Shown: positions 1 to 64,000, counted from the stretch's first letter. The stretch: 64,000 bases of DNA from Anaerolineales bacterium (GCA_049578465.1 JBAUMB010000055.1:18085-82084); one strand, 5' to 3'. Translations and numbers: made by a program. Notes: a model not told the origin generated them from the letters alone.

Positions 1-1
1 T

Positions 2-760
2 CATTCTTTGATTCCAACGAAAGATCGTTATTGGGCTGACCCGTTTATTGTTGTCCACCAAAAACAAAATCACATCTTTATCGAAGAAAAAATGTATGCA
101 ACCGGCCGAGGGCGAATTGCCTGTCTGACGCTCGATGAAGAAGGTAATCTAAAATCTCATCAGGTTGTGCTTGAACGTCCTTATCATCTTTCATATCCAT
201 TCATCTTTGAATATCGCGGCGAGATGTTTATGTTGCCAGAGACTGCACAAAACCGCACACTTGAAATCTATCGCTGTGTGCATTTTCCCGATCAATGGGA
301 ATTGACAACAACATTGATGAATAATATTTATGTAGTGGATGCGACTTTACTGGAACATAAAAATAAATGGTGGTTGTTTGCCAATGTTAAAGAAAAAAAT
401 GGCTCAAGCCTAGACTCTTTGTATCTGTTTTTTAGCGATGATCCGCTCTCAAATCGTTGGACGCGCCATCCATTGAATCCGATTGTTCATGATATTCATT
501 CTGCACGTCCGGCAGGAAGAATCTTTATCCGTGATGGAAACTTGATTCGTCCTTCACAGGATAATTCACACCGATATGGTTACGCAATTAAATTCAATCA
601 CATTGTCAAGTTGAGTGAAACGGAATACGAAGAGATTACCGAGTCTTCGTTTGAACCACCGCATCATGCAAAGATTCTTGCAACGCATACGTTTAATCAA
701 ATGAATGATTTAACTGTAGTTGATGCCGTTATTCGCCGCTGGAAATTCTTCTCTCGCTGA
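2..760 (+). CDS. C-terminal part of a beta-propeller (GH43-like / GINT1-like) domain protein; the 5' end lies outside the window
   Basis: The frame of the listed ORF 8..760 stays open back to the window edge. Motifs DRYWADPF, PFIFEYRGEMFMLPE and WWLFAN fit a domain often found as the C-terminal half of sugar-modifying fusion proteins. Family assignment is from motif memory only. Confidence 0.45.
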   Translation, partial: HSLIPTKDRYWADPFIVVHQKQNHIFIEEKMYATGRGRIACLTLDEEGNLKSHQVVLERPYHLSYPFIFEYRGEMFMLPETAQNRTLEIYRCVHFPDQWELTTTLMNNIYVVDATLLEHKNKWWLFANVKEKNGSSLDSLYLFFSDDPLSNRWTRHPLNPIVHDIHSARPAGRIFIRDGNLIRPSQDNSHRYGYAIKFNHIVKLSETEYEEITESSFEPPHHAKILATHTFNQMNDLTVVDAVIRRWKFFSR

Positions 761-774
761 CGTATAATCCTTGC

Positions 775-1272
775 GTGCCCATTTTGGATAAACACACTTT
801 TGAGTTCTTCAGCCGAAGCGCGGAGCAAACCAGACGCATTGGAATGCGACTCGGTGGTTTGCTTCAACCATCGGATTTGATTTGTTTGCAGGGCGATCTC
901 GGCGCAGGCAAGACCACGCTCGTGCAGGGATTGGCGCAAGGCTGGGGTTCGCTCGATGCAGTTTCGAGTCCGACGTTCGTTTTGATTAACGAATATCGCC
1001 GTCCCGACGCGTGCCAGCTTTTTCACATGGACGCGTACCGCATCGAGTCGGCGCCGGAAGCGGCTGAACTCGACTTCGACTCGATGCTCACCCGCGGCGC
1101 GTTGATCGTCGAATGGGCGGATCGTATTATTTCCGTGTTGCCCAACGAGAGATTATGGGTCAGCCTTGAATACCGAGACGAGGAACAAAGGCAGATGAAC
1201 TTTAAAGCGAACGGCGCGCGTTATGATGAAGTGTTGACTGAACTTCAAACAAATATGTTTGGAGCCGCGTGA
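775..1272 (+). CDS. tsaE: tRNA threonylcarbamoyladenosine (t6A) biosynthesis ATPase TsaE
   Basis: P-loop [23 protein letters not shown] and EWAD motifs, about 165 aa, GTG start. It sits directly upstream of tsaB, the classic gene order. Confidence 0.9.
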
Positions 1273-1940
1273 TGTTGCTCGCTGTTGATACATCCACCGC
1301 CCAAACGGGACTCGCTTTGTATGATGGAGCCAATGTCATTGTTGAGATGATGTGGCAGAGCCATCAGCATCATACCGTTGAACTGGCGCCGGCATTTGAA
1401 GAGTTGATTAAACGCGCCGAGGTTAAGATATCCGATATCGAAGCGCTGGGCGTTGCGATCGGTCCCGGTTCATTTACCAGTTTGCGCGTGGGACTATCCT
1501 TTGTTAAAGGATTGGCATTGGCGCGTAAGTTGCCAGTTATTGGAATTCCATCACTTGATATACTTGCTGCCGCGCAACCGATTGCGAAAATGCCATTAGC
1601 GGCAATCTTGCAAGCAGGCCGCACACGGATTGCATTAGGATGGTATAAAGTAGATGAAAATCAATGGAAGCCCGATGGCGAGATTAAGATTTCCACAGTG
1701 GACGCGTTCGCTGATTCTATTGATGCGCCAACTTTGGTGGCCGGTGAATTGACTTCCGAAGAACGACAGAGATTGACTCGCAAGAAAGCCTATATACATT
1801 TAGCTCCGCCTTCGCTGTGTATGCGGCGTCCCGCCGTTTTAGCGGAATTGGCTTGGACGCGTTTTCAGTCTGGTAGTGTGGATGAAGCCGCCTCGCTCGC
1901 ACCGATCTATTTGCATACCGGCGAATCCATTCAGGCATGA
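1269..1940 (+). CDS. tsaB: t6A biosynthesis protein TsaB (YeaZ)
   Basis: N-terminus [38 protein letters not shown], 4-nt overlap with tsaE. Confidence 0.9.
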   Translation: MMLLAVDTSTAQTGLALYDGANVIVEMMWQSHQHHTVELAPAFEELIKRAEVKISDIEALGVAIGPGSFTSLRVGLSFVKGLALARKLPVIGIPSLDILAAAQPIAKMPLAAILQAGRTRIALGWYKVDENQWKPDGEIKISTVDAFADSIDAPTLVAGELTSEERQRLTRKKAYIHLAPPSLCMRRPAVLAELAWTRFQSGSVDEAASLAPIYLHTGESIQA

Positions 1941-2395
1941 ACGTGCTCATTCGCAAGATGACGGTGGAAGATGTGCCGGTCGCCGCTCAGCTGGATCGCA
2001 TGTCGTTCACTTTGCCGTGGCCGGAGCATGCGTTTTATTATGAAGTAAAAAATAACTTCGCAGCGCGTTGTTTTGTCGCTGAGACCGAAGATCGAAAGGT
2101 GATTGGCATGGTCATCTCGTGGGTGATCCTTGATGAATTGCATATCGCCACAATTGCGGTTCATCCTGATTTTCGTCGCCAAGGAATCGGCGAGTTGATC
2201 TTAACGAAAGCGCTTCAAGATGGACGTGAAGCCGGGACGCAACATGCGTTGCTCGAGGTCCGCGCCGGAAACGATGCCGCGCAGAGTCTATATCGCAAGT
2301 TTGGATTCAAAGCCGTTGGCAAGCGTGCGAAATATTATAAGGATAACGGCGAAGATGCTATCTTGATGAACCTGGATGATTTGGAGTCGATATGA
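1937..2395 (+). CDS. rimI: ribosomal-protein-alanine N-acetyltransferase RimI (GNAT)
   Basis: GNAT motif A IAVHPDFRRQGIGELIL, about 150 aa, overlaps the tsaB stop; tsaE-tsaB-rimI synteny. Confidence 0.85.
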   Translation: MNVLIRKMTVEDVPVAAQLDRMSFTLPWPEHAFYYEVKNNFAARCFVAETEDRKVIGMVISWVILDELHIATIAVHPDFRRQGIGELILTKALQDGREAGTQHALLEVRAGNDAAQSLYRKFGFKAVGKRAKYYKDNGEDAILMNLDDLESI

Positions 2396-3027
2396 GCGCC
2401 GAAGAAATATTAGCGCAAGTTGCAAAAGAAGTCGCGGTGTGCGAGAAGTGTGCGCTGTTTCATTCTCGCAAGAATTCAGTACCCGGTGAAGGCCCGGCAG
2501 ATTCCGAGATCATGTTCATCGGCGAAGGTCCGGGCTTTTACGAAAATGAACAAGGACGTCCATTCGTTGGCGCATCCGGACAATTTCTCGATCAACTCCT
2601 CGCTCAAGCGGGACTCAAACGTGCAGATGTTTTTATCGGCAACGTGGTCAAATGCCGACCGCCCGGCAATCGCGATCCACAACCGGAGGAGTTGGCCGCA
2701 TGCGACGCGTATCTTGAACGTCAGATCAAAGCCATCAATCCGAGTATCATCATCACGCTGGGACGTTATTCGATGAACAAGTTCATGCCCGGTGCGAAGA
2801 TCAGCACGGTGCATGGACAGATGCGAAAAGTCGGCGAACGGTATGTGATCGCGATGTTCCATCCCGCCGCGGCGTTGCATCAAGCTTCATTGAAACCATC
2901 CATTCTGGCGGACTTTGCTAAACTTCCTGAACTGCTCGAGCAAGCGCGCAAAGGATTGGGTCGCTCCGCACCCGAAGTAAAAGAAGAAGAGCCAAAGGAA
3001 GAACCGAAACAATTGAATCTATTTTAA
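2392..3027 (+). CDS. uracil-DNA glycosylase, family 4
   Basis: CEKCALFHSRKNSVPGEGP...IMFIGEGPG...GRPFVGASGQFL and HPAAAL motifs are typical of family 4 UDG with an Fe-S cysteine pattern. Confidence 0.85.
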   Translation: MSAEEILAQVAKEVAVCEKCALFHSRKNSVPGEGPADSEIMFIGEGPGFYENEQGRPFVGASGQFLDQLLAQAGLKRADVFIGNVVKCRPPGNRDPQPEELAACDAYLERQIKAINPSIIITLGRYSMNKFMPGAKISTVHGQMRKVGERYVIAMFHPAAALHQASLKPSILADFAKLPELLEQARKGLGRSAPEVKEEEPKEEPKQLNLF

Positions 3028-3032
3028 TTACA

Positions 3033-3112
3033 TCACCAAGGCACAAAGTTTGCAAAGAATCTTTTTGCGAATCTAAAGAAGAAAACTTCGTGTCCTTATA
3101 TCTACGTGGTGA
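3033..3112. repeat. long imperfect intergenic hairpin (purine-rich GCACAAAG/GCAAAG units pairing with CTTCGTG/CTTTTTGCG units)
   Basis: TCACCA/TGGTGA outer stem (3033-3038 with 3107-3112). AAGGCACAAAG (3038-3048) pairs with CTTCGTGTCCTT (3086-3097). Fills the gap between the udg stop and the island. Confidence 0.5.
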
Positions 3113-3128
3113 ACAAAAAAGGAAATGA

Positions 3129-4451
3129 ATGTCAACCAAAGAAACCCTCATCAAAAAATTTCAAGATAAATCTGCAAGAATTGGAATCCTCGGCATGGGA
3201 TATGTTGGGATGCCGCTGGCAGTTGCGTTCGCCGAGACGGGCTTCAATGTCCTCGGCATTGACCCGGATCAGCGCAAGACGGATACGTTCAAAAAAAACA
3301 TTTCATACATTCAGGATGTGCCGACCGAAACTGTGGCGCGCTTGCATAAAAGTGGAAAGTTGAATATGACCACTGACTTCGCCGCGTTGAAAGATATGGA
3401 TGCGGTCAGCATTTGTGTACCCACGCCTCTGCGTCAAACCGGCGATCCGGATATGTCGTTCATCAATTCAGCGGCGGATCAACTCGCGAAATATGTCCAC
3501 AAAGGAATGGTTGTTGTTTTGGAATCAACCACTTATCCCGGCACGACGCGTGAAGTGATGATTCCGAAATTGACGGAACAATCCGGACTGAAAGTGGGCG
3601 AGGATATCTTCATTTGCTTCTCGCCTGAACGAGTCGATCCTGGGCGAAAAGATTGGACCACATTGAACACGCCGAAAGTCATAGGCGGAATTACGGCCGC
3701 GTGTGTTGAAGTTGCTGAGGCTTGGTACGGCGGCGCAATCAAGACCATCGTGCCGGTTTCTTCTGCAGAAGCGGCAGAGATGGCGAAACTATTGGAAAAC
3801 ACCTTCCGCATGATTAATATTGGATTGGTCAATGAACTCGCGATCATGTGCGAACGTTTGGGCGTGGATGTTTGGGAGGTCATTGATGCCGCGGCGACGA
3901 AACCGTTTGGCTTTATGAAGTTCACACCGGGTCCTGGTTTGGGCGGACATTGCATCCCGATTGACCCGTTATATCTTTCATGGAAAATGAAAGAGATGAA
4001 TTACAATGCGCGCTTCATCGAGTTGGCATCCGAGATCAATACGAACATGCCGCGCTATGTCGTCAGCCGCATTTTGGATGCAATGAATGACCGCGGCAAA
4101 GTTTTAAAAGGATCAAAGGTGTTGGTACTTGGCGTAGCCTACAAACCGGATATTGACGATGTGCGCGAGTCACCCGCGCTGGATGTGATCGCATTGTTAA
4201 AGAAAAAAGGCGCGCAGGTTTCGTATCATGACCCGTACATCCCGCAGATTCATCATGAACATGAAGGCTGGAAGATGGACAGCGTCAAAGACGCGATGCA
4301 AGCTGTCAAGGAATCGGATGCGGTGGTGATTGTCACCAATCATAAAGCGTATGATTACCCAGCAATCCTTGCCCAAGCAAAATTTGTATTCGATAGCCGC
4401 AATGCGTTGGGAAAATTAGGAAAAGAAAGCGACAAAGTCGCAAGGCTCTAA
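3129..4451 (+). CDS. nucleotide-sugar 6-dehydrogenase (UDP-glucose/GDP-mannose dehydrogenase family; substrate not assignable)
   Basis: N-terminal Rossmann IGILGMGYVGMPLAVAFA, catalytic-Cys region PGPGLGGHCIPIDP, about 440 aa. Confidence 0.85.
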   Translation: MSTKETLIKKFQDKSARIGILGMGYVGMPLAVAFAETGFNVLGIDPDQRKTDTFKKNISYIQDVPTETVARLHKSGKLNMTTDFAALKDMDAVSICVPTPLRQTGDPDMSFINSAADQLAKYVHKGMVVVLESTTYPGTTREVMIPKLTEQSGLKVGEDIFICFSPERVDPGRKDWTTLNTPKVIGGITAACVEVAEAWYGGAIKTIVPVSSAEAAEMAKLLENTFRMINIGLVNELAIMCERLGVDVWEVIDAAATKPFGFMKFTPGPGLGGHCIPIDPLYLSWKMKEMNYNARFIELASEINTNMPRYVVSRILDAMNDRGKVLKGSKVLVLGVAYKPDIDDVRESPALDVIALLKKKGAQVSYHDPYIPQIHHEHEGWKMDSVKDAMQAVKESDAVVIVTNHKAYDYPAILAQAKFVFDSRNALGKLGKESDKVARL

Positions 4452-4453
4452 TT

Positions 4454-5425
4454 ATGGGAAAGTATTTGGTCACCGGCGCGGCGGGTTTCATTGGCGCACG
4501 CACCTCGGAAATGTTGATTGAAGATGGACACACCGTCGTCGGTGTGGATAACCTGAACGACGCATATGATCCGCGCATGAAAGAATATCGCTTGAAGAAA
4601 TTGCAAGCCTTGCCGAGATTTGCATTTCATCAATTGGATATTTCTGACAAATCCGTCATTGATCATTTCAAAGGTGAAAAACTTGACGGAGTCATTAATC
4701 TTGCAGCGCGCGCGGGTGTGCGTTACAGCGTTGAGAATCCGTGGGCGTATGTCAATGCCAACGTGGTTGGCACATTGAATATGCTGGAGTTGTGCAAGCA
4801 AAGTGAGACAAAGAAATTTATCTTCGCCTCCACATCCAGCATTTATGGAGCGAATCCTCCGTATCCAACACCGGAAGCCGCTTCGAGCAGTGAGCCGCTT
4901 CAACCGTATGCCGCCAGTAAAAAAGGCGCGGAAGCGTTGTGTCATTCATATCATCATTTATATGATATTGATGTTACGGTCGTACGCTTTTTCACCGTGT
5001 ATGGTCCCGCGGGCAGACCGGACTTGGCGTTGTTCCGTTTTGTGCAATGGATTAGCGAAGGACGACCGGTGCGCGTAAATGGCGACGGGAATCAATCGCG
5101 CGGCTTTACATACATTGATGACATCGCGCGCGGCACGATGCTTGCGCTCAAACCGCTTGGATACGAAATCATTAACATTGGCGGACATGAAGTCATCACC
5201 ATCAATGATTCAATTAAATTGATTGAAGAGTTGACCGGTAAAAAAGCAAACGTTCAATATGGCGCGCCGAATTTGGCGGATATGTTCACCAATTGGGCGG
5301 ATGTCAGCAAAGCAAAAAAACTTTTGGGCTGGGCGCCTCAAGTGGGACTCCGCGAGGGCGTGAAAAAGTTAATTGATTGGTACGCCGCTGAGAGGTCGTG
5401 GGCGAGCGGGATTTTGACTCCGTGA
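4454..5425 (+). CDS. NAD-dependent nucleotide-sugar epimerase, UDP-glucuronate 4-epimerase-like SDR
   Basis: VTGAAGFIGA Rossmann motif, NDAYDPRMKEYRLKKL (the YYD..LK..RL-type motif of uronate 4-epimerases), YAASK catalytic motif. Lies directly after the dehydrogenase. Confidence 0.75.
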   Translation: MGKYLVTGAAGFIGARTSEMLIEDGHTVVGVDNLNDAYDPRMKEYRLKKLQALPRFAFHQLDISDKSVIDHFKGEKLDGVINLAARAGVRYSVENPWAYVNANVVGTLNMLELCKQSETKKFIFASTSSIYGANPPYPTPEAASSSEPLQPYAASKKGAEALCHSYHHLYDIDVTVVRFFTVYGPAGRPDLALFRFVQWISEGRPVRVNGDGNQSRGFTYIDDIARGTMLALKPLGYEIINIGGHEVITINDSIKLIEELTGKKANVQYGAPNLADMFTNWADVSKAKKLLGWAPQVGLREGVKKLIDWYAAERSWASGILTP

Positions 5426-6762
5426 ATTCTTGGCGTCATCGGTTTGAATCGTGGCGTGCAGATAACATCCTGCGCCGCGTCGTTCGCAACAGCGGATATT
5501 TATTCAGCTCCACAACTATTTCTGCGGTATTAGGTTTCGTGCAAGGAATCTTTGCCGTGCGCCTGCTCGGCATTAACGGTTATGGACTCGCGGTTGGCAC
5601 GATCATTTTGTTTGCGTCGAATGTGAACCGTTTGCTATCGTTCCGTATGAGCGAAGTGATGGTGAAATATTTGGCGGAAGCGCTGACGAATGAAAAGTAT
5701 CAGCGCGCCGCGGCCATCGTCAAAGCCATCGGGTTGGTCGAAGGTTTTACTTCGGTCGCCGCCTATCTGATTTTATTGGCATTGACTCCCTGGGCGGCGC
5801 GCACATTTGCAAAAGATCCGGCCACCGCTCCGCTCTTTGCGTTCTATGGTCTTTCTCTTTTGTCGAATCTGATTTATGAAACTTCGACCGGCGTTCTGCA
5901 AGCCACCGATCGCTTCGACCGCGTGGCGGTGATCAATTTGATTCAAAGTATCATCACCGCGGCGATGATCTTTGCGGATTTTGTTTTGAAGCGCGGCATG
6001 GTGGATATTTTGACCGCCTATCTTGTTGGCAAAACATTTACCGGCATTGCCGTGATTTATTTTGCAGTGCTCGAATTGAATAAAGTCCTCGGCAAGGATT
6101 GGATTCGCGCTTCGCTTCGTCAATTGACTGATTGGCGTTCGATTGGCGGTTTCGCGATCAATACCAACTTGAATGGCACGATCACGCTCTTTGTGCGCGA
6201 TAATGCGCCGTTGTACCTTGCCGCGTTTGCAACCGTGACCGAAGTCGGTTATTTCAAACTCGCCTTGAGTCTGGTTAGCATCGTTTCATTGCCCATCGAG
6301 CCGTTCATCTGGCCCACCTATGCCGAGTTGACGCGCAGTATCGCTTTGCGACAGTGGAAGGAAACGAAACGACTCTTGCGCCGCGTCAGCGCGATTGCGG
6401 GCGGCTGGACTCTTGCGGCCGGCGGCGGATTGGTCGCGTTCGGATGGTGGCTTCTGCCGTTCGTGTATGGCGCTGACGCGCGTCCCGCGTATTTCTCGTT
6501 AGCCATTTTGCTGATCGGCTATGGAATGGCAAACGTCTTTCATTGGAATCGTCCGCTGTTGCTGGCGTTTGGAATGCCGGGCTTTCCGGTGATAGCGATG
6601 ACCGTGGTCGGCGTGGTGGAGATCGCATTGATCTTTTTGCTCGTGCCGCATTACGGCTATCTGGCGGAGTCCGCTATCGTTTCTGGATACTTCGTGGTCG
6701 CCATCGGCTGGATCGTTTGGCGCGGCTTGAGCGTGCTTCATCAAAAGGAAATAACCACATGA
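5398..6762 (+). CDS. MOP-superfamily oligosaccharide flippase (Wzx-like polysaccharide biosynthesis protein)
   Basis: About 450 aa, roughly 12-14 hydrophobic segments, position in a glycan locus. An alternative GTG start at 5422 gives a GTGA overlap with the upstream stop and may be the real start. Confidence 0.7.
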   Translation: MGERDFDSVNSWRHRFESWRADNILRRVVRNSGYLFSSTTISAVLGFVQGIFAVRLLGINGYGLAVGTIILFASNVNRLLSFRMSEVMVKYLAEALTNEKYQRAAAIVKAIGLVEGFTSVAAYLILLALTPWAARTFAKDPATAPLFAFYGLSLLSNLIYETSTGVLQATDRFDRVAVINLIQSIITAAMIFADFVLKRGMVDILTAYLVGKTFTGIAVIYFAVLELNKVLGKDWIRASLRQLTDWRSIGGFAINTNLNGTITLFVRDNAPLYLAAFATVTEVGYFKLALSLVSIVSLPIEPFIWPTYAELTRSIALRQWKETKRLLRRVSAIAGGWTLAAGGGLVAFGWWLLPFVYGADARPAYFSLAILLIGYGMANVFHWNRPLLLAFGMPGFPVIAMTVVGVVEIALIFLLVPHYGYLAESAIVSGYFVVAIGWIVWRGLSVLHQKEITT

Positions 6763-6770
6763 AAAAATTA

Positions 6771-6839
6771 ACCGCGAAGAACGCAAAGCCCGCTAAGAAA
6801 AACAAAAGAATTCTTTGCGCTCTTGGCGAGCTTCGCGGT
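6771..6839. repeat. long imperfect intergenic hairpin of the same architecture (CGCGAAG/CGCAAAG units versus CTTTGCG/CTTCGCG units)
   Basis: ACCGCGAAG (6771-6779) is the exact complement of CTTCGCGGT (6831-6839). Inner CGCAAAG/CTTTGCG pairing and a central AAAGAATTCTTT palindrome. Confidence 0.55.
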
Positions 6840-6880
6840 TCGAATCTTTTCTTTTGTTTATATTGATTTAGAAAGAACTT

Positions 6881-8008
6881 ATGAAGATCGTTGCGATTGC
6901 AGGCTCGCGCATTCCATCGGATACCGCCAACAGCATTCAAGTGATGAAGGCTTGCCAGGCGTTGGTTCAACTCGGACATGAACTCACGCTGATTATCCCG
7001 GCAAATCCATCTTCTATTCAACATCCTCCGGTGGACGAAATCGCATCGTTATACGGGCTTCAAACTTCTTTTAACATTGAATGGTTATCTTCCATCAATC
7101 GCCGCTTGTTCACGTGGCAGGCGGTGCAGCGCGCCCGCGCACTCCAGCCCGATCTGCTTTACGTATGGATGGTTCAATCCGCCGTTTTTGGATTACTGAC
7201 GCATTTGCCGGTGGTCTTTGAGATTCATATTCAGCCCTCTGGATTGCTTGGTCCGGTGTGGCATCGTTGGTTCGCGCGCATTCGCGGACGCAAGCGCTTG
7301 GTTTCGATCACGCGCGCGCTCGTGGATGTTTTGCAGAATCAATTCAGTGTTCAACTCAATGCAGATGAAATTGTCATTGCGCCCAATGGCGTTGACCTTG
7401 AACGATTCGCTTCATTGCCCAAGCCGGTTACGGCGCGACGACAATTGAACTTCGTCGAAGCCCCGACCGTGATGTGTACCGGTCATCTCTACGCGGGACG
7501 CGGCGTTGAACTCTTCATTGAGTTGGCGCGCAGAATTCCAAGCGCGCAATTCGTGTGGGTTGGCGGACGCCCTCAGGATGTCAATGAATGGCGCGCAAAA
7601 GCCTCATCTCAAAATTTGCAAAACGTTTTGTTCACCGGCTTCATCCCCAATCGTGATCTTCCGTTATATCAATCCGCGGCGGACGTATTGCTCATGCCGT
7701 ATGCGCGTTCGATCTTTGGCTCGAGCGGTTCAGCGGACTCTGCCGCGGTTGCCAGCCCGATGAAGATGTTCGAATACATGGCGGCGGAACGCGCCATCAT
7801 CACCAGCGACTTGCCGGTGATCCGCGAAGTGCTGAATGAAACGAACGCCGTCTTTTGCCCGCCCGATGATGTGAACGCTTGGAAGACTGCACTCGAAAAT
7901 TTACTTGCGGTTGAATCTCGGCGACTGATGTTTGCGAAACAAGCGCGCTTCGCGGTAGAAAATCATACATGGATTGCGCGAGCTCGGCATGTGTTGAATG
8001 GATTTTAG
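6881..8008 (+). CDS. glycosyltransferase family 4 (GT-B)
   Basis: N-terminal MKIVAIAG..., C-terminal half with GGRP...LLMPY...KMFEYMAAERAIITSD (E-x7-E-like region). Confidence 0.8.
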   Translation: MKIVAIAGSRIPSDTANSIQVMKACQALVQLGHELTLIIPANPSSIQHPPVDEIASLYGLQTSFNIEWLSSINRRLFTWQAVQRARALQPDLLYVWMVQSAVFGLLTHLPVVFEIHIQPSGLLGPVWHRWFARIRGRKRLVSITRALVDVLQNQFSVQLNADEIVIAPNGVDLERFASLPKPVTARRQLNFVEAPTVMCTGHLYAGRGVELFIELARRIPSAQFVWVGGRPQDVNEWRAKASSQNLQNVLFTGFIPNRDLPLYQSAADVLLMPYARSIFGSSGSADSAAVASPMKMFEYMAAERAIITSDLPVIREVLNETNAVFCPPDDVNAWKTALENLLAVESRRLMFAKQARFAVENHTWIARARHVLNGF

Positions 8009-8108
8009 CAAGCGAGCTTTTTCAAAGGTTCGCCAGTTTTTAGGCTTATACCATTAGCAATTCCCATTTTGTGGTTTATAAACCTTTTTGTGATTCTTGT
8101 ATCTGTAA

Positions 8109-8537
8109 TTACTTGAAAAATAATTCTTTGAGCGTTAATAACAATGAAAGAGTGAAAGATATTCCCAACAATATATCTCGTCCGTTTTCTATAGTTCTAT
8201 CAATCCATTTCCCAAAATGATTCTTTCGCTCATACTTTGCTCGGCGATAAGCAGAAGATAATAAGAAAACGTGTCCATTTTCTTGAGTTTCAATATACCC
8301 GAGTTTTTCAAGGCTTGTTATTGGGTTGCCTTTGGGTATTTCAAATTGAGTACTATCGTCTGTCCCGTCTCCAATCAGTACATAAAAATATAAGCCATCT
8401 GGGCTATGAGTAGCACAAAGCACATCAAGAGACTCATCACGTTGTGCTCTATCGACTAATGCGACCAATATTTTGGCTACTGATTTAGGAAGAGGATCAC
8501 TGAGGTTCAGAGATTCCATAATTTGCCTTACCTTCAT
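8109..8537 (-). CDS. hypothetical protein with a C-terminal membrane anchor, in an AT-rich islet
   Basis: 142-aa ORF on the opposite strand to all neighbours. Single C-terminal hydrophobic segment ILLGISFTLSLLLTL. No family recognised. Confidence 0.5.
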   Translation of the reverse strand: MKVRQIMESLNLSDPLPKSVAKILVALVDRAQRDESLDVLCATHSPDGLYFYVLIGDGTDDSTQFEIPKGNPITSLEKLGYIETQENGHVFLLSSAYRRAKYERKNHFGKWIDRTIENGRDILLGISFTLSLLLTLKELFFK

Positions 8538-8692
8538 GTAGTAGAAATTTTGTATCTAAGCTCAGGTTGATTAATATGAAAGTAAATCTTGTACATAATT
8601 ATACGCCCGTGTGAAAAACTTGTTCTAATATTATGCGCACAGGCACGGATCATATTCTCTCAATAAAGCAGGTGGGGTAGAATAAGCCCGAT

Positions 8693-10303
8693 ATGCAAAC
8701 CCAAAAACTCTTTCTTAAAGATTTTCTTTTCATCCTGCCTGTCTCTTTGATTCTCGGCGCGGGGCTGGCATCCATCCAAAATGGCGCGTGGTGGATCGGC
8801 TGGCTGGGTTTTTCCGCGCTCTTCATCGTTGGGTTGATCGCGCTGGTCATTGCATGGCGTTGGGGCGAGGGCGGCAAGACTCTCGCATGGATGATCGGGC
8901 TTGCACTTCTGCTTCGGCTGGCGGCGGGCGTCGCAGTTTATATTGCCTTGCCCATCAACGGTCATAATTCTGCGGACGATAAAGCCGGTTATGTCTTCAC
9001 CGACGCGCATCGCCGCGACGATCAAGCCTGGGGACTCGCCAGTTCAGATAAGCCATTGTGGTCGGCGTTCGATCAAAGCTATTACACCGATCAGTACGGT
9101 GGATTGCTTGCCTTCAGCGCGATTACGTATCGAGTTCTTTCGCCGGATGCACATCGTCCGTTGTTGATTCTTCTGCTCGCGGCTTTGACCGCTGCACTCG
9201 GCGTTCCCTTTCTTTATAAAGCCACGCGTCTGCTCTGGGATGATAAGCTGGCAACCGTTACCTGTTGGCTTTTTGTTCTCTATCCCGAATCGATTCTTAC
9301 TGGCGGCGCGCAAATGCGTGAGCCGTTTCTTTTAACATTTATTGCGATGTCATTATGGGGCTTTGCCGATTGGTTGAAACAAGGACAAAGCGTTGCCCTG
9401 AGCCTGTTGAAGGGTCACGGTTGGATTTGGATGGCGATTGGCTTCGTCGGGATGTTGATGGTTTCACCGGCAATTGCATTGGCAACTTTGGTGATCTTTG
9501 CCGTTTGGGTTTATTTGCGCGGCGATCATAAACGAATCCCATGGCAAGCATTGGTTGTGCTCTCTGTGATTTTTATTCTCGGTCTACTCGTTCTTTTATG
9601 GGAATTGAATCGTACTCACGATTTCGGCTCTTCATCTCCGGTTGGTATGGTCTTGGATTGGGTCCGCAACGCTGTGAAATACAATATATATCGCCTCGAA
9701 CGCGGCTCGGGTTGGATTCAATCGTTATTCAGAAAAATGAGCACCAGCGGACAATTATTGTTTGCAATCATTTATGGCTTCTTGCAACCGGTTCTGCCCG
9801 CCGCATTCATCGAGCCGACCACGTTGACTTGGAAGATCATTGCCATTCTGCGCGCAATGGGATGGTATGCGATTTTACCGTTGATGATTTACAGTTTGAT
9901 TGCAGCTTGGCGCACACCGCCTGGATCGGAACGCCGTGTGTGGCTTTGGATTTCCGCCGTCTCATGGGTGTGGATTTTGATCTGCTCTATTAAAGCCGGT
10001 GGCGATCAATGGGACAATCCGCGTTATCGGTTGATTCTTTTCGCTTTCGAAGCATTGACCGCCGGTTATGCCTGGACGTGGTGGCGCGCGCATCGTGATG
10101 CCTGGTTGCCGCGCATTACGCTAGTCGAGGTGTTGGCAGTGTTGATCTTCCTGGAATGGTATATCAGCCGTTATTATCATTGGGGCGGACAAATGCCGTT
10201 CTTCTTGATGATCGGCTTGATCGTACTGGTCAGTGTTGTGATTATCGGCGGGGGCTGGCTTTGGGATCGACGTGCCGCTTCAAAGTCCCGCTTGACACGC
10301 TAA
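8693..10303 (+). CDS. polytopic membrane protein, GT-C-like (function unknown)
   Basis: 536 aa with more than 10 hydrophobic segments. Acidic loop motif FTDAHRRDDQAW follows the first TM block. No confident family. Confidence 0.5.
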   Translation: MQTQKLFLKDFLFILPVSLILGAGLASIQNGAWWIGWLGFSALFIVGLIALVIAWRWGEGGKTLAWMIGLALLLRLAAGVAVYIALPINGHNSADDKAGYVFTDAHRRDDQAWGLASSDKPLWSAFDQSYYTDQYGGLLAFSAITYRVLSPDAHRPLLILLLAALTAALGVPFLYKATRLLWDDKLATVTCWLFVLYPESILTGGAQMREPFLLTFIAMSLWGFADWLKQGQSVALSLLKGHGWIWMAIGFVGMLMVSPAIALATLVIFAVWVYLRGDHKRIPWQALVVLSVIFILGLLVLLWELNRTHDFGSSSPVGMVLDWVRNAVKYNIYRLERGSGWIQSLFRKMSTSGQLLFAIIYGFLQPVLPAAFIEPTTLTWKIIAILRAMGWYAILPLMIYSLIAAWRTPPGSERRVWLWISAVSWVWILICSIKAGGDQWDNPRYRLILFAFEALTAGYAWTWWRAHRDAWLPRITLVEVLAVLIFLEWYISRYYHWGGQMPFFLMIGLIVLVSVVIIGGGWLWDRRAASKSRLTR

Positions 10304-10319
10304 CCACAGGGTTTATAAT
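10292..10319 (+). promoter_or_regulatory. consensus sigma-70-type promoter for gmd: TTGACA-N16-TATAAT
   Basis: TTGACA at 10292-10297 (inside the last codons of the upstream gene), 16-nt spacer, TATAAT at 10314-10319. RBS GAAGAGGAG and ATG 10359 lie downstream. Confidence 0.6.
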
Positions 10320-10333
10320 TCAACAGTTGAATT
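10317..10333. promoter_or_regulatory. perfect 17-bp palindrome AATTCAACAGTTGAATT overlapping the gmd -10 box (candidate operator)
   Basis: 8+1+8 perfect inverted repeat checked base by base. Shares TATAATTCA...TGAATTTTGA with the site at 34228-34252. Confidence 0.55.
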
Positions 10334-10358
10334 TTGAGTTGGTTTGAAGAGGAGTTAA

Positions 10359-11324
<966 letters not shown>

Positions 11325-11400
11325 GTTGTTAAAATTTTTTATGAATTCAAGCGCAGCCTGCCGACGATAGTTCTGGATCCATTCTCGGAGTTTTATCGAA

Positions 11401-13782
11401 ATGAGTTTTTTTCCATCATGGCGAATTCCAAGTATAAGAAATAATCGGATTTATATTTCTTTGCTGCTGGGAATAGCCTTCGGGATAGTTTTTGGGCTTT
11501 CTGTCTACAGTTATTGGCTCATAGATATTATTTCCTCTACTAGCAAGCGCACGATTTTATATACAATATTAATCGCCCTTGGAGGGGCAGCCGGTTATTT
11601 CTTTATTCTGGATTTATGGGTGATACCGCGATTGCTTGAAATGCAGAGGTCGCCGCGTTGGAAATTAATAGGATGCAGTATTTTAACGGCGGTTCTTTTG
11701 ATGTTCGCCGGCACAAGCGCCTGGCGATCGTCGTCAAGATATATAACTTTTTTCCTGCCGACACAATCCTTGAAAATCACCGTATCCTCGCCGAAGGATA
11801 TTTCGAATTCAGGCGTAAACATCTGGGGAGTTGAAACATCGATTGGGAATGTCCCTTACAATGCGATGAATTATCAAGGCTGGAAGAGAAATGAATATCA
11901 GCTTGATCTGATAGATTCATCGAAGAACAGTTTGGAATGGACAGGAGTGACAGGCGGACAGGCTCAGATCTTTTTGAATGTGCCTTCCCAGACGGGTTGG
12001 GTCATTTTCTCATGGAATGGAAACAGCCAAACGATTAATTTTTCCTCAGCAATTAACGGAAAACTTTCTTACACGGAGCACTTTATCGTTCCGTTTTATG
12101 CTTCTCGAGCTATGGTGCTTTTGTTGGTTTTTCTTAACTTTATTGTGGTATGTTGTGCGATCAATCTTTTGATTTGGGAAAAAAGAATTGCAATTCAGAA
12201 TTATCTTCACCGATCGACATTAACATTATCTTATAGAACCAGTTACGAATCAGCCGAGACGAATCATGCAAAAGAGGGCAAGCCGATTGCATTTCTGGGC
12301 TGGATCGCCGCTATGGGCATAGTCGTTATAGCCTTTCTGCTCCGCGCTTTTAATTTGGAGAGTCTTCCCCCTTACACAGACGAATATGCTCATTTGATTG
12401 CCGCAAAAGCTATTGTGCTTGGTGCTCCTTTAAACGCCGTATATCAACGGAGTTTGTATATGGTTACTTTGCCGGTCGCCTTTTTCTTTCGGGTCTTTGG
12501 CGTTGAATTATGGACCGCCCGCTTGACCGGCGTATTGTTTAACGTATTAGCTATTATCCCCTTGTATTTGATTACAAAAAAGATTAATCGGCAGGTGGCC
12601 ATTTTATCCTGCATACTGTACGCAACGAGTCCTTGGATTATTGCTGTCTCTAGAAATGTGAGGGAGTATGCATATTATCCCTTCTACTTTTACTGGATCA
12701 TTTATGGCATGGTCTTATTTATCGAGCGGTTTCCAGATCACTTTGTTCTTGGGAATTTTAAAAAAACGTTCGACCCTAAAACTGCTTTTCTTGGAATAGC
12801 TCTCGCTCTTCCCCCGATCTATAGCATTATTGTCGATCCCGATTCCACTTTCAAAGTAATACTAATTGCCTATATCGTAGGGGGCCTGTTTTTGTTAGCG
12901 AAGTTTGATTTAAAAAGTAAAATCAATTTATGGTTCTTGGCTGTTTTAGGGATCGGACTTATTGTCGGCGGGGAAGTGTATCTAACGAGTCAGCAGGGCA
13001 GCGTTGCTCTTTATCCGGTTTTCAACAGCGATCCATTGCGTTTTTTTTTCTTCAATCCTGAGCAACAATGGTATTTCAATAGGCTGACGATTATCCCTGC
13101 CCTTTTGTCTATCGGCGCAATCGTCATAAGTCTGCTTTCTTATCAGTCGAACTTCATCCCTTCGTTTCTGATTTCACTTTATTTTGCCGGTCTATCTTTC
13201 TTTGTCTTTTTTTTCCGGCGGACGATTCATCCTCGCTATATATTCAATCTGCAATTTTGGTATATTCTCCCTATTGCTATCGGCTTATATTCCATATGGG
13301 CTTTGTTACAGGCAGTTCTACCCCGAATCGGCGTTATCAAATTGCTTGTCACATTCATCGCGGCGGTTTTATTTTTTAATGCCGTTCAGGTATTGCTGCC
13401 CACATTTTATAATCGATATGGTTATATGCCGATTACAGGAGAATATCATGATGAAGTGAGACCGGTTTATTCGTTCATGCTCGACAAAGTTGAGAAAAGC
13501 GATGTATTGATTTCAACTATTTATGGTAGTTATGTGCGTTGGATCGGCATGCCAAAATTTGAGACGCTTTACTCCTATGAGCCCGAAAAATCTCAGAAAT
13601 ACGTTTATTCAATTATTAAACAAAATAAGACGGGTTGGATTGTCTTGGATACTCGCCGGAGCTCGCCCGGAAGACCTTTGCCCCGCGAAACGATTTCTAT
13701 AGAAGGTAAAGAGGTGGAGTATATTGGTGAATTTGCAGATCAATACCTTTGGATGTGGAAAACGGAAAATACCTCCCCATGA
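11401..13782 (+). CDS. GT39/ArnT-like (PMT_2-type) polyprenyl-phosphate-sugar-dependent glycosyltransferase with an extra N-terminal module
   Basis: 793 aa. The central part has LRAFNLESLPPYTDEYAHLIAAKA (acidic DE motif after a TM) followed by many TMs. The first 270 aa or so are TM segments plus a beta-rich soluble insert. Confidence 0.7.
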   Translation: MSFFPSWRIPSIRNNRIYISLLLGIAFGIVFGLSVYSYWLIDIISSTSKRTILYTILIALGGAAGYFFILDLWVIPRLLEMQRSPRWKLIGCSILTAVLLMFAGTSAWRSSSRYITFFLPTQSLKITVSSPKDISNSGVNIWGVETSIGNVPYNAMNYQGWKRNEYQLDLIDSSKNSLEWTGVTGGQAQIFLNVPSQTGWVIFSWNGNSQTINFSSAINGKLSYTEHFIVPFYASRAMVLLLVFLNFIVVCCAINLLIWEKRIAIQNYLHRSTLTLSYRTSYESAETNHAKEGKPIAFLGWIAAMGIVVIAFLLRAFNLESLPPYTDEYAHLIAAKAIVLGAPLNAVYQRSLYMVTLPVAFFFRVFGVELWTARLTGVLFNVLAIIPLYLITKKINRQVAILSCILYATSPWIIAVSRNVREYAYYPFYFYWIIYGMVLFIERFPDHFVLGNFKKTFDPKTAFLGIALALPPIYSIIVDPDSTFKVILIAYIVGGLFLLAKFDLKSKINLWFLAVLGIGLIVGGEVYLTSQQGSVALYPVFNSDPLRFFFFNPEQQWYFNRLTIIPALLSIGAIVISLLSYQSNFIPSFLISLYFAGLSFFVFFFRRTIHPRYIFNLQFWYILPIAIGLYSIWALLQAVLPRIGVIKLLVTFIAAVLFFNAVQVLLPTFYNRYGYMPITGEYHDEVRPVYSFMLDKVEKSDVLISTIYGSYVRWIGMPKFETLYSYEPEKSQKYVYSIIKQNKTGWIVLDTRRSSPGRPLPRETISIEGKEVEYIGEFADQYLWMWKTENTSP

Positions 13783-13857
13783 TGATATGATTGCTTAACT
13801 CTTGGCTCACTGATCGATAAATTGCAATCACAATTAACTAGCGAAAGAAATATATAA

Positions 13858-14814
13858 ATGACCATCTCCCTAATTATTCCTGTTTATAACGAAGAAGAAA
13901 ATCTATCCGTTCTCTTCGACGCGGTCATCAAGGCTATGACGCCGTTGAAAAAACCGTGGGAGGTGATCTTTGTCAATGACGGGAGCACAGACGGAAGTCT
14001 CGAAGTGTTGAGGGAATTGGCTAAAAAAGATAAACACGTTCGTGTAATTGTTTTTCGTCGCAACTTTGGACAAACCGCGGCGATCTCAGCCGGTATTGAT
14101 CATGCCAAAGGAGAAGCCATCGTTTTGCTGGATGCCGATCTCCAAAACGATCCCGCCGATATCCCAATGTTATTATCCAAACTCGAAGAGGGCTACGATG
14201 TAGTCAGCGGCTGGCGCAAGGATCGAAAAGACAATGCCATCACGCGCACTCTGCCTTCGATGATGGCGAACGGTTTGATCTCGTGGGTGACCGGCGTCCA
14301 TCTGCATGATTATGGCTGTACGCTTAAAGCATATCGCCGCGAAGTATTGGACGAATTTCGGTTGTATGGCGAGACCCATCGTTTCATCCCCGTCTTTGCT
14401 CATTCGGTGGGGGCACGCATCGTAGAACTACCAGTTCATCATCATCCGCGCCTTCATGGAAAAGCAAAATATGGTTTGGAGCGGACCATGAAGGTGGTGC
14501 TCGATCTGTTCACTGTTAAATTCCTGCTGAGCTATGGAAACAAACCGATCCGCTTGTTTGGCGGCACCGGAATGGTATTGATGTTTGCAAGTTTTGTGAC
14601 CCTTATATATCTCTTTGTCCGTAAAATCATCGAAAGCACTTCCGTGACCGCCTCGCCACTTTTGCCGCTGGCCATCATGTTTTTGATCCTCGGGTTTCAA
14701 TCCATTCTCATGGGATTGATCGCAGAACTTCTGGTGCGCACCTATCATGAGTCTCAGCGCAAACCCACTTACACGGTAAGAGAAATTATTGAAGGTAGAA
14801 AGGAACGCAAATGA
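13858..14814 (+). CDS. GT2 polyprenyl-phosphate glycosyltransferase (GtrB/ArnC/DPM1-like)
   Basis: ISLIIPVYNEEENL, FVNDGSTDGS, VLLDADLQNDP, two C-terminal TMs; typical GtrB architecture. Confidence 0.85.
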   Translation: MTISLIIPVYNEEENLSVLFDAVIKAMTPLKKPWEVIFVNDGSTDGSLEVLRELAKKDKHVRVIVFRRNFGQTAAISAGIDHAKGEAIVLLDADLQNDPADIPMLLSKLEEGYDVVSGWRKDRKDNAITRTLPSMMANGLISWVTGVHLHDYGCTLKAYRREVLDEFRLYGETHRFIPVFAHSVGARIVELPVHHHPRLHGKAKYGLERTMKVVLDLFTVKFLLSYGNKPIRLFGGTGMVLMFASFVTLIYLFVRKIIESTSVTASPLLPLAIMFLILGFQSILMGLIAELLVRTYHESQRKPTYTVREIIEGRKERK

Positions 14815-15734
14815 CAGATTGGCTTTCAGACAATCGCCGCTTCCTTCTTCGGTTTGTGGGAACCTTGCTCGCCATCGGCTTGATCGTTTTCCTCTTTCGA
14901 GGTCAGGGCTGGGACGAGATCGTCACGGCGTTTAAACAAATTTCGTTTTCGCAAATTCTGCTTGCGTTCGTGTTGATTCTGCTTTCACGCTTTTGTGTCG
15001 TCCTGCGCTGGTACATTTTGCTGCGTGCCGGAAATGTCAAGATTTCCTTTTCCGATGCGCTCGCGCTGACCTTTACAGGCTTGTTCTCTTCAAACTTTTT
15101 GCCAACGACGATTGGCGGCGACGTGGTTCGATTGGCTGGTGCGATGCAGATGGGATACGACCGTGCTGTCAGCCTCGCTTCCTTGGTCGCGGACCGATTG
15201 ATTGGTGCCCTTGCAATGATCTTCACCGTACCTTTTGGCTTGATCCCGGCATGGCATATCCTGGCGTCAGCGTCTTCCGCATCAGCGATGGCTGTACCAG
15301 CTATCTTTCAAAAGACATGGGATTTCATCAAACGGACCTTGCAGACGTTTTCGATTTGGTTTAAGAATCCGCTGGCTTTATTCGCGGCGCTCGCTTGCAC
15401 GTGGGGACATGTGCTCTGCACCTGCCTGGCTCTTGCTGTTTTGATTTCTGCGCTAGGCGAACACATGTCTTTTTGGCTCATCGTCGGCTTATGGAGCATC
15501 TCTTATTTTGTTACGCTCATTCCGATTTCCATCAATGGATATGGCGTGCAGGAACTCTCATTAACCTTTTTGTTTTCCAGGGTAGGCGGAATTAGCCCAG
15601 CCGCGGGTCTGACATTGGCTGTTATGATCCGTGTTTTCTACATGGTAGCCAGTTTGCCGGGAGCAGTGTATCTGCCTGCCATTCTGTCTGCCATGGATCT
15701 TGATCGCGAACCCGAATCTAAAAACGAATTATGA
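14811..15734 (+). CDS. UPF0104 / lysyl-PG-synthase-TM-region family 'flippase-like' membrane protein
   Basis: 307 aa, about 8 TMs, FLPTTIGGDVVR motif typical of this family, ATGA overlap with the GT2 gene. Confidence 0.7.
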   Translation: MTDWLSDNRRFLLRFVGTLLAIGLIVFLFRGQGWDEIVTAFKQISFSQILLAFVLILLSRFCVVLRWYILLRAGNVKISFSDALALTFTGLFSSNFLPTTIGGDVVRLAGAMQMGYDRAVSLASLVADRLIGALAMIFTVPFGLIPAWHILASASSASAMAVPAIFQKTWDFIKRTLQTFSIWFKNPLALFAALACTWGHVLCTCLALAVLISALGEHMSFWLIVGLWSISYFVTLIPISINGYGVQELSLTFLFSRVGGISPAAGLTLAVMIRVFYMVASLPGAVYLPAILSAMDLDREPESKNEL

Positions 15735-17698
15735 AACCGATCTCATCGAAGACATTTTGGCAGACCTATCTTGGCTTCGGATTTTTTATCGGCCTCTTTG
15801 CGCTGTATCAGACTTTCACTCATGTTGCTACAATGGATGTGTCCATCTGGCATTCCAAATGGACGATTTTGCTTCTTGGATTCATCGTCACAATTGTTGG
15901 AAGCGCATTATTAAATTATGGTTTGCAAGCCGGTAGAGCAGAGAAATTCTTTGAGCGGCTTGAAAATATAAAGCTGAATAGTGCGTGGCGCTGGCTAATA
16001 TTCCTTCCCTTAATTGCGGTTGCTTTCGTGCCTCCTTTTGTTAAGCTATTTATTTTCGGCAAAACTCTGCCTGAGTTTTTTCCATTGCTGTGGGTTTTCT
16101 GGTGGATATGTTTGTTGCAAATGGCTTCATGGAAACTGGCAACAAGGAATTCGTGGGCGGCGTCTTTTGCATCGGTTGTTTTGATTCAAGTTGTTGCCTA
16201 TCAAGTTTATGCAAATCTACAGGTTATCACCACGGATCCGTTTTCCATTGATTATTCCGAGACCAGCCGCTTTTATTATGGTTCCTTGTGGTTAAGTCAA
16301 TCTCTCTATGGAATGAAAGCGCCGCTTTCTCCGTGGCACGCCACGCGATATATTCTGATGGCGATTCCGTTTTTGATTCGCGGACTTCCGCTCTGGGCGC
16401 ATCGACTCTGGCAAGCGCTTTTTTTATGGATAGGAATCACCAGCCTTTCATCATGGCTTCTTGTGCGTCGTTTGCATCTCGGTAATAAAGCATTGGCATG
16501 GTTAGTTGCATGTTGGAGCTTTGTCTATCTTTTGCAAGGTCCCGTTTATTATTATTTGCAAGTTTGTGTCATCATTATCCTGTGGGGCGTAGAAATAAAA
16601 CATCCTTGGCGATCATTGATCGCGGTGTTGGTCGCCTCGTTTTGGGCCGGGATGAGCGGCGTGAATTGGTATCCGGTTCCGGCGGCGTTGGCTGCGGCTT
16701 TAGTTCTGCTTGAACAACCGGTTTCTGAATCAAAAAATATTTGGCAATATTTGGTCAAGCCGTTGATGTGGGGCGTGCTCGGATTGGGCATCGCATTTGC
16801 GGGTCAGGCGTTTTATATTTTTATATCCGGTTATAAAGACCTCAGCCTATTTCATTCCAGTTTGACTTCGGCGCTGTTGTGGAATCGATTGCTTCCGAGC
16901 CCGGCGTTTCCGCTCGGAATTTTGCCGGGGATCATTTTGATTTCGCTTCCATTGTGGCTCGGACTTTGGTTTGCTCTGCGCGGCCGACTTAATCGTTTGC
17001 ATCCGATTCGCATGATCAGCTTGGGTTTGATATTGTTGGTTTTGTTCCTCGGATGTTTGGCGGTCAGCGTCAAGATCGGCGGCGGCGCGGACTTGCATGA
17101 TATGGATTCGTACGAAGTTCTTTTGCAAATCATCGCAGTTTATTTTTGTGCGAATCAAGTCCGTCCCGAATCTGGGAATGCGGAATGGGGAATAATACCT
17201 TGGCCGGTTCTTGTTCTCGTGATCATCATTCCGTTTGTTTTTCCGCTCGACTATGTTGGCAACTGGGTCAAGTATAACAACCGTCGAGCGCAAGCCGATA
17301 TCAAGACTTTGCAAGCCGCTGTCGCCCCAGCCGCGGCGCATGGAGGCGAAGTTCTTTTTATTTCGGAACGCCAATTGATCACGTTCGATTACATTCAAGG
17401 TGTGCCGCTTGTGCCGGATGATGAAATCGTGGAGTTGATGGAAATTGCGATGTCGAATAATCAGCCTGCACTTTCACAATTTTATTCCGATCTTCGTCAA
17501 CATCGTTTTGCATTGATCGTTTCCCGCAAGTTGAACACCAGCATCAAAACCGGCGAGGCGTTTTCCGAGGAGAACAATGCCTGGAGCCAAGACATCGCGG
17601 CTCCCATCCTGTGCGAATATCAACCGGTTCTAAGTTTGCAAAGCAATAACCTTCAGGTTTATGCTCCCAAGACCACTGGGACAGAATCTTGTCCATAA
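15731..17698 (+). CDS. large polytopic membrane protein with a C-terminal soluble domain, GT-C-like; paralogue A1 of 26255..28630
   Basis: 655 aa. Shares DPFSIDYSETSRFYYGSLW, LLWNRLLPSPAFPLGILPG, VKIGGGADLHDMDSY and a tail of about 130 aa (FSEENNAW...CEYQP) with the 791-aa protein. Confidence 0.55.
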   Translation: MKPISSKTFWQTYLGFGFFIGLFALYQTFTHVATMDVSIWHSKWTILLLGFIVTIVGSALLNYGLQAGRAEKFFERLENIKLNSAWRWLIFLPLIAVAFVPPFVKLFIFGKTLPEFFPLLWVFWWICLLQMASWKLATRNSWAASFASVVLIQVVAYQVYANLQVITTDPFSIDYSETSRFYYGSLWLSQSLYGMKAPLSPWHATRYILMAIPFLIRGLPLWAHRLWQALFLWIGITSLSSWLLVRRLHLGNKALAWLVACWSFVYLLQGPVYYYLQVCVIIILWGVEIKHPWRSLIAVLVASFWAGMSGVNWYPVPAALAAALVLLEQPVSESKNIWQYLVKPLMWGVLGLGIAFAGQAFYIFISGYKDLSLFHSSLTSALLWNRLLPSPAFPLGILPGIILISLPLWLGLWFALRGRLNRLHPIRMISLGLILLVLFLGCLAVSVKIGGGADLHDMDSYEVLLQIIAVYFCANQVRPESGNAEWGIIPWPVLVLVIIIPFVFPLDYVGNWVKYNNRRAQADIKTLQAAVAPAAAHGGEVLFISERQLITFDYIQGVPLVPDDEIVELMEIAMSNNQPALSQFYSDLRQHRFALIVSRKLNTSIKTGEAFSEENNAWSQDIAAPILCEYQPVLSLQSNNLQVYAPKTTGTESCP

Positions 17699-17718
17699 TA
17701 TTACTCTAGAGGCCCATA

Positions 17719-18426
17719 GTGAAACGTTCTGGTGAATATGCCGATCGCGGAGATTATCATGTCCATCTGAGAAAAGACTGGCCGTATTTGCCGGTCTATC
17801 TTGAGAAGATGAGACTCGCGCATAAATTTTTGGATGAATGCGGCAAGCGCGCGTCCATCTATGATATGGGTTGCGGCGAGGGCGTGCTGGTCAATGAATA
17901 CCGCGAAAGGGGTTATCAGGTCACCGGCATGGATTTGAATTATTCATCCCAATACATTGTTCAGAGAAGTTTTCTCGAAACGGGTTTAGCCGACGAATCG
18001 GTTGATGTGCTGATGTGCCTCGATGTGCTGGAACACCTTCCGTATTGGGATCAGGAACGCGCGGTCACTGAATTCGCGCGGATTTTAAAGCCGGGCGCCA
18101 AAGCGCTGATCACGGTTCCGAATCTGGCGCATCTCGCCTCACGCATCTCTTTCTTCTTTTCCGGCAAGCTGGTGCGCACCTCTAGCATTGACCGCCATCC
18201 CGGCGACCGTCCCATCATCGAGTATGTGAAGATGTTCGAAAAGCATTTCCACATTCGTTGGCGCAAAGGAATCTTTCCAACTTTTCCGATGCTTTCGGTG
18301 CTGACCGTGATCATGCCGTCTAATGTCATCGGCTTGCACAGACTCTACAATCGTTTGATCGCTTATCCCAATTGGTGTTTCCTCAACGCGTTCTTGTTGG
18401 AAAAACCTGAAGAGCCTCATTCTTAA
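17719..18426 (+). CDS. class I SAM-dependent methyltransferase
   Basis: Motif I IYDMGCGEGVL, acidic post-I GMDLN, LMCLDVLEHLP, LKPGAKALITVPN; GTG start. Confidence 0.8.
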   Translation: MKRSGEYADRGDYHVHLRKDWPYLPVYLEKMRLAHKFLDECGKRASIYDMGCGEGVLVNEYRERGYQVTGMDLNYSSQYIVQRSFLETGLADESVDVLMCLDVLEHLPYWDQERAVTEFARILKPGAKALITVPNLAHLASRISFFFSGKLVRTSSIDRHPGDRPIIEYVKMFEKHFHIRWRKGIFPTFPMLSVLTVIMPSNVIGLHRLYNRLIAYPNWCFLNAFLLEKPEEPHS

Positions 18427-18430
18427 TCCG

Positions 18431-19561
18431 ATGAAAATCCTGTTGATCAATAGCGAATATCCTCCAATCGGCGGCGGCGCGGGCAATGCCAGCTCAAATA
18501 TTGCGCGGGTGCTTGCTCAACGAGGTCATAATGTTTTGGTTCTGACTTCACGTTGGAATGATTTGCCTTTTGAAGAGACGCGCGCTGGAGTAAAAATTAT
18601 TCGTTTGTCCACACTGCGCCGCAAGATGGATCGCTCCAACGCGCTCGAACAAATTTCATTTATCTTCGGCGCTTCTTTCCGGACCTTTGGCTTGGTCCGT
18701 CAATTCAAGCCGGATGTTACTTTGGCTTTTTTCGGCTTGCCTTCAGGCGCAGTCGGTTTGCTTTTGAAGTGGCTTTATCGGATCCCCTATGTTATTTCTT
18801 TGCGCGGCGGAGATGTGCCCGGCTTTCGTCCTTATGATTTTCGCATTTACCATAAATTGTCCGCGCCGTTTTTACATCTAATTTGGAAAAACGCCTTTTC
18901 GATTATTGCCAATAGTCAGGGCTTACGGGACCTTGCACTGGCTTTTGATGCGCGTTATGAGATTTCGGTTATTCCCAACGGCGTGGATGTGAATCAATTT
19001 GAAATATCCCGCCGCGATTGGTCATCGCCGCGTATCCTATCCGTTGGACGCGTGGTCTATCAAAAAGGATTTGATCTCGCAATGCGTGCCTTGTCCCGGT
19101 TGAAAGATTCAGAATGGACATGGACGATTGCCGGTGATGGCCCGCAAACCGAAACGTTAAAGGCAATGTCGGAAGAGTATGGTATAAACGAACGCATCCG
19201 CTTTATGGGTTGGCTTTCAACAGAACAACTCAAGGAGCAGTATGCCGCGGCGACGCTGTTTTTATTTCCATCAAGAGATGAGGGCATGCCGAATGCAATC
19301 TTGGAAGCGATGGCAAGCGGATTGCCGGTTGTCGCAACGAAAATCGCAGGCAATGAAGAATTGGTCCTGGATGGCGAAACGGGAAAACTTGTCCCGACGG
19401 AGGATGTGGAGTCGCTTCGAGAATCGCTGGGACCATTCCTGGGCGATGCGAAGATGCGGGAACAAATGGGGAATGCCGCGCATCAAAGAGTCGAATCGTC
19501 ATTTAGTTGGAATCGAGTTACGGAACATTATGAGTTAATCTTAGAAAAGGCGGTGAAATAA
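18431..19561 (+). CDS. glycosyltransferase family 4
   Basis: MKILLINSEYPPIGGGAG..., FLFPSRDEGMPNAILEAMASGLPVVAT (E-x7-E). Confidence 0.85.
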   Translation: MKILLINSEYPPIGGGAGNASSNIARVLAQRGHNVLVLTSRWNDLPFEETRAGVKIIRLSTLRRKMDRSNALEQISFIFGASFRTFGLVRQFKPDVTLAFFGLPSGAVGLLLKWLYRIPYVISLRGGDVPGFRPYDFRIYHKLSAPFLHLIWKNAFSIIANSQGLRDLALAFDARYEISVIPNGVDVNQFEISRRDWSSPRILSVGRVVYQKGFDLAMRALSRLKDSEWTWTIAGDGPQTETLKAMSEEYGINERIRFMGWLSTEQLKEQYAAATLFLFPSRDEGMPNAILEAMASGLPVVATKIAGNEELVLDGETGKLVPTEDVESLRESLGPFLGDAKMREQMGNAAHQRVESSFSWNRVTEHYELILEKAVK

Positions 19562-21447
19562 TGTGCGGTATTTGCGGATTATCTTATTCAAACAATCGCC
19601 TGGGTGATCGTGAAGTTTTAGAAAAAATGAATGCGGCGATTCGTCATCGCGGACCCGATAGCGATGGTTTTTATGTGGCGCAGGGCGTTGGGCTTGCGGT
19701 GCGGCGGCTTGCCATTATCGATGTGAAGGGCGGCGACCAGCCGATCGCAAACGAAGATGGATCGATCCAGATCGTCTTTAATGGCGAATGTTATAACTAT
19801 CCTGAGATGCGTGTGGAACTCGAACGCCGCGGCCATCGTTTTTCGACAAAGACGGATACGGAATGTATTGTCCATTTTTATGAAGATGAGGGCGATGATT
19901 GTGTAAAACGCTTGCGTGGCATGTTTGCCTTTGCATTATGGGACATGCGTAAACGCCGTTTATTGATCGCACGCGACCGCCTTGGCAAGAAACCCATCTA
20001 TTACACGATTCAAAATGGCGAGTTATATTTTTGCGCCGAGTTGAACGGCCTGCTCAAGGCCTTGCCGCATCGTCCCGAAATTGATCTTGAAGCAATTGAT
20101 TTATATTTGAGCTTACAATATGTTCCCGAACCGCGCACGGTTTATCAGGATATTTATAAACTCCCAGCCGCGCATACGTTGGTTTGGGAAAATGGACAGG
20201 CGAAGCTTAATCGTTATTGGGATTATTCGTATCAACCCAAATGGACCGGTAACGAAAACGATCTCGCAGAGGAATTGCGCCTCCGTTTGCGCGAGGCGGT
20301 CAAAATGCGCCTCATCAGCGAAGTGCCGCTCGGCGCGCATTTGAGCGGCGGACTCGATTCGAGCATCGTCGTGGCGCTCATGGCGGAGTTGAGCGACGCG
20401 CCGGTCAAAACATTCTCAGTCGGTTTTCAGGAAGAAGAATTTTCCGAACTGTCTTATGCGCGTGCGGTCGCGCAAAAATATTCCACTGACCATCACGAAT
20501 TCACGTTGACCTATGGCGATATTCCTGCAACGTTGGAAAAGATCATCTGTCATTTCGGCGAACCATTTGCAGATGCTTCGGCAATTCCGCTTTATCATCT
20601 TTCACTGCTGACGCGTCAATATGTGACGGTCGCATTGAACGGCGATGGCGGCGATGAGGATTTCGCGGGGTATCAGCGCTACTGGCTTGATCCATTTGCC
20701 AACAAGTATTTGCAGGCGCCTCCATTCTTGACGCGAAATTTAGTTCCGTCCATCGCGCATCATCTCCCCGATCATTCCACACGACCGACCGGTCAAAGCT
20801 TCGTCAACGGATTGAAACGTCTCGAACAACTTCCGCGCGTGGATCGCCGTGCCAGCATTTTGCGTTGGGGTTCGTACTTCGCTCCGTGGCAGAGACAACA
20901 GCTTTGGAAGGAAGAGCATTGGAAAAATTTCCGCGCCGATAACGCCGAATCTTTATTGGCCGAATCTTTTGATAAAGCTGACGGTTCTTTCCTCGACCGG
21001 ACGCTTTATACCGATTTGCATAATTATTTGCCCGGTGATTTGTTGGTCAAAGCGGATCGCATGACGATGGCTGCGTCGCTCGAAGGGCGTTCGCCGTTTC
21101 TCGATCAAGAAATCGTGGAGTGGTCCGCGCGTTTGCCGGATTCGCTCAAAGTTCGCGGCCGAAGCGGAAAATATTTATTGAAGAAAGCTTTCGCGAATGA
21201 TTTGCCGGAGAACGTTCGGTCGCACGGCAAACAGGGATTCGGGATCCCGTTGGCGGCTTGGTTCCGCGGTCCGCTTGCGGATTGGTCGCGCGAATTATTG
21301 CTCGGTGTTGAAAGCCCTTTGAGCGGTTTATTCAATCAACCTGCGTTACAGAATCTCATTAATGAGCATACACAAGCCCGCGCCGATCATGGCAAACGTC
21401 TTTATGCGCTTAGCATGCTGGCGTTGTGGATGAACAATATCAATTAA
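19561..21447 (+). CDS. asparagine synthase (glutamine-hydrolysing) family amidotransferase, AsnB/WbpS-like
   Basis: N-terminal MCGICG (Ntn Cys2), SGGLDSS PP-loop, 628 aa. Confidence 0.9.
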   Translation: MCGICGLSYSNNRLGDREVLEKMNAAIRHRGPDSDGFYVAQGVGLAVRRLAIIDVKGGDQPIANEDGSIQIVFNGECYNYPEMRVELERRGHRFSTKTDTECIVHFYEDEGDDCVKRLRGMFAFALWDMRKRRLLIARDRLGKKPIYYTIQNGELYFCAELNGLLKALPHRPEIDLEAIDLYLSLQYVPEPRTVYQDIYKLPAAHTLVWENGQAKLNRYWDYSYQPKWTGNENDLAEELRLRLREAVKMRLISEVPLGAHLSGGLDSSIVVALMAELSDAPVKTFSVGFQEEEFSELSYARAVAQKYSTDHHEFTLTYGDIPATLEKIICHFGEPFADASAIPLYHLSLLTRQYVTVALNGDGGDEDFAGYQRYWLDPFANKYLQAPPFLTRNLVPSIAHHLPDHSTRPTGQSFVNGLKRLEQLPRVDRRASILRWGSYFAPWQRQQLWKEEHWKNFRADNAESLLAESFDKADGSFLDRTLYTDLHNYLPGDLLVKADRMTMAASLEGRSPFLDQEIVEWSARLPDSLKVRGRSGKYLLKKAFANDLPENVRSHGKQGFGIPLAAWFRGPLADWSRELLLGVESPLSGLFNQPALQNLINEHTQARADHGKRLYALSMLALWMNNIN

Positions 21448-21462
21448 ATAGATCACACTTGG

Positions 21463-22569
21463 TTAAATTAATTTTGAAATTGTGCTGAGTGCGGTCTGAA
21501 CGGTCTTTTCCCAAGTAAAATTGTTCGCCTGTGCGAAACCTTTGAGCCGCAGGGAATCTCGCAGAGTGGAATCGCCCGCCATTTTTATCATTCCATCGGC
21601 TATGGATTGTTGGGAATAGGCATCTACAATCAGAGCTGCATCGCCGGTAATTTCCGGCAAGGAAGTTTGGTTGGAAGCCAGCACAGGTGAGCCGCACTGA
21701 AATGCTTCCAAGACCGGCAACCCTAAGCCTTCAAACAGCGAAGGATAAACTGTGAACTGCGCCAAGGAGTAGATTGACGCCATGTCAGCGAGCGGGACTT
21801 TGCCAAGCTGGTGAACGCGTGCAGCAATCGATCCCTTCAACCGGCTGATTACATCATCTGTATTCCAGGCGACGCTTCCGGTGAAATATAAATGATGCGG
21901 TATCCGATCCTGAATCATTTCGAATGCATCCAGCAGGCGATTAAAGTTTTTGCGTGGTGAAATATTGGTGGGGAAAAAGATGAAGGGCTCACTTAATTGA
22001 TAGCGCGTCCGCACTTCACTCAGGGTGTTTGCATCACTCACGGGTTGATAAACCTTTGATGCTGCGCCATAGATGTTCACCACCTTTTCTGGCTGAACGT
22101 TCAATAGCCGGATGACATCCTGTCGAGTATGCTCGGAAATGGTGAAGACCGCCGCTGCGTTGTGAGCGGAGAACGGCATCGCTCGTCGCATATATAAGGT
22201 ATCCAGTTTCTTGTACGGGTTGAGATTAGTGTAAAAATATCCCAAATCAAGCATAATGGGGATGGCGATACAGGAAAGCCGAACTGATATCGTTCCCTTG
22301 GGAAAAATAACAAGGGAGATTTGATCTCTCTTCACCTGTTGCGGAAGCAAGACATGATCCCAAAAGAAAGTATTTAGCCCAGGGATGACCCGTTCAATCG
22401 CTTGTTCGAATAGTCCCAGCGGTTCGGGACTGTTATAATAAACGTGTATCTCATAATCACGGGCTTGACGGATTAATTCGCGTGTGAAGCCTTCCGTATA
22501 TGAATTTGGACCGCTAAATACTTTGCCAAGTCCGCGAGCAGAAATTCCGATTTTTGGTTTTGTAGTCAT
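21463..22569 (-). CDS. glycosyltransferase family 4
   Basis: YPSLFEGLGLPVLEAFQCGSPVLASN (E-x7-E) in the C-terminal half. One of only three minus-strand genes in the island. Confidence 0.8.
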   Translation of the reverse strand: MTTKPKIGISARGLGKVFSGPNSYTEGFTRELIRQARDYEIHVYYNSPEPLGLFEQAIERVIPGLNTFFWDHVLLPQQVKRDQISLVIFPKGTISVRLSCIAIPIMLDLGYFYTNLNPYKKLDTLYMRRAMPFSAHNAAAVFTISEHTRQDVIRLLNVQPEKVVNIYGAASKVYQPVSDANTLSEVRTRYQLSEPFIFFPTNISPRKNFNRLLDAFEMIQDRIPHHLYFTGSVAWNTDDVISRLKGSIAARVHQLGKVPLADMASIYSLAQFTVYPSLFEGLGLPVLEAFQCGSPVLASNQTSLPEITGDAALIVDAYSQQSIADGMIKMAGDSTLRDSLRLKGFAQANNFTWEKTVQTALSTISKLI

Positions 22570-22598
22570 TGAGCAATTTTGAAGAGGAATATCATAAA

Positions 22599-23294
22599 AT
22601 GTCAGAAGACAAAGATGCTTATCCTTTCCTTCCCATGTTTTCGATGCAGATAAGCCGATATGCGTATCAAATCCCTTATTTTTATCAAAGATGGATTCGT
22701 CCTGAGAGAACCTTTATCTTTTGCGGCAAACCATATAAGTATTTTCTCCATCCGTATAATACCACATGGCGGAATGAACGTTGCGTTGAGCTGGCGATTG
22801 TGATGGAATATCTAAGAAATCAAAATCCTGCCGATATCCTAGAAGTGGGCAATGTTCTTTCTCATTACGTTCGTTCCGCGCATACTGTGATTGATCGATA
22901 TGAAAGAGGCAGAAGTGTTATTGCCCAAGATATTGTCGATTATCAAAGTAATCAATCTTATCAGCTCGTGATATGTATATCTACACTTGAGCATATCGGG
23001 TTTGATGAAAGACCGCAAAATCCTGGAAAATATAAGCAAGCGATCCAAGTCATGCGTTCCATGCTCACTCGAGGTGGAAAATTGATCGTAACTGTTCCGC
23101 TTGGCTATAATCCTGCCATCGATTCGGATTTAGAAGCGGGTATCTTGCCCTTTGACGAGATACATTTCCTAAAGCGCACTTCATATGAAACATGGCTGGA
23201 GACGCAGTGGAATGATGTTAAAGATGTGGCTTACGGGACTCCATTTAGGGCCGCCAACGCGATTGCAGTTTGTGTTGGCGGGCCGGTGTTGTAG
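22599..23294 (+). CDS. methyltransferase-fold protein with a degenerate SAM motif I
   Basis: ILEVGNVLSHY replaces GxGxG. LVICISTLEHIGFDE and GGKLIVTVP are Methyltransf_11-like. The ORF track starts at TTG 22569, but ATG 22599 preceded by GAAGAGGAA is the more plausible start. Confidence 0.5.
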   Translation: MSEDKDAYPFLPMFSMQISRYAYQIPYFYQRWIRPERTFIFCGKPYKYFLHPYNTTWRNERCVELAIVMEYLRNQNPADILEVGNVLSHYVRSAHTVIDRYERGRSVIAQDIVDYQSNQSYQLVICISTLEHIGFDERPQNPGKYKQAIQVMRSMLTRGGKLIVTVPLGYNPAIDSDLEAGILPFDEIHFLKRTSYETWLETQWNDVKDVAYGTPFRAANAIAVCVGGPVL

Positions 23295-23318
23295 TAGATT
23301 CTTGGTCAGCGAGGAAAA

Positions 23319-24020
23319 ATGCCGTTTTACGAAAACTTTACAATGAAGAATCCTACTTCATTCGGCACGAAGATGGCGGCTAAAGAGGCGGATAACGTCT
23401 TAAAGGCAATCATAAGCCACCGTTCAAAAGTCGATTCAGTATTGGAATTAGGACCGGGACGCGGACCCTTTATGCGGGCATGCAAGCTTCGAGGCTTGGA
23501 TTATACATGCGCTGATATTTCGTGGACCGCATTGCGTAATTTATCCGGCGTAGAAAAAAGAGTCCAAACGCTCGTGCCGCCTCTGCCTTTTGCTTCCCAA
23601 GCTTTTGATATCGCGTTTGCCTCCAATGTCCTGGAGCACATGTTAGATTTTCGCCACGCCCTTTTATTGATAGAAGAAATGAAACGAACTGTGCGCCCCG
23701 GCGGATTAATTTGCCATCGTGTGCCCAACGCAATGGCTTGGGGATTGCATTTCTGGAATGGAGATTATACACATAGCTTTTTTACAACCCCGCGCACTGT
23801 TTCTCAGGTATATCTCGATGCTGGGCTGAATATCTTGGCTATTTATCCGGTTTCCGGTTTTTTGGTTGGTGCGTTGGCGAGACCCGCATCGCTTTTTGGT
23901 TATCTTGTCCCATCTTGGTTATTCGATCACGGGGCAAATCGTTCATCGCTTTCGCAAATGCTATACAGCGCAAAAACAACTCTCTTTTTAGGCTTTCTTA
24001 TCATTGGCCAGAAAAAATAA
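23319..24020 (+). CDS. class I SAM-dependent methyltransferase with a hydrophobic C-terminal tail
   Basis: VLELGPGRGPF motif I, CADIS, FDIAFASNVLEHM, VRPGGLI; C-terminal hydrophobic segments. Confidence 0.75.
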   Translation: MPFYENFTMKNPTSFGTKMAAKEADNVLKAIISHRSKVDSVLELGPGRGPFMRACKLRGLDYTCADISWTALRNLSGVEKRVQTLVPPLPFASQAFDIAFASNVLEHMLDFRHALLLIEEMKRTVRPGGLICHRVPNAMAWGLHFWNGDYTHSFFTTPRTVSQVYLDAGLNILAIYPVSGFLVGALARPASLFGYLVPSWLFDHGANRSSLSQMLYSAKTTLFLGFLIIGQKK

Positions 24021-24243
24021 AGAATACAATTGCGATGGCTGGTCCGCCTTTCAGCCAAATTGAAGCTCATTCAAAGAATTTATAAATATTATTTCGGGTA
24101 TGCTAATGGCAAAGGCGGAGTTCTTCTTTTGGAAGCGATGAAGACAAGACGGTCTCGCTTAACGAGCTTCTCACTTTCCCATACAAATTGAGTTTTCTAC
24201 CACTGGTAAAATAACGAGATCAATAATAATCTTTGGAGTATCC

Positions 24244-25146
24244 ATGCAAGTGTATAATCTAAAATTGGATTTCATGGTGGTCGGAGCAGAAAGATGCGGA
24301 ACTACTTGGCTCGCGGATATGCTGCGTCAGCACCGGGATGTTTTTATCCCCGTGCAAAAAGAAATCCATTACTTCAATCGCAAGTTTGTGGATTTTCCCG
24401 ATATCGATAACTATAATTTCGATAAACCCATAGATTGGTATTGGCGGTTTTATGCTGAAGCAGCCGCGGGGCAAAAAAAGGGGGAGGTCTGTCCGTCTTA
24501 CCTCTGGGACATAGCGGCGCCTGAACGCATCCATGCATTCGACCCGGAAATAAAAATCATGGTCATGTTACGGAATCCTATTGAGCGGACTTTTTCAGCC
24601 TATCGATTTTGGATGCAGCGCGGAGTCGTGAGACCTATGCCGTTCCGGGAAGCTGTTAAGCGTTATTCGGATTTGCTTTTACAGCGAAGCATGTATTTTG
24701 ATCAACTAACGCGTTATTACAATTTTTTTCCCAAAGAACAAATCCGAGTGTGGTGTACAGATAGCTCCCCGGCGACTACGATGGTTTCATTTCTTAAGGA
24801 TGCGGAAGATTTTATTGGTGTACAGCAATTTGTGCCGGAAAATGCCTTATCGCGGTCTAATGTTACCAGTGTATCTCGCTTCTGGATTATCAGTTGGCTA
24901 ATGGCTCGATTTCGCCGTTTTCTCCGCCGCTATCGGGCATTCTCCTGGCCAGTCGATCTTTTGCGGAAGGTGAAGATTGCGGATCAGATGGAGTTCATGC
25001 GACGACGGAATATGACTGAGACCCTTCCTACGGAAATCTCGATGATGACAGAGCAGGATCGGATTTGGTTGACAAGTCTTTTGCAAAAAGATATTCAGAA
25101 TTTAGAAGCTTTACTAAAAATCGATCTAAGCGCTTGGAGGTCTTAA
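24244..25146 (+). CDS. sulfotransferase (PAPS-dependent)
   Basis: 5'-PSB-type loop VVGAERCGTTWLADML and 3'-PB-type LRNPIERTFSAYRF. Confidence 0.8.
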   Translation: MQVYNLKLDFMVVGAERCGTTWLADMLRQHRDVFIPVQKEIHYFNRKFVDFPDIDNYNFDKPIDWYWRFYAEAAAGQKKGEVCPSYLWDIAAPERIHAFDPEIKIMVMLRNPIERTFSAYRFWMQRGVVRPMPFREAVKRYSDLLLQRSMYFDQLTRYYNFFPKEQIRVWCTDSSPATTMVSFLKDAEDFIGVQQFVPENALSRSNVTSVSRFWIISWLMARFRRFLRRYRAFSWPVDLLRKVKIADQMEFMRRRNMTETLPTEISMMTEQDRIWLTSLLQKDIQNLEALLKIDLSAWRS

Positions 25147-25174
25147 AGGCTTTTTGTCCGGCTCATAAGTACAT

Positions 25175-26221
25175 ATGAAATTTCAAACTCTACGTCAGTT
25201 TTTCTCTTCCATGCATATCGGTGATAAATGGAAAGATGCTCTCAAGATTGCTCTAGCTTTGGCGCTCACAGGCTTCATCCTTTCAAAGACCAGTCTTCAT
25301 GACATCATCGCCCTTCGAGATATCATTTCCTGGCCGTGGCTCATTATCAGTCTGGTGGTATTTTTTGCAATGACTATTGTGAAAGCGGCGCAGTATTGGG
25401 CGCTATTCGATAGGCGATTTCCATATCCACAGGTATTAAGGGTCGTGACTTTGCAAAACGCCCTGACGAATCTTATTTCGAATGCGGCTGGGATTGCATC
25501 CTACCTGACCATGTTTCGCGTTGAACAAAAGGTCAAATTGAGATACTCTGGAACGATCTTCATCATCACAAAAGCCGGCGATCTGTTCTGCATGAGCTTC
25601 TTTCTCCTTCTTTCAACCTTGTGGGTGTGGACGCGAATTAATGTTTTGCGTGAACTCGTTATTCTTATCTTGATCGTGAGTTGTCTGGCACTACTTGCTT
25701 TTTGGACGGCTGTTTTTATGCGCCAGAAATTTATTCTTCAGTTGCAAAAAGTCATGCACTGGACGCGGCTCGACCGGGTTTCTATTTTAGAACGCGGCTT
25801 GAACATGCTTCAATCCGTGGCCGAACAGGAACAGCGAACGGTCATTCGCATGTTCCTGCTGGGTCTTCTGCTTTCGATGAGCTATATGTCTCTTACCATG
25901 GCATATAGTTACAGCAGGATTCAGACATTCCATATTCCGCTTGATTTATGGGCAATCATCTTCATTGCTTCATTGCTTCAATTTGTTTCTGTCATTCCCA
26001 TTCAGATTTTCGGAGGCCTTGGAGTTAACGAAGTTACCTTATTATATTTGTACGGCCTTTTTGGTATCGTTCAAGCGGATATTCCCGCAATTTTGGTGGC
26101 CTCGCGTGTATTGTTTTACTTGTTCAACCTTTCTCTTTTGCTTTATATTCCCATCGACACAATCACTGCCAGATTCAAACCCATCAAAAAAGAAGAAGTG
26201 GATAAGGTAAATGAAGCCTGA
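25175..26221 (+). CDS. UPF0104 / 'flippase-like' membrane protein (second copy)
   Basis: 348 aa, about 8 TMs, same overall layout as 14811..15734, again directly upstream of a GT-C-like paralogue. Confidence 0.65.
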   Translation: MKFQTLRQFFSSMHIGDKWKDALKIALALALTGFILSKTSLHDIIALRDIISWPWLIISLVVFFAMTIVKAAQYWALFDRRFPYPQVLRVVTLQNALTNLISNAAGIASYLTMFRVEQKVKLRYSGTIFIITKAGDLFCMSFFLLLSTLWVWTRINVLRELVILILIVSCLALLAFWTAVFMRQKFILQLQKVMHWTRLDRVSILERGLNMLQSVAEQEQRTVIRMFLLGLLLSMSYMSLTMAYSYSRIQTFHIPLDLWAIIFIASLLQFVSVIPIQIFGGLGVNEVTLLYLYGLFGIVQADIPAILVASRVLFYLFNLSLLLYIPIDTITARFKPIKKEEVDKVNEA

Positions 26222-26254
26222 TGACAATTTATTCATTGTCAAAAATTCTGCTAT

Positions 26255-28630
26255 TTGATTCTTAAAAAGGTCAAAATGATTCACAGCTCAAAACATACCT
26301 TTCGCTGGCTTTTATTGACAGGCTGGATAATTGCGGCTGGATCGGCCTCGATTGAAATTGTTAAGATTCCCCGCGCTCAAGTCGATTGGACGAGGGTTTT
26401 ATCTGCGACCGGCTTATTAACGCTTACGGCTTACGTTCTACTTTTAATTTTGGGCCTGGTTGCTTTTGTTTTTTATTTCCTCGGTTCGACAACTTTGAAT
26501 AGCTTAACGCAACAAGTTTCGCGTCCGCGTTGGATGCGCTGGCTGGCTGTCGCCGTATTAATTCTATCCGTTATCTGGTTTTATCTTTATTCGCCGCTGC
26601 AGGATGTGTTGAATGGTCCATGGTTACAGCTGATTTTTTCTTTCGGCTTGACGGCATGGATTGTTATGCTCATCTCGCCTCGCCGTCAGCTTTTCGGCGG
26701 CTGGGAGGAATTTATTTTTGCGGTCAGCTTGTTTCTCTTCCCGCGTATCGTTCAAGAATTGCGCGTTCTTTTTACACAAGCGTGGGTATATCGCCTCGCT
26801 GTATTGTTTGGTTATTTGATTATCATCGCTTTGGCCACGATTCTTTTTTCATCATATAACCAAAAGTTAATTAAAGGGCTGATGACATTTCGCGACCGGA
26901 TCGGCTGGACTCGTTGGGTCGTCATTGCCTTGGCTTTTTGTGGTCCCGCGCTCTTTTATATTTTTGCAGGCTCCAAGATTTATACTAGCAATCCAAATAT
27001 ACGTTTTCTTTTCCTGCTGATTGAACTGTTTTTAGTCTCCGTATTGCTCAATAAAAAAAGCGAACATTTGGTTTCTGCAAAAACAGTATTGATCAGTGTT
27101 TTTGCGCTCGCTCTAGTTTCTGTTTTGCTTACAATGTTATTGTCGGTAACCAATTATCCATTTTCTATGACTTGGTCGGAAGGCGACCGCTTCTACGAAG
27201 ACTCGCTGTTCTTCGGCCAGCATCTTTACAATTATTCAGGCTTCATTGTCAATCCTTATGCTTCGCCGGGCGCGTATCTGCCAACGTCAGTGTTCTTTCT
27301 CGTTCCGGGTTTATCGATCGGCTTATTCCGCCTGTGGAATGTATTGCTGTCGATCATTCCGCCAATCCTGATCGTATTGATTCTGGCGCCCAAGATTCGG
27401 AATCTTTATATTCGGATTGGCTTTGCCCTTTGGATGATGTTATTTTTTATTTTAGAAGCGCCTCTTCATCCGCCGTTTATGATTGCCGCCATTCTTGTAT
27501 TTGCGTTTATGTTTTCAGAATCCATTGTGGTTCGCGCAGTTTCGCTGGCCGTTGCTAGTTTCTATGTGGGACTCAGCCGCTGGACTTGGCTTCCAGTTAT
27601 AGCCGGCTGGGGAATTTTGATTGATCTGATTTTATATTATCCGCATCGCCGCGGACCTTTTATTCGCCGCGTAGCCCCGACTCTTTTTCTGGCGCTGGTT
27701 GGGCTTTTGCCCGGCCTCACCACAGTTTTTATAGCCCACCCCAATTTTGGAGGCGGAGCCAATTTGATCAATAATCAACCGTTGTTGTGGTATCGCCTGC
27801 TTCCCAACCCAACCCTTCCCCTAGGAATTCTCTTAACAGCCATTCTTTACAGCGGTCCCTTAGTCGCGGTTTTGATTTGGTGGATTGTCTCTCGACGTTG
27901 GCAATTGGACTGGTTGCAATTGCTGGCAATAGGAGCGGGCTTGGCGATCTTTTTCATCGGCGGTTTGGTGGTCAGCTCCAAGATCGGCGGCGGCGGCGAT
28001 CTTCATAATCTAGATATGTACCTGATGACGCTGGTGCTGATCTTTATGCTGGGTCTTTATAATTTTTTATCTTCCGATAATATCTCAGTGACTGGCTGGC
28101 CCGTTTGGATTCAAATCGCGTTATGTTTGGCCATTCTTCTTCCAATTTATTCGATAACCCCGCTTCCGCGCGATTCGGCTTATGATCCCAGTTTGGGTTT
28201 GCCCAGTCAGCAAGTCGCTCAACAAGAATTAACGGATATTAATAGCCATATCTCACACTCCAGCCAGCAGGGCTTGGTCTTGATGATGGATCAGCGTCAA
28301 CTGCTGACGTTTAACTATGTGAGTCGGATTCCGTTCGTACCGGATTACGAAAAAAAATATGTAATGGATCAGGCGATGGGCGGCAACGCGGCGTATTTCC
28401 AAAATTATTATCAAGACCTTGCCAAGAAACGTTTTAGTTTGATCGTCACGGAAGTGCTTCGATTGCGGCGTACCACCGGCGCCTTTTCGGATGAGAACAA
28501 CGATTGGGTCGATTGGGTCTCCAAGCCCACACTTTGTTTCTATCAGCCATTGGCAACCTACGATGATATCAATGTGCAATTGCTAATTCCGCGCCAGAAT
28601 ATATCCGATTGCCAGAAATATCTCAAATGA
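26255..28630 (+). CDS. large polytopic membrane protein with a C-terminal soluble domain, GT-C-like; paralogue A2 of 15731..17698
   Basis: YPFSMTWSEGDRFYEDSLF, LLWYRLLPNPTLPLGILLT, SKIGGGGDLHNLDMY, FSDENNDW...CFYQP. The track start is TTG 26255; ATG 26276 is an alternative. Confidence 0.55.
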   Translation: MILKKVKMIHSSKHTFRWLLLTGWIIAAGSASIEIVKIPRAQVDWTRVLSATGLLTLTAYVLLLILGLVAFVFYFLGSTTLNSLTQQVSRPRWMRWLAVAVLILSVIWFYLYSPLQDVLNGPWLQLIFSFGLTAWIVMLISPRRQLFGGWEEFIFAVSLFLFPRIVQELRVLFTQAWVYRLAVLFGYLIIIALATILFSSYNQKLIKGLMTFRDRIGWTRWVVIALAFCGPALFYIFAGSKIYTSNPNIRFLFLLIELFLVSVLLNKKSEHLVSAKTVLISVFALALVSVLLTMLLSVTNYPFSMTWSEGDRFYEDSLFFGQHLYNYSGFIVNPYASPGAYLPTSVFFLVPGLSIGLFRLWNVLLSIIPPILIVLILAPKIRNLYIRIGFALWMMLFFILEAPLHPPFMIAAILVFAFMFSESIVVRAVSLAVASFYVGLSRWTWLPVIAGWGILIDLILYYPHRRGPFIRRVAPTLFLALVGLLPGLTTVFIAHPNFGGGANLINNQPLLWYRLLPNPTLPLGILLTAILYSGPLVAVLIWWIVSRRWQLDWLQLLAIGAGLAIFFIGGLVVSSKIGGGGDLHNLDMYLMTLVLIFMLGLYNFLSSDNISVTGWPVWIQIALCLAILLPIYSITPLPRDSAYDPSLGLPSQQVAQQELTDINSHISHSSQQGLVLMMDQRQLLTFNYVSRIPFVPDYEKKYVMDQAMGGNAAYFQNYYQDLAKKRFSLIVTEVLRLRRTTGAFSDENNDWVDWVSKPTLCFYQPLATYDDINVQLLIPRQNISDCQKYLK

Positions 28631-28667
28631 ACGGATTTGATCCATTGATGGTTGAGTTATATTTGTA

Positions 28668-30671
28668 ATGAAAACGCTGATGGATTTTGCTCCGTTGATA
28701 TTATGGGCTTTGCTCTGGATTAGCGGCGGATATCTGCTGACCGCCAGCTTGTTCCGCTTGCGACGCAGTGAAGCCGCGCTGATTGGATTGGGCATTGGGC
28801 TTGTCACCGAAACGTGGCTTGCCAATCTTTTGGCGCAAATGATTCCCGTTGTGATTGCATTCTGGCTTGCCGCAGTGTTGACTTTGATAGGCGGCTTGGT
28901 TGCGGTTTTCGTTTTGAAAAGAAAAAACATTAAGATCAATTTTTCTTTTTCGTTCAACCACTGGTTGATTCTTTTTTTGCTTACGATTCTTTTTATCTCC
29001 ATCGGGCGCGGACTGGCGCTCTTTGACGATTATCAAAACCTTCCGACCATCTCTCTGATGGCAACCGGCGACATCCCGCCGCATTTCGCGCTCGATCCGC
29101 ATTTCAGCTTTAACTATCATTACTTCCTTTTGTTATTCGCCACTCAATTCATGCGCCTCGGTTCGATGTTCCCATGGACCGCGCTCGATGTCTCACGCGG
29201 CTTGATCATTGCGTTGCCGCTGATGCTGGCGTGGCTGTGGGCGTATCGCATGACTCGCAATCGCATCGCCTCCGTTTTGACAAGCGTAATGCTGATGTTC
29301 GCAGGCGGAGCGCGCTGGCTGTTGTTATTATTGCCTCAGCCTATTTTGCAATTGATCTCGAATCAAATTACGCTAATCGGTTCTGCGGCTGAGACCGCAC
29401 CCGATCTGGTCCGCGCCATGCTTGCAAATTGGAAGATCGACGGCGATGGTCCTATCCCGTTTCCGTTTGCATTTCACAGCGGCATCTTTCAATCGTATGT
29501 GATGAACGGCTTTACCGGAATCTCCGGCATGGCTTTTATCATCGTTTTACTTTTGCTCCTCACTGCACAGCGTTGGCGCAATCCGTTTGCAGGCGTGATC
29601 ACATTCATTCTATTTTCTGCGTTGGCGTTGACAAATGAAGTGCTGTTCGGATTGATCGGGCTTGGTTTTATATTCGCGGTGATCGTTTGGATCATCACAC
29701 ATCGTTCGTTCAAATTACCCTCAAGTTTGATTCGTTGGGTTGCTGTTCTCGTGCCGGTTGGTTTAACGGCGCTGATTCAAGGTGGAGTGTTCACCGGGAT
29801 CGTGCGCGCCCGCTTCACGTCCGGACCCGGAAGCGGCGGTTCCTATTTCGACGCGACTCCTAATCTCGTCTGGCCTCCTTCAATCATCTCGGCTCATTTC
29901 GGCGCTTTATCTTTATTTAATCCCGCGCAATTGATCGTTGCATTGACAGAAATCGGGCCGATCATTCTTGCATTGCCATTGGTCATCATTTGGGGACGGA
30001 AAACGCTGCGCACACAGAACTGGTATGAAGCCGCATTGATCGGCACATTTGCATGGAGTGTGCCGTCGCTGTTTGTGGCGTTCAAAGGCCCGCTTTATAC
30101 AGCCACGCCGCGTTTGTTGGATGGACTCTTATTTGCCTGCACGCTTTATGCGGTTCCATTGTTTTGGATTTGGGCGCGCAAAAGAAGTGATGCTTTGCGA
30201 AGCGTTGTTGTTTTGGGCGGATTGGTAACAATCTTCGCGGGCTTGATGTTATTCGGCATTCAATTGATCTCGATTCAAAAGCCGGTGACCACCACATTCA
30301 TCAGCGATTTGGATGCGAAAGTGGCGGCTAAATATTGGAATAAATTAAAGCCTGGAAGCTTGGTGCTTGATCCATCAACTTATCAAGGTCCGACCATCTT
30401 TGGCCGTGCAACCGATTCTTCTGTCACATGGTATGCGCCCAAGCCGGAATGGCAGGCGTTGATTGCCAGCCCCGATCCGCATCAAATTTATGCGGAAGGC
30501 TATGACTACTTTTATTTTGGGATTGATTATTGGAATCAATTGACGCCGCAACAGCAAGCCGCGCTACAGCAACCATGCGTCAAGAAATTATATGAAGTGG
30601 ATGGCATTCACAGCCTAACGGATTATCGCAAAGATTTCCGCCGCCTGCTGGATGTTTCGGCGTGTAAATAA
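28668..30671 (+). CDS. large polytopic membrane protein, GT-C-like; paralogue B1 of 32173..34191
   Basis: 667 aa. ALFDDYQNLPTISLMATGDIPPHFALDP...YHYF...FPWTALDVSRG and C-terminal LLDVSACK match the 672-aa protein (GVGDDYAHFPLVSIIAAGDIPPHYSLNP...YHYA...FPWSAWDISRA...LIDITNCK). Confidence 0.55.
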   Translation: MKTLMDFAPLILWALLWISGGYLLTASLFRLRRSEAALIGLGIGLVTETWLANLLAQMIPVVIAFWLAAVLTLIGGLVAVFVLKRKNIKINFSFSFNHWLILFLLTILFISIGRGLALFDDYQNLPTISLMATGDIPPHFALDPHFSFNYHYFLLLFATQFMRLGSMFPWTALDVSRGLIIALPLMLAWLWAYRMTRNRIASVLTSVMLMFAGGARWLLLLLPQPILQLISNQITLIGSAAETAPDLVRAMLANWKIDGDGPIPFPFAFHSGIFQSYVMNGFTGISGMAFIIVLLLLLTAQRWRNPFAGVITFILFSALALTNEVLFGLIGLGFIFAVIVWIITHRSFKLPSSLIRWVAVLVPVGLTALIQGGVFTGIVRARFTSGPGSGGSYFDATPNLVWPPSIISAHFGALSLFNPAQLIVALTEIGPIILALPLVIIWGRKTLRTQNWYEAALIGTFAWSVPSLFVAFKGPLYTATPRLLDGLLFACTLYAVPLFWIWARKRSDALRSVVVLGGLVTIFAGLMLFGIQLISIQKPVTTTFISDLDAKVAAKYWNKLKPGSLVLDPSTYQGPTIFGRATDSSVTWYAPKPEWQALIASPDPHQIYAEGYDYFYFGIDYWNQLTPQQQAALQQPCVKKLYEVDGIHSLTDYRKDFRRLLDVSACK

Positions 30672-30672
30672 C

Positions 30673-32100
30673 TTAAACAAATTTTATCCTGCGTGCCGCG
30701 AACCAAACCATCCGAAGCAAAAGCCAGCCGTGCTTCCAGCGTGAGATGTTGGTTGAACCATATGTCCGCTCGCGATAACGGATGGGCAGGTCAATAATTT
30801 TAAGATTCAACTTTGCGGCGCCGAAGAGCAAATCGAAATCACCGAAAGGATCGAAATCACCGAAATAAGAACGGTGCGCGGCAATCTGTTCGTAATCTTT
30901 GCGCCATAAAACTTTGGTTCCGCATAATGTATCTTTGAGGTGTTGTCCCAACAGCCATGAGAAGGCTGAACTAAAAAATTTATTTCCGATAAAATTCAAA
31001 CCGCGCATCGCTTCTTTTTCCATCGGATAAACCAAGCGCACGCCGTTGATAAATTCTCCGCGGCCCGAACGAAGGGCTTCGTAAAAGCGCGGCAGATCTT
31101 CCGGCGGGACGGTTAGATCGGCATCGAGAACCATCAGAATATCACCGGAAGCTTTTGCGAAACCGAGACGAACCGCATCCGCTTTGCCGATGCCGGTTTG
31201 GCGCAGAAGCAGACTCGAGGTCGAGGGATGAGCCGCCATTTCTTTTTCAATTGCATGATAGGTATCGTCGCGTGAATGTCCTTCGACAAAGATCAATTCG
31301 GTCGCGCGTCCCATCTTCGGAGTCCGTTCAAAGATGGCTTTGATGTTGCCCGACTCGTTTCGCGCCGGAATGATAATTGAAACACTGGGTTCGTCGTTGT
31401 TTGTTTCTGCTCGCGGCTTGGCAATGACGAAATTAGAAAGCGCAAAATCTCGAAACGGCCACAGCCGGACAAGGAATTTATTGGCAAAGCCTCCGAGCGG
31501 AAAGGGCCATAAAATTTCCTGCGATTGTCGAATGACATCAAAGCCTGCCAAGCTGAGCATGTTTGAAACATCCGCGCGTGTAAGCCAATTTTGATCAAGC
31601 ATCGGCACCGCCAGATTTAATCGTTGCGCAACGGTCAGGGGAAATTGCCAAAGACCGCTGTAAAAATTTAGAATCAGGCGAGTGTGAGGCTCACATAATG
31701 ATCGAACTTGTTCAAAGACTTGTTGAACATCCCATAGGTCATTGACCAAATCAGAAAGAATGATTGCATCAAAGGGTTCGCGCAGAGCGGACAGATCATG
31801 AGCATCGGCATTCATGAATTCGAGTCCCGCGTGATGCGCATGAGCGCGCTGAATCATCTCCGTGGAAAAGTCTACGCCCACGCCGCGTGCGGGTTGAAGC
31901 GCTGCAAGCAAATCTCCCGTTCCGCATCCGATCTCCAATACACGTTGACGCGGATTGATCAGGAAACGATAGATTTCTTGAACGCGGCGATGATAGAATT
32001 TTCCCCAACCATCCCACGAATCGCGCTTGCGTGCGATGTGGTCCCAGTGAGCGATGTGACTCTTTTGGTACTGCACAGCAGTTTCATCGTTTGAGTTCAT
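30673..32100 (-). CDS. bifunctional class I SAM methyltransferase / GT2 (DPM1/GtrB-like) glycosyltransferase
   Basis: N-terminal VLEIGCGTGDLL motif I and FDAIILSDLV. C-terminal VSIIIPARNESGNI, VEGHSRDDT, MVLDADLTVPPEDL. Confidence 0.8.
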   Translation of the reverse strand: MNSNDETAVQYQKSHIAHWDHIARKRDSWDGWGKFYHRRVQEIYRFLINPRQRVLEIGCGTGDLLAALQPARGVGVDFSTEMIQRAHAHHAGLEFMNADAHDLSALREPFDAIILSDLVNDLWDVQQVFEQVRSLCEPHTRLILNFYSGLWQFPLTVAQRLNLAVPMLDQNWLTRADVSNMLSLAGFDVIRQSQEILWPFPLGGFANKFLVRLWPFRDFALSNFVIAKPRAETNNDEPSVSIIIPARNESGNIKAIFERTPKMGRATELIFVEGHSRDDTYHAIEKEMAAHPSTSSLLLRQTGIGKADAVRLGFAKASGDILMVLDADLTVPPEDLPRFYEALRSGRGEFINGVRLVYPMEKEAMRGLNFIGNKFFSSAFSWLLGQHLKDTLCGTKVLWRKDYEQIAAHRSYFGDFDPFGDFDLLFGAAKLNLKIIDLPIRYRERTYGSTNISRWKHGWLLLRMVWFAARRIKFV

Positions 32101-32118
32101 TATATAATGCGAATCATC

Positions 32119-32135
32119 AATTCTGATTTAGAATA
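32119..32135. promoter_or_regulatory. weaker operator-like site AATTCTGATTTAGAATA in the divergent promoter region
   Basis: Fits AATTC-N7-GAAT(T) with one outer mismatch. It lies between the divergent starts at 32100 (-) and 32173 (+), next to a minus-strand TATAAT (32151-32146) and an 8-bp inverted repeat AGAATATA-N10-TATATTCT (32130-32155). Confidence 0.3.
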
Positions 32136-32172
32136 TAGCTCTGCTATTATATTCTGTTCTTTGTGAGGCACC

Positions 32173-34191
32173 ATGTATTGGCTTAGAACTACAAGCACAA
32201 TAGAGCCCTTGCTTTTCATGATCTCTTCGCTTTTATGGGCAGCAGGAGGATGGCTCTTAGTTGTCCATAGCGGACGATTTCTTAAGCGCGAACGTTTGAT
32301 CATGGGCATTGCTTCGGGGATGTTATTATATATTCTTATTGGAAATGCATTGGGTCATTGGTTTCCCGCATATCCGGCTTTTGCGTCTGCGGCCATCATG
32401 GTGTTTGTAATCGGCTTATGGGCTTCCAGAAAATCGAAAATCCGCTGGTCTGATTTGATCAGTTTGGAAGTTGGCTTTCAACTGCTGGCGTTAATCCTCA
32501 TTTTTATTCTTTTCGAATTAATCATGAGGGGTTTGGGCGTTGGTGATGATTACGCACACTTCCCATTGGTCTCTATTATAGCGGCGGGGGATATTCCGCC
32601 TCATTATTCGCTCAACCCCGATATATTTTTGCCCTACCATTATGCGCTGGATTTATTTGCCGCGAGCATGGTTCGGATCGGAGGATTTTTTCCGTGGAGC
32701 GCTTGGGATATCAGCCGCGCATTTGCAGTTTCATTGACTCTTGTTTGTAGTTGGTTGTGGATAAGACGCATCACGCGCAGTAAGTTTGGAGCATTTTTGG
32801 GTTCTCTCTTCATCGCATTCGGAATGGGCACGCGCTGGATATTGGCGTTATTGCCATCATCGTGGATGAATAATATCGCTTCCAATATTCATCTCATTGG
32901 CTCATCTCTTGATACTGCTAATACTTTGGCGGCGGCCCTTTCCCGCTCGTGGGTGATTGACGGCGGTCCTCCCGTGCCTATTCCTTATGCGTTTGCGAAT
33001 GGAATTTTGAATCCGTTAACTTTTGATTGGGGCGGCGCGTCATCCCTGCCGTTTCTTGCGATTATTCTAATTCTCATGATTTGCGGCCGACTCAAATTGA
33101 AGTGGAGCGGTCTCTTGCTTTTGGGAGCCGCGATTCTATCTTTGGCTTTAAGCGCTGAGCATATCTTTATTTTGCTTGATCTCGGAATCGCCTTCGCGAT
33201 TCTTGTCATGATTATCCGCCGCCGATTGTCTCTTCCGCAGATCATATCCTCCTTTTGGGGACAACTTATCCTCGTGCTCATCGTTACTGGGGGACTTAGC
33301 CTCGTCCAGGGAGGAGTGATTACAGAGCTTGCCCGAACTTATTTTGAAGGGACTCGAGGCGTAGGAGCCGCCTCTTCGGGAAATTTTTCTCTGCGCTGGC
33401 CCCCTTCTTTTTTCGACAGCCATATGGGAAGTTTATCCTTAACGGATTGGAGACAGCTTATTGTGATCTTAGCCGAATGTGGGCCCATTCTGCTTTTATT
33501 TCCGATCATAATATCGCGTTTACGAAACGATATCAAACATAATCGAATAACGGAGTTCGGTTTTGGTATCGCATCATTCTTTGGAGTGGTTATTCCTTTA
33601 TTTGTTAGTTACGCGGCAGCCAGAGATATTACCCGTATCACGGCGTTGGGGTTGCTCCTATGGCATTTGCTTGCTATTCAACCCATCTGGAGATTCGTTC
33701 AGCGAGCCTCGCGTGGATACAGAATTTTCACAGCATTGGGTTATGCTATTACTATCTTTGGCGGTATTGCACTGTTCGCTTATCAATGCACTGCCATCTT
33801 CGCACCGCAAGTGTCATCGTTCGTTTCAAGCATGGACAGCCGCATGAGCCAGATTTACTGGGATCGCCTTGACTCGCGTCTCATGGTTTTTGACTCTACA
33901 GGTTATCGCGGTCAAACTTTATTTGGACTTCTCTCGATAGATACGATAGATGGCTTTACTAAAAGCCAGTATTTGCCCTACCAAAAGAATCCAAATCCTT
34001 ATGACCTTCGCAAGGCGGGATTCGGTTATATTTATCTGGATAAACGTTATTGGGATCATCTTTCCGTAACCGATCAGCAGGCGTTATATCCTTCTTGCGC
34101 CCGCGTGATGAATCGAATGGAAAAAATGAACGATGCCACCGGTGAACTTTCTGATTTTCGCGTCTTAATTGATATTACTAATTGCAAATAA
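32173..34191 (+). CDS. large polytopic membrane protein, GT-C-like; paralogue B2 of 28668..30671
   Basis: See 28668..30671; collinear shared motifs over the whole length. Confidence 0.55.
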   Translation: MYWLRTTSTIEPLLFMISSLLWAAGGWLLVVHSGRFLKRERLIMGIASGMLLYILIGNALGHWFPAYPAFASAAIMVFVIGLWASRKSKIRWSDLISLEVGFQLLALILIFILFELIMRGLGVGDDYAHFPLVSIIAAGDIPPHYSLNPDIFLPYHYALDLFAASMVRIGGFFPWSAWDISRAFAVSLTLVCSWLWIRRITRSKFGAFLGSLFIAFGMGTRWILALLPSSWMNNIASNIHLIGSSLDTANTLAAALSRSWVIDGGPPVPIPYAFANGILNPLTFDWGGASSLPFLAIILILMICGRLKLKWSGLLLLGAAILSLALSAEHIFILLDLGIAFAILVMIIRRRLSLPQIISSFWGQLILVLIVTGGLSLVQGGVITELARTYFEGTRGVGAASSGNFSLRWPPSFFDSHMGSLSLTDWRQLIVILAECGPILLLFPIIISRLRNDIKHNRITEFGFGIASFFGVVIPLFVSYAAARDITRITALGLLLWHLLAIQPIWRFVQRASRGYRIFTALGYAITIFGGIALFAYQCTAIFAPQVSSFVSSMDSRMSQIYWDRLDSRLMVFDSTGYRGQTLFGLLSIDTIDGFTKSQYLPYQKNPNPYDLRKAGFGYIYLDKRYWDHLSVTDQQALYPSCARVMNRMEKMNDATGELSDFRVLIDITNCK

Positions 34192-34224
34192 GTTAAGTCC
34201 CCGGGTTTTCAGTTTCCCATATCG

Positions 34225-34233
34225 TGTTATAAT
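34225..34233 (+). promoter_or_regulatory. extended -10 promoter element TGTTATAAT upstream of the winged-helix regulator gene
   Basis: TGn + TATAAT at 34225-34233; no good -35 box. Confidence 0.5.
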
Positions 34234-34247
34234 TCAGATGCTGAATT
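34231..34247. promoter_or_regulatory. 17-bp palindrome AATTCAGATGCTGAATT overlapping the -10 box (candidate operator, same motif as at gmd)
   Basis: 7+3+7 inverted repeat. Half-sites AATTCA/TGAATT are identical to 10317-10333, with the same position relative to TATAAT and the same 3' flank TTTGA. Confidence 0.55.
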
Positions 34248-34745
34248 TTGAATTACGAAGTGCTGCGCATGGAATCTTCTAACGATACGATTAGCGAACT
34301 GTCTTTACTGGAACAAGTGGAACTTGATCCCGACGTGAATCAATCTGCACTGGCGACGCAATTGGGCGTGGCAGTTGGAACCGTTAACTGGCACCTTAAA
34401 AGATTGATCGCTAAGGGCTATGTCAAAGTTCAGCGCGCGGAGCGCAAGAAACTTCGCTACATCATCACACCGGAAGGCATTGCTCTGCGCGCCCGACTTA
34501 CCGTGGATTACATCGAGCGTTCCTTCGACGTCTATCGTAAAACTCGCTCGCGGGTCAAAAAACATTTGAATGCGATTCATTCAGCGGGCTTTAAGAAAGT
34601 TCGGATTGTTGGTGATGGCGATATCGCGGATATTTGCCGCCTTTCGTGCATCGAGCAAGGCATTGTAGTTGTACAGGATAAGAATGTTCCTGCCCTTGAA
34701 ATCAAAGGATATAAAGTTTTCTTGAATATAGGAGAAGCCAAATGA
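34248..34745 (+). CDS. winged-helix (MarR/ArsR-like) transcriptional regulator with a small Rossmann-like C-terminal domain
   Basis: HTH region NQSALATQLGVAVGTVNWHLKRLIAKGYVKV; C-terminal KKVRIVGDGDIADI. The promoter layout (-10 at 34228) argues that ATG 34269 (MESSND...) is the true start, not TTG 34248. Confidence 0.7.
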   Translation: MNYEVLRMESSNDTISELSLLEQVELDPDVNQSALATQLGVAVGTVNWHLKRLIAKGYVKVQRAERKKLRYIITPEGIALRARLTVDYIERSFDVYRKTRSRVKKHLNAIHSAGFKKVRIVGDGDIADICRLSCIEQGIVVVQDKNVPALEIKGYKVFLNIGEAK

Positions 34746-35770
34746 GAACGGAACGTCATATCTTGATCACGGGCGGCGCGGGATATATCGGTTCGCTCCT
34801 GACCTCGGAGTTGCTGCGCGCCAACTATCGCGTGACCGTTGTCGACAGCCTATTGTTCGGCGGCGAGTCTTTGCTTGGATTTTTGCACCACCCTAATTTT
34901 CATTTTGTCAAAGCAGATGTGACTGAGCCTCATAAGATCAAAGATGTGGTGCGCGACCATTCTGCAAGCGAGAAATGGCCCAAGCCTGATGCGGTGGTTC
35001 ATCTGGCGGCGATTGTGGGATTCCCTGCTTGCCAGGCGGTCGGCAAGCAGGTGGCGTGGAAGTATAACGTCGAGGCGACGAAAATGGTCTTCGAGCAGGT
35101 GTCCGACTTGGGTGCGGAACGATTCGTGTTTTCATCCACCTATAGTAATTATGGTCTCTCGACCGATGGCAAACCGGTTACCGAAGAATCACCGCTCATG
35201 CCGCAATCTCTATATGCCGAAACGAAAGTTGCCGCAGAGCAATATTTGCTTGAACAGAAAGACGCGACCTGTTCGCCTTTATTGTTTCGCTTTGCGACGT
35301 TATATGGAATTTCGCCGCGCACACGTTTTGATTTGATCATCAATCAATTTGTCTTGGATGCTTTTACAAAGCGCCAACTGTTGATTTATCAACGCGGCTA
35401 TTCGCGTTCGTTCGTGCATGTCCGGGATGTGGTGCGCGGCATTATGATTGGTTTGGATGCGGCGCAGAAAAAAGTGCGCGGGCAAATTTATAACCTCGGC
35501 AGTGACGATGGTAACTATACTAAGGATCAAATCGTAAAACTGGTGTTGCGGCGCATGCCTGAAACGGAAGTCGAATATAAAGACTTGACTTTTGGCGGCG
35601 ATATGCGCGACATCACCGTTTCATTTGCCAAGATCAAGCGTGAACTTGGATTTGAAACAACGCTGGATGTGGACGATGGCATTCGCGATTTATTGTTTGC
35701 GCTGAAGACGGGATTGATTCGCAATCCGTTGGATGAACGTTACCGGAACGCGCAATTTATTGTGCAATAA
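34742..35770 (+). CDS. NAD-dependent nucleotide-sugar epimerase/dehydratase (SDR; specificity unknown)
   Basis: ILITGGAGYIGS, YAETK catalytic motif, 342 aa, ATGA overlap with the regulator gene. Confidence 0.8.
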   Translation: MRTERHILITGGAGYIGSLLTSELLRANYRVTVVDSLLFGGESLLGFLHHPNFHFVKADVTEPHKIKDVVRDHSASEKWPKPDAVVHLAAIVGFPACQAVGKQVAWKYNVEATKMVFEQVSDLGAERFVFSSTYSNYGLSTDGKPVTEESPLMPQSLYAETKVAAEQYLLEQKDATCSPLLFRFATLYGISPRTRFDLIINQFVLDAFTKRQLLIYQRGYSRSFVHVRDVVRGIMIGLDAAQKKVRGQIYNLGSDDGNYTKDQIVKLVLRRMPETEVEYKDLTFGGDMRDITVSFAKIKRELGFETTLDVDDGIRDLLFALKTGLIRNPLDERYRNAQFIVQ

Positions 35771-35787
35771 TATTGGGAGAATAAATT

Positions 35788-36759
35788 ATGGCTGAAAGTT
35801 TTTGGCAAAACAAACGCGTCATTTTGACCGGCGGCGCGGGCTTTCTCGGTTCATTTGTGACAGAGAAGCTCAAAGGACGCGGCGCGATAGATATTTTTAT
35901 TCCGCGTATAGAGAATTACAATCTTGTTGATCCAAGCGATATTCGCCGCATGTATGATAATGCACTAAAAGGTGTAAGCCCAAAAGATATTGTTATCATT
36001 CACTTGGCTGCGCACGTTGGCGGGATCGGCGCCAACCGCGAACATCCGGCTGAATTTTTCTATGATAATTTGATGATGGGTGTGGAATTGATACATCAGG
36101 CATATCAGCGCGGCGTCGGTAAGTTTGTCGCAATTGGAACGGTCTGTGCTTATCCCAAGTTCACGCCCGTTCCATTCAAGGAAGAAGATTTATGGATCGG
36201 TTATCCTGAGGAGACCAATGCGCCGTATGGATTGGCGAAGAAGATGTTGCTGGTGCAGGCGCAATCGTATCGCCAGCAATATGGATTCAATGCGATTTAT
36301 CTTTTGCCGGTCAATCTTTATGGACCGCGCGATAACTTCAATCTACAATCATCCCATGTGATTCCGGCATTGATCCGCAAAGCCATTGAAGCCAAGGAAC
36401 GCGGCGAAAAGGAATTGTTGGTGTGGGGCGATGGCACACCGACGCGTGAATTTTTATACGTCGAAGATGCGGCAGATGGAATCATCAGCGCTGCGGAAAA
36501 ATATAATGGTTCTGAGCCGGTCAATCTCGGATCGGGCTACGAGATTTCGATCAAAAATTTGACCGAGATGATTGTTCGTCAAACTGGCTTCGAGGGAAAA
36601 CTGGTTTGGCAGACCGATAAACCCAACGGTCAACCGCGTCGAGGTCTGGATGTGAGCCGGGCGAAAGAATATTTTGGATGGAGTGCGCAAGTCCCGTTTG
36701 AAGAAGGGATGCGCCGCACCATCGAGTGGTTCAAGGAGAATCGTTCAAAGATTAAATAG
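35788..36759 (+). CDS. fcl: GDP-L-fucose synthase (GDP-4-keto-6-deoxymannose 3,5-epimerase/4-reductase)
   Basis: [51 protein letters not shown]; classic Fcl/WcaG motifs. Confidence 0.88.
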
Positions 36760-36761
36760 AT

Positions 36762-37610
36762 ATGGCAAAATCAATTGAGCTTGCTCGTCAACCAGAAACA
36801 ATTTATATCAAACCGTCCACCGGCTTGACCGCGCTCAACTTGCGCGACTTGTGGATCTATCGCGAACTGGTTTACTTCATGATCTGGCGCGATATCAAAG
36901 TGCGTTATAAGCAAACCGTGCTGGGCGCGGCATGGGCGATCATTCAGCCGGTGCTGACAATGCTGGTCTTCAACTTCATCTTTGGTAGTATCGCTAAAGT
37001 TCCGACCGATGGCATTCCCTATCCAATCTTTTCGTACACAGCGCTGTTGCCGTGGGGCTTGTTCAGCGCGGCGTTGAACAATGCCAGCCGTTCGCTGACG
37101 ACGAACACGAGCATGGTGACCAAGATTTATTTCCCGCGCCTTGTGCTTCCGCTGGCATCGGTGCTGGGCAACTTGGTGGATTTTGCCATCGCATTCCTAA
37201 TCCTGATCGTGATGATGTTCTATTACAAAGTAACGCCCACGGCCGCCATCTGGACCTTGCCGTTGTTCATCCTCCTTTCGATCATAGCCGCGCTGGGCGT
37301 TTCGTTATGGCTGGCCGCCATCAACGTTCAATATCGCGACGTGAACTACGTCCTGCCGTTCCTGACTCAATTCTGGATGTTCGTTACGCCGGTGGCTTAT
37401 TCATCCAAAGTGATTTCGCCCAAATGGCAGATCGTTTATTCGCTCAACCCGATGGCCGGCGTGGTCAATGGTTTTCGCTGGGCACTGCTCGGCACGCCCA
37501 CCGGTCCCAATTTGCAACTGCTTGTTTCGGTGGGCGTTTCTCTGATTGTCCTCGTGACCGGTTTATTCTACTTCCGCTACATGGAGCGGACGTTTGCGGA
37601 CATGATCTAA
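36762..37610 (+). CDS. wzm: ABC-2 type polysaccharide export permease (Wzm/TagG-like)
   Basis: RDIKVRYKQTVLGAAWAIIQPVLTMLVF N-terminal signature, 6 TMs, 282 aa. Confidence 0.85.
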   Translation: MAKSIELARQPETIYIKPSTGLTALNLRDLWIYRELVYFMIWRDIKVRYKQTVLGAAWAIIQPVLTMLVFNFIFGSIAKVPTDGIPYPIFSYTALLPWGLFSAALNNASRSLTTNTSMVTKIYFPRLVLPLASVLGNLVDFAIAFLILIVMMFYYKVTPTAAIWTLPLFILLSIIAALGVSLWLAAINVQYRDVNYVLPFLTQFWMFVTPVAYSSKVISPKWQIVYSLNPMAGVVNGFRWALLGTPTGPNLQLLVSVGVSLIVLVTGLFYFRYMERTFADMI

Positions 37611-37611
37611 C

Positions 37612-38904
37612 ATGACTACTGCTATTCGAGTTGATCACTTAGGCAAACGGTATCGCATCGGCGCGATGCAGACAAGATTCCATTATGGAATGCTGCGCGA
37701 CGTGCTGATGGATGTGGCGATGACTCCGGTGCACGTGTTTCGATCCATGACCGGCAAGTCCATGCGCGGCGCCGAAAACTTTTCTTACATTTGGGCGCTC
37801 AACGATGTTTCGTTTGAAGTTCAAGAAGGACAAGTGCTGGGCATCATCGGACGCAACGGCGCGGGCAAAAGCACTCTGCTCAAAATTTTAGCGCGCGTCA
37901 CCGAGCCGACGAAGGGCACGGTCTCCGTGCGCGGACGGGTTGGTTCGCTGCTTGAGGTCGGCACCGGCTTTCATCCGGAACTGACCGGCCGTGAAAACAT
38001 CTATCTCAACGGTGCGGTGCTTGGTATGAGACGCGGCGAGACCGAAAGAAAGTTCGACGAGATCGTGGCTTTCTCTGAGGTTGAGCAGTTCATTGATACG
38101 CCGGTCAAACGCTATTCGTCCGGAATGTATCTGCGGCTGGCGTTCGCAGTCGCCGCGCACCTTGAGCCGGAAATCCTGGTTGTGGATGAAGTCCTCGCAG
38201 TAGGCGACGCCGAATTCCAAAAGAAATGTCTCGGCAAGATGGGTGATGTGGCGCAACAAGGACGAACGGTTTTGTTTGTCAGTCACAACATGTCGGCTGT
38301 GCTGCGCCTGACTCAGGAAGCGCTTGTCATTGATAAAGGTCGCTTGATGATGCGCGCTCCTACCGCCGAAGCGGTAGATTATTATCTTTCCGCCGGACAC
38401 GCCGACGCGGGCGAACGTATTTGGGAAGCGGATGAAGTGCCTGAAATGGCTGCGCCGTTCACACCCATTTCTTTAAGGTTGAAAGATATGCGCGGGACTA
38501 TCGTAGATACGCTTCGCTCGACCGAACCGGCTGCCATTGAATTTGAATATCAACTCAGCGCGCCGACCACCGGTTTGCGCGTCGGTTTTTATCTCAGCAC
38601 CATGCGCGGCGATTATGTGTTGACCTCCTTCGATACCGATGAACCCGAAAAATTTGAGAAGTTCAGCGCGCGCAAAGCCGGACGATATGTCAGCCGTTGT
38701 ACCATTCCCGCCGACCTGTTCAACGAAGGCCGTTATTCGTTGGGAGTCAACGCCAGCTCGTTCGGAGTCCGCCGCTATTTTCTCGACGAGAACGCTCTGG
38801 CTTTTAACGTAGATGTTTCCGGCGCTCCCGGAACACATTGGCCCGAACCGCGTGTGGGGCCGATTCGCCCGCGCCTGGATTGGAAAATTGAAAAGTTAGA
38901 TTGA
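37612..38904 (+). CDS. wzt: polysaccharide export ABC ATPase (Wzt/TagH-like) with a C-terminal beta-sandwich extension of about 180 aa (Wzt_C-like)
   Basis: Walker A GRNGAGKST, signature YSSGMYLRLAF, Walker B ILVVDE. Residues from about 250 to 430 form an extra domain. Confidence 0.88.
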   Translation: MTTAIRVDHLGKRYRIGAMQTRFHYGMLRDVLMDVAMTPVHVFRSMTGKSMRGAENFSYIWALNDVSFEVQEGQVLGIIGRNGAGKSTLLKILARVTEPTKGTVSVRGRVGSLLEVGTGFHPELTGRENIYLNGAVLGMRRGETERKFDEIVAFSEVEQFIDTPVKRYSSGMYLRLAFAVAAHLEPEILVVDEVLAVGDAEFQKKCLGKMGDVAQQGRTVLFVSHNMSAVLRLTQEALVIDKGRLMMRAPTAEAVDYYLSAGHADAGERIWEADEVPEMAAPFTPISLRLKDMRGTIVDTLRSTEPAAIEFEYQLSAPTTGLRVGFYLSTMRGDYVLTSFDTDEPEKFEKFSARKAGRYVSRCTIPADLFNEGRYSLGVNASSFGVRRYFLDENALAFNVDVSGAPGTHWPEPRVGPIRPRLDWKIEKLD

Positions 38905-40508
38905 TGGTTACAAAATCAGCGCTGCGTTCGTTGGCTGGCGATTTACCTTTCATTGCCGAACTCGATTGGATGCTTCGACAGAAGAATCGCGCGCACAACG
39001 ATCACTTCTCGCTCGAACGATTAAAGAAATCGTTGCCCGAGGCGGTGAAAACCGCAGAGACATTTGCCGCGTCTGCGAAGCCGGGCAAAAAGATTTTATT
39101 TTTTTCAACCCTGCATTATTGGATCGAACAATCGGCATATATCTCGCTTGTGCTAGCTGGGCTCGGACATCAAGTCACCTTGATGACGTTGCCTTATTCC
39201 GAATGGCATAAGCGCATGGATAACTTTACGCAACGCCAGCGCATTCTGCACACGCGTGACACGTTGAAACCGATTGAGCCGCTGGTCAAACACGTTTCAT
39301 TGCTTGACCTCAAAGATTCGGCATCGTTGCCAGATAAACTTCGCACCGATATTGAACAGATCAGTTTGTGGGATACGCAATATACACTGATGCGCGAAGA
39401 AGTGGATATGAATAACGCATCTGACCGCGCTGTATATGATCTGCGCCTCGAACGAAATTCTTTTGCGGCGTGCGCTGCGCTGGCTTGGATGCAGACGAAC
39501 AAACCGGATGTTGTTCTTGTCCCCAATGGTTTGATCCTTGAAATGGGAATCGTTTTTCGTGTGGCGCGTTATCTTGATATTCCAACCATGACGTTTGAAT
39601 TCAACGATCAGCGCGAGCAGATTTGGTTGGCACAGAATTCATCCATCATGCGGCAGGAAACAGATTATCTTGTTGACGCTCGTTGCAAACTTCCGATGAA
39701 CGATGCAATGTATGAACGCCTGGCCGATTTAGAGAACGCACGACGCGGTGCGCGCGTTTGGGGAAAATCCAAACGCTTGTGGCAATACGTCTCTTCTCAA
39801 GGCGGAGAGGCGACGAAGAAATTGCTTGAACTCGATGATCGTCCGGTTGTCATGTTGGCTGCAAATGTATTGGGCGATAGCTTAACGCTTGGACGCAACA
39901 TCTTCGCTGAGTCAATGACCGAATGGATCAAGCGCACGGTTCAATTTTTTGCAACCCGCTCAGATGTCCAGTTGGTGATTCGAGTTCATCCCGGCGAAAC
40001 GATTGTTCCAAAAGCGAAATCTATGGCGCAAGTTGTGCGCGAGGCTCTGCCGTCGTTGCCGGAATACATTCATGTCATCGCCGCGGCTGATAAAGTCAAC
40101 ACATATGATCTCATCGAGATTGCCGATTTAGGTTTGGCGTATACCACCACGGTCGGACTCGAGACCGCCATGAATGATCGTCCTGTGATCTCGTGCGGCC
40201 AAACGCATTATCGCGGCCGCGGCTTTACGCTCGATCCAAATTCTTGGAAAGAATATTTTACAACGCTGAAAAAAGTTTTATCGGATCTGCCCGCTTATCG
40301 TCTGAACGAGGCGCAGGTAGAATCCGCCTGGAATTATGCATATCGTTTTTTCTTTGAGTACCCGCGCCCGTTCCCGTGGCGCTTGATGAATTTCTGGGAC
40401 GATCTCGCGGTGTGGCCGCTTGGTAAAGTGCTTGGCGCTGAAGGTCAAGCTGAATTTGGCGAGACGTTCAAGTTTTTGGTTGGCGAACCGTTTACGTGGA
40501 AGAACTAA
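38904..40508 (+). CDS. uncharacterised GT-B-like protein, possibly capsule-synthesis (KpsC/KpsS, CMP-sugar transferase)-like
   Basis: C-terminal half QLVIRVHPGE...YDLIEIADLGLAYTTTVGLETAMNDRPVISCGQTHYRGRGFT resembles the HP...G.ETA...P....G...Y..GF pattern of Capsule_synth proteins. TGATG overlap with wzt (the track lists TTG 38901). Confidence 0.4.
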   Translation: MVTKSALRSLAGDLPFIAELDWMLRQKNRAHNDHFSLERLKKSLPEAVKTAETFAASAKPGKKILFFSTLHYWIEQSAYISLVLAGLGHQVTLMTLPYSEWHKRMDNFTQRQRILHTRDTLKPIEPLVKHVSLLDLKDSASLPDKLRTDIEQISLWDTQYTLMREEVDMNNASDRAVYDLRLERNSFAACAALAWMQTNKPDVVLVPNGLILEMGIVFRVARYLDIPTMTFEFNDQREQIWLAQNSSIMRQETDYLVDARCKLPMNDAMYERLADLENARRGARVWGKSKRLWQYVSSQGGEATKKLLELDDRPVVMLAANVLGDSLTLGRNIFAESMTEWIKRTVQFFATRSDVQLVIRVHPGETIVPKAKSMAQVVREALPSLPEYIHVIAAADKVNTYDLIEIADLGLAYTTTVGLETAMNDRPVISCGQTHYRGRGFTLDPNSWKEYFTTLKKVLSDLPAYRLNEAQVESAWNYAYRFFFEYPRPFPWRLMNFWDDLAVWPLGKVLGAEGQAEFGETFKFLVGEPFTWKN

Positions 40509-41344
40509 TGGCAGAAAACACCAAGCAACAAGTCCGGGAATTTTATGATCAGATTGGCTGGTCGCAAGTCGGCGAAGGGTTGTATCAAAACGCTCGCTAC
40601 GAAGATCTGCGATCCGTTTCACACGACTATATTCATCGTTGTCATTTGCGCGTCAATCGTTATATCGCTTCGCGCGGCGACTTTTTGCTGGACGCCGGTT
40701 CCGGTCCGGTTCAATGGCCCGAATATTTGACCTACTCCGAAGGCTATCACTTTCGCGTCTGTCTTGATATATCCATCACGGCATTGAGAGAAGCACGCAC
40801 GCGGCTTGGTGCGAAAGGTTTGTATGTTGTCGCAGATATAGCCAACCTTCCATTCAAGGCTGACGCGTTTGACGGCATTGTTTCGATGCATACGATTCAT
40901 CATTTGCCGCTGAGTGATCATCGCGGCGCGTATCTTGAATTGCATCGCGTTCTCAAATCAAATCGAACAGCGGCAATCGTCAACGGCTGGGATCATCCGC
41001 GTTTGGTGTTAGTCACGCGTCCATTAGTTCGTTTGATTCGATTTATCCGAAGCGGCAGTTTTGGCAAACGAAAAAAGAATTGGCAAGCCGAAGATGAACA
41101 AGAAGGCACCTTCGTTAAAAAATTGACGCCGCGCTGGTTGAAACAAGAGTTGCATGATGTGGATTTTGAAATCTTCGCGTGGCGCAGTCTCAGCACCGTG
41201 TTTCTTAAAACCGTTGTCAATCCACGTTGGGGAGGCAAACCATTTTTGCGTTTTGTGTTCTGGCTCGAAGATCGTTTCCCGCGCTTCTTTGGCGAGAACG
41301 GACAATATCCGTTGATTGTGATTCGTAAATCGGAAGCCAAGTAA
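40508..41344 (+). CDS. class I SAM-dependent methyltransferase
   Basis: FLLDAGSGPVQ motif I, VVADIANLPFKADAFDGIVSMHTIHHL. A TAATG overlap makes ATG 40508 the likely start (the track lists GTG 40496). Confidence 0.8.
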   Translation: MAENTKQQVREFYDQIGWSQVGEGLYQNARYEDLRSVSHDYIHRCHLRVNRYIASRGDFLLDAGSGPVQWPEYLTYSEGYHFRVCLDISITALREARTRLGAKGLYVVADIANLPFKADAFDGIVSMHTIHHLPLSDHRGAYLELHRVLKSNRTAAIVNGWDHPRLVLVTRPLVRLIRFIRSGSFGKRKKNWQAEDEQEGTFVKKLTPRWLKQELHDVDFEIFAWRSLSTVFLKTVVNPRWGGKPFLRFVFWLEDRFPRFFGENGQYPLIVIRKSEAK

Positions 41345-41346
41345 AT

Positions 41347-42213
41347 ATGGAATTGGAACTCGACATTCCTGATAGCGCCAGTCAATGGTACAAACTGAAA
41401 AAGAATCCGCGCCTGTTTTTTTGGTGGATGTTTCATCGAGCTACAACGCCGTTGCGCGTCCTGCCGGACTTTCTCGTGATCGGAGTAATGAAAGGCGGCA
41501 CAACTTCCTTCTTCAATTATCTGGCTCGGCATCCGCGGATCAATCCTCCGTTTCGCAAAGAAATAAAATTCTTTGACATCCACTATCCTGAAGGACTCGG
41601 CTGGTATCGCGCTCACTTTCCAACATGCTTCAAGATGAAGCCGGGGATGGCCACCGGCGAAGCGACGCCGTATTATATTTTTCATCCGACCGCGGCGAAT
41701 CGAATCGCGAAACTTTTGCCAAATGTTAAATTGATCGCGTTGCTTCGTAATCCTGTTGACCGCGCTTATTCGCATTACAATCACATGGTGCGCGTCGGCA
41801 GGGAATCTTTACCTTTTGAAGATGCCATCGGGCATGAAGCGGAGCGATTAAGCGGCGAAGAAGAGAAGATTATCGCCGATCCTCGCTATTCCACCTTTAA
41901 TCATCTGCATTATTCCTATCTCGCGCGCGGAAGATACATTGAACAACTTCAAAAATGGTTCGCGCTTTTTCCGCGTGAGCAAATGCTGATCCTTGCCAGC
42001 GAAGAGATTTATACTTCACCTGCCACCGCGTATCGCAAAGCGACAGAATTTCTTGGATTATCGGACTGGACGCCGAATGATTTCAAAACTTATAAGCAAG
42101 GTGTTTACGAAGAGATGCCTGCATCAACGCGGAATCATTTGATTAAATATTATCGTCCTTATAATCAAAAACTATACGGTTATTTGAAGAGAAATTTCGA
42201 TTGGGACAAGTAA
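41347..42213 (+). CDS. sulfotransferase (PAPS-dependent)
   Basis: FLVIGVMKGGTTSFFNYL (5'-PSB) and LLRNPVDRAYSHYNH (3'-PB). Confidence 0.8.
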   Translation: MELELDIPDSASQWYKLKKNPRLFFWWMFHRATTPLRVLPDFLVIGVMKGGTTSFFNYLARHPRINPPFRKEIKFFDIHYPEGLGWYRAHFPTCFKMKPGMATGEATPYYIFHPTAANRIAKLLPNVKLIALLRNPVDRAYSHYNHMVRVGRESLPFEDAIGHEAERLSGEEEKIIADPRYSTFNHLHYSYLARGRYIEQLQKWFALFPREQMLILASEEIYTSPATAYRKATEFLGLSDWTPNDFKTYKQGVYEEMPASTRNHLIKYYRPYNQKLYGYLKRNFDWDK

Positions 42214-42214
42214 C

Positions 42215-43429
42215 ATGAGTATAAAAACTGCAAATTCCAATCTCAATAAAACCATTTTGATTTTTGTTGTTGTACTAATGATGATGGCGTGCGTTGCCAT
42301 ACCAGCTACAACTCCAGTTTCGATTGCTTCTCCAACTCCATTACCAGCAGCTCAAATACATATCAAGGACGTGACAAGCTGGAAATGGACCGAGATACCT
42401 GTTCCAGTTATTAAACCATTTTCTCAACATCCACAAGTATTGATTGATTCAAAGGGAAGAATTCATTTATTGTGGGACACTTTGGGTGGTTCTGATAATG
42501 CTTTTATATATCATTCTTATTTTGACGCAGGACAATGGACATCACCAAAGCCTATTGCATCAACTTTAGGAACATCATCTATAGTAACAGCGCCACTTGC
42601 AACTCCAGACGGTGCAATTCATGTTCTTTGGTATAACCAATTACAACTTGGCGGCCCTTATCGCTTGATGTACGCAAAATATGATGGCGCAAATTGGAGC
42701 CCAGAAGTAGAACTTTATCGTTCTGATAAAGACCCAAATCTTAGTGGCAGTTTGTTTTCAGACTCTCAATCAGTAGTCCATGCGGTTATACGAGTACCAA
42801 AAGGTTTGGGTTCTGATTTTCTATATTTGACGAATACTACTAATGGTTGGCAAATTCAACAATCTATCTTGCCTCAAGGGTTAAACGATCTGATTATGTG
42901 GAAATATGAATCTGATAGTGATGGGGGTGTTCGACTTTATGGTAGAGATTTAAATGGCCAACTAAACTTTGCTTATTGGAAAAACAATGCTGCCACAACA
43001 CAACAAACAAATATTACTTTAAAAATGTACGATCATGACTTTGGCGACAATCTAGGAAATTATTATATATATCGAATTGGTGATGTGCCAATTCCAGGCG
43101 GAACGACAACAGGTGTTTATTCTCAATGTATTGATACAAACTTAACTTTATGGCCGGAGCAACTTTTGTCCGGAGAGAACAAAGTTGTTACTGCGCCTCA
43201 AATTGCTCAAAGCGCATCTCGTACAGTTATGTCATGGATTACAAGTGATAACCAAGTCCAATTTCTTTTTCCGAAGGGCTGTGGTAAAGCTGATTTATTT
43301 ACATTACCCTTGCCAAAAGTTATCTTTGTACGGCAGTCTCTTTCATTGGCTATAAGTGATTCGCCTAACAAACTTTGTATTCTTAATAGAGCCGGTGAAT
43401 TTGAAATGTATTGTGCAGATATGCAATAA
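42215..43429 (+). CDS. predicted lipoprotein with a repeated BNR/sialidase-like beta-propeller blade pattern
   Basis: Signal peptide plus lipobox-like LMMMAC. At least 3-4 repeats of the form hVLW...hhY..YDG..W(S/T): HLLWDT..IYHSYFDAGQWTSP, HVLWYN..LMYAKYDGANWSPE, FLYLTNTTNGWQIQ. The gene is visibly AT-richer than its flanks. Confidence 0.55.
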   Translation: MSIKTANSNLNKTILIFVVVLMMMACVAIPATTPVSIASPTPLPAAQIHIKDVTSWKWTEIPVPVIKPFSQHPQVLIDSKGRIHLLWDTLGGSDNAFIYHSYFDAGQWTSPKPIASTLGTSSIVTAPLATPDGAIHVLWYNQLQLGGPYRLMYAKYDGANWSPEVELYRSDKDPNLSGSLFSDSQSVVHAVIRVPKGLGSDFLYLTNTTNGWQIQQSILPQGLNDLIMWKYESDSDGGVRLYGRDLNGQLNFAYWKNNAATTQQTNITLKMYDHDFGDNLGNYYIYRIGDVPIPGGTTTGVYSQCIDTNLTLWPEQLLSGENKVVTAPQIAQSASRTVMSWITSDNQVQFLFPKGCGKADLFTLPLPKVIFVRQSLSLAISDSPNKLCILNRAGEFEMYCADMQ

Positions 43430-43453
43430 TTAACGATAAGTGGAGTTATCTAA

Positions 43454-44464
43454 ATGAACTGGAAAAATCAAGTTGTATTAGTCACTGGCGGCACGGGATC
43501 GTTCGGCAAGAAATTCGTCGAGATCATGCTCAAGGATTTCAAGCCGAAGAAGATCATCATCTATAGCCGCGATGAGTTGAAGCAATATGAAATGCAGGCT
43601 TCGGGATTTAATCATCCCTCGATGCGTTATTTCATCGGCGACGTGCGCGACCGCGAGCGTCTTCTGCGCGCCATGCAGGGTGTGGATGTAATTGTCCATG
43701 CCGCGGCATTGAAGCAGGTGCCCGCCTGCGAATATAATCCGATGGAAGCGGTGAAGACTAATATCATGGGCACGAGCAACGTGGTCGAAGCCGCGCTGGA
43801 TGCAGATGTCAAAAAAGTGATGGCACTCAGCACCGATAAAGCTGTCAACCCGGTGAATTTATATGGCGCGACCAAACTCGCGGCGGAGAAGTTGACCGTT
43901 CAAAGTAACGCGTATGCCGCGGGTTCAGCGACCCGCTATTCGTGCGTTCGATACGGAAACGTGGTCGGGAGTCGCGGTTCGGTGGTGCCGGTCTTTCTGA
44001 AGCAACGCGAGTCGGGCAAGGTTACAATCACCGATGATCGCATGACGCGCTTTTGGTTGTCGTTGGAACAAGGCGTCCGATTTGTAATTACTTGCATCGA
44101 ACAAATGGAAGGCGGCGAAGTCTTCGTGCCAAAGATTCCGAGCATGAAAGTGATTGATCTCGCCAAAGCCATCGCGCCGAATGCGGATGTAAATGTGATC
44201 GGCATTCGGCCCGGTGAGAAGTTGCATGAGGTTTTGATCTCTGAAGATGAGGCGCGCAACACTGTTGAGTTGGATCAGATGTTTGTAGTTCAACCGGCGG
44301 AGGCGTTTTGGTTCGGCTACTCGTGGCAAAAGCAAGGAAAATTGCTTTCGGACGGATATCGTTATTCAAGCGACAATAATAAGGAATGGCTGGATGTGAA
44401 CGGCATCAAAAGATTTGTCGAGCCGTTCGAGAAGTTGTTTGCCGCTGGAAAGCTGGAAGGATAG
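43454..44464 (+). CDS. pseB: UDP-N-acetylglucosamine 4,6-dehydratase (inverting), PseB/FlaA1-type
   Basis: VLVTGGTGSFGKKF, IIIYSRDELKQ, YGATKLAAEK, VRYGNVVGSRGSVVP, MTRFW, GIRPGEKLHEVLI, YSSDNNKEWL. Collinear with H. pylori FlaA1 as I remember it. Confidence 0.85.
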   Translation: MNWKNQVVLVTGGTGSFGKKFVEIMLKDFKPKKIIIYSRDELKQYEMQASGFNHPSMRYFIGDVRDRERLLRAMQGVDVIVHAAALKQVPACEYNPMEAVKTNIMGTSNVVEAALDADVKKVMALSTDKAVNPVNLYGATKLAAEKLTVQSNAYAAGSATRYSCVRYGNVVGSRGSVVPVFLKQRESGKVTITDDRMTRFWLSLEQGVRFVITCIEQMEGGEVFVPKIPSMKVIDLAKAIAPNADVNVIGIRPGEKLHEVLISEDEARNTVELDQMFVVQPAEAFWFGYSWQKQGKLLSDGYRYSSDNNKEWLDVNGIKRFVEPFEKLFAAGKLEG

Positions 44465-44467
44465 GAG

Positions 44468-44491
44468 CGATATTCGAGTGATTGAATATCG
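44468..44491. repeat. perfect 8-bp inverted repeat CGATATTC-N8-GAATATCG between pseB and the RmlD-like gene
   Basis: Checked base by base: 44468-44475 is the reverse complement of 44484-44491. Confidence 0.5.
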
Positions 44492-44500
44492 AACATTATC

Positions 44501-45421
44501 ATGCGATTGCTGATCACCGGTTCAAGTGGACTCCTCGGTCTAAATTTGGCTTTGGATGCAACGCGCACGCATCACGTCATTGGCGTGGATCGCAGTACGC
44601 TTGCGTCCGTTCCATTTGAGTTGATCCACGCCGATCTTCTTGATCCGGACGCCGCGTATAGAATCGTCTCCAAATCCAAGCCGGATGCGGTCATCCATTG
44701 CGCGGCACTGGCGGACGTGGATGTCTGCGAATCGAATCCCGATCTTGCGTATCAGATGAATGCAGATTTGCCGGCGCGGCTGGCTGATGCTTGTGCGCGG
44801 CGTCAAGTTCGCCTCATTCACATTTCGACAGATGCAGTTTTCGATGGGCAAAGGGAGGATGTTTACGTCGAGGGCGATGCTCCAAACCCGAAAGGCGTTT
44901 ATGCTAAAACAAAACTAGAGGGCGAACGCGCCGTTTTGCAAGTTAATCCACTAGCGATTGTGGCGCGTGTTAATTTTTATGGCTGGTCATTGAGCGGCAA
45001 GCGAAGTCTCGCCGAGTTCTTTATCAACAACCTCAGCACCGGCAAGAGCGTCAACGGTTTTACCGACGTGCTTTTTTGTCCGATGCTGGTCAATCATCTG
45101 GGCGATGTTTTGCTTGCGATGTTGGATCGCGGCTTGCGCGGTTTATATCATGTGGTGGGTCCGCAGGCGATGAGCAAATATCAGTTCGGAGTTGAGATCG
45201 CGCGCAAGTTTGGATTGAAGGAAAACCTGATTTCGCCGCAGTCCGTGGATAAGTCCAGCCTGACTGCACGCCGTTCCCACAATTTGTGGCTGTCTACTCA
45301 CAAATTGTCCACCGATTTGGATATGACTCTCCCGTCTTTCTCCACCGGCTTGAACGAGTTTAATACACAATACCAGCAGGGTTATCCACAGAAAATCCGC
45401 AGTTATCAACAGAATTCCTAA
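44501..45421 (+). CDS. RmlD-like (dTDP-4-dehydrorhamnose reductase family) sugar 4-ketoreductase
   Basis: MRLLITGSSGLLG, AVIHCAALADVDVCE, YAKTKLEGE, 306 aa. Confidence 0.75.
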   Translation: MRLLITGSSGLLGLNLALDATRTHHVIGVDRSTLASVPFELIHADLLDPDAAYRIVSKSKPDAVIHCAALADVDVCESNPDLAYQMNADLPARLADACARRQVRLIHISTDAVFDGQREDVYVEGDAPNPKGVYAKTKLEGERAVLQVNPLAIVARVNFYGWSLSGKRSLAEFFINNLSTGKSVNGFTDVLFCPMLVNHLGDVLLAMLDRGLRGLYHVVGPQAMSKYQFGVEIARKFGLKENLISPQSVDKSSLTARRSHNLWLSTHKLSTDLDMTLPSFSTGLNEFNTQYQQGYPQKIRSYQQNS

Positions 45422-45430
45422 AGGTGAGAC

Positions 45431-46498
45431 ATGGAAATCAAACTGCATGACCGAACCATTGGATCGAATCATCCGACCTATTTCATCGCTGACATCGCCG
45501 CAAATCATGACGGCGATTTGGAACGTGCCAAACTATTGATCCGCCTCACGCGCCAAGCCGGAGCGGACGCGGCTAAATTCCAGAATTTTGACGCGCCGAA
45601 AATTGTTTCTGATTACGGCTTCTCGCACATGAACGCGCAAGTGAGTCATCAAGCCTCGTGGAAAAATTCGGTGACGGAGGTTTATCGCGCCGCGTCGATT
45701 CCGTTTGAATGGACGATGATTTTAAAAGAAGAGTGCGAGAAAGTCGGCATCCATTATTTTTCATCGCCGTATGATTTCGAAGCCATTGATTTTCTCGATC
45801 CTTATGTTGAAATCTATAAAGCCGGTTCGGGCGAAATTGATTGGATCGAAGCCTTGGAGCGCATGGCGAGCAAAGGCAAACCGTTCTTTGTCGCAACGGG
45901 CGCGTCAACGATCGGCGAAGTTCAGCGCGCGGTTCATGCCATCTTGAAAATCAACAAGCAATTGGTGTTGATGCAATGCAATACCAATTACACTGCCAGC
46001 CCGAAGAATTATGATCATCTGCATGTCAACGTATTGAAGACATATGCGACGATGTTTCCGGATGTAATTCTGGGATTGTCGGATCACACACACGCGGTCG
46101 CGCCGGTTCTCGCGGCGGTGACGCTGGGTGCGCGCGTCATTGAGCGGCACTTCACCGATAGCAATGACCGCGAAGGTCCCGATCATAAATTTGCGATGAA
46201 CCCCGAGAACTGGGCAAAGATGGTGGAAGAGACTCGTTTATTGGAACGCTCATTGGGCGGCGCTGATAAATTCATCGTGGAGAACGAAAAAGATACTGCC
46301 ATCGTTCAGCGTCGTTGTCTGCGTGCGGCGCGTGAAATTAAAGCAGGTGAAATTTTTACGCGCGATATGATCGACGTGCTCCGTCCTGCCACGCCGGGCG
46401 CGATCAAGCCCTATGAAATTCCGGACGTGATCGGTACGAAGGCATTGCATGATTTTAAATTGGGTCAAGAATTGAGATGGACGGATTTGGGCGCGTAA
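45431..46498 (+). CDS. nonulosonic acid synthase (NeuB/PseI/LegI/SpsE family) with a C-terminal SAF domain
   Basis: PTYFIADIAANHDGDLERAKLLI, AKFQNF, LGLSDHT, ERHFT, C-terminal IKAGEIFTRDMIDVLRP. Confidence 0.85.
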   Translation: MEIKLHDRTIGSNHPTYFIADIAANHDGDLERAKLLIRLTRQAGADAAKFQNFDAPKIVSDYGFSHMNAQVSHQASWKNSVTEVYRAASIPFEWTMILKEECEKVGIHYFSSPYDFEAIDFLDPYVEIYKAGSGEIDWIEALERMASKGKPFFVATGASTIGEVQRAVHAILKINKQLVLMQCNTNYTASPKNYDHLHVNVLKTYATMFPDVILGLSDHTHAVAPVLAAVTLGARVIERHFTDSNDREGPDHKFAMNPENWAKMVEETRLLERSLGGADKFIVENEKDTAIVQRRCLRAAREIKAGEIFTRDMIDVLRPATPGAIKPYEIPDVIGTKALHDFKLGQELRWTDLGA

Positions 46499-46507
46499 AT
46501 TAATAAT

Positions 46508-47653
46508 ATGCGGATCATTTATTTCTCCAAAGATTATTCGCCTCACGATCATCGGTTCTTGTCTGCGTTAGCAGAAACTGAACATGAAGTTTTTTATTTG
46601 AAGTTGGAAAGAAATTTGCGGCAAGTTGAGGATCGCCCCGTACCTTCACAAATCCAGCAGATATTATGGAAAGGCGGACAAACTTCATTTCGATGGCGCG
46701 ATGTGCCGCGTTTGACTTTGGATTTGAAACGCGTCATTAAAGAAATCAAACCTGATTTGATTCACGCCGGTCCGATTCAAACTTGCGCGTTGATTACAGT
46801 GTTATCAGGTTTTCATCCCATTCTGACGATGTCTTGGGGCTTTGACTTGATGCAGGATGCCGAACGTAATTCGTGGATGAAACGGATCACGCGCTATGTA
46901 TTGCATAGGAGTGATTTTTTCACAAGCGATGCACAAATCACGCGTGACAAAGCAGTTGCTTATGGAATGAATCCGGATCGCACTGTGGTTTTTCCGTGGG
47001 GCGTGGATTTAAAACATTTTAGTACTCAGCAATCAGTGGTTAGCAAAAGAACGCAAAGCACAAAAAACAAAACGCAAAACGCAAAACGGAAATCGTTTGT
47101 CTTGTTTTGTAATCGTGCGTGGGAGCCGCGCTATGGCGTGGATGTGCTCGCCAAAGCATTTGTTAAGGTTGCGAGCCAACGCGATGACGTTAGTTTGCTT
47201 TTGCTTGGCGGCGGCTCGCAGACAAATATGATTCGACAAATCCTGATGAATGGCGGCGTGCTTGACCGCGCACAATTCGCTGGGCAAGTTTCACAACGCG
47301 ACTTGCCGCGCTGGTATGATATGGCTGATCTTTATATTTCGCCGTCGCACGTTGACGGTTCCTCTGTTTCATTGATGGAAGCATTGGCTTGCGGATTGCC
47401 GTGTCTCCTTTCAGATATTCCTGCCAACAAGGAATGGATTGATGAAGGAGTCAACGGCTGGCTGTTCCCGGATGGAAATGCGGATATACTTGCTGAAAAA
47501 ATTTTGGCAGTGATCGCTCAAAGAAGAAAGTTGACTCCAATCAGCCGCGCCGCTCGAAAGTCCGCGGAAGAGCGGGCTGATTGGAAAAAGAATTTTGCCA
47601 AGCTGCTCGAAGCTTATGAGCAGACCATCCAATTTTATAGGAGGTCCAAATGA
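46508..47653 (+). CDS. glycosyltransferase family 4
   Basis: MRIIYFSKDYSPHDHRF..., ISPSHVDGSSVSLMEALACGLPCLLSD. Contains a K/T/Q-rich interdomain linker (see findings). Confidence 0.8.
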   Translation: MRIIYFSKDYSPHDHRFLSALAETEHEVFYLKLERNLRQVEDRPVPSQIQQILWKGGQTSFRWRDVPRLTLDLKRVIKEIKPDLIHAGPIQTCALITVLSGFHPILTMSWGFDLMQDAERNSWMKRITRYVLHRSDFFTSDAQITRDKAVAYGMNPDRTVVFPWGVDLKHFSTQQSVVSKRTQSTKNKTQNAKRKSFVLFCNRAWEPRYGVDVLAKAFVKVASQRDDVSLLLLGGGSQTNMIRQILMNGGVLDRAQFAGQVSQRDLPRWYDMADLYISPSHVDGSSVSLMEALACGLPCLLSDIPANKEWIDEGVNGWLFPDGNADILAEKILAVIAQRRKLTPISRAARKSAEERADWKKNFAKLLEAYEQTIQFYRRSK

Positions 47654-47925
47654 TCGTATCTCTTATCCTCACTTTGGTCGCTGTGATTTTTGCGGTGATC
47701 ATTGCGCTGGAAAATACAACGATGGTTCAGGTCACGTTTTTTGGTTATGGCGTTCAAGGCGCAGTTGGAATCTTCCTGCTGATCGCATTGGGTGCGGGCG
47801 TGGTGTTGGGCATCCTGCTGATGATCCCGGCCTTGATCGGGCGCAGTTGGACGGTGATGCAAAGCAAGCGCAAAATCGCCCAATTGGAAAATAAGCCATC
47901 CAGAAAAAAGGCGAGCTCGAATTAA
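47650..47925 (+). CDS. LapA-domain (DUF1049) small membrane protein
   Basis: 91 aa, two TMs separated by a short loop, basic tail ending in a short helix ([10 protein letters not shown]). ATGA overlap with the GT4 gene. Confidence 0.65.
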
Positions 47926-47948
47926 TTTTTTGTTTTGAAGAAGGGATA

Positions 47949-48707
47949 ATGATGCCTGATAAAAAAGAATTTCAAGGAGCGTGGACCGTCGTAACCGGAG
48001 GCTCACGCGGAATTGGCCGCGCCATTGCGTTGGACTTTGCATCGAAAGGCGCGAATGTGGCGATTGTGTATCTCGACCATCTTGCGCAAGGCCAGCAGGT
48101 TTTGAATGAACTCAAAGCGCTCGGAGTCGAAGCCGAAGAACATGCTACCGACGTAAAAGATTTTTCCGCGATCCAGCAATTGTTTGCCGACATCATCAAG
48201 CGGCATGGACGCATTGATGCGCTGGTCAATTGCGCGGGCATCAACCGCGACCGAACATTTCCTAAGCTCACGTCTGAGCAATGGCAGGAAGTGATTGACA
48301 CCAATTTAACGGGCGCGTTCAATTGCAGTAAAGCCGTGTGGGATCAGATGAAGACACAGAATTACGGACGCATCGTCAGCATCAGTTCGGTGGTAGGACA
48401 GGCTGGCAATTTTGGACAAGCGAATTATTCGGCGTCCAAAGCGGGACTGCTTGGCTTTACAAAATCGCTGGCATTGGAAGGTGCGCGCAACAACATCACC
48501 GCCAACGCGATCTGTCCCGGCTTTATTGATACCGATATGGTGCGCGCTATTCCCGCTGATGCGTTGGAAAAAGTCGTGCAGAAAATTCCGATCCAAAGAC
48601 TCGGTCAGCCCGACGAGATTGCGCGTGCAGTGACGTTCCTCGCTTCGCCCGCGTCCGGATACATTACCGGTCAAGTGATCGCGGTCAACGGCGGATTGTA
48701 CATGTGA
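47949..48707 (+). CDS. fabG: SDR, 3-oxoacyl-(acyl-carrier-protein) reductase FabG-like
   Basis: [19 protein letters not shown]...YSASK catalytic triad region, [20 protein letters not shown]. Confidence 0.85.
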
Positions 48708-48714
48708 GAACGCA

Positions 48715-49470
48715 ATGTTAACTCTTGAATCATTAACTTCTGCATTTCGCGATCTCGGCGTTCAAACCGGAGATACGTTGCTTGTCCACAGTTCTTACAA
48801 ATCGCTCGGCGAGGTAAATGGCGGGCCGCAAACCGTTATCGACGCGTTGCTCGCCACTCTCGGCGCGGACGGAACGCTCATCATGCCATCCTTTAATTTC
48901 GATTTCAATAAAGGCAAGCCATGGGATGTGCGCTCCACGCCGTCGCAGATGGGAATCTTAACGGAGTTTGCCCGCAAGGATCCGCGCGCGAAGCGGGTCT
49001 TTCATCCGATTTATTCATTTGCCATCATCGGCAAACATGCTGAGATGTTGGGAAGTCTACGTTATAAGAGCGCGTATGAACGCAATTCGGTCTTCGGCAA
49101 ACTGCGTGACCTTGATGGCAAGATCACGGTGATTGGATTATCGTATAACAACAGCATGACCTTCTTCCATCACATCGAACAGATGGAGGGTGTGGACTAT
49201 CGCTTTTTGAAACAATTCACCGGAGAAGTCACGGATTGGGATGGCACGACGAAAGTGGATACGTTTGAGATGTTCGTGCGCGATATTGATAAAGGCGTCA
49301 AGACGATGGTTGACCCGATGGGCGAGTTGATGGAAAAGGCTGGCGTGATCAAGTCCAAGAAGATTGGCGATGCGGACGTGAAGTTGATGAAGGCGAATGA
49401 AGTCTATGCCTTCACCGCACGCGAGATGCGACGCGATCCGCATTTGTTGTATTACATCAAGAAGGATTGA
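48715..49470 (+). CDS. aminoglycoside 3-N-acetyltransferase (AAC(3)/Antibiotic_NAT) family acyltransferase
   Basis: LLVHSSYKSLGEVNGGPQTVIDALLATLGADGTLIMPSFNF, FHHIE. Layout typical of the family. Confidence 0.75.
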   Translation: MLTLESLTSAFRDLGVQTGDTLLVHSSYKSLGEVNGGPQTVIDALLATLGADGTLIMPSFNFDFNKGKPWDVRSTPSQMGILTEFARKDPRAKRVFHPIYSFAIIGKHAEMLGSLRYKSAYERNSVFGKLRDLDGKITVIGLSYNNSMTFFHHIEQMEGVDYRFLKQFTGEVTDWDGTTKVDTFEMFVRDIDKGVKTMVDPMGELMEKAGVIKSKKIGDADVKLMKANEVYAFTAREMRRDPHLLYYIKKD

Positions 49471-49476
49471 AATTAT

Positions 49477-49521
49477 TCGTTGGTCGAGTAGCCGCGAAGC
49501 GGCGTATCGAGACCAAGACGA
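49477..49521. repeat. REP-like imperfect hairpin TCGTTGGTCGAGTAGCCGC-GAA-GCGGCGTATCGAGACCAAGACGA
   Basis: GCCGC/GCGGC apical stem with a GAA loop, then TCGA/TCGA, TTGG/CCAA and TCG/CGA helices separated by bulges. Confidence 0.5.
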
Positions 49522-49568
49522 CGTGGCAATCTCAACTATCATTAAAGAAATTGATTAAATTAAAACAT

Positions 49569-49600
49569 GAGATCGCTTCTCGAAGACTCGCAATGACATT
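49569..49600 (-). repeat. short palindromic repeat, copy 1 (reverse complement AATGTCATTGCGAGTCTTCGAGAAGCGATCTC)
   Basis: The 14-nt 5' arm is identical to the copy at 56162, and the 10-nt 3' arm differs at 1 position. Lies directly upstream of the 49606 start. A GCAATCTC fragment also occurs at 49526-49533. Confidence 0.55.
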
Positions 49601-49605
49601 AAATT

Positions 49606-50931
49606 ATGAAATCCTATTCCTCTCTCAAATCTATTCTCGCTGAATTCTTTCCATTGCATCGAACGCTTGCATCCGATGATCAAGATAAAACACTGGAGAT
49701 CGTCGGCTTATACATGCCCGACTCGTCAAACTATACGATTGAAACATATGCACCGCGCACGCCGGTCTGGACGTGGAAAGTGCCCGAGCGATATGTTGTC
49801 CACGAAGCATATTTGGAGATCGAAAACGGCGAGCGAATTGTAGATTTCAAAGACAATCCGCTTCACATCGTTTCGTATTCATTGCCAATTGATCGAGTGA
49901 TGAGTTGGGATGAATTGCAACCACATCTGTATTTCAACGAGAAGCGTCCGAACGCGGTGCCATGGATTTTCAAATATTACGAACGCGATTGGGGCTTTTG
50001 TTTATCAAAGAGCGCATTCGATCAACTTTCGCGTGACAAAAAATATCATGCCGTCATTCGTTCTGAATTCATCACCGATCCTAAGCAAGGATTTAAAGTT
50101 GCTAGTGCTGTCATCCACCCTCAAGGCGGAGCGAATCCAAGCGCGGGCGAAATCATTATTCAGGCGCACACCTGTCATCCGATGCAAGCTAACGATGACG
50201 GCGCGGGCGTGGTCAGCGCAATAGAGTTGGCGCGGCGACTCGCCGAGAAGCCGTTACCGGCGGGGTCAATGAGCGTCCGCTTCTGGTTTGGGCCTGAAAC
50301 GATTGGCACGATTGCTTATCTCGCTCACAATGAGTCGCTCATCCCAAATCTGCGCGGCGGCATCTTCATGGAAATGACCGGCAATCAAAATAAAATCGCG
50401 TGGCATCACACGCGTCAGCATAACCATCTGTTGGATCGAATCACGAATTATGTTTTGCGTGATGTGGATCATGATGAGCGCGACTTCGCCGCCGCGCCTG
50501 CCAATGATGAACGCGTCATCAACGGGCCCGGAGTCAATGTGCCGTGCATCTCGCTCAATCGCTGGCCCTACGAGGAATATCACACTACTGACGACAACCT
50601 CGACATCATGCACGAAGATATGCTGGTCGGCGCGGCGGATGTTGCAGAAAAAATTATCCACATTTACGCCAGCAATTACATTCCCAAGCGCACGTTCCGC
50701 GGTCCCGTTTTTCTTTCAGGTCACGGACTTTGGGTGGATTGGCGTGACAATTGGGAACTGAATCGCGCCATCGAAAAGATCATGATGCGCTTTGAAGGTC
50801 AACATTCGGTCTTCGATATTGCCGAGCAGGTCGGGCTCGATTACGAAGTGGTGCGCGACTACGTCGAAAAATTCCGCGCCAAAGGTTTTGTTGTGCCTCT
50901 GCCGATTCCATCGCTGGCGGAAATTTCATAA
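49606..50931 (+). CDS. M28 aminopeptidase-like protein (DUF2172/DUF4910 type) with a C-terminal winged-helix-like tail
   Basis: HTCHPMQANDDGAGVVSAIELARRL and FWFGPETIGTIAYL resemble M28 metal-ligand motifs. 441 aa. C-terminal DIAEQVGLDYEVVRDYVEKFRAKGFV. Confidence 0.6.
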   Translation: MKSYSSLKSILAEFFPLHRTLASDDQDKTLEIVGLYMPDSSNYTIETYAPRTPVWTWKVPERYVVHEAYLEIENGERIVDFKDNPLHIVSYSLPIDRVMSWDELQPHLYFNEKRPNAVPWIFKYYERDWGFCLSKSAFDQLSRDKKYHAVIRSEFITDPKQGFKVASAVIHPQGGANPSAGEIIIQAHTCHPMQANDDGAGVVSAIELARRLAEKPLPAGSMSVRFWFGPETIGTIAYLAHNESLIPNLRGGIFMEMTGNQNKIAWHHTRQHNHLLDRITNYVLRDVDHDERDFAAAPANDERVINGPGVNVPCISLNRWPYEEYHTTDDNLDIMHEDMLVGAADVAEKIIHIYASNYIPKRTFRGPVFLSGHGLWVDWRDNWELNRAIEKIMMRFEGQHSVFDIAEQVGLDYEVVRDYVEKFRAKGFVVPLPIPSLAEIS

Positions 50932-50951
50932 ATAAAATCAAAGGAGAAACT

Positions 50952-51275
50952 ATGACCATTTTTATTTTGATCCTTGCATTGATCCTTGCTATTGTAGCCG
51001 TCGCGTTTGCGCTTCAAAATCCGTTGATCGTGACGGCAACTTTCTTCACCCTCAGCATGAAAGGCTCGCTGGCTTTATTTGTGCTGATTGGTGTTGGTGT
51101 GGGTATTGTCATCGGCGTTCTTGCCATGTTACCTTCCGTCTTAAAAGGTGCGCTCACAGTGTCGCGTCATCGCAAACAGATCAACACGTTGGAAAAATCT
51201 TTAAACGAACAAAAGAAAACAAAACCTGATGAGGCGAGCGATAAAATAAAATCTGATGAGACGCCTAAGTCGTAA
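50952..51275 (+). CDS. LapA-domain (DUF1049) small membrane protein (second copy)
   Basis: 107 aa, same two-TM plus basic helix layout (RHRKQINTLEKSL) as 47650..47925, good RBS AAAGGAG. Confidence 0.65.
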   Translation: MTIFILILALILAIVAVAFALQNPLIVTATFFTLSMKGSLALFVLIGVGVGIVIGVLAMLPSVLKGALTVSRHRKQINTLEKSLNEQKKTKPDEASDKIKSDETPKS

Positions 51276-51278
51276 AAG

Positions 51279-52094
51279 ATGAGCACTCGAGTCGTTGCCG
51301 TCATTCAAGGGCGGATGAGTTCGTCGCGTTTGCCCGGAAAGATTCTGGCCGATATCGCCGGAGGACCGATGTTGCAGCGCGTCTTCATCCGGACCTCGCG
51401 GGCAGCTACCGTTAACGAGACCATCTTTGCCACGACAACCGATTCGACAGACGATCCCGTGGCGGAATATTGCGACTTCAGCGGAATCCCTTTTACGCGC
51501 GGCAGTTTGTATGATGTGCTGGATCGTTACTATCAAACGGCAAAGGAATCAAAAGCCGATATCGTTGTCCGCATCACAGCCGATTGTCCGGTGATTGATC
51601 CGGTGTTGATTGATGATGTTGTTAACACGTTGCTTGATGACAAATTTGATTTTGTCTGCAACCGCTTACCTCCGCCGTGGCATCGCACCTATCCAATCGG
51701 TTTGGATGTCGAAGCTTGTACATTCAAAGTTTTGGCGAAAGCATGGAAAGAAGCCAAAGAACCTCAACACCGTGAACATGCCATGCCGTATTTTTATGAA
51801 GGCGTGGAACTGACTCGTCAAAGCCGAACACTAGAAGCTGGCATTTCTCCGCGCGGATTCAAAGTCGCCTTATTGCATCACACTGCTGATTTTGGCGATT
51901 ATCGCTGGACGGTGGACACGCCCGAAGATTTGGAATTCATGCGGCAGGTTTACAGTCGCTTCGATGGACGCGATGATTTTTCGTGGAAGGAAGTTTTGGA
52001 TTTGGTTCACAACGAACCTAAGTTGATGGAAATCAATGCAGGCGTGAAACATAAAACCTTGAAGGATATTGATAAGAGGGCGTTGAAACGTTAG
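51279..52094 (+). CDS. SpsF-type cytidylyltransferase (acylneuraminate cytidylyltransferase family)
   Basis: VVAVIQGRMSSSRLPGKIL, VVRITADCPVIDP, REHAMPYFYE, YRWTVDTPEDLEFM. Collinear with B. subtilis SpsF as remembered. Confidence 0.8.
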   Translation: MSTRVVAVIQGRMSSSRLPGKILADIAGGPMLQRVFIRTSRAATVNETIFATTTDSTDDPVAEYCDFSGIPFTRGSLYDVLDRYYQTAKESKADIVVRITADCPVIDPVLIDDVVNTLLDDKFDFVCNRLPPPWHRTYPIGLDVEACTFKVLAKAWKEAKEPQHREHAMPYFYEGVELTRQSRTLEAGISPRGFKVALLHHTADFGDYRWTVDTPEDLEFMRQVYSRFDGRDDFSWKEVLDLVHNEPKLMEINAGVKHKTLKDIDKRALKR

Positions 52095-52105
52095 AAAGTT
52101 GTAAG

Positions 52106-52145
52106 GTTTGCAGGTTCGAACGTTCCAACATTTAAACTTGTAAAC
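52106..52145 (+). repeat. intercistronic RNA hairpin (11-bp stem including two G-U pairs)
   Basis: GTTTGCAGGTT (52106-52116) pairs with AACTTGTAAAC (52135-52145). The loop contains the GTTCGAAC/AACGTT palindromes. Sits between the spsF-like stop and the next start. Confidence 0.4.
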
Positions 52146-52146
52146 A

Positions 52147-53064
52147 TTGAACATGTCATTAATAACCTTATTCTCTGCTCCCAAACCGTTCACCGATCCG
52201 CACATTGCGCTGATCCAGTGCAACGCGCTGCACTCATGGACTCTGCTTCTCGATGTGGAAGTCATCCTGCTTGGGAATGAAGAAGGATTATCGCAAGCGG
52301 CAAAACAATTTGGCGCGAAGCATATTCCGAATGTGAAATGCAATGACAATGGCACGCCATTGATTTCATCCATGTTTGAGTTGGCGCGGCAAAATAGTCA
52401 AAGCGAATTGTTATGCATTATCAACGCAGATATTATTCTGATGCCAGATTTTGTCGAAGCCGCGAAACAAGTTGCAAAACTAAAAGAACAATTTGTTTTG
52501 TTGAGTCGGCGTTGGGACTTGGATATCATTCAACCGATCGAATTCACCGAAGGCTGGCAGAGTCGGCTGGAAGCAACTGTCAGAACGCAGGGACAGCTTC
52601 ATCGTCCCGCGGGAAGCGATTTTTTTCTTTTTCCAAAAACCTGCTATCAAGATATTCCAAACTTCACCATCGGTCGCGCGGGCTGGGACAATTGGATGAT
52701 TTACAAAGCGCGCCAGCAAAAATGGTCGGTGATCGATTGCACGCCGTCGGTGAGGATCGTGCATCAGAGCCATGATTACTCTCACCTGCCTGATGCGAAG
52801 CCACATTACGAGCATCCGGACACGGACGAGAACATTCGTCTCGCGGGCGGACAAGCCAACATTCGTTACACAGTCTTGGATTCAACGCATCAATTGGTCA
52901 GTGGTAAACTTGCGCGCCCGAAGATGTCATATCTGCGCTTCATGCGCGGCGTGGAACTATTTCTGCGCGCAGTATTTTTCTTCCTGCCTGATGATATGAT
53001 TGAAAATGTCGCCCGCCCAAAGCGATGGAAGAAGCGGATACAAAAAATCTTTAGTCGGAAATAG
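52147..53064 (+). CDS. hypothetical GT-A-like protein
   Basis: LITLFSAPKPF..., CIINADIILMPDF (DxD-like position), GRAGWDNWM. Family not recognised with confidence. ATG at 52153 is an alternative start. Confidence 0.45.
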   Translation: MNMSLITLFSAPKPFTDPHIALIQCNALHSWTLLLDVEVILLGNEEGLSQAAKQFGAKHIPNVKCNDNGTPLISSMFELARQNSQSELLCIINADIILMPDFVEAAKQVAKLKEQFVLLSRRWDLDIIQPIEFTEGWQSRLEATVRTQGQLHRPAGSDFFLFPKTCYQDIPNFTIGRAGWDNWMIYKARQQKWSVIDCTPSVRIVHQSHDYSHLPDAKPHYEHPDTDENIRLAGGQANIRYTVLDSTHQLVSGKLARPKMSYLRFMRGVELFLRAVFFFLPDDMIENVARPKRWKKRIQKIFSRK

Positions 53065-53068
53065 ATTC

Positions 53069-54103
53069 ATGCGTAAAGGTCAAAACCCCGCCAAGTTCGT
53101 CAAAGACGTTGCCCGCCCCGAGCGGATCACGGTTGCGTTGCTGAATTACATTCCGTTCCTGAGCGGATTCTATGCCGAGACGCTTGATGTGTTGAAAGTC
53201 TGCATGGAGTCGATGCGAAAGGACGCGGGCTTGCCGTTTGACTTGATGGTCTTCGACAACGGTTCGTGCGCTGAAGTGCGCGACTTTCTGATCACAGAAA
53301 AAGAAGAAGGGCAAATTCAATATTTGATTCTCGCCGAGAAGAACATGGGCAAAGGCGGCGCATGGAATATCATCCTCGCGGGCGCACCGGGCGAGATCAT
53401 CGCATATACCGATAGCGATGTTTTGTTTTCTCCCAAATGGCTTTCGCGTTCTGTGGAGATTCTCGAAACATTTCCCAACGTTGGCATGGTGACCGCGCGT
53501 CCCTTTCGCACGCCGCCTGAGTTTTACGAATCGACTCTTAAATGGGCACGGAAAAATGCGAAGCTCGAAGACGGACAATTTATTCCGTGGGAAACATTCT
53601 TGGAATTCAATCTTTCACTTGGACAAACTGAAGAAGAGAATAAAAAAATCTATGCTGAGACAAAAGATTGGCGCATTACTTACAATCCGCCAGCCGATGG
53701 TCGAGTAGGCGGTGATGGTCTCGATACGCAAAGAACGCTACTCGACCACCGCCATATCGAGACCAAGGCGAAACCAATTATTGCTTTTGCTGGCGCTTCG
53801 CATTGGCAATTCACCGCGTACAAATCCACGCTCCAGCAATTCCTGCCCTTTGACATGGATAAGCCCATGGGACAAGTCCGCCAGCTGGACAAGCGCATGA
53901 ACGACGCGGGCTTGTTGCGGCTGATGGTCTCCGACCCGCTGGCGATGAACATGTCCAATACGCTGGGATATTTGCGCGGTGAACTCAAAGCGCAAAGCTC
54001 CAAACGCAAAGCAAGTTTTGGCAAGCGTATATTGGAAATTGGATTTATCAAGAAGATGTTGCTGGCGGTGTACAACAAGATTTTCAATTGGTATTATTCA
54101 TAG
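53069..54103 (+). CDS. glycosyltransferase family 2
   Basis: ITVALLNYIP..., LMVFDNGSCAEVRDFL, YTDSDVLFSPKW. The track ORF begins at 53000 and overlaps the upstream gene; ATG 53069 follows the upstream stop by 4 nt. Confidence 0.75.
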   Translation: MRKGQNPAKFVKDVARPERITVALLNYIPFLSGFYAETLDVLKVCMESMRKDAGLPFDLMVFDNGSCAEVRDFLITEKEEGQIQYLILAEKNMGKGGAWNIILAGAPGEIIAYTDSDVLFSPKWLSRSVEILETFPNVGMVTARPFRTPPEFYESTLKWARKNAKLEDGQFIPWETFLEFNLSLGQTEEENKKIYAETKDWRITYNPPADGRVGGDGLDTQRTLLDHRHIETKAKPIIAFAGASHWQFTAYKSTLQQFLPFDMDKPMGQVRQLDKRMNDAGLLRLMVSDPLAMNMSNTLGYLRGELKAQSSKRKASFGKRILEIGFIKKMLLAVYNKIFNWYYS

Positions 54104-54133
54104 AAATTGGGAAGGACATAGGAGTAAAAAGTC

Positions 54134-54667
54134 ATGCCGACAACCAGCCATTTATATAAACCTAGCATTCGAAATACTAGGGTATTAATCCTCGTTTTTT
54201 CTATATTATTATTTCTTATCGGTCTAATGTTTGTTCCTACTATTTTTTCTATGCTTGCCAAGCAAGTGCCATTCGATAAATCCGAGTTTTATAACGTGGT
54301 TGAGAATTTTCTACTTTTTTCGGTATTGTCTCCTTTGTGCCTTTCCTTTTTTAACAATCTTTACCCGGATATTTTTACGAATGATAAAGGATTGCAAATT
54401 GTGACTATTAGGAAATTTGATATATCTTGGACTAACGTAGTGGAAATCAGGCCTGCTAAATTGTTCGGATTGTTTAGGCTGAAAAGTTTAAGTATTGTAA
54501 TTACAAAAGGAAAACTGACGATCTGGCATAATCTCTACGGTTTAATGTATGCAAGATTAAATCAACCGTCTTTTTTAATCTCATCATCCATTAGCAATAA
54601 TGATTTATTGATAAAGACTATTTCAACACATATTAAAAAGGGCAATCGTGTTGCGCAACCGAATTAA
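54134..54667 (+). CDS. hypothetical membrane protein (2 N-terminal TMs plus a small beta-rich domain)
   Basis: 177-aa ORF in a clearly AT-rich stretch. TMs VLILVFSILLFLIGLMFVPTIF and FLLFSVLSPLCLSFF. No family recognised. Confidence 0.5.
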   Translation: MPTTSHLYKPSIRNTRVLILVFSILLFLIGLMFVPTIFSMLAKQVPFDKSEFYNVVENFLLFSVLSPLCLSFFNNLYPDIFTNDKGLQIVTIRKFDISWTNVVEIRPAKLFGLFRLKSLSIVITKGKLTIWHNLYGLMYARLNQPSFLISSSISNNDLLIKTISTHIKKGNRVAQPN

Positions 54668-56163
54668 TGTCCAAACACATCTTCATCTCCGCCGACCACG
54701 GCATGGCAATCATCTACTTCTTGCAAAGCGACGTCCTCCCGACGTTGCTGAATGCGGGCGTTGAAATCGTCGTGCTCACCGATGATGAAACCAAAGATCA
54801 AATTGCCAAACGCTTTGCAGATGTCGCGCTGAGCGGAGGGTCGAGTAGCGAAGCATATCGAGACCCGAAGTCGAAGCGTCTTATCTTCGAAGGCTTGCGC
54901 CTCAAACAAGCCAACGACTACGCGGCAAAATTCAAACCGCGCCTGCAATGGCTGCTCGTCTACCTGCGCCGCGTCGGCGGCTCGTGGCATATCAACACCG
55001 AAGCCATGGACAGCCACATCTGGGAAGTCTGGGCGGAGAACGGTTGGAAATTCCGTTTGGGCATTTGGATTCCGTCCGCGCTTGCGATTCTTTTATTGCG
55101 GACATTTTCCTTCGCGCGCAAATTTCTAGTGCAGATGCAGAACCGCTTCATTCCCCGCCCGAATCTTTATTCCGATTTATTTGAAAAGTACCAGCCCGAT
55201 CTGGTAATCGCTTCGACGGCAGGCTGGCGTCTTGACCGTTATCTGCTGCGTGAAGCGACTCTGCATCACGTGCCGACCATGGCAGCGATTGTCGGTTGGG
55301 ATAATCCGTCGAGTTATTCCATCTCCGGCGCGCACATGGATTATGCGACCTGCTGGTCGCAACTTCAAAAAGATGAATTGGTCTACGGCTCGGATTGGAA
55401 TCCAAAGCGCGTGAACATCGGTGGTATCCCGTCGTATGACGGATATTTCAGAAAAGAGTGGCAATTATCGAAGGACGATTATTTCAAACTGCATGGGCTC
55501 GATCCCAATCGCAAGTTGATTTCGTATGCCTGTTCCTTCGTCCATTTCGCGCCGAACTATCCAAACATGGAAGCGCTTGCGAAATTAGTTTCATCCGATG
55601 CATTGGTTGAACCTTCGCAATTATTGATTCGATTGCATCCGAGTCACTTTCAAGATAAACCGAAAATCTTCGCCGATGAACGCGAACGAATCTTTGCACT
55701 CGAGAAACAATATCCCAACGTGCATGTCGTTAAGCCGGTTGCCTTGGGCGGATCGCTCGGCTATTACAGCGGTGAAGACATGGACGAGAAATCATCCATG
55801 ATGGCGCACTCCGATGTACTGGTCACGGTCTATTCCACGATGGTTGTTGAAACCGCTGTCCATGACACGCCGATTGTCGCGGCAGTCATCGATACACCCG
55901 GCGGCTGGAATGTGCCGAAGAAATATTCTTTGTCATTGAAAAAGATTGGCAATTGGCCCACGCATAAACGTTTCCGCGATGCGAAAGCCGGACGCGTCGC
56001 CGAGAACGAGAATCAACTTCGGGACGCGATCAATCTCTATTTAACGAATCCCGCTCTCGACGCGTCAGAACGCCGCAAGTTCATCGAACGGGAAATCACT
56101 TATACTGATGCAACTGCTGGCAAGCGTACGGCGGAATACATTTTGAAGATTCTTAATTCATAA
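54667..56163 (+). CDS. uncharacterised GT-B-like protein (TagB/TagF- or capsule-synthesis-like C-terminal half)
   Basis: QLLIRLHPSH...HSDVLVTVYSTMVVETAVHDTPIVAAV shares a signature with 38904..40508 (QLVIRVHPGE...ADLGLAYTTTVGLETAMNDRPVIS). Confidence 0.4.
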   Translation: MSKHIFISADHGMAIIYFLQSDVLPTLLNAGVEIVVLTDDETKDQIAKRFADVALSGGSSSEAYRDPKSKRLIFEGLRLKQANDYAAKFKPRLQWLLVYLRRVGGSWHINTEAMDSHIWEVWAENGWKFRLGIWIPSALAILLLRTFSFARKFLVQMQNRFIPRPNLYSDLFEKYQPDLVIASTAGWRLDRYLLREATLHHVPTMAAIVGWDNPSSYSISGAHMDYATCWSQLQKDELVYGSDWNPKRVNIGGIPSYDGYFRKEWQLSKDDYFKLHGLDPNRKLISYACSFVHFAPNYPNMEALAKLVSSDALVEPSQLLIRLHPSHFQDKPKIFADERERIFALEKQYPNVHVVKPVALGGSLGYYSGEDMDEKSSMMAHSDVLVTVYSTMVVETAVHDTPIVAAVIDTPGGWNVPKKYSLSLKKIGNWPTHKRFRDAKAGRVAENENQLRDAINLYLTNPALDASERRKFIEREITYTDATAGKRTAEYILKILNS

Positions 56164-56198
56164 TGTCATTGCGAGGCGCGTAGCGATAAAGCAATCTC
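56162..56198 (+). repeat. short palindromic repeat, copy 2 (AATGTCATTGCGAGGCGCGTAGCGATAAAGCAATCTC)
   Basis: ATTGC/GCAAT arms, same element as 49569-49600 in the opposite orientation, overlapping the stop codon of 54667..56163 (shares its last two bases). Confidence 0.55.
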
Positions 56199-56212
56199 AG
56201 GATAAAATAGTC

Positions 56213-56662
56213 ATGACCGGAAAACGAAACATGTTTCTCTTTTATTTCTCCATCACGCTCGCCATCGCCTCCAGCGCACTCTATCACTTTAGCCAGAAGT
56301 CCACACCAACAGATGTCAACCCCGCAGTTGCCATCATGGTCACGTACGCGGTTGCGTTTTGTCTGACCGTGATCTTAGCTTTCTTCATCCCAACCAAAAT
56401 TGGATTCCTCGCCGAACTACGGCAATTGAATTGGGCAAGCTATCTGTTGGCATTTTCCGTCGTCGGACTCGAAGTTGGCTTTCTGCTCGTTTATCGTTCC
56501 GGCTGGAACATTGGCATCGCCGCGGTGCTGGTCAATGTGGTGGCTTCGTTATTATTAGTGCCAGTTGCTTTACTGGTATTCAAGCAACACCTCTCTTGGA
56601 TTAACATCATCGGCATTCTGGTTTGTCTGGCTGGACTGGTTATGCTAAACTGGAAGAGATAG
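56213..56662 (+). CDS. small DMT/EamA-like membrane protein (4-5 TMs)
   Basis: 149 aa, almost entirely hydrophobic, single EamA-like half-transporter layout comparable in size to ArnE/ArnF-type subunits. Confidence 0.55.
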   Translation: MTGKRNMFLFYFSITLAIASSALYHFSQKSTPTDVNPAVAIMVTYAVAFCLTVILAFFIPTKIGFLAELRQLNWASYLLAFSVVGLEVGFLLVYRSGWNIGIAAVLVNVVASLLLVPVALLVFKQHLSWINIIGILVCLAGLVMLNWKR

Positions 56663-56680
56663 TTTGGAGCGATTATCATA

Positions 56681-57709
56681 ATGTTTTCTCGTTTCAAAAG
56701 TGCTGCACGTATTCTTATTAAGGGCGAACCTAAAAAGAAACAACGCAATCCGATTCCTGCCATCACGCTTGATGAAATTGCAGAGATCAAGCAATTCTTC
56801 CCGCGCGAGAAATTTTTCATCTTTGGTCATGCGCGTTCTGGGACGACGCTTCTCATGCGGCTTGTGCGCTTGCACCCCGAAGTGCATTGCGATTATCAGG
56901 CACACTACTTCACGCGCAAACCATTGTTGAAATCACTGGTCGATTCACTTGAGATCGAAGAATGGCTGACGCGCAAATCGAATCGTTGGAATCACGGGCG
57001 CGATCTCTCGCCGCTTGTTCTGCGTGCATCAGCGGACATCATCATGGAACGCGAAGCGGCTCGCGAAGGCAAAATGATTATTGGCGATAAAAGCCCCTCA
57101 TCCATGATTCACGGTCAAGCTGTGCGTGACATGCAAGCGGTCTATCCCGACGCAAAATTAGTTTACATCGTCCGTGATGGACGCGATGTATTAATCTCGG
57201 AACGTTTCCGTAACTTTGTGGAAGATTCAAAATTCCTGACATCCGAAGATAAACGCATCATCGAAGAATTACGCAAGGATCAGAATCAATTTACAAATGG
57301 CACGCGCTCGATTTTCACCGAACCATTTATCCGACGCGTGGCAAAAGGTTGGATTACGAATTTGCAGGAAATCGAAGACGAAGGACAACGATTGTTCGAT
57401 AAAAATTATTTTTCCTTGCGATATGAAGATTTGCTCAGCGACTCATTTAATGAAATGACGCGGTTATGGAAATTTCTCGCCGTGAAAAAAGTTGATAAAC
57501 CGTTATCGAAGATGATCAAGATAGAGATGGAGTCAAACCCGGATGAGGAGTGGCAGGCTCAACGGGATGAAGGAATCGCTTCGTTCCTTCCGAAAGGTCA
57601 GGCTGGTAATTGGGAGAGACTTTTCACGGCGAGGGATAAATCCGTCTTCAAAGAAGTTGCAGGTGAGATGTTAATTAAGTGGAAGTATGAGAAGGATTTG
57701 AATTGGTGA
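56681..57709 (+). CDS. sulfotransferase (PAPS-dependent)
   Basis: FFIFGHARSGTTLLMRLV (5'-PSB loop), YIVRDGRDVLIS (3'-PB position). Confidence 0.8.
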   Translation: MFSRFKSAARILIKGEPKKKQRNPIPAITLDEIAEIKQFFPREKFFIFGHARSGTTLLMRLVRLHPEVHCDYQAHYFTRKPLLKSLVDSLEIEEWLTRKSNRWNHGRDLSPLVLRASADIIMEREAAREGKMIIGDKSPSSMIHGQAVRDMQAVYPDAKLVYIVRDGRDVLISERFRNFVEDSKFLTSEDKRIIEELRKDQNQFTNGTRSIFTEPFIRRVAKGWITNLQEIEDEGQRLFDKNYFSLRYEDLLSDSFNEMTRLWKFLAVKKVDKPLSKMIKIEMESNPDEEWQAQRDEGIASFLPKGQAGNWERLFTARDKSVFKEVAGEMLIKWKYEKDLNW

Positions 57710-57712
57710 AAG

Positions 57713-58702
57713 ATGAAATTTCTCATTGCTGGACTCGGCTCGATTGGCCGCCGACATTTTCGCAACCTGATTTCGTTCGGCGAAAAAGATATTGTCTTGC
57801 TTCGTTCTCATCGCGCCACTTTATCCGATGATGAACTAGCTGGCTATCCCGTTGAAACAAATTTAAATGAAGCGCTAAAAAAATATAAACCTGATGCCGT
57901 TATCATTTCAAATCCAACCGCATTGCATCTGGATATTGCAATTCCGTCTGCAAATGCAGGCTGTTCGATTTTGATTGAAAAGCCGATCTCGAATTCGCTA
58001 GACCAAATTGATCAACTCGAATATGCGCTTGCAAAAGGCGGCGGGCAACTGCTCGTCGGCTTTCAATTCCGCTTTCATCCGACTTTGCAAAAAGCTGCGC
58101 AATTGTTAAAAGAAAATGCCATCGGCAAACCGCTTTCTTTTCACGCGCATTGGGGCGAGTATCTTCCCGATTGGCATCCGTGGGAAGATTTCAAACAAAG
58201 TTATGCGGCTCGATCTGATTTGGGCGGCGGCGTCATTTTCACTTTGACTCATCCGCTCGATTATCTCCGCATGTTGCTCGGTGAAGTGGATTCGCTTTGG
58301 GCTTTCACCGGCGCGTCGAATCTCGGACTCGAAGTGGAAGACACGGCGGAAATTGGTTTGAAGCTGAAGAGCGGCGCGCTCGGCTCCGTTCATTTGGATT
58401 ACAATCAACAGCCGCCCAGTCATCGCTGGGAAATTGTCGGCTCGAACGGCACGATGAAATGGGATAACGCCTCAGGCAATCTGGATGTGTTTTCAGCAGA
58501 GAAAAAAGATTGGGAAACATATCAGCCCCCCGCGGGCTTCGAACGAAACGTGATGTTCATCGAAGAAATGAAACATTTCATTGCCGTTGCCCAGAAAAAA
58601 GAATCGCCTATCTGCACATTAGACGATGGCAAACAAGCTTTGCGATTAGCGTTGGCGGCACATGAGTCTGAAAGAAGAGGAACTTTAGTAAAATTGAGTT
58701 AG
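57713..58702 (+). CDS. Gfo/Idh/MocA family sugar oxidoreductase
   Basis: MKFLIAGLGSIGRRH Rossmann motif, ILIEKP motif, 329 aa. Confidence 0.85.
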   Translation: MKFLIAGLGSIGRRHFRNLISFGEKDIVLLRSHRATLSDDELAGYPVETNLNEALKKYKPDAVIISNPTALHLDIAIPSANAGCSILIEKPISNSLDQIDQLEYALAKGGGQLLVGFQFRFHPTLQKAAQLLKENAIGKPLSFHAHWGEYLPDWHPWEDFKQSYAARSDLGGGVIFTLTHPLDYLRMLLGEVDSLWAFTGASNLGLEVEDTAEIGLKLKSGALGSVHLDYNQQPPSHRWEIVGSNGTMKWDNASGNLDVFSAEKKDWETYQPPAGFERNVMFIEEMKHFIAVAQKKESPICTLDDGKQALRLALAAHESERRGTLVKLS

Positions 58703-58705
58703 GAG

Positions 58706-60724
58706 ATGTTCGTGAATAAACTTCGCTCGTTGATCAAATCGGAATTATTTATCGCCATATTTTTGTTGGTCGCAGTTTCGGCGATTGCCTATCTGCCGTT
58801 CATCGCGCATTTCAGTTATTTCAATGACGATTGGTATGAGATGTTCGCCACGGGCACGCGTGGACCAATGATATTTATTGATATTTTTAGCGTTGATCGT
58901 CCTGCCCGCGCTCTTCTGATGATTCCGTTATATATTCTTTTTGGACGAAATCCATTTCCTTATAATGTAAGCGCTTATTTGTTCCGCTTGTTTAGCGGCT
59001 TGTCGGTTCTTTGGAGCCTGCGCATGGTCTGGCCCCAGCAGAAACGTTTGGCAACGTTGGCGGCTTTGTTTTATTTGATCTATCCCGGCTTTTTATCCCA
59101 ACCGAATGCGATTGATTTTCAGTCGCACATCGCCGGATTATTCTTTGCGACTTTTTCCATCGCCTTGACTTTGAAAGCGGTCAAGACCCAAAGCTTGTGG
59201 ACAAGGATTCTCCTGAGCGGATTATCCATATTCTTTGGTTTCGCCTATCTGAGTCAGATGGAATATTATGCGGGCTATGAGGTTGTGCGCTTGGTCCTTC
59301 TTTTTATTCTTGCAGGGCAAACCGAAAAGAATTTCTTTGCTAAGTTGAAGCGCGCGGTGTTGTGGTATTTACCGTTCATCGTTGTGCCTATCATCTTTTT
59401 TACGTGGCGGCTGTTTTTCTTTCAAGATGTCCGCAAGCAGACGGATATAAGCCTACAATTGGGGAGTTTAATTACTGCTCCGTGGCATACGATTCTACTT
59501 TGGAGCGCCACGCTGATTCAAAACATGGTGGATGTCACAGTGCTGGCTTGGGTTGTGCCGTTCTATCATGCTTTTGCAAATCTGCCACCCATCAATGTTT
59601 TTCTCGGTTTGGGCGCCGCGTTGATTGCGATCCTGTTTGCATGGATTTCATTAAGACGGATCTCTTTGGATTCCGCATCGGAAACCGGCTGGCAATTAGA
59701 AAACTTATGGACTGGGCTGGTCATCGTTGCAGGCGGTTTGGCTCCGATCATTGCAGCCAATCGCGGCGTAGACTTTAGCGACTTTTCGCGCTATTCCGTG
59801 ATCAGCATGTTTGGTGCCGCAATGATTCTTGCGGTTTTTATTGATCGCCTAAAGAATTACGGATTCCAGCTTGGATTTATTTTGCTCTTGATCAGCATTG
59901 CTGTCATTACCCACTTTGAAAATGGCGCCAGTTATGCGCACTCTGCAGATTCAAATAATGTTTTTTGGTGGCAGGTGAGCTGGCGTATTCCTCAAATGAA
60001 ACCGGGGACAACGCTTGTGGTTAATTATCCTTTTGGACAGGCAGGTGAGGATTATACGATCTGGTCGCCCGCCGATATGATCTATTATCCCCAAAGCCAG
60101 AGTCAAAAATTCATCCAACCCGCTATTTATGCTGCGCTGTTGAATCACGATGCGGTGAACAAAGTTCTATCCAACAAAGGAGTCGAATACGACACGCGCC
60201 GCGGCTCCATTCACACATTTACAAATTACAGCAATATTCTTGTAATTACCCAACCCACGTCGGCTTCGTGTGTTCACGTTATCGATGGAAATCAAACGGA
60301 ATTGTCATCCTATGAGGATGAGCGCGTGATGTTGATGGCACCCTATTCGCAAATCCAGGATGTTATGCCAGAGAAGCAATTCAAAACCCCGCCGCAATTT
60401 CCGTTTGGGTCGGAGCCGACGCGGAACTGGTGCTATTATTATGAGAAAGCTTCGTATGCTGGTCAGATTGGGGATTGGCAGACCGTCCTCAATCTAGGTG
60501 ATCAAACTGAGAAGCTTCGCCTCGTCCCTCAGGATTTAATTGAATGGATGCCGTTCCTGCAAGCCTATGCTCATTTTGGAAATCAAGCCCAGCTTACAGA
60601 GTTGGCGCATCCCATCAAATCCGATCCATACGTGACAACACAAGCCTGCCGAATCTTAACTGGGATGCAGTTAGATTCATCCACAATGGATCTCGTAAAA
60701 AGCCTCTACTGCGTTTCAAAATAG
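58706..60724 (+). CDS. large polytopic membrane protein, GT-C-like
   Basis: 672 aa. FNDDWYEMF acidic motif after the first TM, then more than 10 TMs and a C-terminal soluble domain of about 200 aa. GTG 58712 (6 nt after AGGAG) is an alternative start. Confidence 0.55.
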   Translation: MFVNKLRSLIKSELFIAIFLLVAVSAIAYLPFIAHFSYFNDDWYEMFATGTRGPMIFIDIFSVDRPARALLMIPLYILFGRNPFPYNVSAYLFRLFSGLSVLWSLRMVWPQQKRLATLAALFYLIYPGFLSQPNAIDFQSHIAGLFFATFSIALTLKAVKTQSLWTRILLSGLSIFFGFAYLSQMEYYAGYEVVRLVLLFILAGQTEKNFFAKLKRAVLWYLPFIVVPIIFFTWRLFFFQDVRKQTDISLQLGSLITAPWHTILLWSATLIQNMVDVTVLAWVVPFYHAFANLPPINVFLGLGAALIAILFAWISLRRISLDSASETGWQLENLWTGLVIVAGGLAPIIAANRGVDFSDFSRYSVISMFGAAMILAVFIDRLKNYGFQLGFILLLISIAVITHFENGASYAHSADSNNVFWWQVSWRIPQMKPGTTLVVNYPFGQAGEDYTIWSPADMIYYPQSQSQKFIQPAIYAALLNHDAVNKVLSNKGVEYDTRRGSIHTFTNYSNILVITQPTSASCVHVIDGNQTELSSYEDERVMLMAPYSQIQDVMPEKQFKTPPQFPFGSEPTRNWCYYYEKASYAGQIGDWQTVLNLGDQTEKLRLVPQDLIEWMPFLQAYAHFGNQAQLTELAHPIKSDPYVTTQACRILTGMQLDSSTMDLVKSLYCVSK

Positions 60725-60734
60725 AACAATAGTT

Positions 60735-60743
60735 TGCTATAAT
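60735..60743 (+). promoter_or_regulatory. extended -10 element TGCTATAAT upstream of sat/cysC
   Basis: TGn + TATAAT at 60735-60743, embedded in the inverted repeat GAACAAT-N11-ATTGTTC (60724-60748). Weak -35 TTTCAA at 60714-60719. Confidence 0.4.
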
Positions 60744-60795
60744 TGTTCCTTGCTTTTCAAAGCCAATCCGCAGAGTTTCTCTGCAAATCTAATAG

Positions 60796-62529
<1,734 letters not shown>

Positions 62530-62538
62530 ATAATTTGA

Positions 62539-64000
62539 ATGAAGATCCGCATTACGCCTCGCCTCGTTTCTTTCCTGATCCTCGGCCTGCTGACCCTTAT
62601 CGGGATATTCCTCGTGCTCCGATCCACACCCGAGGGTCTTGGCTTGTCCGATGATTCGATCGCGTATATTGCGGGTGCGCGCAGTCTGCTGGCAGGACAT
62701 GGTTATCGTGAAGCATGGCTGGTAAGCGATAATCCGATCACACATTTCCCACCCGGATTTTCTTCCGCGCTGACTGTAATCGGTTTATTTGGATTGGATC
62801 CGTTGCGCGGTGCGCGCTTCCTCAATGCTTTATTGTTTGGATTAAGCACAGGGCTGATCGGCACCCTTGGTTGGCGCATGACAAAGTCGCTAGTTGCGGG
62901 ACTTGTGCTGGCCGCGCTGTTCGTTTTGAATGGATCATTATTGCAAGTTTATACAACAGCGATGAGTGAGCCGCTCTTCATCTTTTTGAGTCTGCTCGCG
63001 TTCTGGATGTTCGATCTATATTTTGAACGCGACATGCATTGGTTATGGATGATCGCTTGCGGAGTCTTCGTCGGCGCGGCATACTTGACGCGTTATGCCG
63101 GACTAGCTTTAGTCGCCACATTTCTTTTTGCATTGTTTCTCCTGCACAATACCTGGCGAAAGCGACTCGTCAGTGTGGGAATATTTCTCGCAAGCGTTTT
63201 GCCATTTGTTGTCGGCTGGTCAATTCGCAACATCATCGTCGCAGGCAATGCCACCAATCGCGAATTGATATGGCATCCGATCACGGCCAGCAATTTCAAT
63301 ACCACGCTTTATACGATCTCGCAATTTCTTGTTCCTGTGGAAGATTGGCGCAAACAATTATACAAAACTCCCGTGCTGTTTATTGCTCTCACGACATTGA
63401 TTTTATTAGTAGTGTTGGTTTGGGTAATAATCAAGGCATGGAATTATTTTGGAACACATTCACCAGCATCATCAGAGACAATTTCATTTTCAACAGGTTT
63501 ATATGTCTTTGGATACATTGCCTCAATCATTGCTTCGATGTTGCTCTTTGACGCCTCCACGAAATTTCAGTTACGGATTCTTGCGCCCATCTTTATCTCG
63601 CTGTTAATTCTACTTGTGTTGTTTGGGGTTTGGTTATGGCAGAAGCGCCGCGAGGCGGCCATTCTATTAGCATTATTTTTTATAGGCATATCTATTTACA
63701 ATCAAATCGCGACCGTGCAAGACCTTTCAAAAGGCGGACAAGGATTCGCTTCCTTTGATTGGTACGACTCAAAGGCAATCGCTTATTTGCGTACCATCCC
63801 TCGCGCACTGATGATTTACACTAATGAAACGGGCGCGGTATATTTATATACCAACCGTCCCACTTATTCTTTGCCGAATCGTTTTGATCCAGTAACTGCT
63901 CAAGTTCGATCCGGTTATGAACAAGGCGTAGCATTAATGCATCAACAGATTCTGAATAAGAAAGCGGTGCTGGCAATCTTTGCGAGCGGTGAACAATCAT
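62539..64000 (+). CDS. GT39/ArnT-like polytopic glycosyltransferase, 3' end outside the window (absent from the supplied ORF track)
   Basis: I translated this myself. ATG 62539: MKIRITPRLVSFLILGLLTLIGIFLVLRSTPEGLGLSDDSIAYIAGARSLLAGHGYREAW... It stays open to base 64000, with many TM segments and a DDS acidic motif after TM1. Confidence 0.65.
   Translation, partial: MKIRITPRLVSFLILGLLTLIGIFLVLRSTPEGLGLSDDSIAYIAGARSLLAGHGYREAWLVSDNPITHFPPGFSSALTVIGLFGLDPLRGARFLNALLFGLSTGLIGTLGWRMTKSLVAGLVLAALFVLNGSLLQVYTTAMSEPLFIFLSLLAFWMFDLYFERDMHWLWMIACGVFVGAAYLTRYAGLALVATFLFALFLLHNTWRKRLVSVGIFLASVLPFVVGWSIRNIIVAGNATNRELIWHPITASNFNTTLYTISQFLVPVEDWRKQLYKTPVLFIALTTLILLVVLVWVIIKAWNYFGTHSPASSETISFSTGLYVFGYIASIIASMLLFDASTKFQLRILAPIFISLLILLVLFGVWLWQKRREAAILLALFFIGISIYNQIATVQDLSKGGQGFASFDWYDSKAIAYLRTIPRALMIYTNETGAVYLYTNRPTYSLPNRFDPVTAQVRSGYEQGVALMHQQILNKKAVLAIFASGEQS

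What the first reader, a model, noticed from the sequence alone, without database searches (positions are those of the whole stretch)
36762..42213. Wzm/Wzt exporter with a Wzt C-terminal binding domain, followed by candidate chain-capping enzymes (KpsC/S-like protein, methyltransferase, sulfotransferase)
Seen: Wzt (37612..38904) carries about 180 residues beyond the ABC domain. It is coupled (TGATG, TAATG, 2-nt gap) to a 535-aa GT-B-like protein, a SAM methyltransferase and a sulfotransferase.

Established: in ABC-transporter-dependent O-antigen and S-layer-glycan pathways, chain length is set by a non-reducing-end cap. Known caps are methyl, methyl phosphate, or beta-Kdo added by a KpsC/S-related domain. 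The Wzt C-terminal module recognises that cap.

Inference: the three downstream enzymes are cap candidates. A sulfate or a nonulosonic-acid cap would be a new variant of this mechanism.
Basis: partly seen in the sequence, partly recalled or inferred. Interest (0 to 1): 0.6.

Follow-up and report, generated by a model that had tools for sequence, protein, structure and literature searches.

The report
Cap-reading glycan exporter with sugar-acid transferase
A soil Anaerolineales bacterium encodes a sugar-chain export pump with a built-in sugar-reading domain, always followed by an enzyme that most likely adds a sialic-acid-like nine-carbon sugar, which suggests a new version of the known "cap the chain, then export it" checkpoint; the methyl- and sulfate-adding genes are optional extras.

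Summary
In detail: wzm, wzt, a 534-aa Capsule_synth protein ("caps534"), a methyltransferase and a sulfotransferase are translationally coupled.

- **Wzt tail.** The 176-residue tail folds as a true Wzt carbohydrate-binding domain. All four solved Wzt CBD entries top the fold search (Z 12.6-14.8; next 9.3).
- **caps534.** Its model is closest to the retaining beta-Kdo transferases KpsC and WbbB (Z 13-16). It keeps the CMP-binding RxHP motif and an NxxxD version of their QxxxD nucleophile motif. The genome shows no Kdo-8-P synthase. Nonulosonic-acid genes lie next door, so the donor is probably a CMP-nonulosonic acid.
- **Distribution.** Of 121 Anaerolineales genomes, 74 have the tail. All 74 also have caps534, usually adjacent.
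- **Methyltransferase.** It is present in only 60 of those genomes, although it is fused to caps534 in one genome.
- **Sulfotransferase.** It occurs in part of one genus and is decayed in one genome.

Best reading, unproven: a nonulosonic-acid cap read by Wzt, with methyl and sulfate as optional decoration. A sulfate cap is unlikely.

LpxC was not found, so this is a wall or S-layer-type glycan, not an O antigen.

The scan reached the same reading earlier on other Anaerolineales genomes.

The parts
36762..37610 (+). wzm, ABC-2 permease of the glycan exporter (282 aa)
   Evidence: Pfam ABC2_membrane, 76 bits. NCBIfam galactan Wzm/RfbD, weak. Conserved directly upstream of wzt in 14 of 14 fetched loci.
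37612..38373 (+). wzt, nucleotide-binding domain (residues 1-254)
   Evidence: ABC_tran, 83 bits. Best solved relatives are A. aeolicus Wzt (6amx, 8dku; E 1e-62), then TarH/TagH.
38374..38904 (+). wzt, C-terminal carbohydrate-binding domain (residues 255-430)
   Evidence: Wzt_C PF14524, 31.5 and 34 bits. AF2 model pLDDT 86.9, a beta-sandwich. Top fold matches are the solved Wzt CBDs: 6o14 (Z 14.8), 7k2t (13.6), 5hno (12.8) and 2r5o (12.6); the next match scores 9.3. 40 invariant columns across 42 orthologues.
38904..40508 (+). caps534, a KpsC/WbbB-like modified GT-B enzyme; predicted CMP-nonulosonic-acid transferase and candidate chain capper
   Evidence: Capsule_synth, 34.6 bits. AF2 pLDDT 95.2. 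VIA: KpsC 6mgb Z 16.0, 6mgd Z 15.0, WbbB 5fa0 Z 13.1. Conserved residues: R360-x-H362-P363 invariant, N321-x-x-x-D325-S326, (S/T)415-T416, E420. Present in every genome that has the Wzt tail.
40508..41344 (+). MT278, class I SAM methyltransferase; frequent but dispensable partner of caps534
   Evidence: Methyltransf_11, 57 bits. Fused in frame to caps534 in G019 (L026:8260-10770) and in P0242. Orthologues found in 60 of the 74 genomes that carry the module. Not found in G039 or G028.
41347..42213 (+). sulfoT288, PAPS-type carbohydrate sulfotransferase; lineage-specific accessory gene
   Evidence: Sulfotransfer_1, 60 bits. Heparan-sulfate 3-O-sulfotransferase-like, E 1e-25. Orthologues only in 10 of 24 genomes of the genus; 4 in-frame TGA in G021.
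42215..43429 (+). lipo404, foreign-composition insert between the module and the nonulosonic-acid genes; not part of the conserved module
   Evidence: No Pfam or NCBIfam hit. GC 0.379 and GC3 0.25, against 0.46-0.55 for its neighbours. No match to it in any of the 14 fetched loci, most of which run MT278 directly into pseB.
43454..46498 (+). pseB - RmlD-like reductase - neuB: the nonulosonic-acid synthesis genes that probably supply the caps534 donor
   Evidence: TIGR03589 PseB, 502 bits, over its cut-off. RmlD_sub_bind, 219 bits. NeuB 223 bits plus a SAF domain. They follow MT278 or caps534 directly in 13 of 14 fetched loci.
51279..52094 (+). CMP-sugar synthetase (CTP_transf_3) that would activate the nonulosonic acid
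   Evidence: Pfam CTP_transf_3, 93 bits. Conserved in the orthologous loci.

Best explanation
This is a cap-dependent ABC export module for a conserved Anaerolineales cell-surface glycan.

Proposed mechanism:
1. The glycan is built in the cytoplasm on a lipid carrier.
2. caps534 is a KpsC/WbbB-type ulosonic-acid transferase. It uses the CMP-activated nonulosonic acid made by the adjacent pseB / reductase / neuB / cytidylyltransferase genes and adds it to the non-reducing end.
3. That residue stops elongation and is bound by the C-terminal carbohydrate-binding domain of Wzt, which licenses export through Wzm/Wzt.
4. MT278 methylates the cap or its neighbour in most lineages.
5. sulfoT288 adds sulfate in a small sub-lineage.
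6. Neither modification is the determinant that the conserved Wzt domain reads.

Shown here: the gene order and coupling, the CBD fold, the KpsC/WbbB-like fold and CMP/nucleophile-type motifs of caps534, and the distribution of the genes.

Inferred: the donor sugar, the terminal position of the residue, and its recognition by the CBD.
For: 1. CBD. The tail model (pLDDT 86.9) matches the solved Wzt CBDs of A. aeolicus, R. terrigena/K. pneumoniae O12 (the Kdo-cap binder) and E. coli O9a. These score Z 14.8-12.6 with rmsd 2.0-3.0; the next unrelated hit scores 9.3. Pfam Wzt_C is above its cut-off.

2. caps534 fold and motifs.
- The model has pLDDT 95.2.
- Best matches are KpsC (Z 16.0 and 15.0) and the WbbB GT99 terminator domain (Z 13.1, rmsd 5.0). 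Generic GT-B enzymes follow with rmsd 7-9.
- The family profile hits KpsC by sequence at E 3e-4.
- R360-x-H362-P363 is invariant or nearly so. N321-V-x-x-D325-S326 is conserved in 56-58 of 60 sequences. (S/T)415-T416 and E420 are also conserved.
- These correspond to the (K/R)xHP, QxxxD(S) and phosphate/ribose-binding elements described for the retaining Kdo transferases (PMC9587256, PMC12887879).

3. Donor.
- No Kdo-8-P synthase scores above its cut-off in a 96% complete genome.
- caps534 is followed by pseB, a reductase and neuB in 13 of 14 fetched loci.
- A paralogue with the same motifs sits beside a second neuB/cytidylyltransferase set.
- caps534 gives a weak hit to the BFO_1060 family, the family of the Tannerella Pse/Leg transferases (PMC5420450).
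- A KpsC homologue that transfers pseudaminic acid is known: KpsS1, GT118 (cited in PMC12887879).

4. Coupling.
- wzt and caps534 overlap (TGATG).
- In 121 genomes of the order, 74 carry the tail orthologue. Of these, 73 carry caps534, and the 74th has a copy cut by a contig end.
- In the 14 fetched loci the two genes are neighbours.

5. Precedent. In R. terrigena and K. pneumoniae O12, a beta-Kdo added by WbbB terminates the chain and is bound by the Wzt CBD (PMC9587256, PMC9445017).
Against: - Nothing shows that the residue added by caps534 is terminal.
- The locus has two such transferases and many other glycosyltransferases, any of which could make the terminal epitope.
- Co-occurrence is not specific: the whole locus is inherited together in related genomes, and kin are not independent.
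- The Gln of QxxxD is Asn here.
- The equivalence of D325 to the catalytic Asp rests on motif pattern and spacing, not on a superposition.
- The tail profile has no sequence match to solved CBDs, so no ligand-contact residue could be mapped.
- caps534 has no coiled-coil ruler and no fused polymerase, unlike WbbB. No such fusion was found among longer proteins (weak evidence).
Confidence: 0.45

Rival explanations
1. caps534 adds the nonulosonic acid inside the repeat unit or as a side branch. The Wzt CBD reads some other terminal feature made by another enzyme of the 60-80 kb locus, for example another glycosyltransferase or the methyltransferase-GT2 fusion at 30673-32100.
For: The locus holds many other transferases: several GT4 and GT2 enzymes, a TagF-like protein, and two methyltransferase domains. 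A second caps534 paralogue with its own neuB module shows that ulosonic acids are used more than once in this locus. Nonulosonic acids are repeat-unit components in many known polysaccharides (own knowledge).
Against: Among the genes tested, only caps534 is both overlapping with wzt and present in every genome that has the tail. As far as I recall, in the characterised systems the terminator gene lies next to wzt; I did not check this here.
Confidence: 0.3
2. caps534 works like KpsS/KpsC of group 2 capsules. It builds a short ulosonic-acid linker on a lipid acceptor at the reducing end, on which the polymer is then made and exported.
For: The closest structures are KpsC modules (Z 16.0 and 15.0). 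Pfam places the protein in Capsule_synth. A gene with an LPG_synthase_TM domain lies in the locus at 25175-26221.
Against: The ABC ATPase here carries a Wzt-type CBD. The reviewed literature ties that domain to non-reducing-end caps (PMC9445017). Its NBD is closest to Wzt and TagH. No KpsE- or KpsD-like partner was seen among the ORFs scanned.
Confidence: 0.1
3. The cap read by Wzt is the methyl group from MT278, as in the A. aeolicus, Geobacillus or E. coli O8-type systems, or the sulfate from sulfoT288. caps534 only supplies the sugar that carries it.
For: MT278 is coupled to caps534 (TAATG). It is fused to caps534 in G019 and in P0242. Methyl caps are the commonest known kind (PMC9445017). 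In Tannerella, loss of the Pse transferase also removes one methyl group (PMC6120980).
Against: MT278 orthologues were not found in 14 of 74 genomes that keep the tail and caps534. These include 8 of 9 genomes of family f5, several of them 96-100% complete. sulfoT288 is confined to 10 of 24 genomes of one genus and is decayed in G021. The tail keeps the same 40 invariant residues throughout. Its divergence relative to the NBD is 1.3-1.6 times whether or not these genes are present.
Confidence: 0.1

Closest known systems
Raoultella terrigena / Klebsiella pneumoniae O12 system: the WbbB GT99 beta-Kdo terminator with the Wzt carbohydrate-binding domain (PDB 5fa0, 5hno)
   Same: An ABC exporter whose Wzt carries a jelly-roll CBD (Z 12.8 to 5hno). 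It is paired with a modified GT-B ulosonic-acid transferase (Z 13.1 to 5fa0) that has an HP motif and an xxxD(S) nucleophile-type motif.
   Different: - The transferase here is a stand-alone 534-aa protein with no coiled-coil ruler or fused polymerase domains.
- It has Asn in place of the motif Gln.
- The likely donor is a CMP-nonulosonic acid, not CMP-Kdo, since no Kdo-8-P synthase was found.
- LpxC was not found in the host genome, so the glycan is not an LPS O antigen.
- The CBD is conserved across a whole order rather than being serotype-specific.
KpsC / KpsS (GT107) and KpsS1 (GT118, a retaining pseudaminic-acid transferase of Acinetobacter baumannii)
   Same: KpsC gives the best structural match (Z 16.0 and 15.0) and the only sequence-profile match in the PDB (E 3e-4). 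Both belong to Pfam Capsule_synth. KpsS1 shows that this fold can use CMP-Pse (PMC12887879).
   Different: - KpsC and KpsS build a reducing-end Kdo linker for KpsMT, which has no CBD.
- KpsS1 acts within a Wzy-type capsule unit (own knowledge).
- caps534 has no single-sequence match to any of them.
- No KpsS1 sequence or structure was available for a direct comparison.
Aquifex aeolicus WzmWzt with a 3-O-methyl-mannose/rhamnose cap (PDB 6o14, 8dky, 8dku, 7k2t)
   Same: It has the closest NBD (E 1e-62) and the closest CBD fold (Z 14.8, rmsd 2.0, 128 residues).
   Different: CBD sequence identity is only 18%, and there is no profile match. The A. aeolicus cap is a methyl group on a hexose. Here the methyltransferase is dispensable.
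Tannerella forsythia GtfS (Tanf_01245 / BFO_1060 family), a terminal Pse/Leg-derivative transferase of the S-layer O-glycan
   Same: An HP-motif transferase, encoded beside nonulosonic-acid synthesis genes, that puts the sugar at the glycan terminus. caps534 gives a weak hit to this NCBIfam family (31.8 bits, E 8e-8). Source: PMC5420450.
   Different: The hit is far below the family cut-off of 200 bits. The Tannerella glycan is flipped by a Wzx-type route and transferred to protein, with no Wzt CBD checkpoint (PMC6120980).

Membership tests
Wzt C-terminal carbohydrate-binding domain (Pfam PF14524) | Scores above the Pfam gathering threshold | tested here: met
   31.5 bits against a cut-off of 30.4; 34 bits in the genome scan. 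The margin is small.
Wzt C-terminal carbohydrate-binding domain (Pfam PF14524) | Jelly-roll beta-sandwich fold like the solved Wzt CBDs | tested here: met
   The model has pLDDT 86.9. VIA gives Z 14.8 (6o14), 13.6 (7k2t), 12.8 (5hno) and 12.6 (2r5o), with rmsd 2.0-3.0; the next hit scores 9.3. Foldseek puts the same entries on top.
Wzt C-terminal carbohydrate-binding domain (Pfam PF14524) | Fused to the C-terminus of a Wzt-type NBD that is encoded next to Wzm | tested here: met
Wzt C-terminal carbohydrate-binding domain (Pfam PF14524) | Dimer formed by exchange of the C-terminal beta-strand | tested here: inconclusive
   The monomer model has a terminal strand (residues 171-175) after a long, less confident loop. 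That is compatible with strand exchange, but no dimer was modelled.
Wzt C-terminal carbohydrate-binding domain (Pfam PF14524) | Binds a specific non-reducing-end cap | not testable with these tools
   Needs binding assays. No ligand-contact residues could be mapped because the tail profile does not align to solved CBDs by sequence.
Retaining ulosonic-acid transferases of the KpsC/WbbB kind (GT99/GT107/GT118/GT140; Pfam Capsule_synth PF05159) | Scores above the Pfam Capsule_synth threshold | tested here: met
   34.6 bits against a cut-off of 20, residues 290-448.
Retaining ulosonic-acid transferases of the KpsC/WbbB kind (GT99/GT107/GT118/GT140; Pfam Capsule_synth PF05159) | Modified GT-B architecture shared by KpsC and WbbB | tested here: met
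   KpsC 6mgb: Z 16.0, rmsd 4.4, 285 residues. 6mgd: Z 15.0. WbbB 5fa0: Z 13.1, rmsd 5.0, 298 residues. Ordinary GT-B enzymes reach similar Z only at rmsd 7-9.
Retaining ulosonic-acid transferases of the KpsC/WbbB kind (GT99/GT107/GT118/GT140; Pfam Capsule_synth PF05159) | (K/R)xHP CMP-binding motif | tested here: met
   R360 in 59 of 60 sequences; H362 and P363 in 60 of 60. The motif is defined in PMC12887879.
Retaining ulosonic-acid transferases of the KpsC/WbbB kind (GT99/GT107/GT118/GT140; Pfam Capsule_synth PF05159) | Conserved Asp nucleophile four residues after the carboxylate-binding residue, upstream of HP | tested here: inconclusive
   D325 is Asp in 58 of 60 sequences and is followed by S326. 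It lies 37 residues before H362, compared with 33 in WbbB (PMC9587256).
Retaining ulosonic-acid transferases of the KpsC/WbbB kind (GT99/GT107/GT118/GT140; Pfam Capsule_synth PF05159) | Gln of the QxxxD motif | tested here: not met
   The position is Asn in 56 of 60 family members (N321) and also in the paralogue caps560. This is why I file it as a variant rather than as a member of GT99 or GT107.
Retaining ulosonic-acid transferases of the KpsC/WbbB kind (GT99/GT107/GT118/GT140; Pfam Capsule_synth PF05159) | Glu general base in the N-terminal half | tested here: inconclusive
   Candidates are E213 (51 of 60) and E232 (acidic in 58 of 60; part of a Y/F-E pair at the end of a strand). No superposition was possible.
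Retaining ulosonic-acid transferases of the KpsC/WbbB kind (GT99/GT107/GT118/GT140; Pfam Capsule_synth PF05159) | Uses a CMP-ulosonic-acid donor with retention of configuration | not testable with these tools
   Needs an enzyme assay, or adduct trapping with a D325C variant.
WbdD-type terminator (kinase and/or methyltransferase on a coiled-coil ruler) | Kinase domain and a long coiled coil attached to the methyltransferase | tested here: not met
   MT278 is 278 aa and gives only class I methyltransferase Pfam hits. Its only solved relative is a generic methyltransferase, 3bus (E 5e-5).
PAPS-dependent carbohydrate sulfotransferases (Pfam PF00685) | Sulfotransfer_1 domain with similarity to glycan sulfotransferases | tested here: met
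   60 bits against a cut-off of 22. Heparan-sulfate 3-O-sulfotransferases match at E 1e-25 to 1e-20.

The most novel reading that the evidence does not exclude
Much of the order Anaerolineales (no LpxC found in this genome) shares one ancient surface glycan. Its export would be licensed by a terminal nonulosonic acid: a PseB-derived, probably 7-hydroxy, Pse-like sugar that is sometimes O-methylated or sulfated. The cap would be added by a new NxxxD-type family of retaining ulosonic-acid transferases and read by an order-wide conserved Wzt domain. This would be the first nonulosonic-acid cap and the first such checkpoint described in Chloroflexota.
Probability: 0.35. Interest if true: 0.7.

Novelty: new variant of a known kind. 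Interest (0 to 1): 0.5.

Why it matters
Cap-dependent export by Wzm/Wzt is known for methyl, methyl-phosphate and beta-Kdo caps. Nearly all examples are variable O antigens of Gram-negative bacteria.

If this reading holds, three things follow:
- The principle extends to a nine-carbon sialic-acid-like cap.
- It extends to a phylum without lipopolysaccharide.
- It extends to a conserved rather than serotype-variable glycan, which suggests the glycan is a core part of the Anaerolineales cell envelope.

caps534 would also add an NxxxD branch to the small group of double-displacement ulosonic-acid transferases. It comes with a directly testable nucleophile, D325.

Anaerolineales are abundant in soils, peat, sludge and mats, so a conserved acidic, sometimes sulfated, surface glycan could matter for their matrix chemistry.

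Tried and rejected
**Searches that gave little or nothing**
- A single-sequence PDB search with caps534 gave nothing. Only the family profile reached KpsC.
- The tail profile found no solved CBD by sequence, so cap-contact residues of 8dky or 5hno could not be mapped.
- Model coordinates are not exposed to the script box, so there was no superposition of D325/N321/H362 on WbbB or KpsC.
- A search for longer fused forms of caps534 (WbbB-like ruler or polymerase fusions) found none. This is weak evidence.
- A 781-aa open frame in G306 turned out to be an overlapping spurious frame, not a fusion.

- For P0352 it returned one Desulfobacterales locus. There, a 25%-identical homologue lies near a cytidylyltransferase, but no Wzt was identified among the ORFs scanned.

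**Other**
- In a phylum sample of 201 genomes, orthologues were found only inside the order. No phylogenetically independent test of the Wzt-caps534 pairing was obtained.
- No RNA holder was listed for the stretch.
- The O-antigen reading was rejected because LpxC was not found.
- CMP-Kdo as donor was rejected as unlikely because no Kdo-8-P synthase scored over its cut-off.

Full report
**1. Observation**

They are TAAcATG (wzm/wzt), TGATG (wzt/next gene), TAATG, a 2-nt gap, and TAAcATG into the following gene. The overlaps imply that the second-codon ATG at 38904 and the ATG at 40508 are the real starts. That gives proteins of 534 and 278 aa.

Pfam gives these hits:
- ABC2_membrane for Wzm.
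- ABC_tran (residues 63-194) plus Wzt_C (residues 287-404; 31.5 bits, cut-off 30.4) for Wzt.
- Capsule_synth (34.6 bits, cut-off 20) for the 534-aa protein, which I call caps534.
- Methyltransf_11 for the 278-aa protein (MT278).
- Sulfotransfer_1 for the 288-aa protein (sulfoT288).

The genome holds only one Wzt_C match.

Close homologues are labelled Anaerolineales, Anaerolineae or Chloroflexi MAGs. DNA runs that hold the stretch are soil and peat metagenomes.

**2. The Wzt tail is a real carbohydrate-binding domain**

I aligned 42 orthologous tails and folded the alignment. The model has pLDDT 86.9 and is a beta-sandwich with a detached C-terminal strand.

- In the search of 48,161 chain representatives, the four solved Wzt CBD entries rank first. 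These are A. aeolicus 6o14 (Z 14.8, rmsd 2.0), 7k2t (13.6), the Kdo-cap binder 5hno (12.8) and E. coli O9a 2r5o (12.6). The next hit scores 9.3.
- Foldseek agrees.
- At sequence level the tail is its own family. Its profile matches no solved CBD.
- The tail is unusually conserved. It has 40 invariant columns, many of them Arg, Trp or Tyr, across families of the order.
- It diverges only 1.3-1.6 times as fast as the NBD.

**3. caps534 is a KpsC/WbbB-like ulosonic-acid transferase**

The protein has thousands of homologues. A 60-sequence alignment gave a model with pLDDT 95.2.

- The best structural matches are the two Thermosulfurimonas KpsC modules (Z 16.0 and 15.0, rmsd 4.4-4.6) and the WbbB GT99 terminator domain (Z 13.1, rmsd 5.0). 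Ordinary GT-B enzymes reach similar Z only at rmsd 7-9.
- The family profile finds KpsC in the PDB at E 3e-4.
- Conserved residues are R360-x-H362-P363-x-E365 (invariant or nearly so), N321-V-x-x-D325-S326 (56-58 of 60), (S/T)415-T416 and E420.
- The literature defines the retaining Kdo transferases by a (K/R)xHP CMP motif, a QxxxD motif and a Glu general base. In the QxxxD motif, the Asp is the covalent nucleophile (followed by Ser in WbbB) and the Gln holds the sugar carboxylate (PMC9587256, PMC12887879).
- caps534 has the first element. It has an Asn-for-Gln version of the second. It has two candidate glutamates, E213 and E232. I could not superpose structures, so the Asp and Glu equivalences are inferred.

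**4. The donor is probably a nonulosonic acid**

- The 96% complete genome has no Kdo-8-P synthase above its cut-off.
- In 13 of 14 orthologous loci fetched from other genomes of the order, caps534 (with or without MT278) runs straight into pseB, an RmlD-like reductase, neuB and a GT4. A CTP_transf_3 cytidylyltransferase lies a few genes on.
- Just past the window end, on the same contig, sits a second set: an SDR, a cytidylyltransferase-HAD fusion, a second NeuB, a sulfotransferase, a 560-aa caps534 paralogue, another sulfotransferase and a GT2.
- The paralogue keeps NVxxD, RxHPxE and STxGLE. Each ulosonic-acid module therefore has its own transferase of this type.
- caps534 also gives a weak hit to the BFO_1060 family, the family of the Tannerella Pse/Leg transferases (PMC5420450).
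- A KpsC homologue that transfers pseudaminic acid (KpsS1, GT118) is on record (PMC12887879).

**5. Which of the three enzymes travels with the tail**

| Gene | Distribution |
|---|---|
| Wzt tail orthologue | 74 of 121 Anaerolineales genomes (E 1e-45 or better) |
| caps534 | 73 of those 74; the 74th (G031) has a copy cut by a contig end |
| MT278 | 60 of the 74; not found in 8 of 9 genomes of family f5, in genus g25, or in G039 and G028 |
| sulfoT288 | 10 of 24 genomes of the window's own genus; four in-frame TGA in G021 |

- Families of the order that lack the tail also lack caps534.
- In the 14 fetched loci the two genes are neighbours, with gaps of a few to about 800 nt.
- Several of the genomes without MT278 are 96-100% complete.
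- MT278 is nevertheless fused in frame to caps534 in G019 and in an 893-aa representative, P0242.
- In G021, where sulfoT288 is decayed, caps534 is 92% identical to the window's copy.
- sulfoT288 and the following gene, lipo404 (GC 0.379, GC3 0.25), sit at the point where most fetched relatives run MT278 directly into pseB.
- The tail keeps its invariant residues, and its tail/NBD divergence ratio stays at 1.3-1.6, whether or not MT278 or sulfoT288 is present.

**6. Reading**

The best-supported model is the R. terrigena/K. pneumoniae O12 logic with a different sugar. caps534 adds a CMP-activated nonulosonic acid to the non-reducing end. The Wzt CBD binds it, and Wzm/Wzt export the lipid-linked chain. 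Methylation is a common decoration and sulfation a rare one.

LpxC was not found, and three LytR-CpsA-Psr ligases are present. The product is therefore a wall-linked, S-layer or other surface glycan, not an LPS O antigen.

What is not shown: that the sugar is terminal, that the CBD binds it, and what the sugar is. Rivals are an internal or side-chain nonulosonic acid with another cap (about 0.3), a KpsS/C-style reducing-end linker (about 0.1), and a methyl or sulfate cap (about 0.1 together). I put the main model at about 0.45.

**7. Novelty and context**

No paper I could find describes a nonulosonic-acid cap read by Wzt, or this system in Chloroflexota. Relative to the literature it is a new variant of a known kind.

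Within this scan it is not new. Earlier follow-ups on other Anaerolineales genomes (e1-2303341, e1-3164808) reached the same reading, including the occasional nature of the sulfotransferase. Those are unchecked AI notes. My tests were run independently and agree.

Points added here:
- the NxxxD variant of the nucleophile motif
- the second paralogue and module beside two more sulfotransferases
- no Kdo-8-P synthase over its cut-off and no LpxC match
- the family-level loss of MT278
- the constant tail/NBD divergence ratio
- the decayed sulfotransferase in G021

Noticed in passing
L059:2180-9484 (G000 contig C55:82179-89483, just past the window end): A second ulosonic-acid module on the same contig: an SDR, a cytidylyltransferase-HAD phosphatase fusion, a 298-aa NeuB without a SAF domain, a sulfotransferase, a 560-aa paralogue of caps534 that keeps the same NVxxD / RxHPxE / STxGLE motifs, another sulfotransferase and a GT2. 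The cytidylyltransferase-phosphatase fusion suggests a Kdn- or Kdo-like 9-phosphate route.
   Followed up: partly
window 42215-43429: The 404-aa gene with no family hit has GC 0.379 and GC3 0.25, against 0.46-0.55 for its neighbours. No match to it was found in any of the 14 fetched loci, most of which run the methyltransferase directly into pseB. It looks like a recently inserted foreign gene.
   Followed up: partly
G021:C17:210320-211172 (orthologous position in a genome of the same genus): The sulfoT288 orthologue carries four in-frame TGA codons (and one TAG in a second frame) and is only 59% identical. The adjacent caps534 is 92% identical. This looks like an accessory gene in decay.
   Followed up: partly
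L026:8260-10770 (G019) and protein P0242: caps534 and the methyltransferase are one in-frame 836-aa (893-aa in P0242) protein with both Pfam domains. This natural fusion ties the two activities together.
   Followed up: yes
window 24244-25146, 41347-42213, 56681-57709; L059:5143-5985 and 7667-8524: At least five carbohydrate-type sulfotransferase genes are spread over this one glycan locus. Two of them flank the second caps534 paralogue, which may mean that sulfate goes on or near the ulosonic acids.
   Followed up: no
L060:10001-13802 (Desulfobacterales MAG, CAXXKH010000035.1): A 25%-identical homologue of caps534 with no Pfam hit lies next to a radical SAM/SPASM protein, a cytidylyltransferase, split transketolase genes and a GT-methyltransferase fusion. 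This is another CMP-sugar context for the family, outside Chloroflexota.
   Followed up: partly
whole genome G000: No LpxC match and no Kdo-8-P synthase over its cut-off were found in a 96% complete genome. Three LytR-CpsA-Psr ligases and three Wzy_C-domain proteins are present elsewhere. This is consistent with an envelope that lacks lipopolysaccharide.
   Followed up: partly
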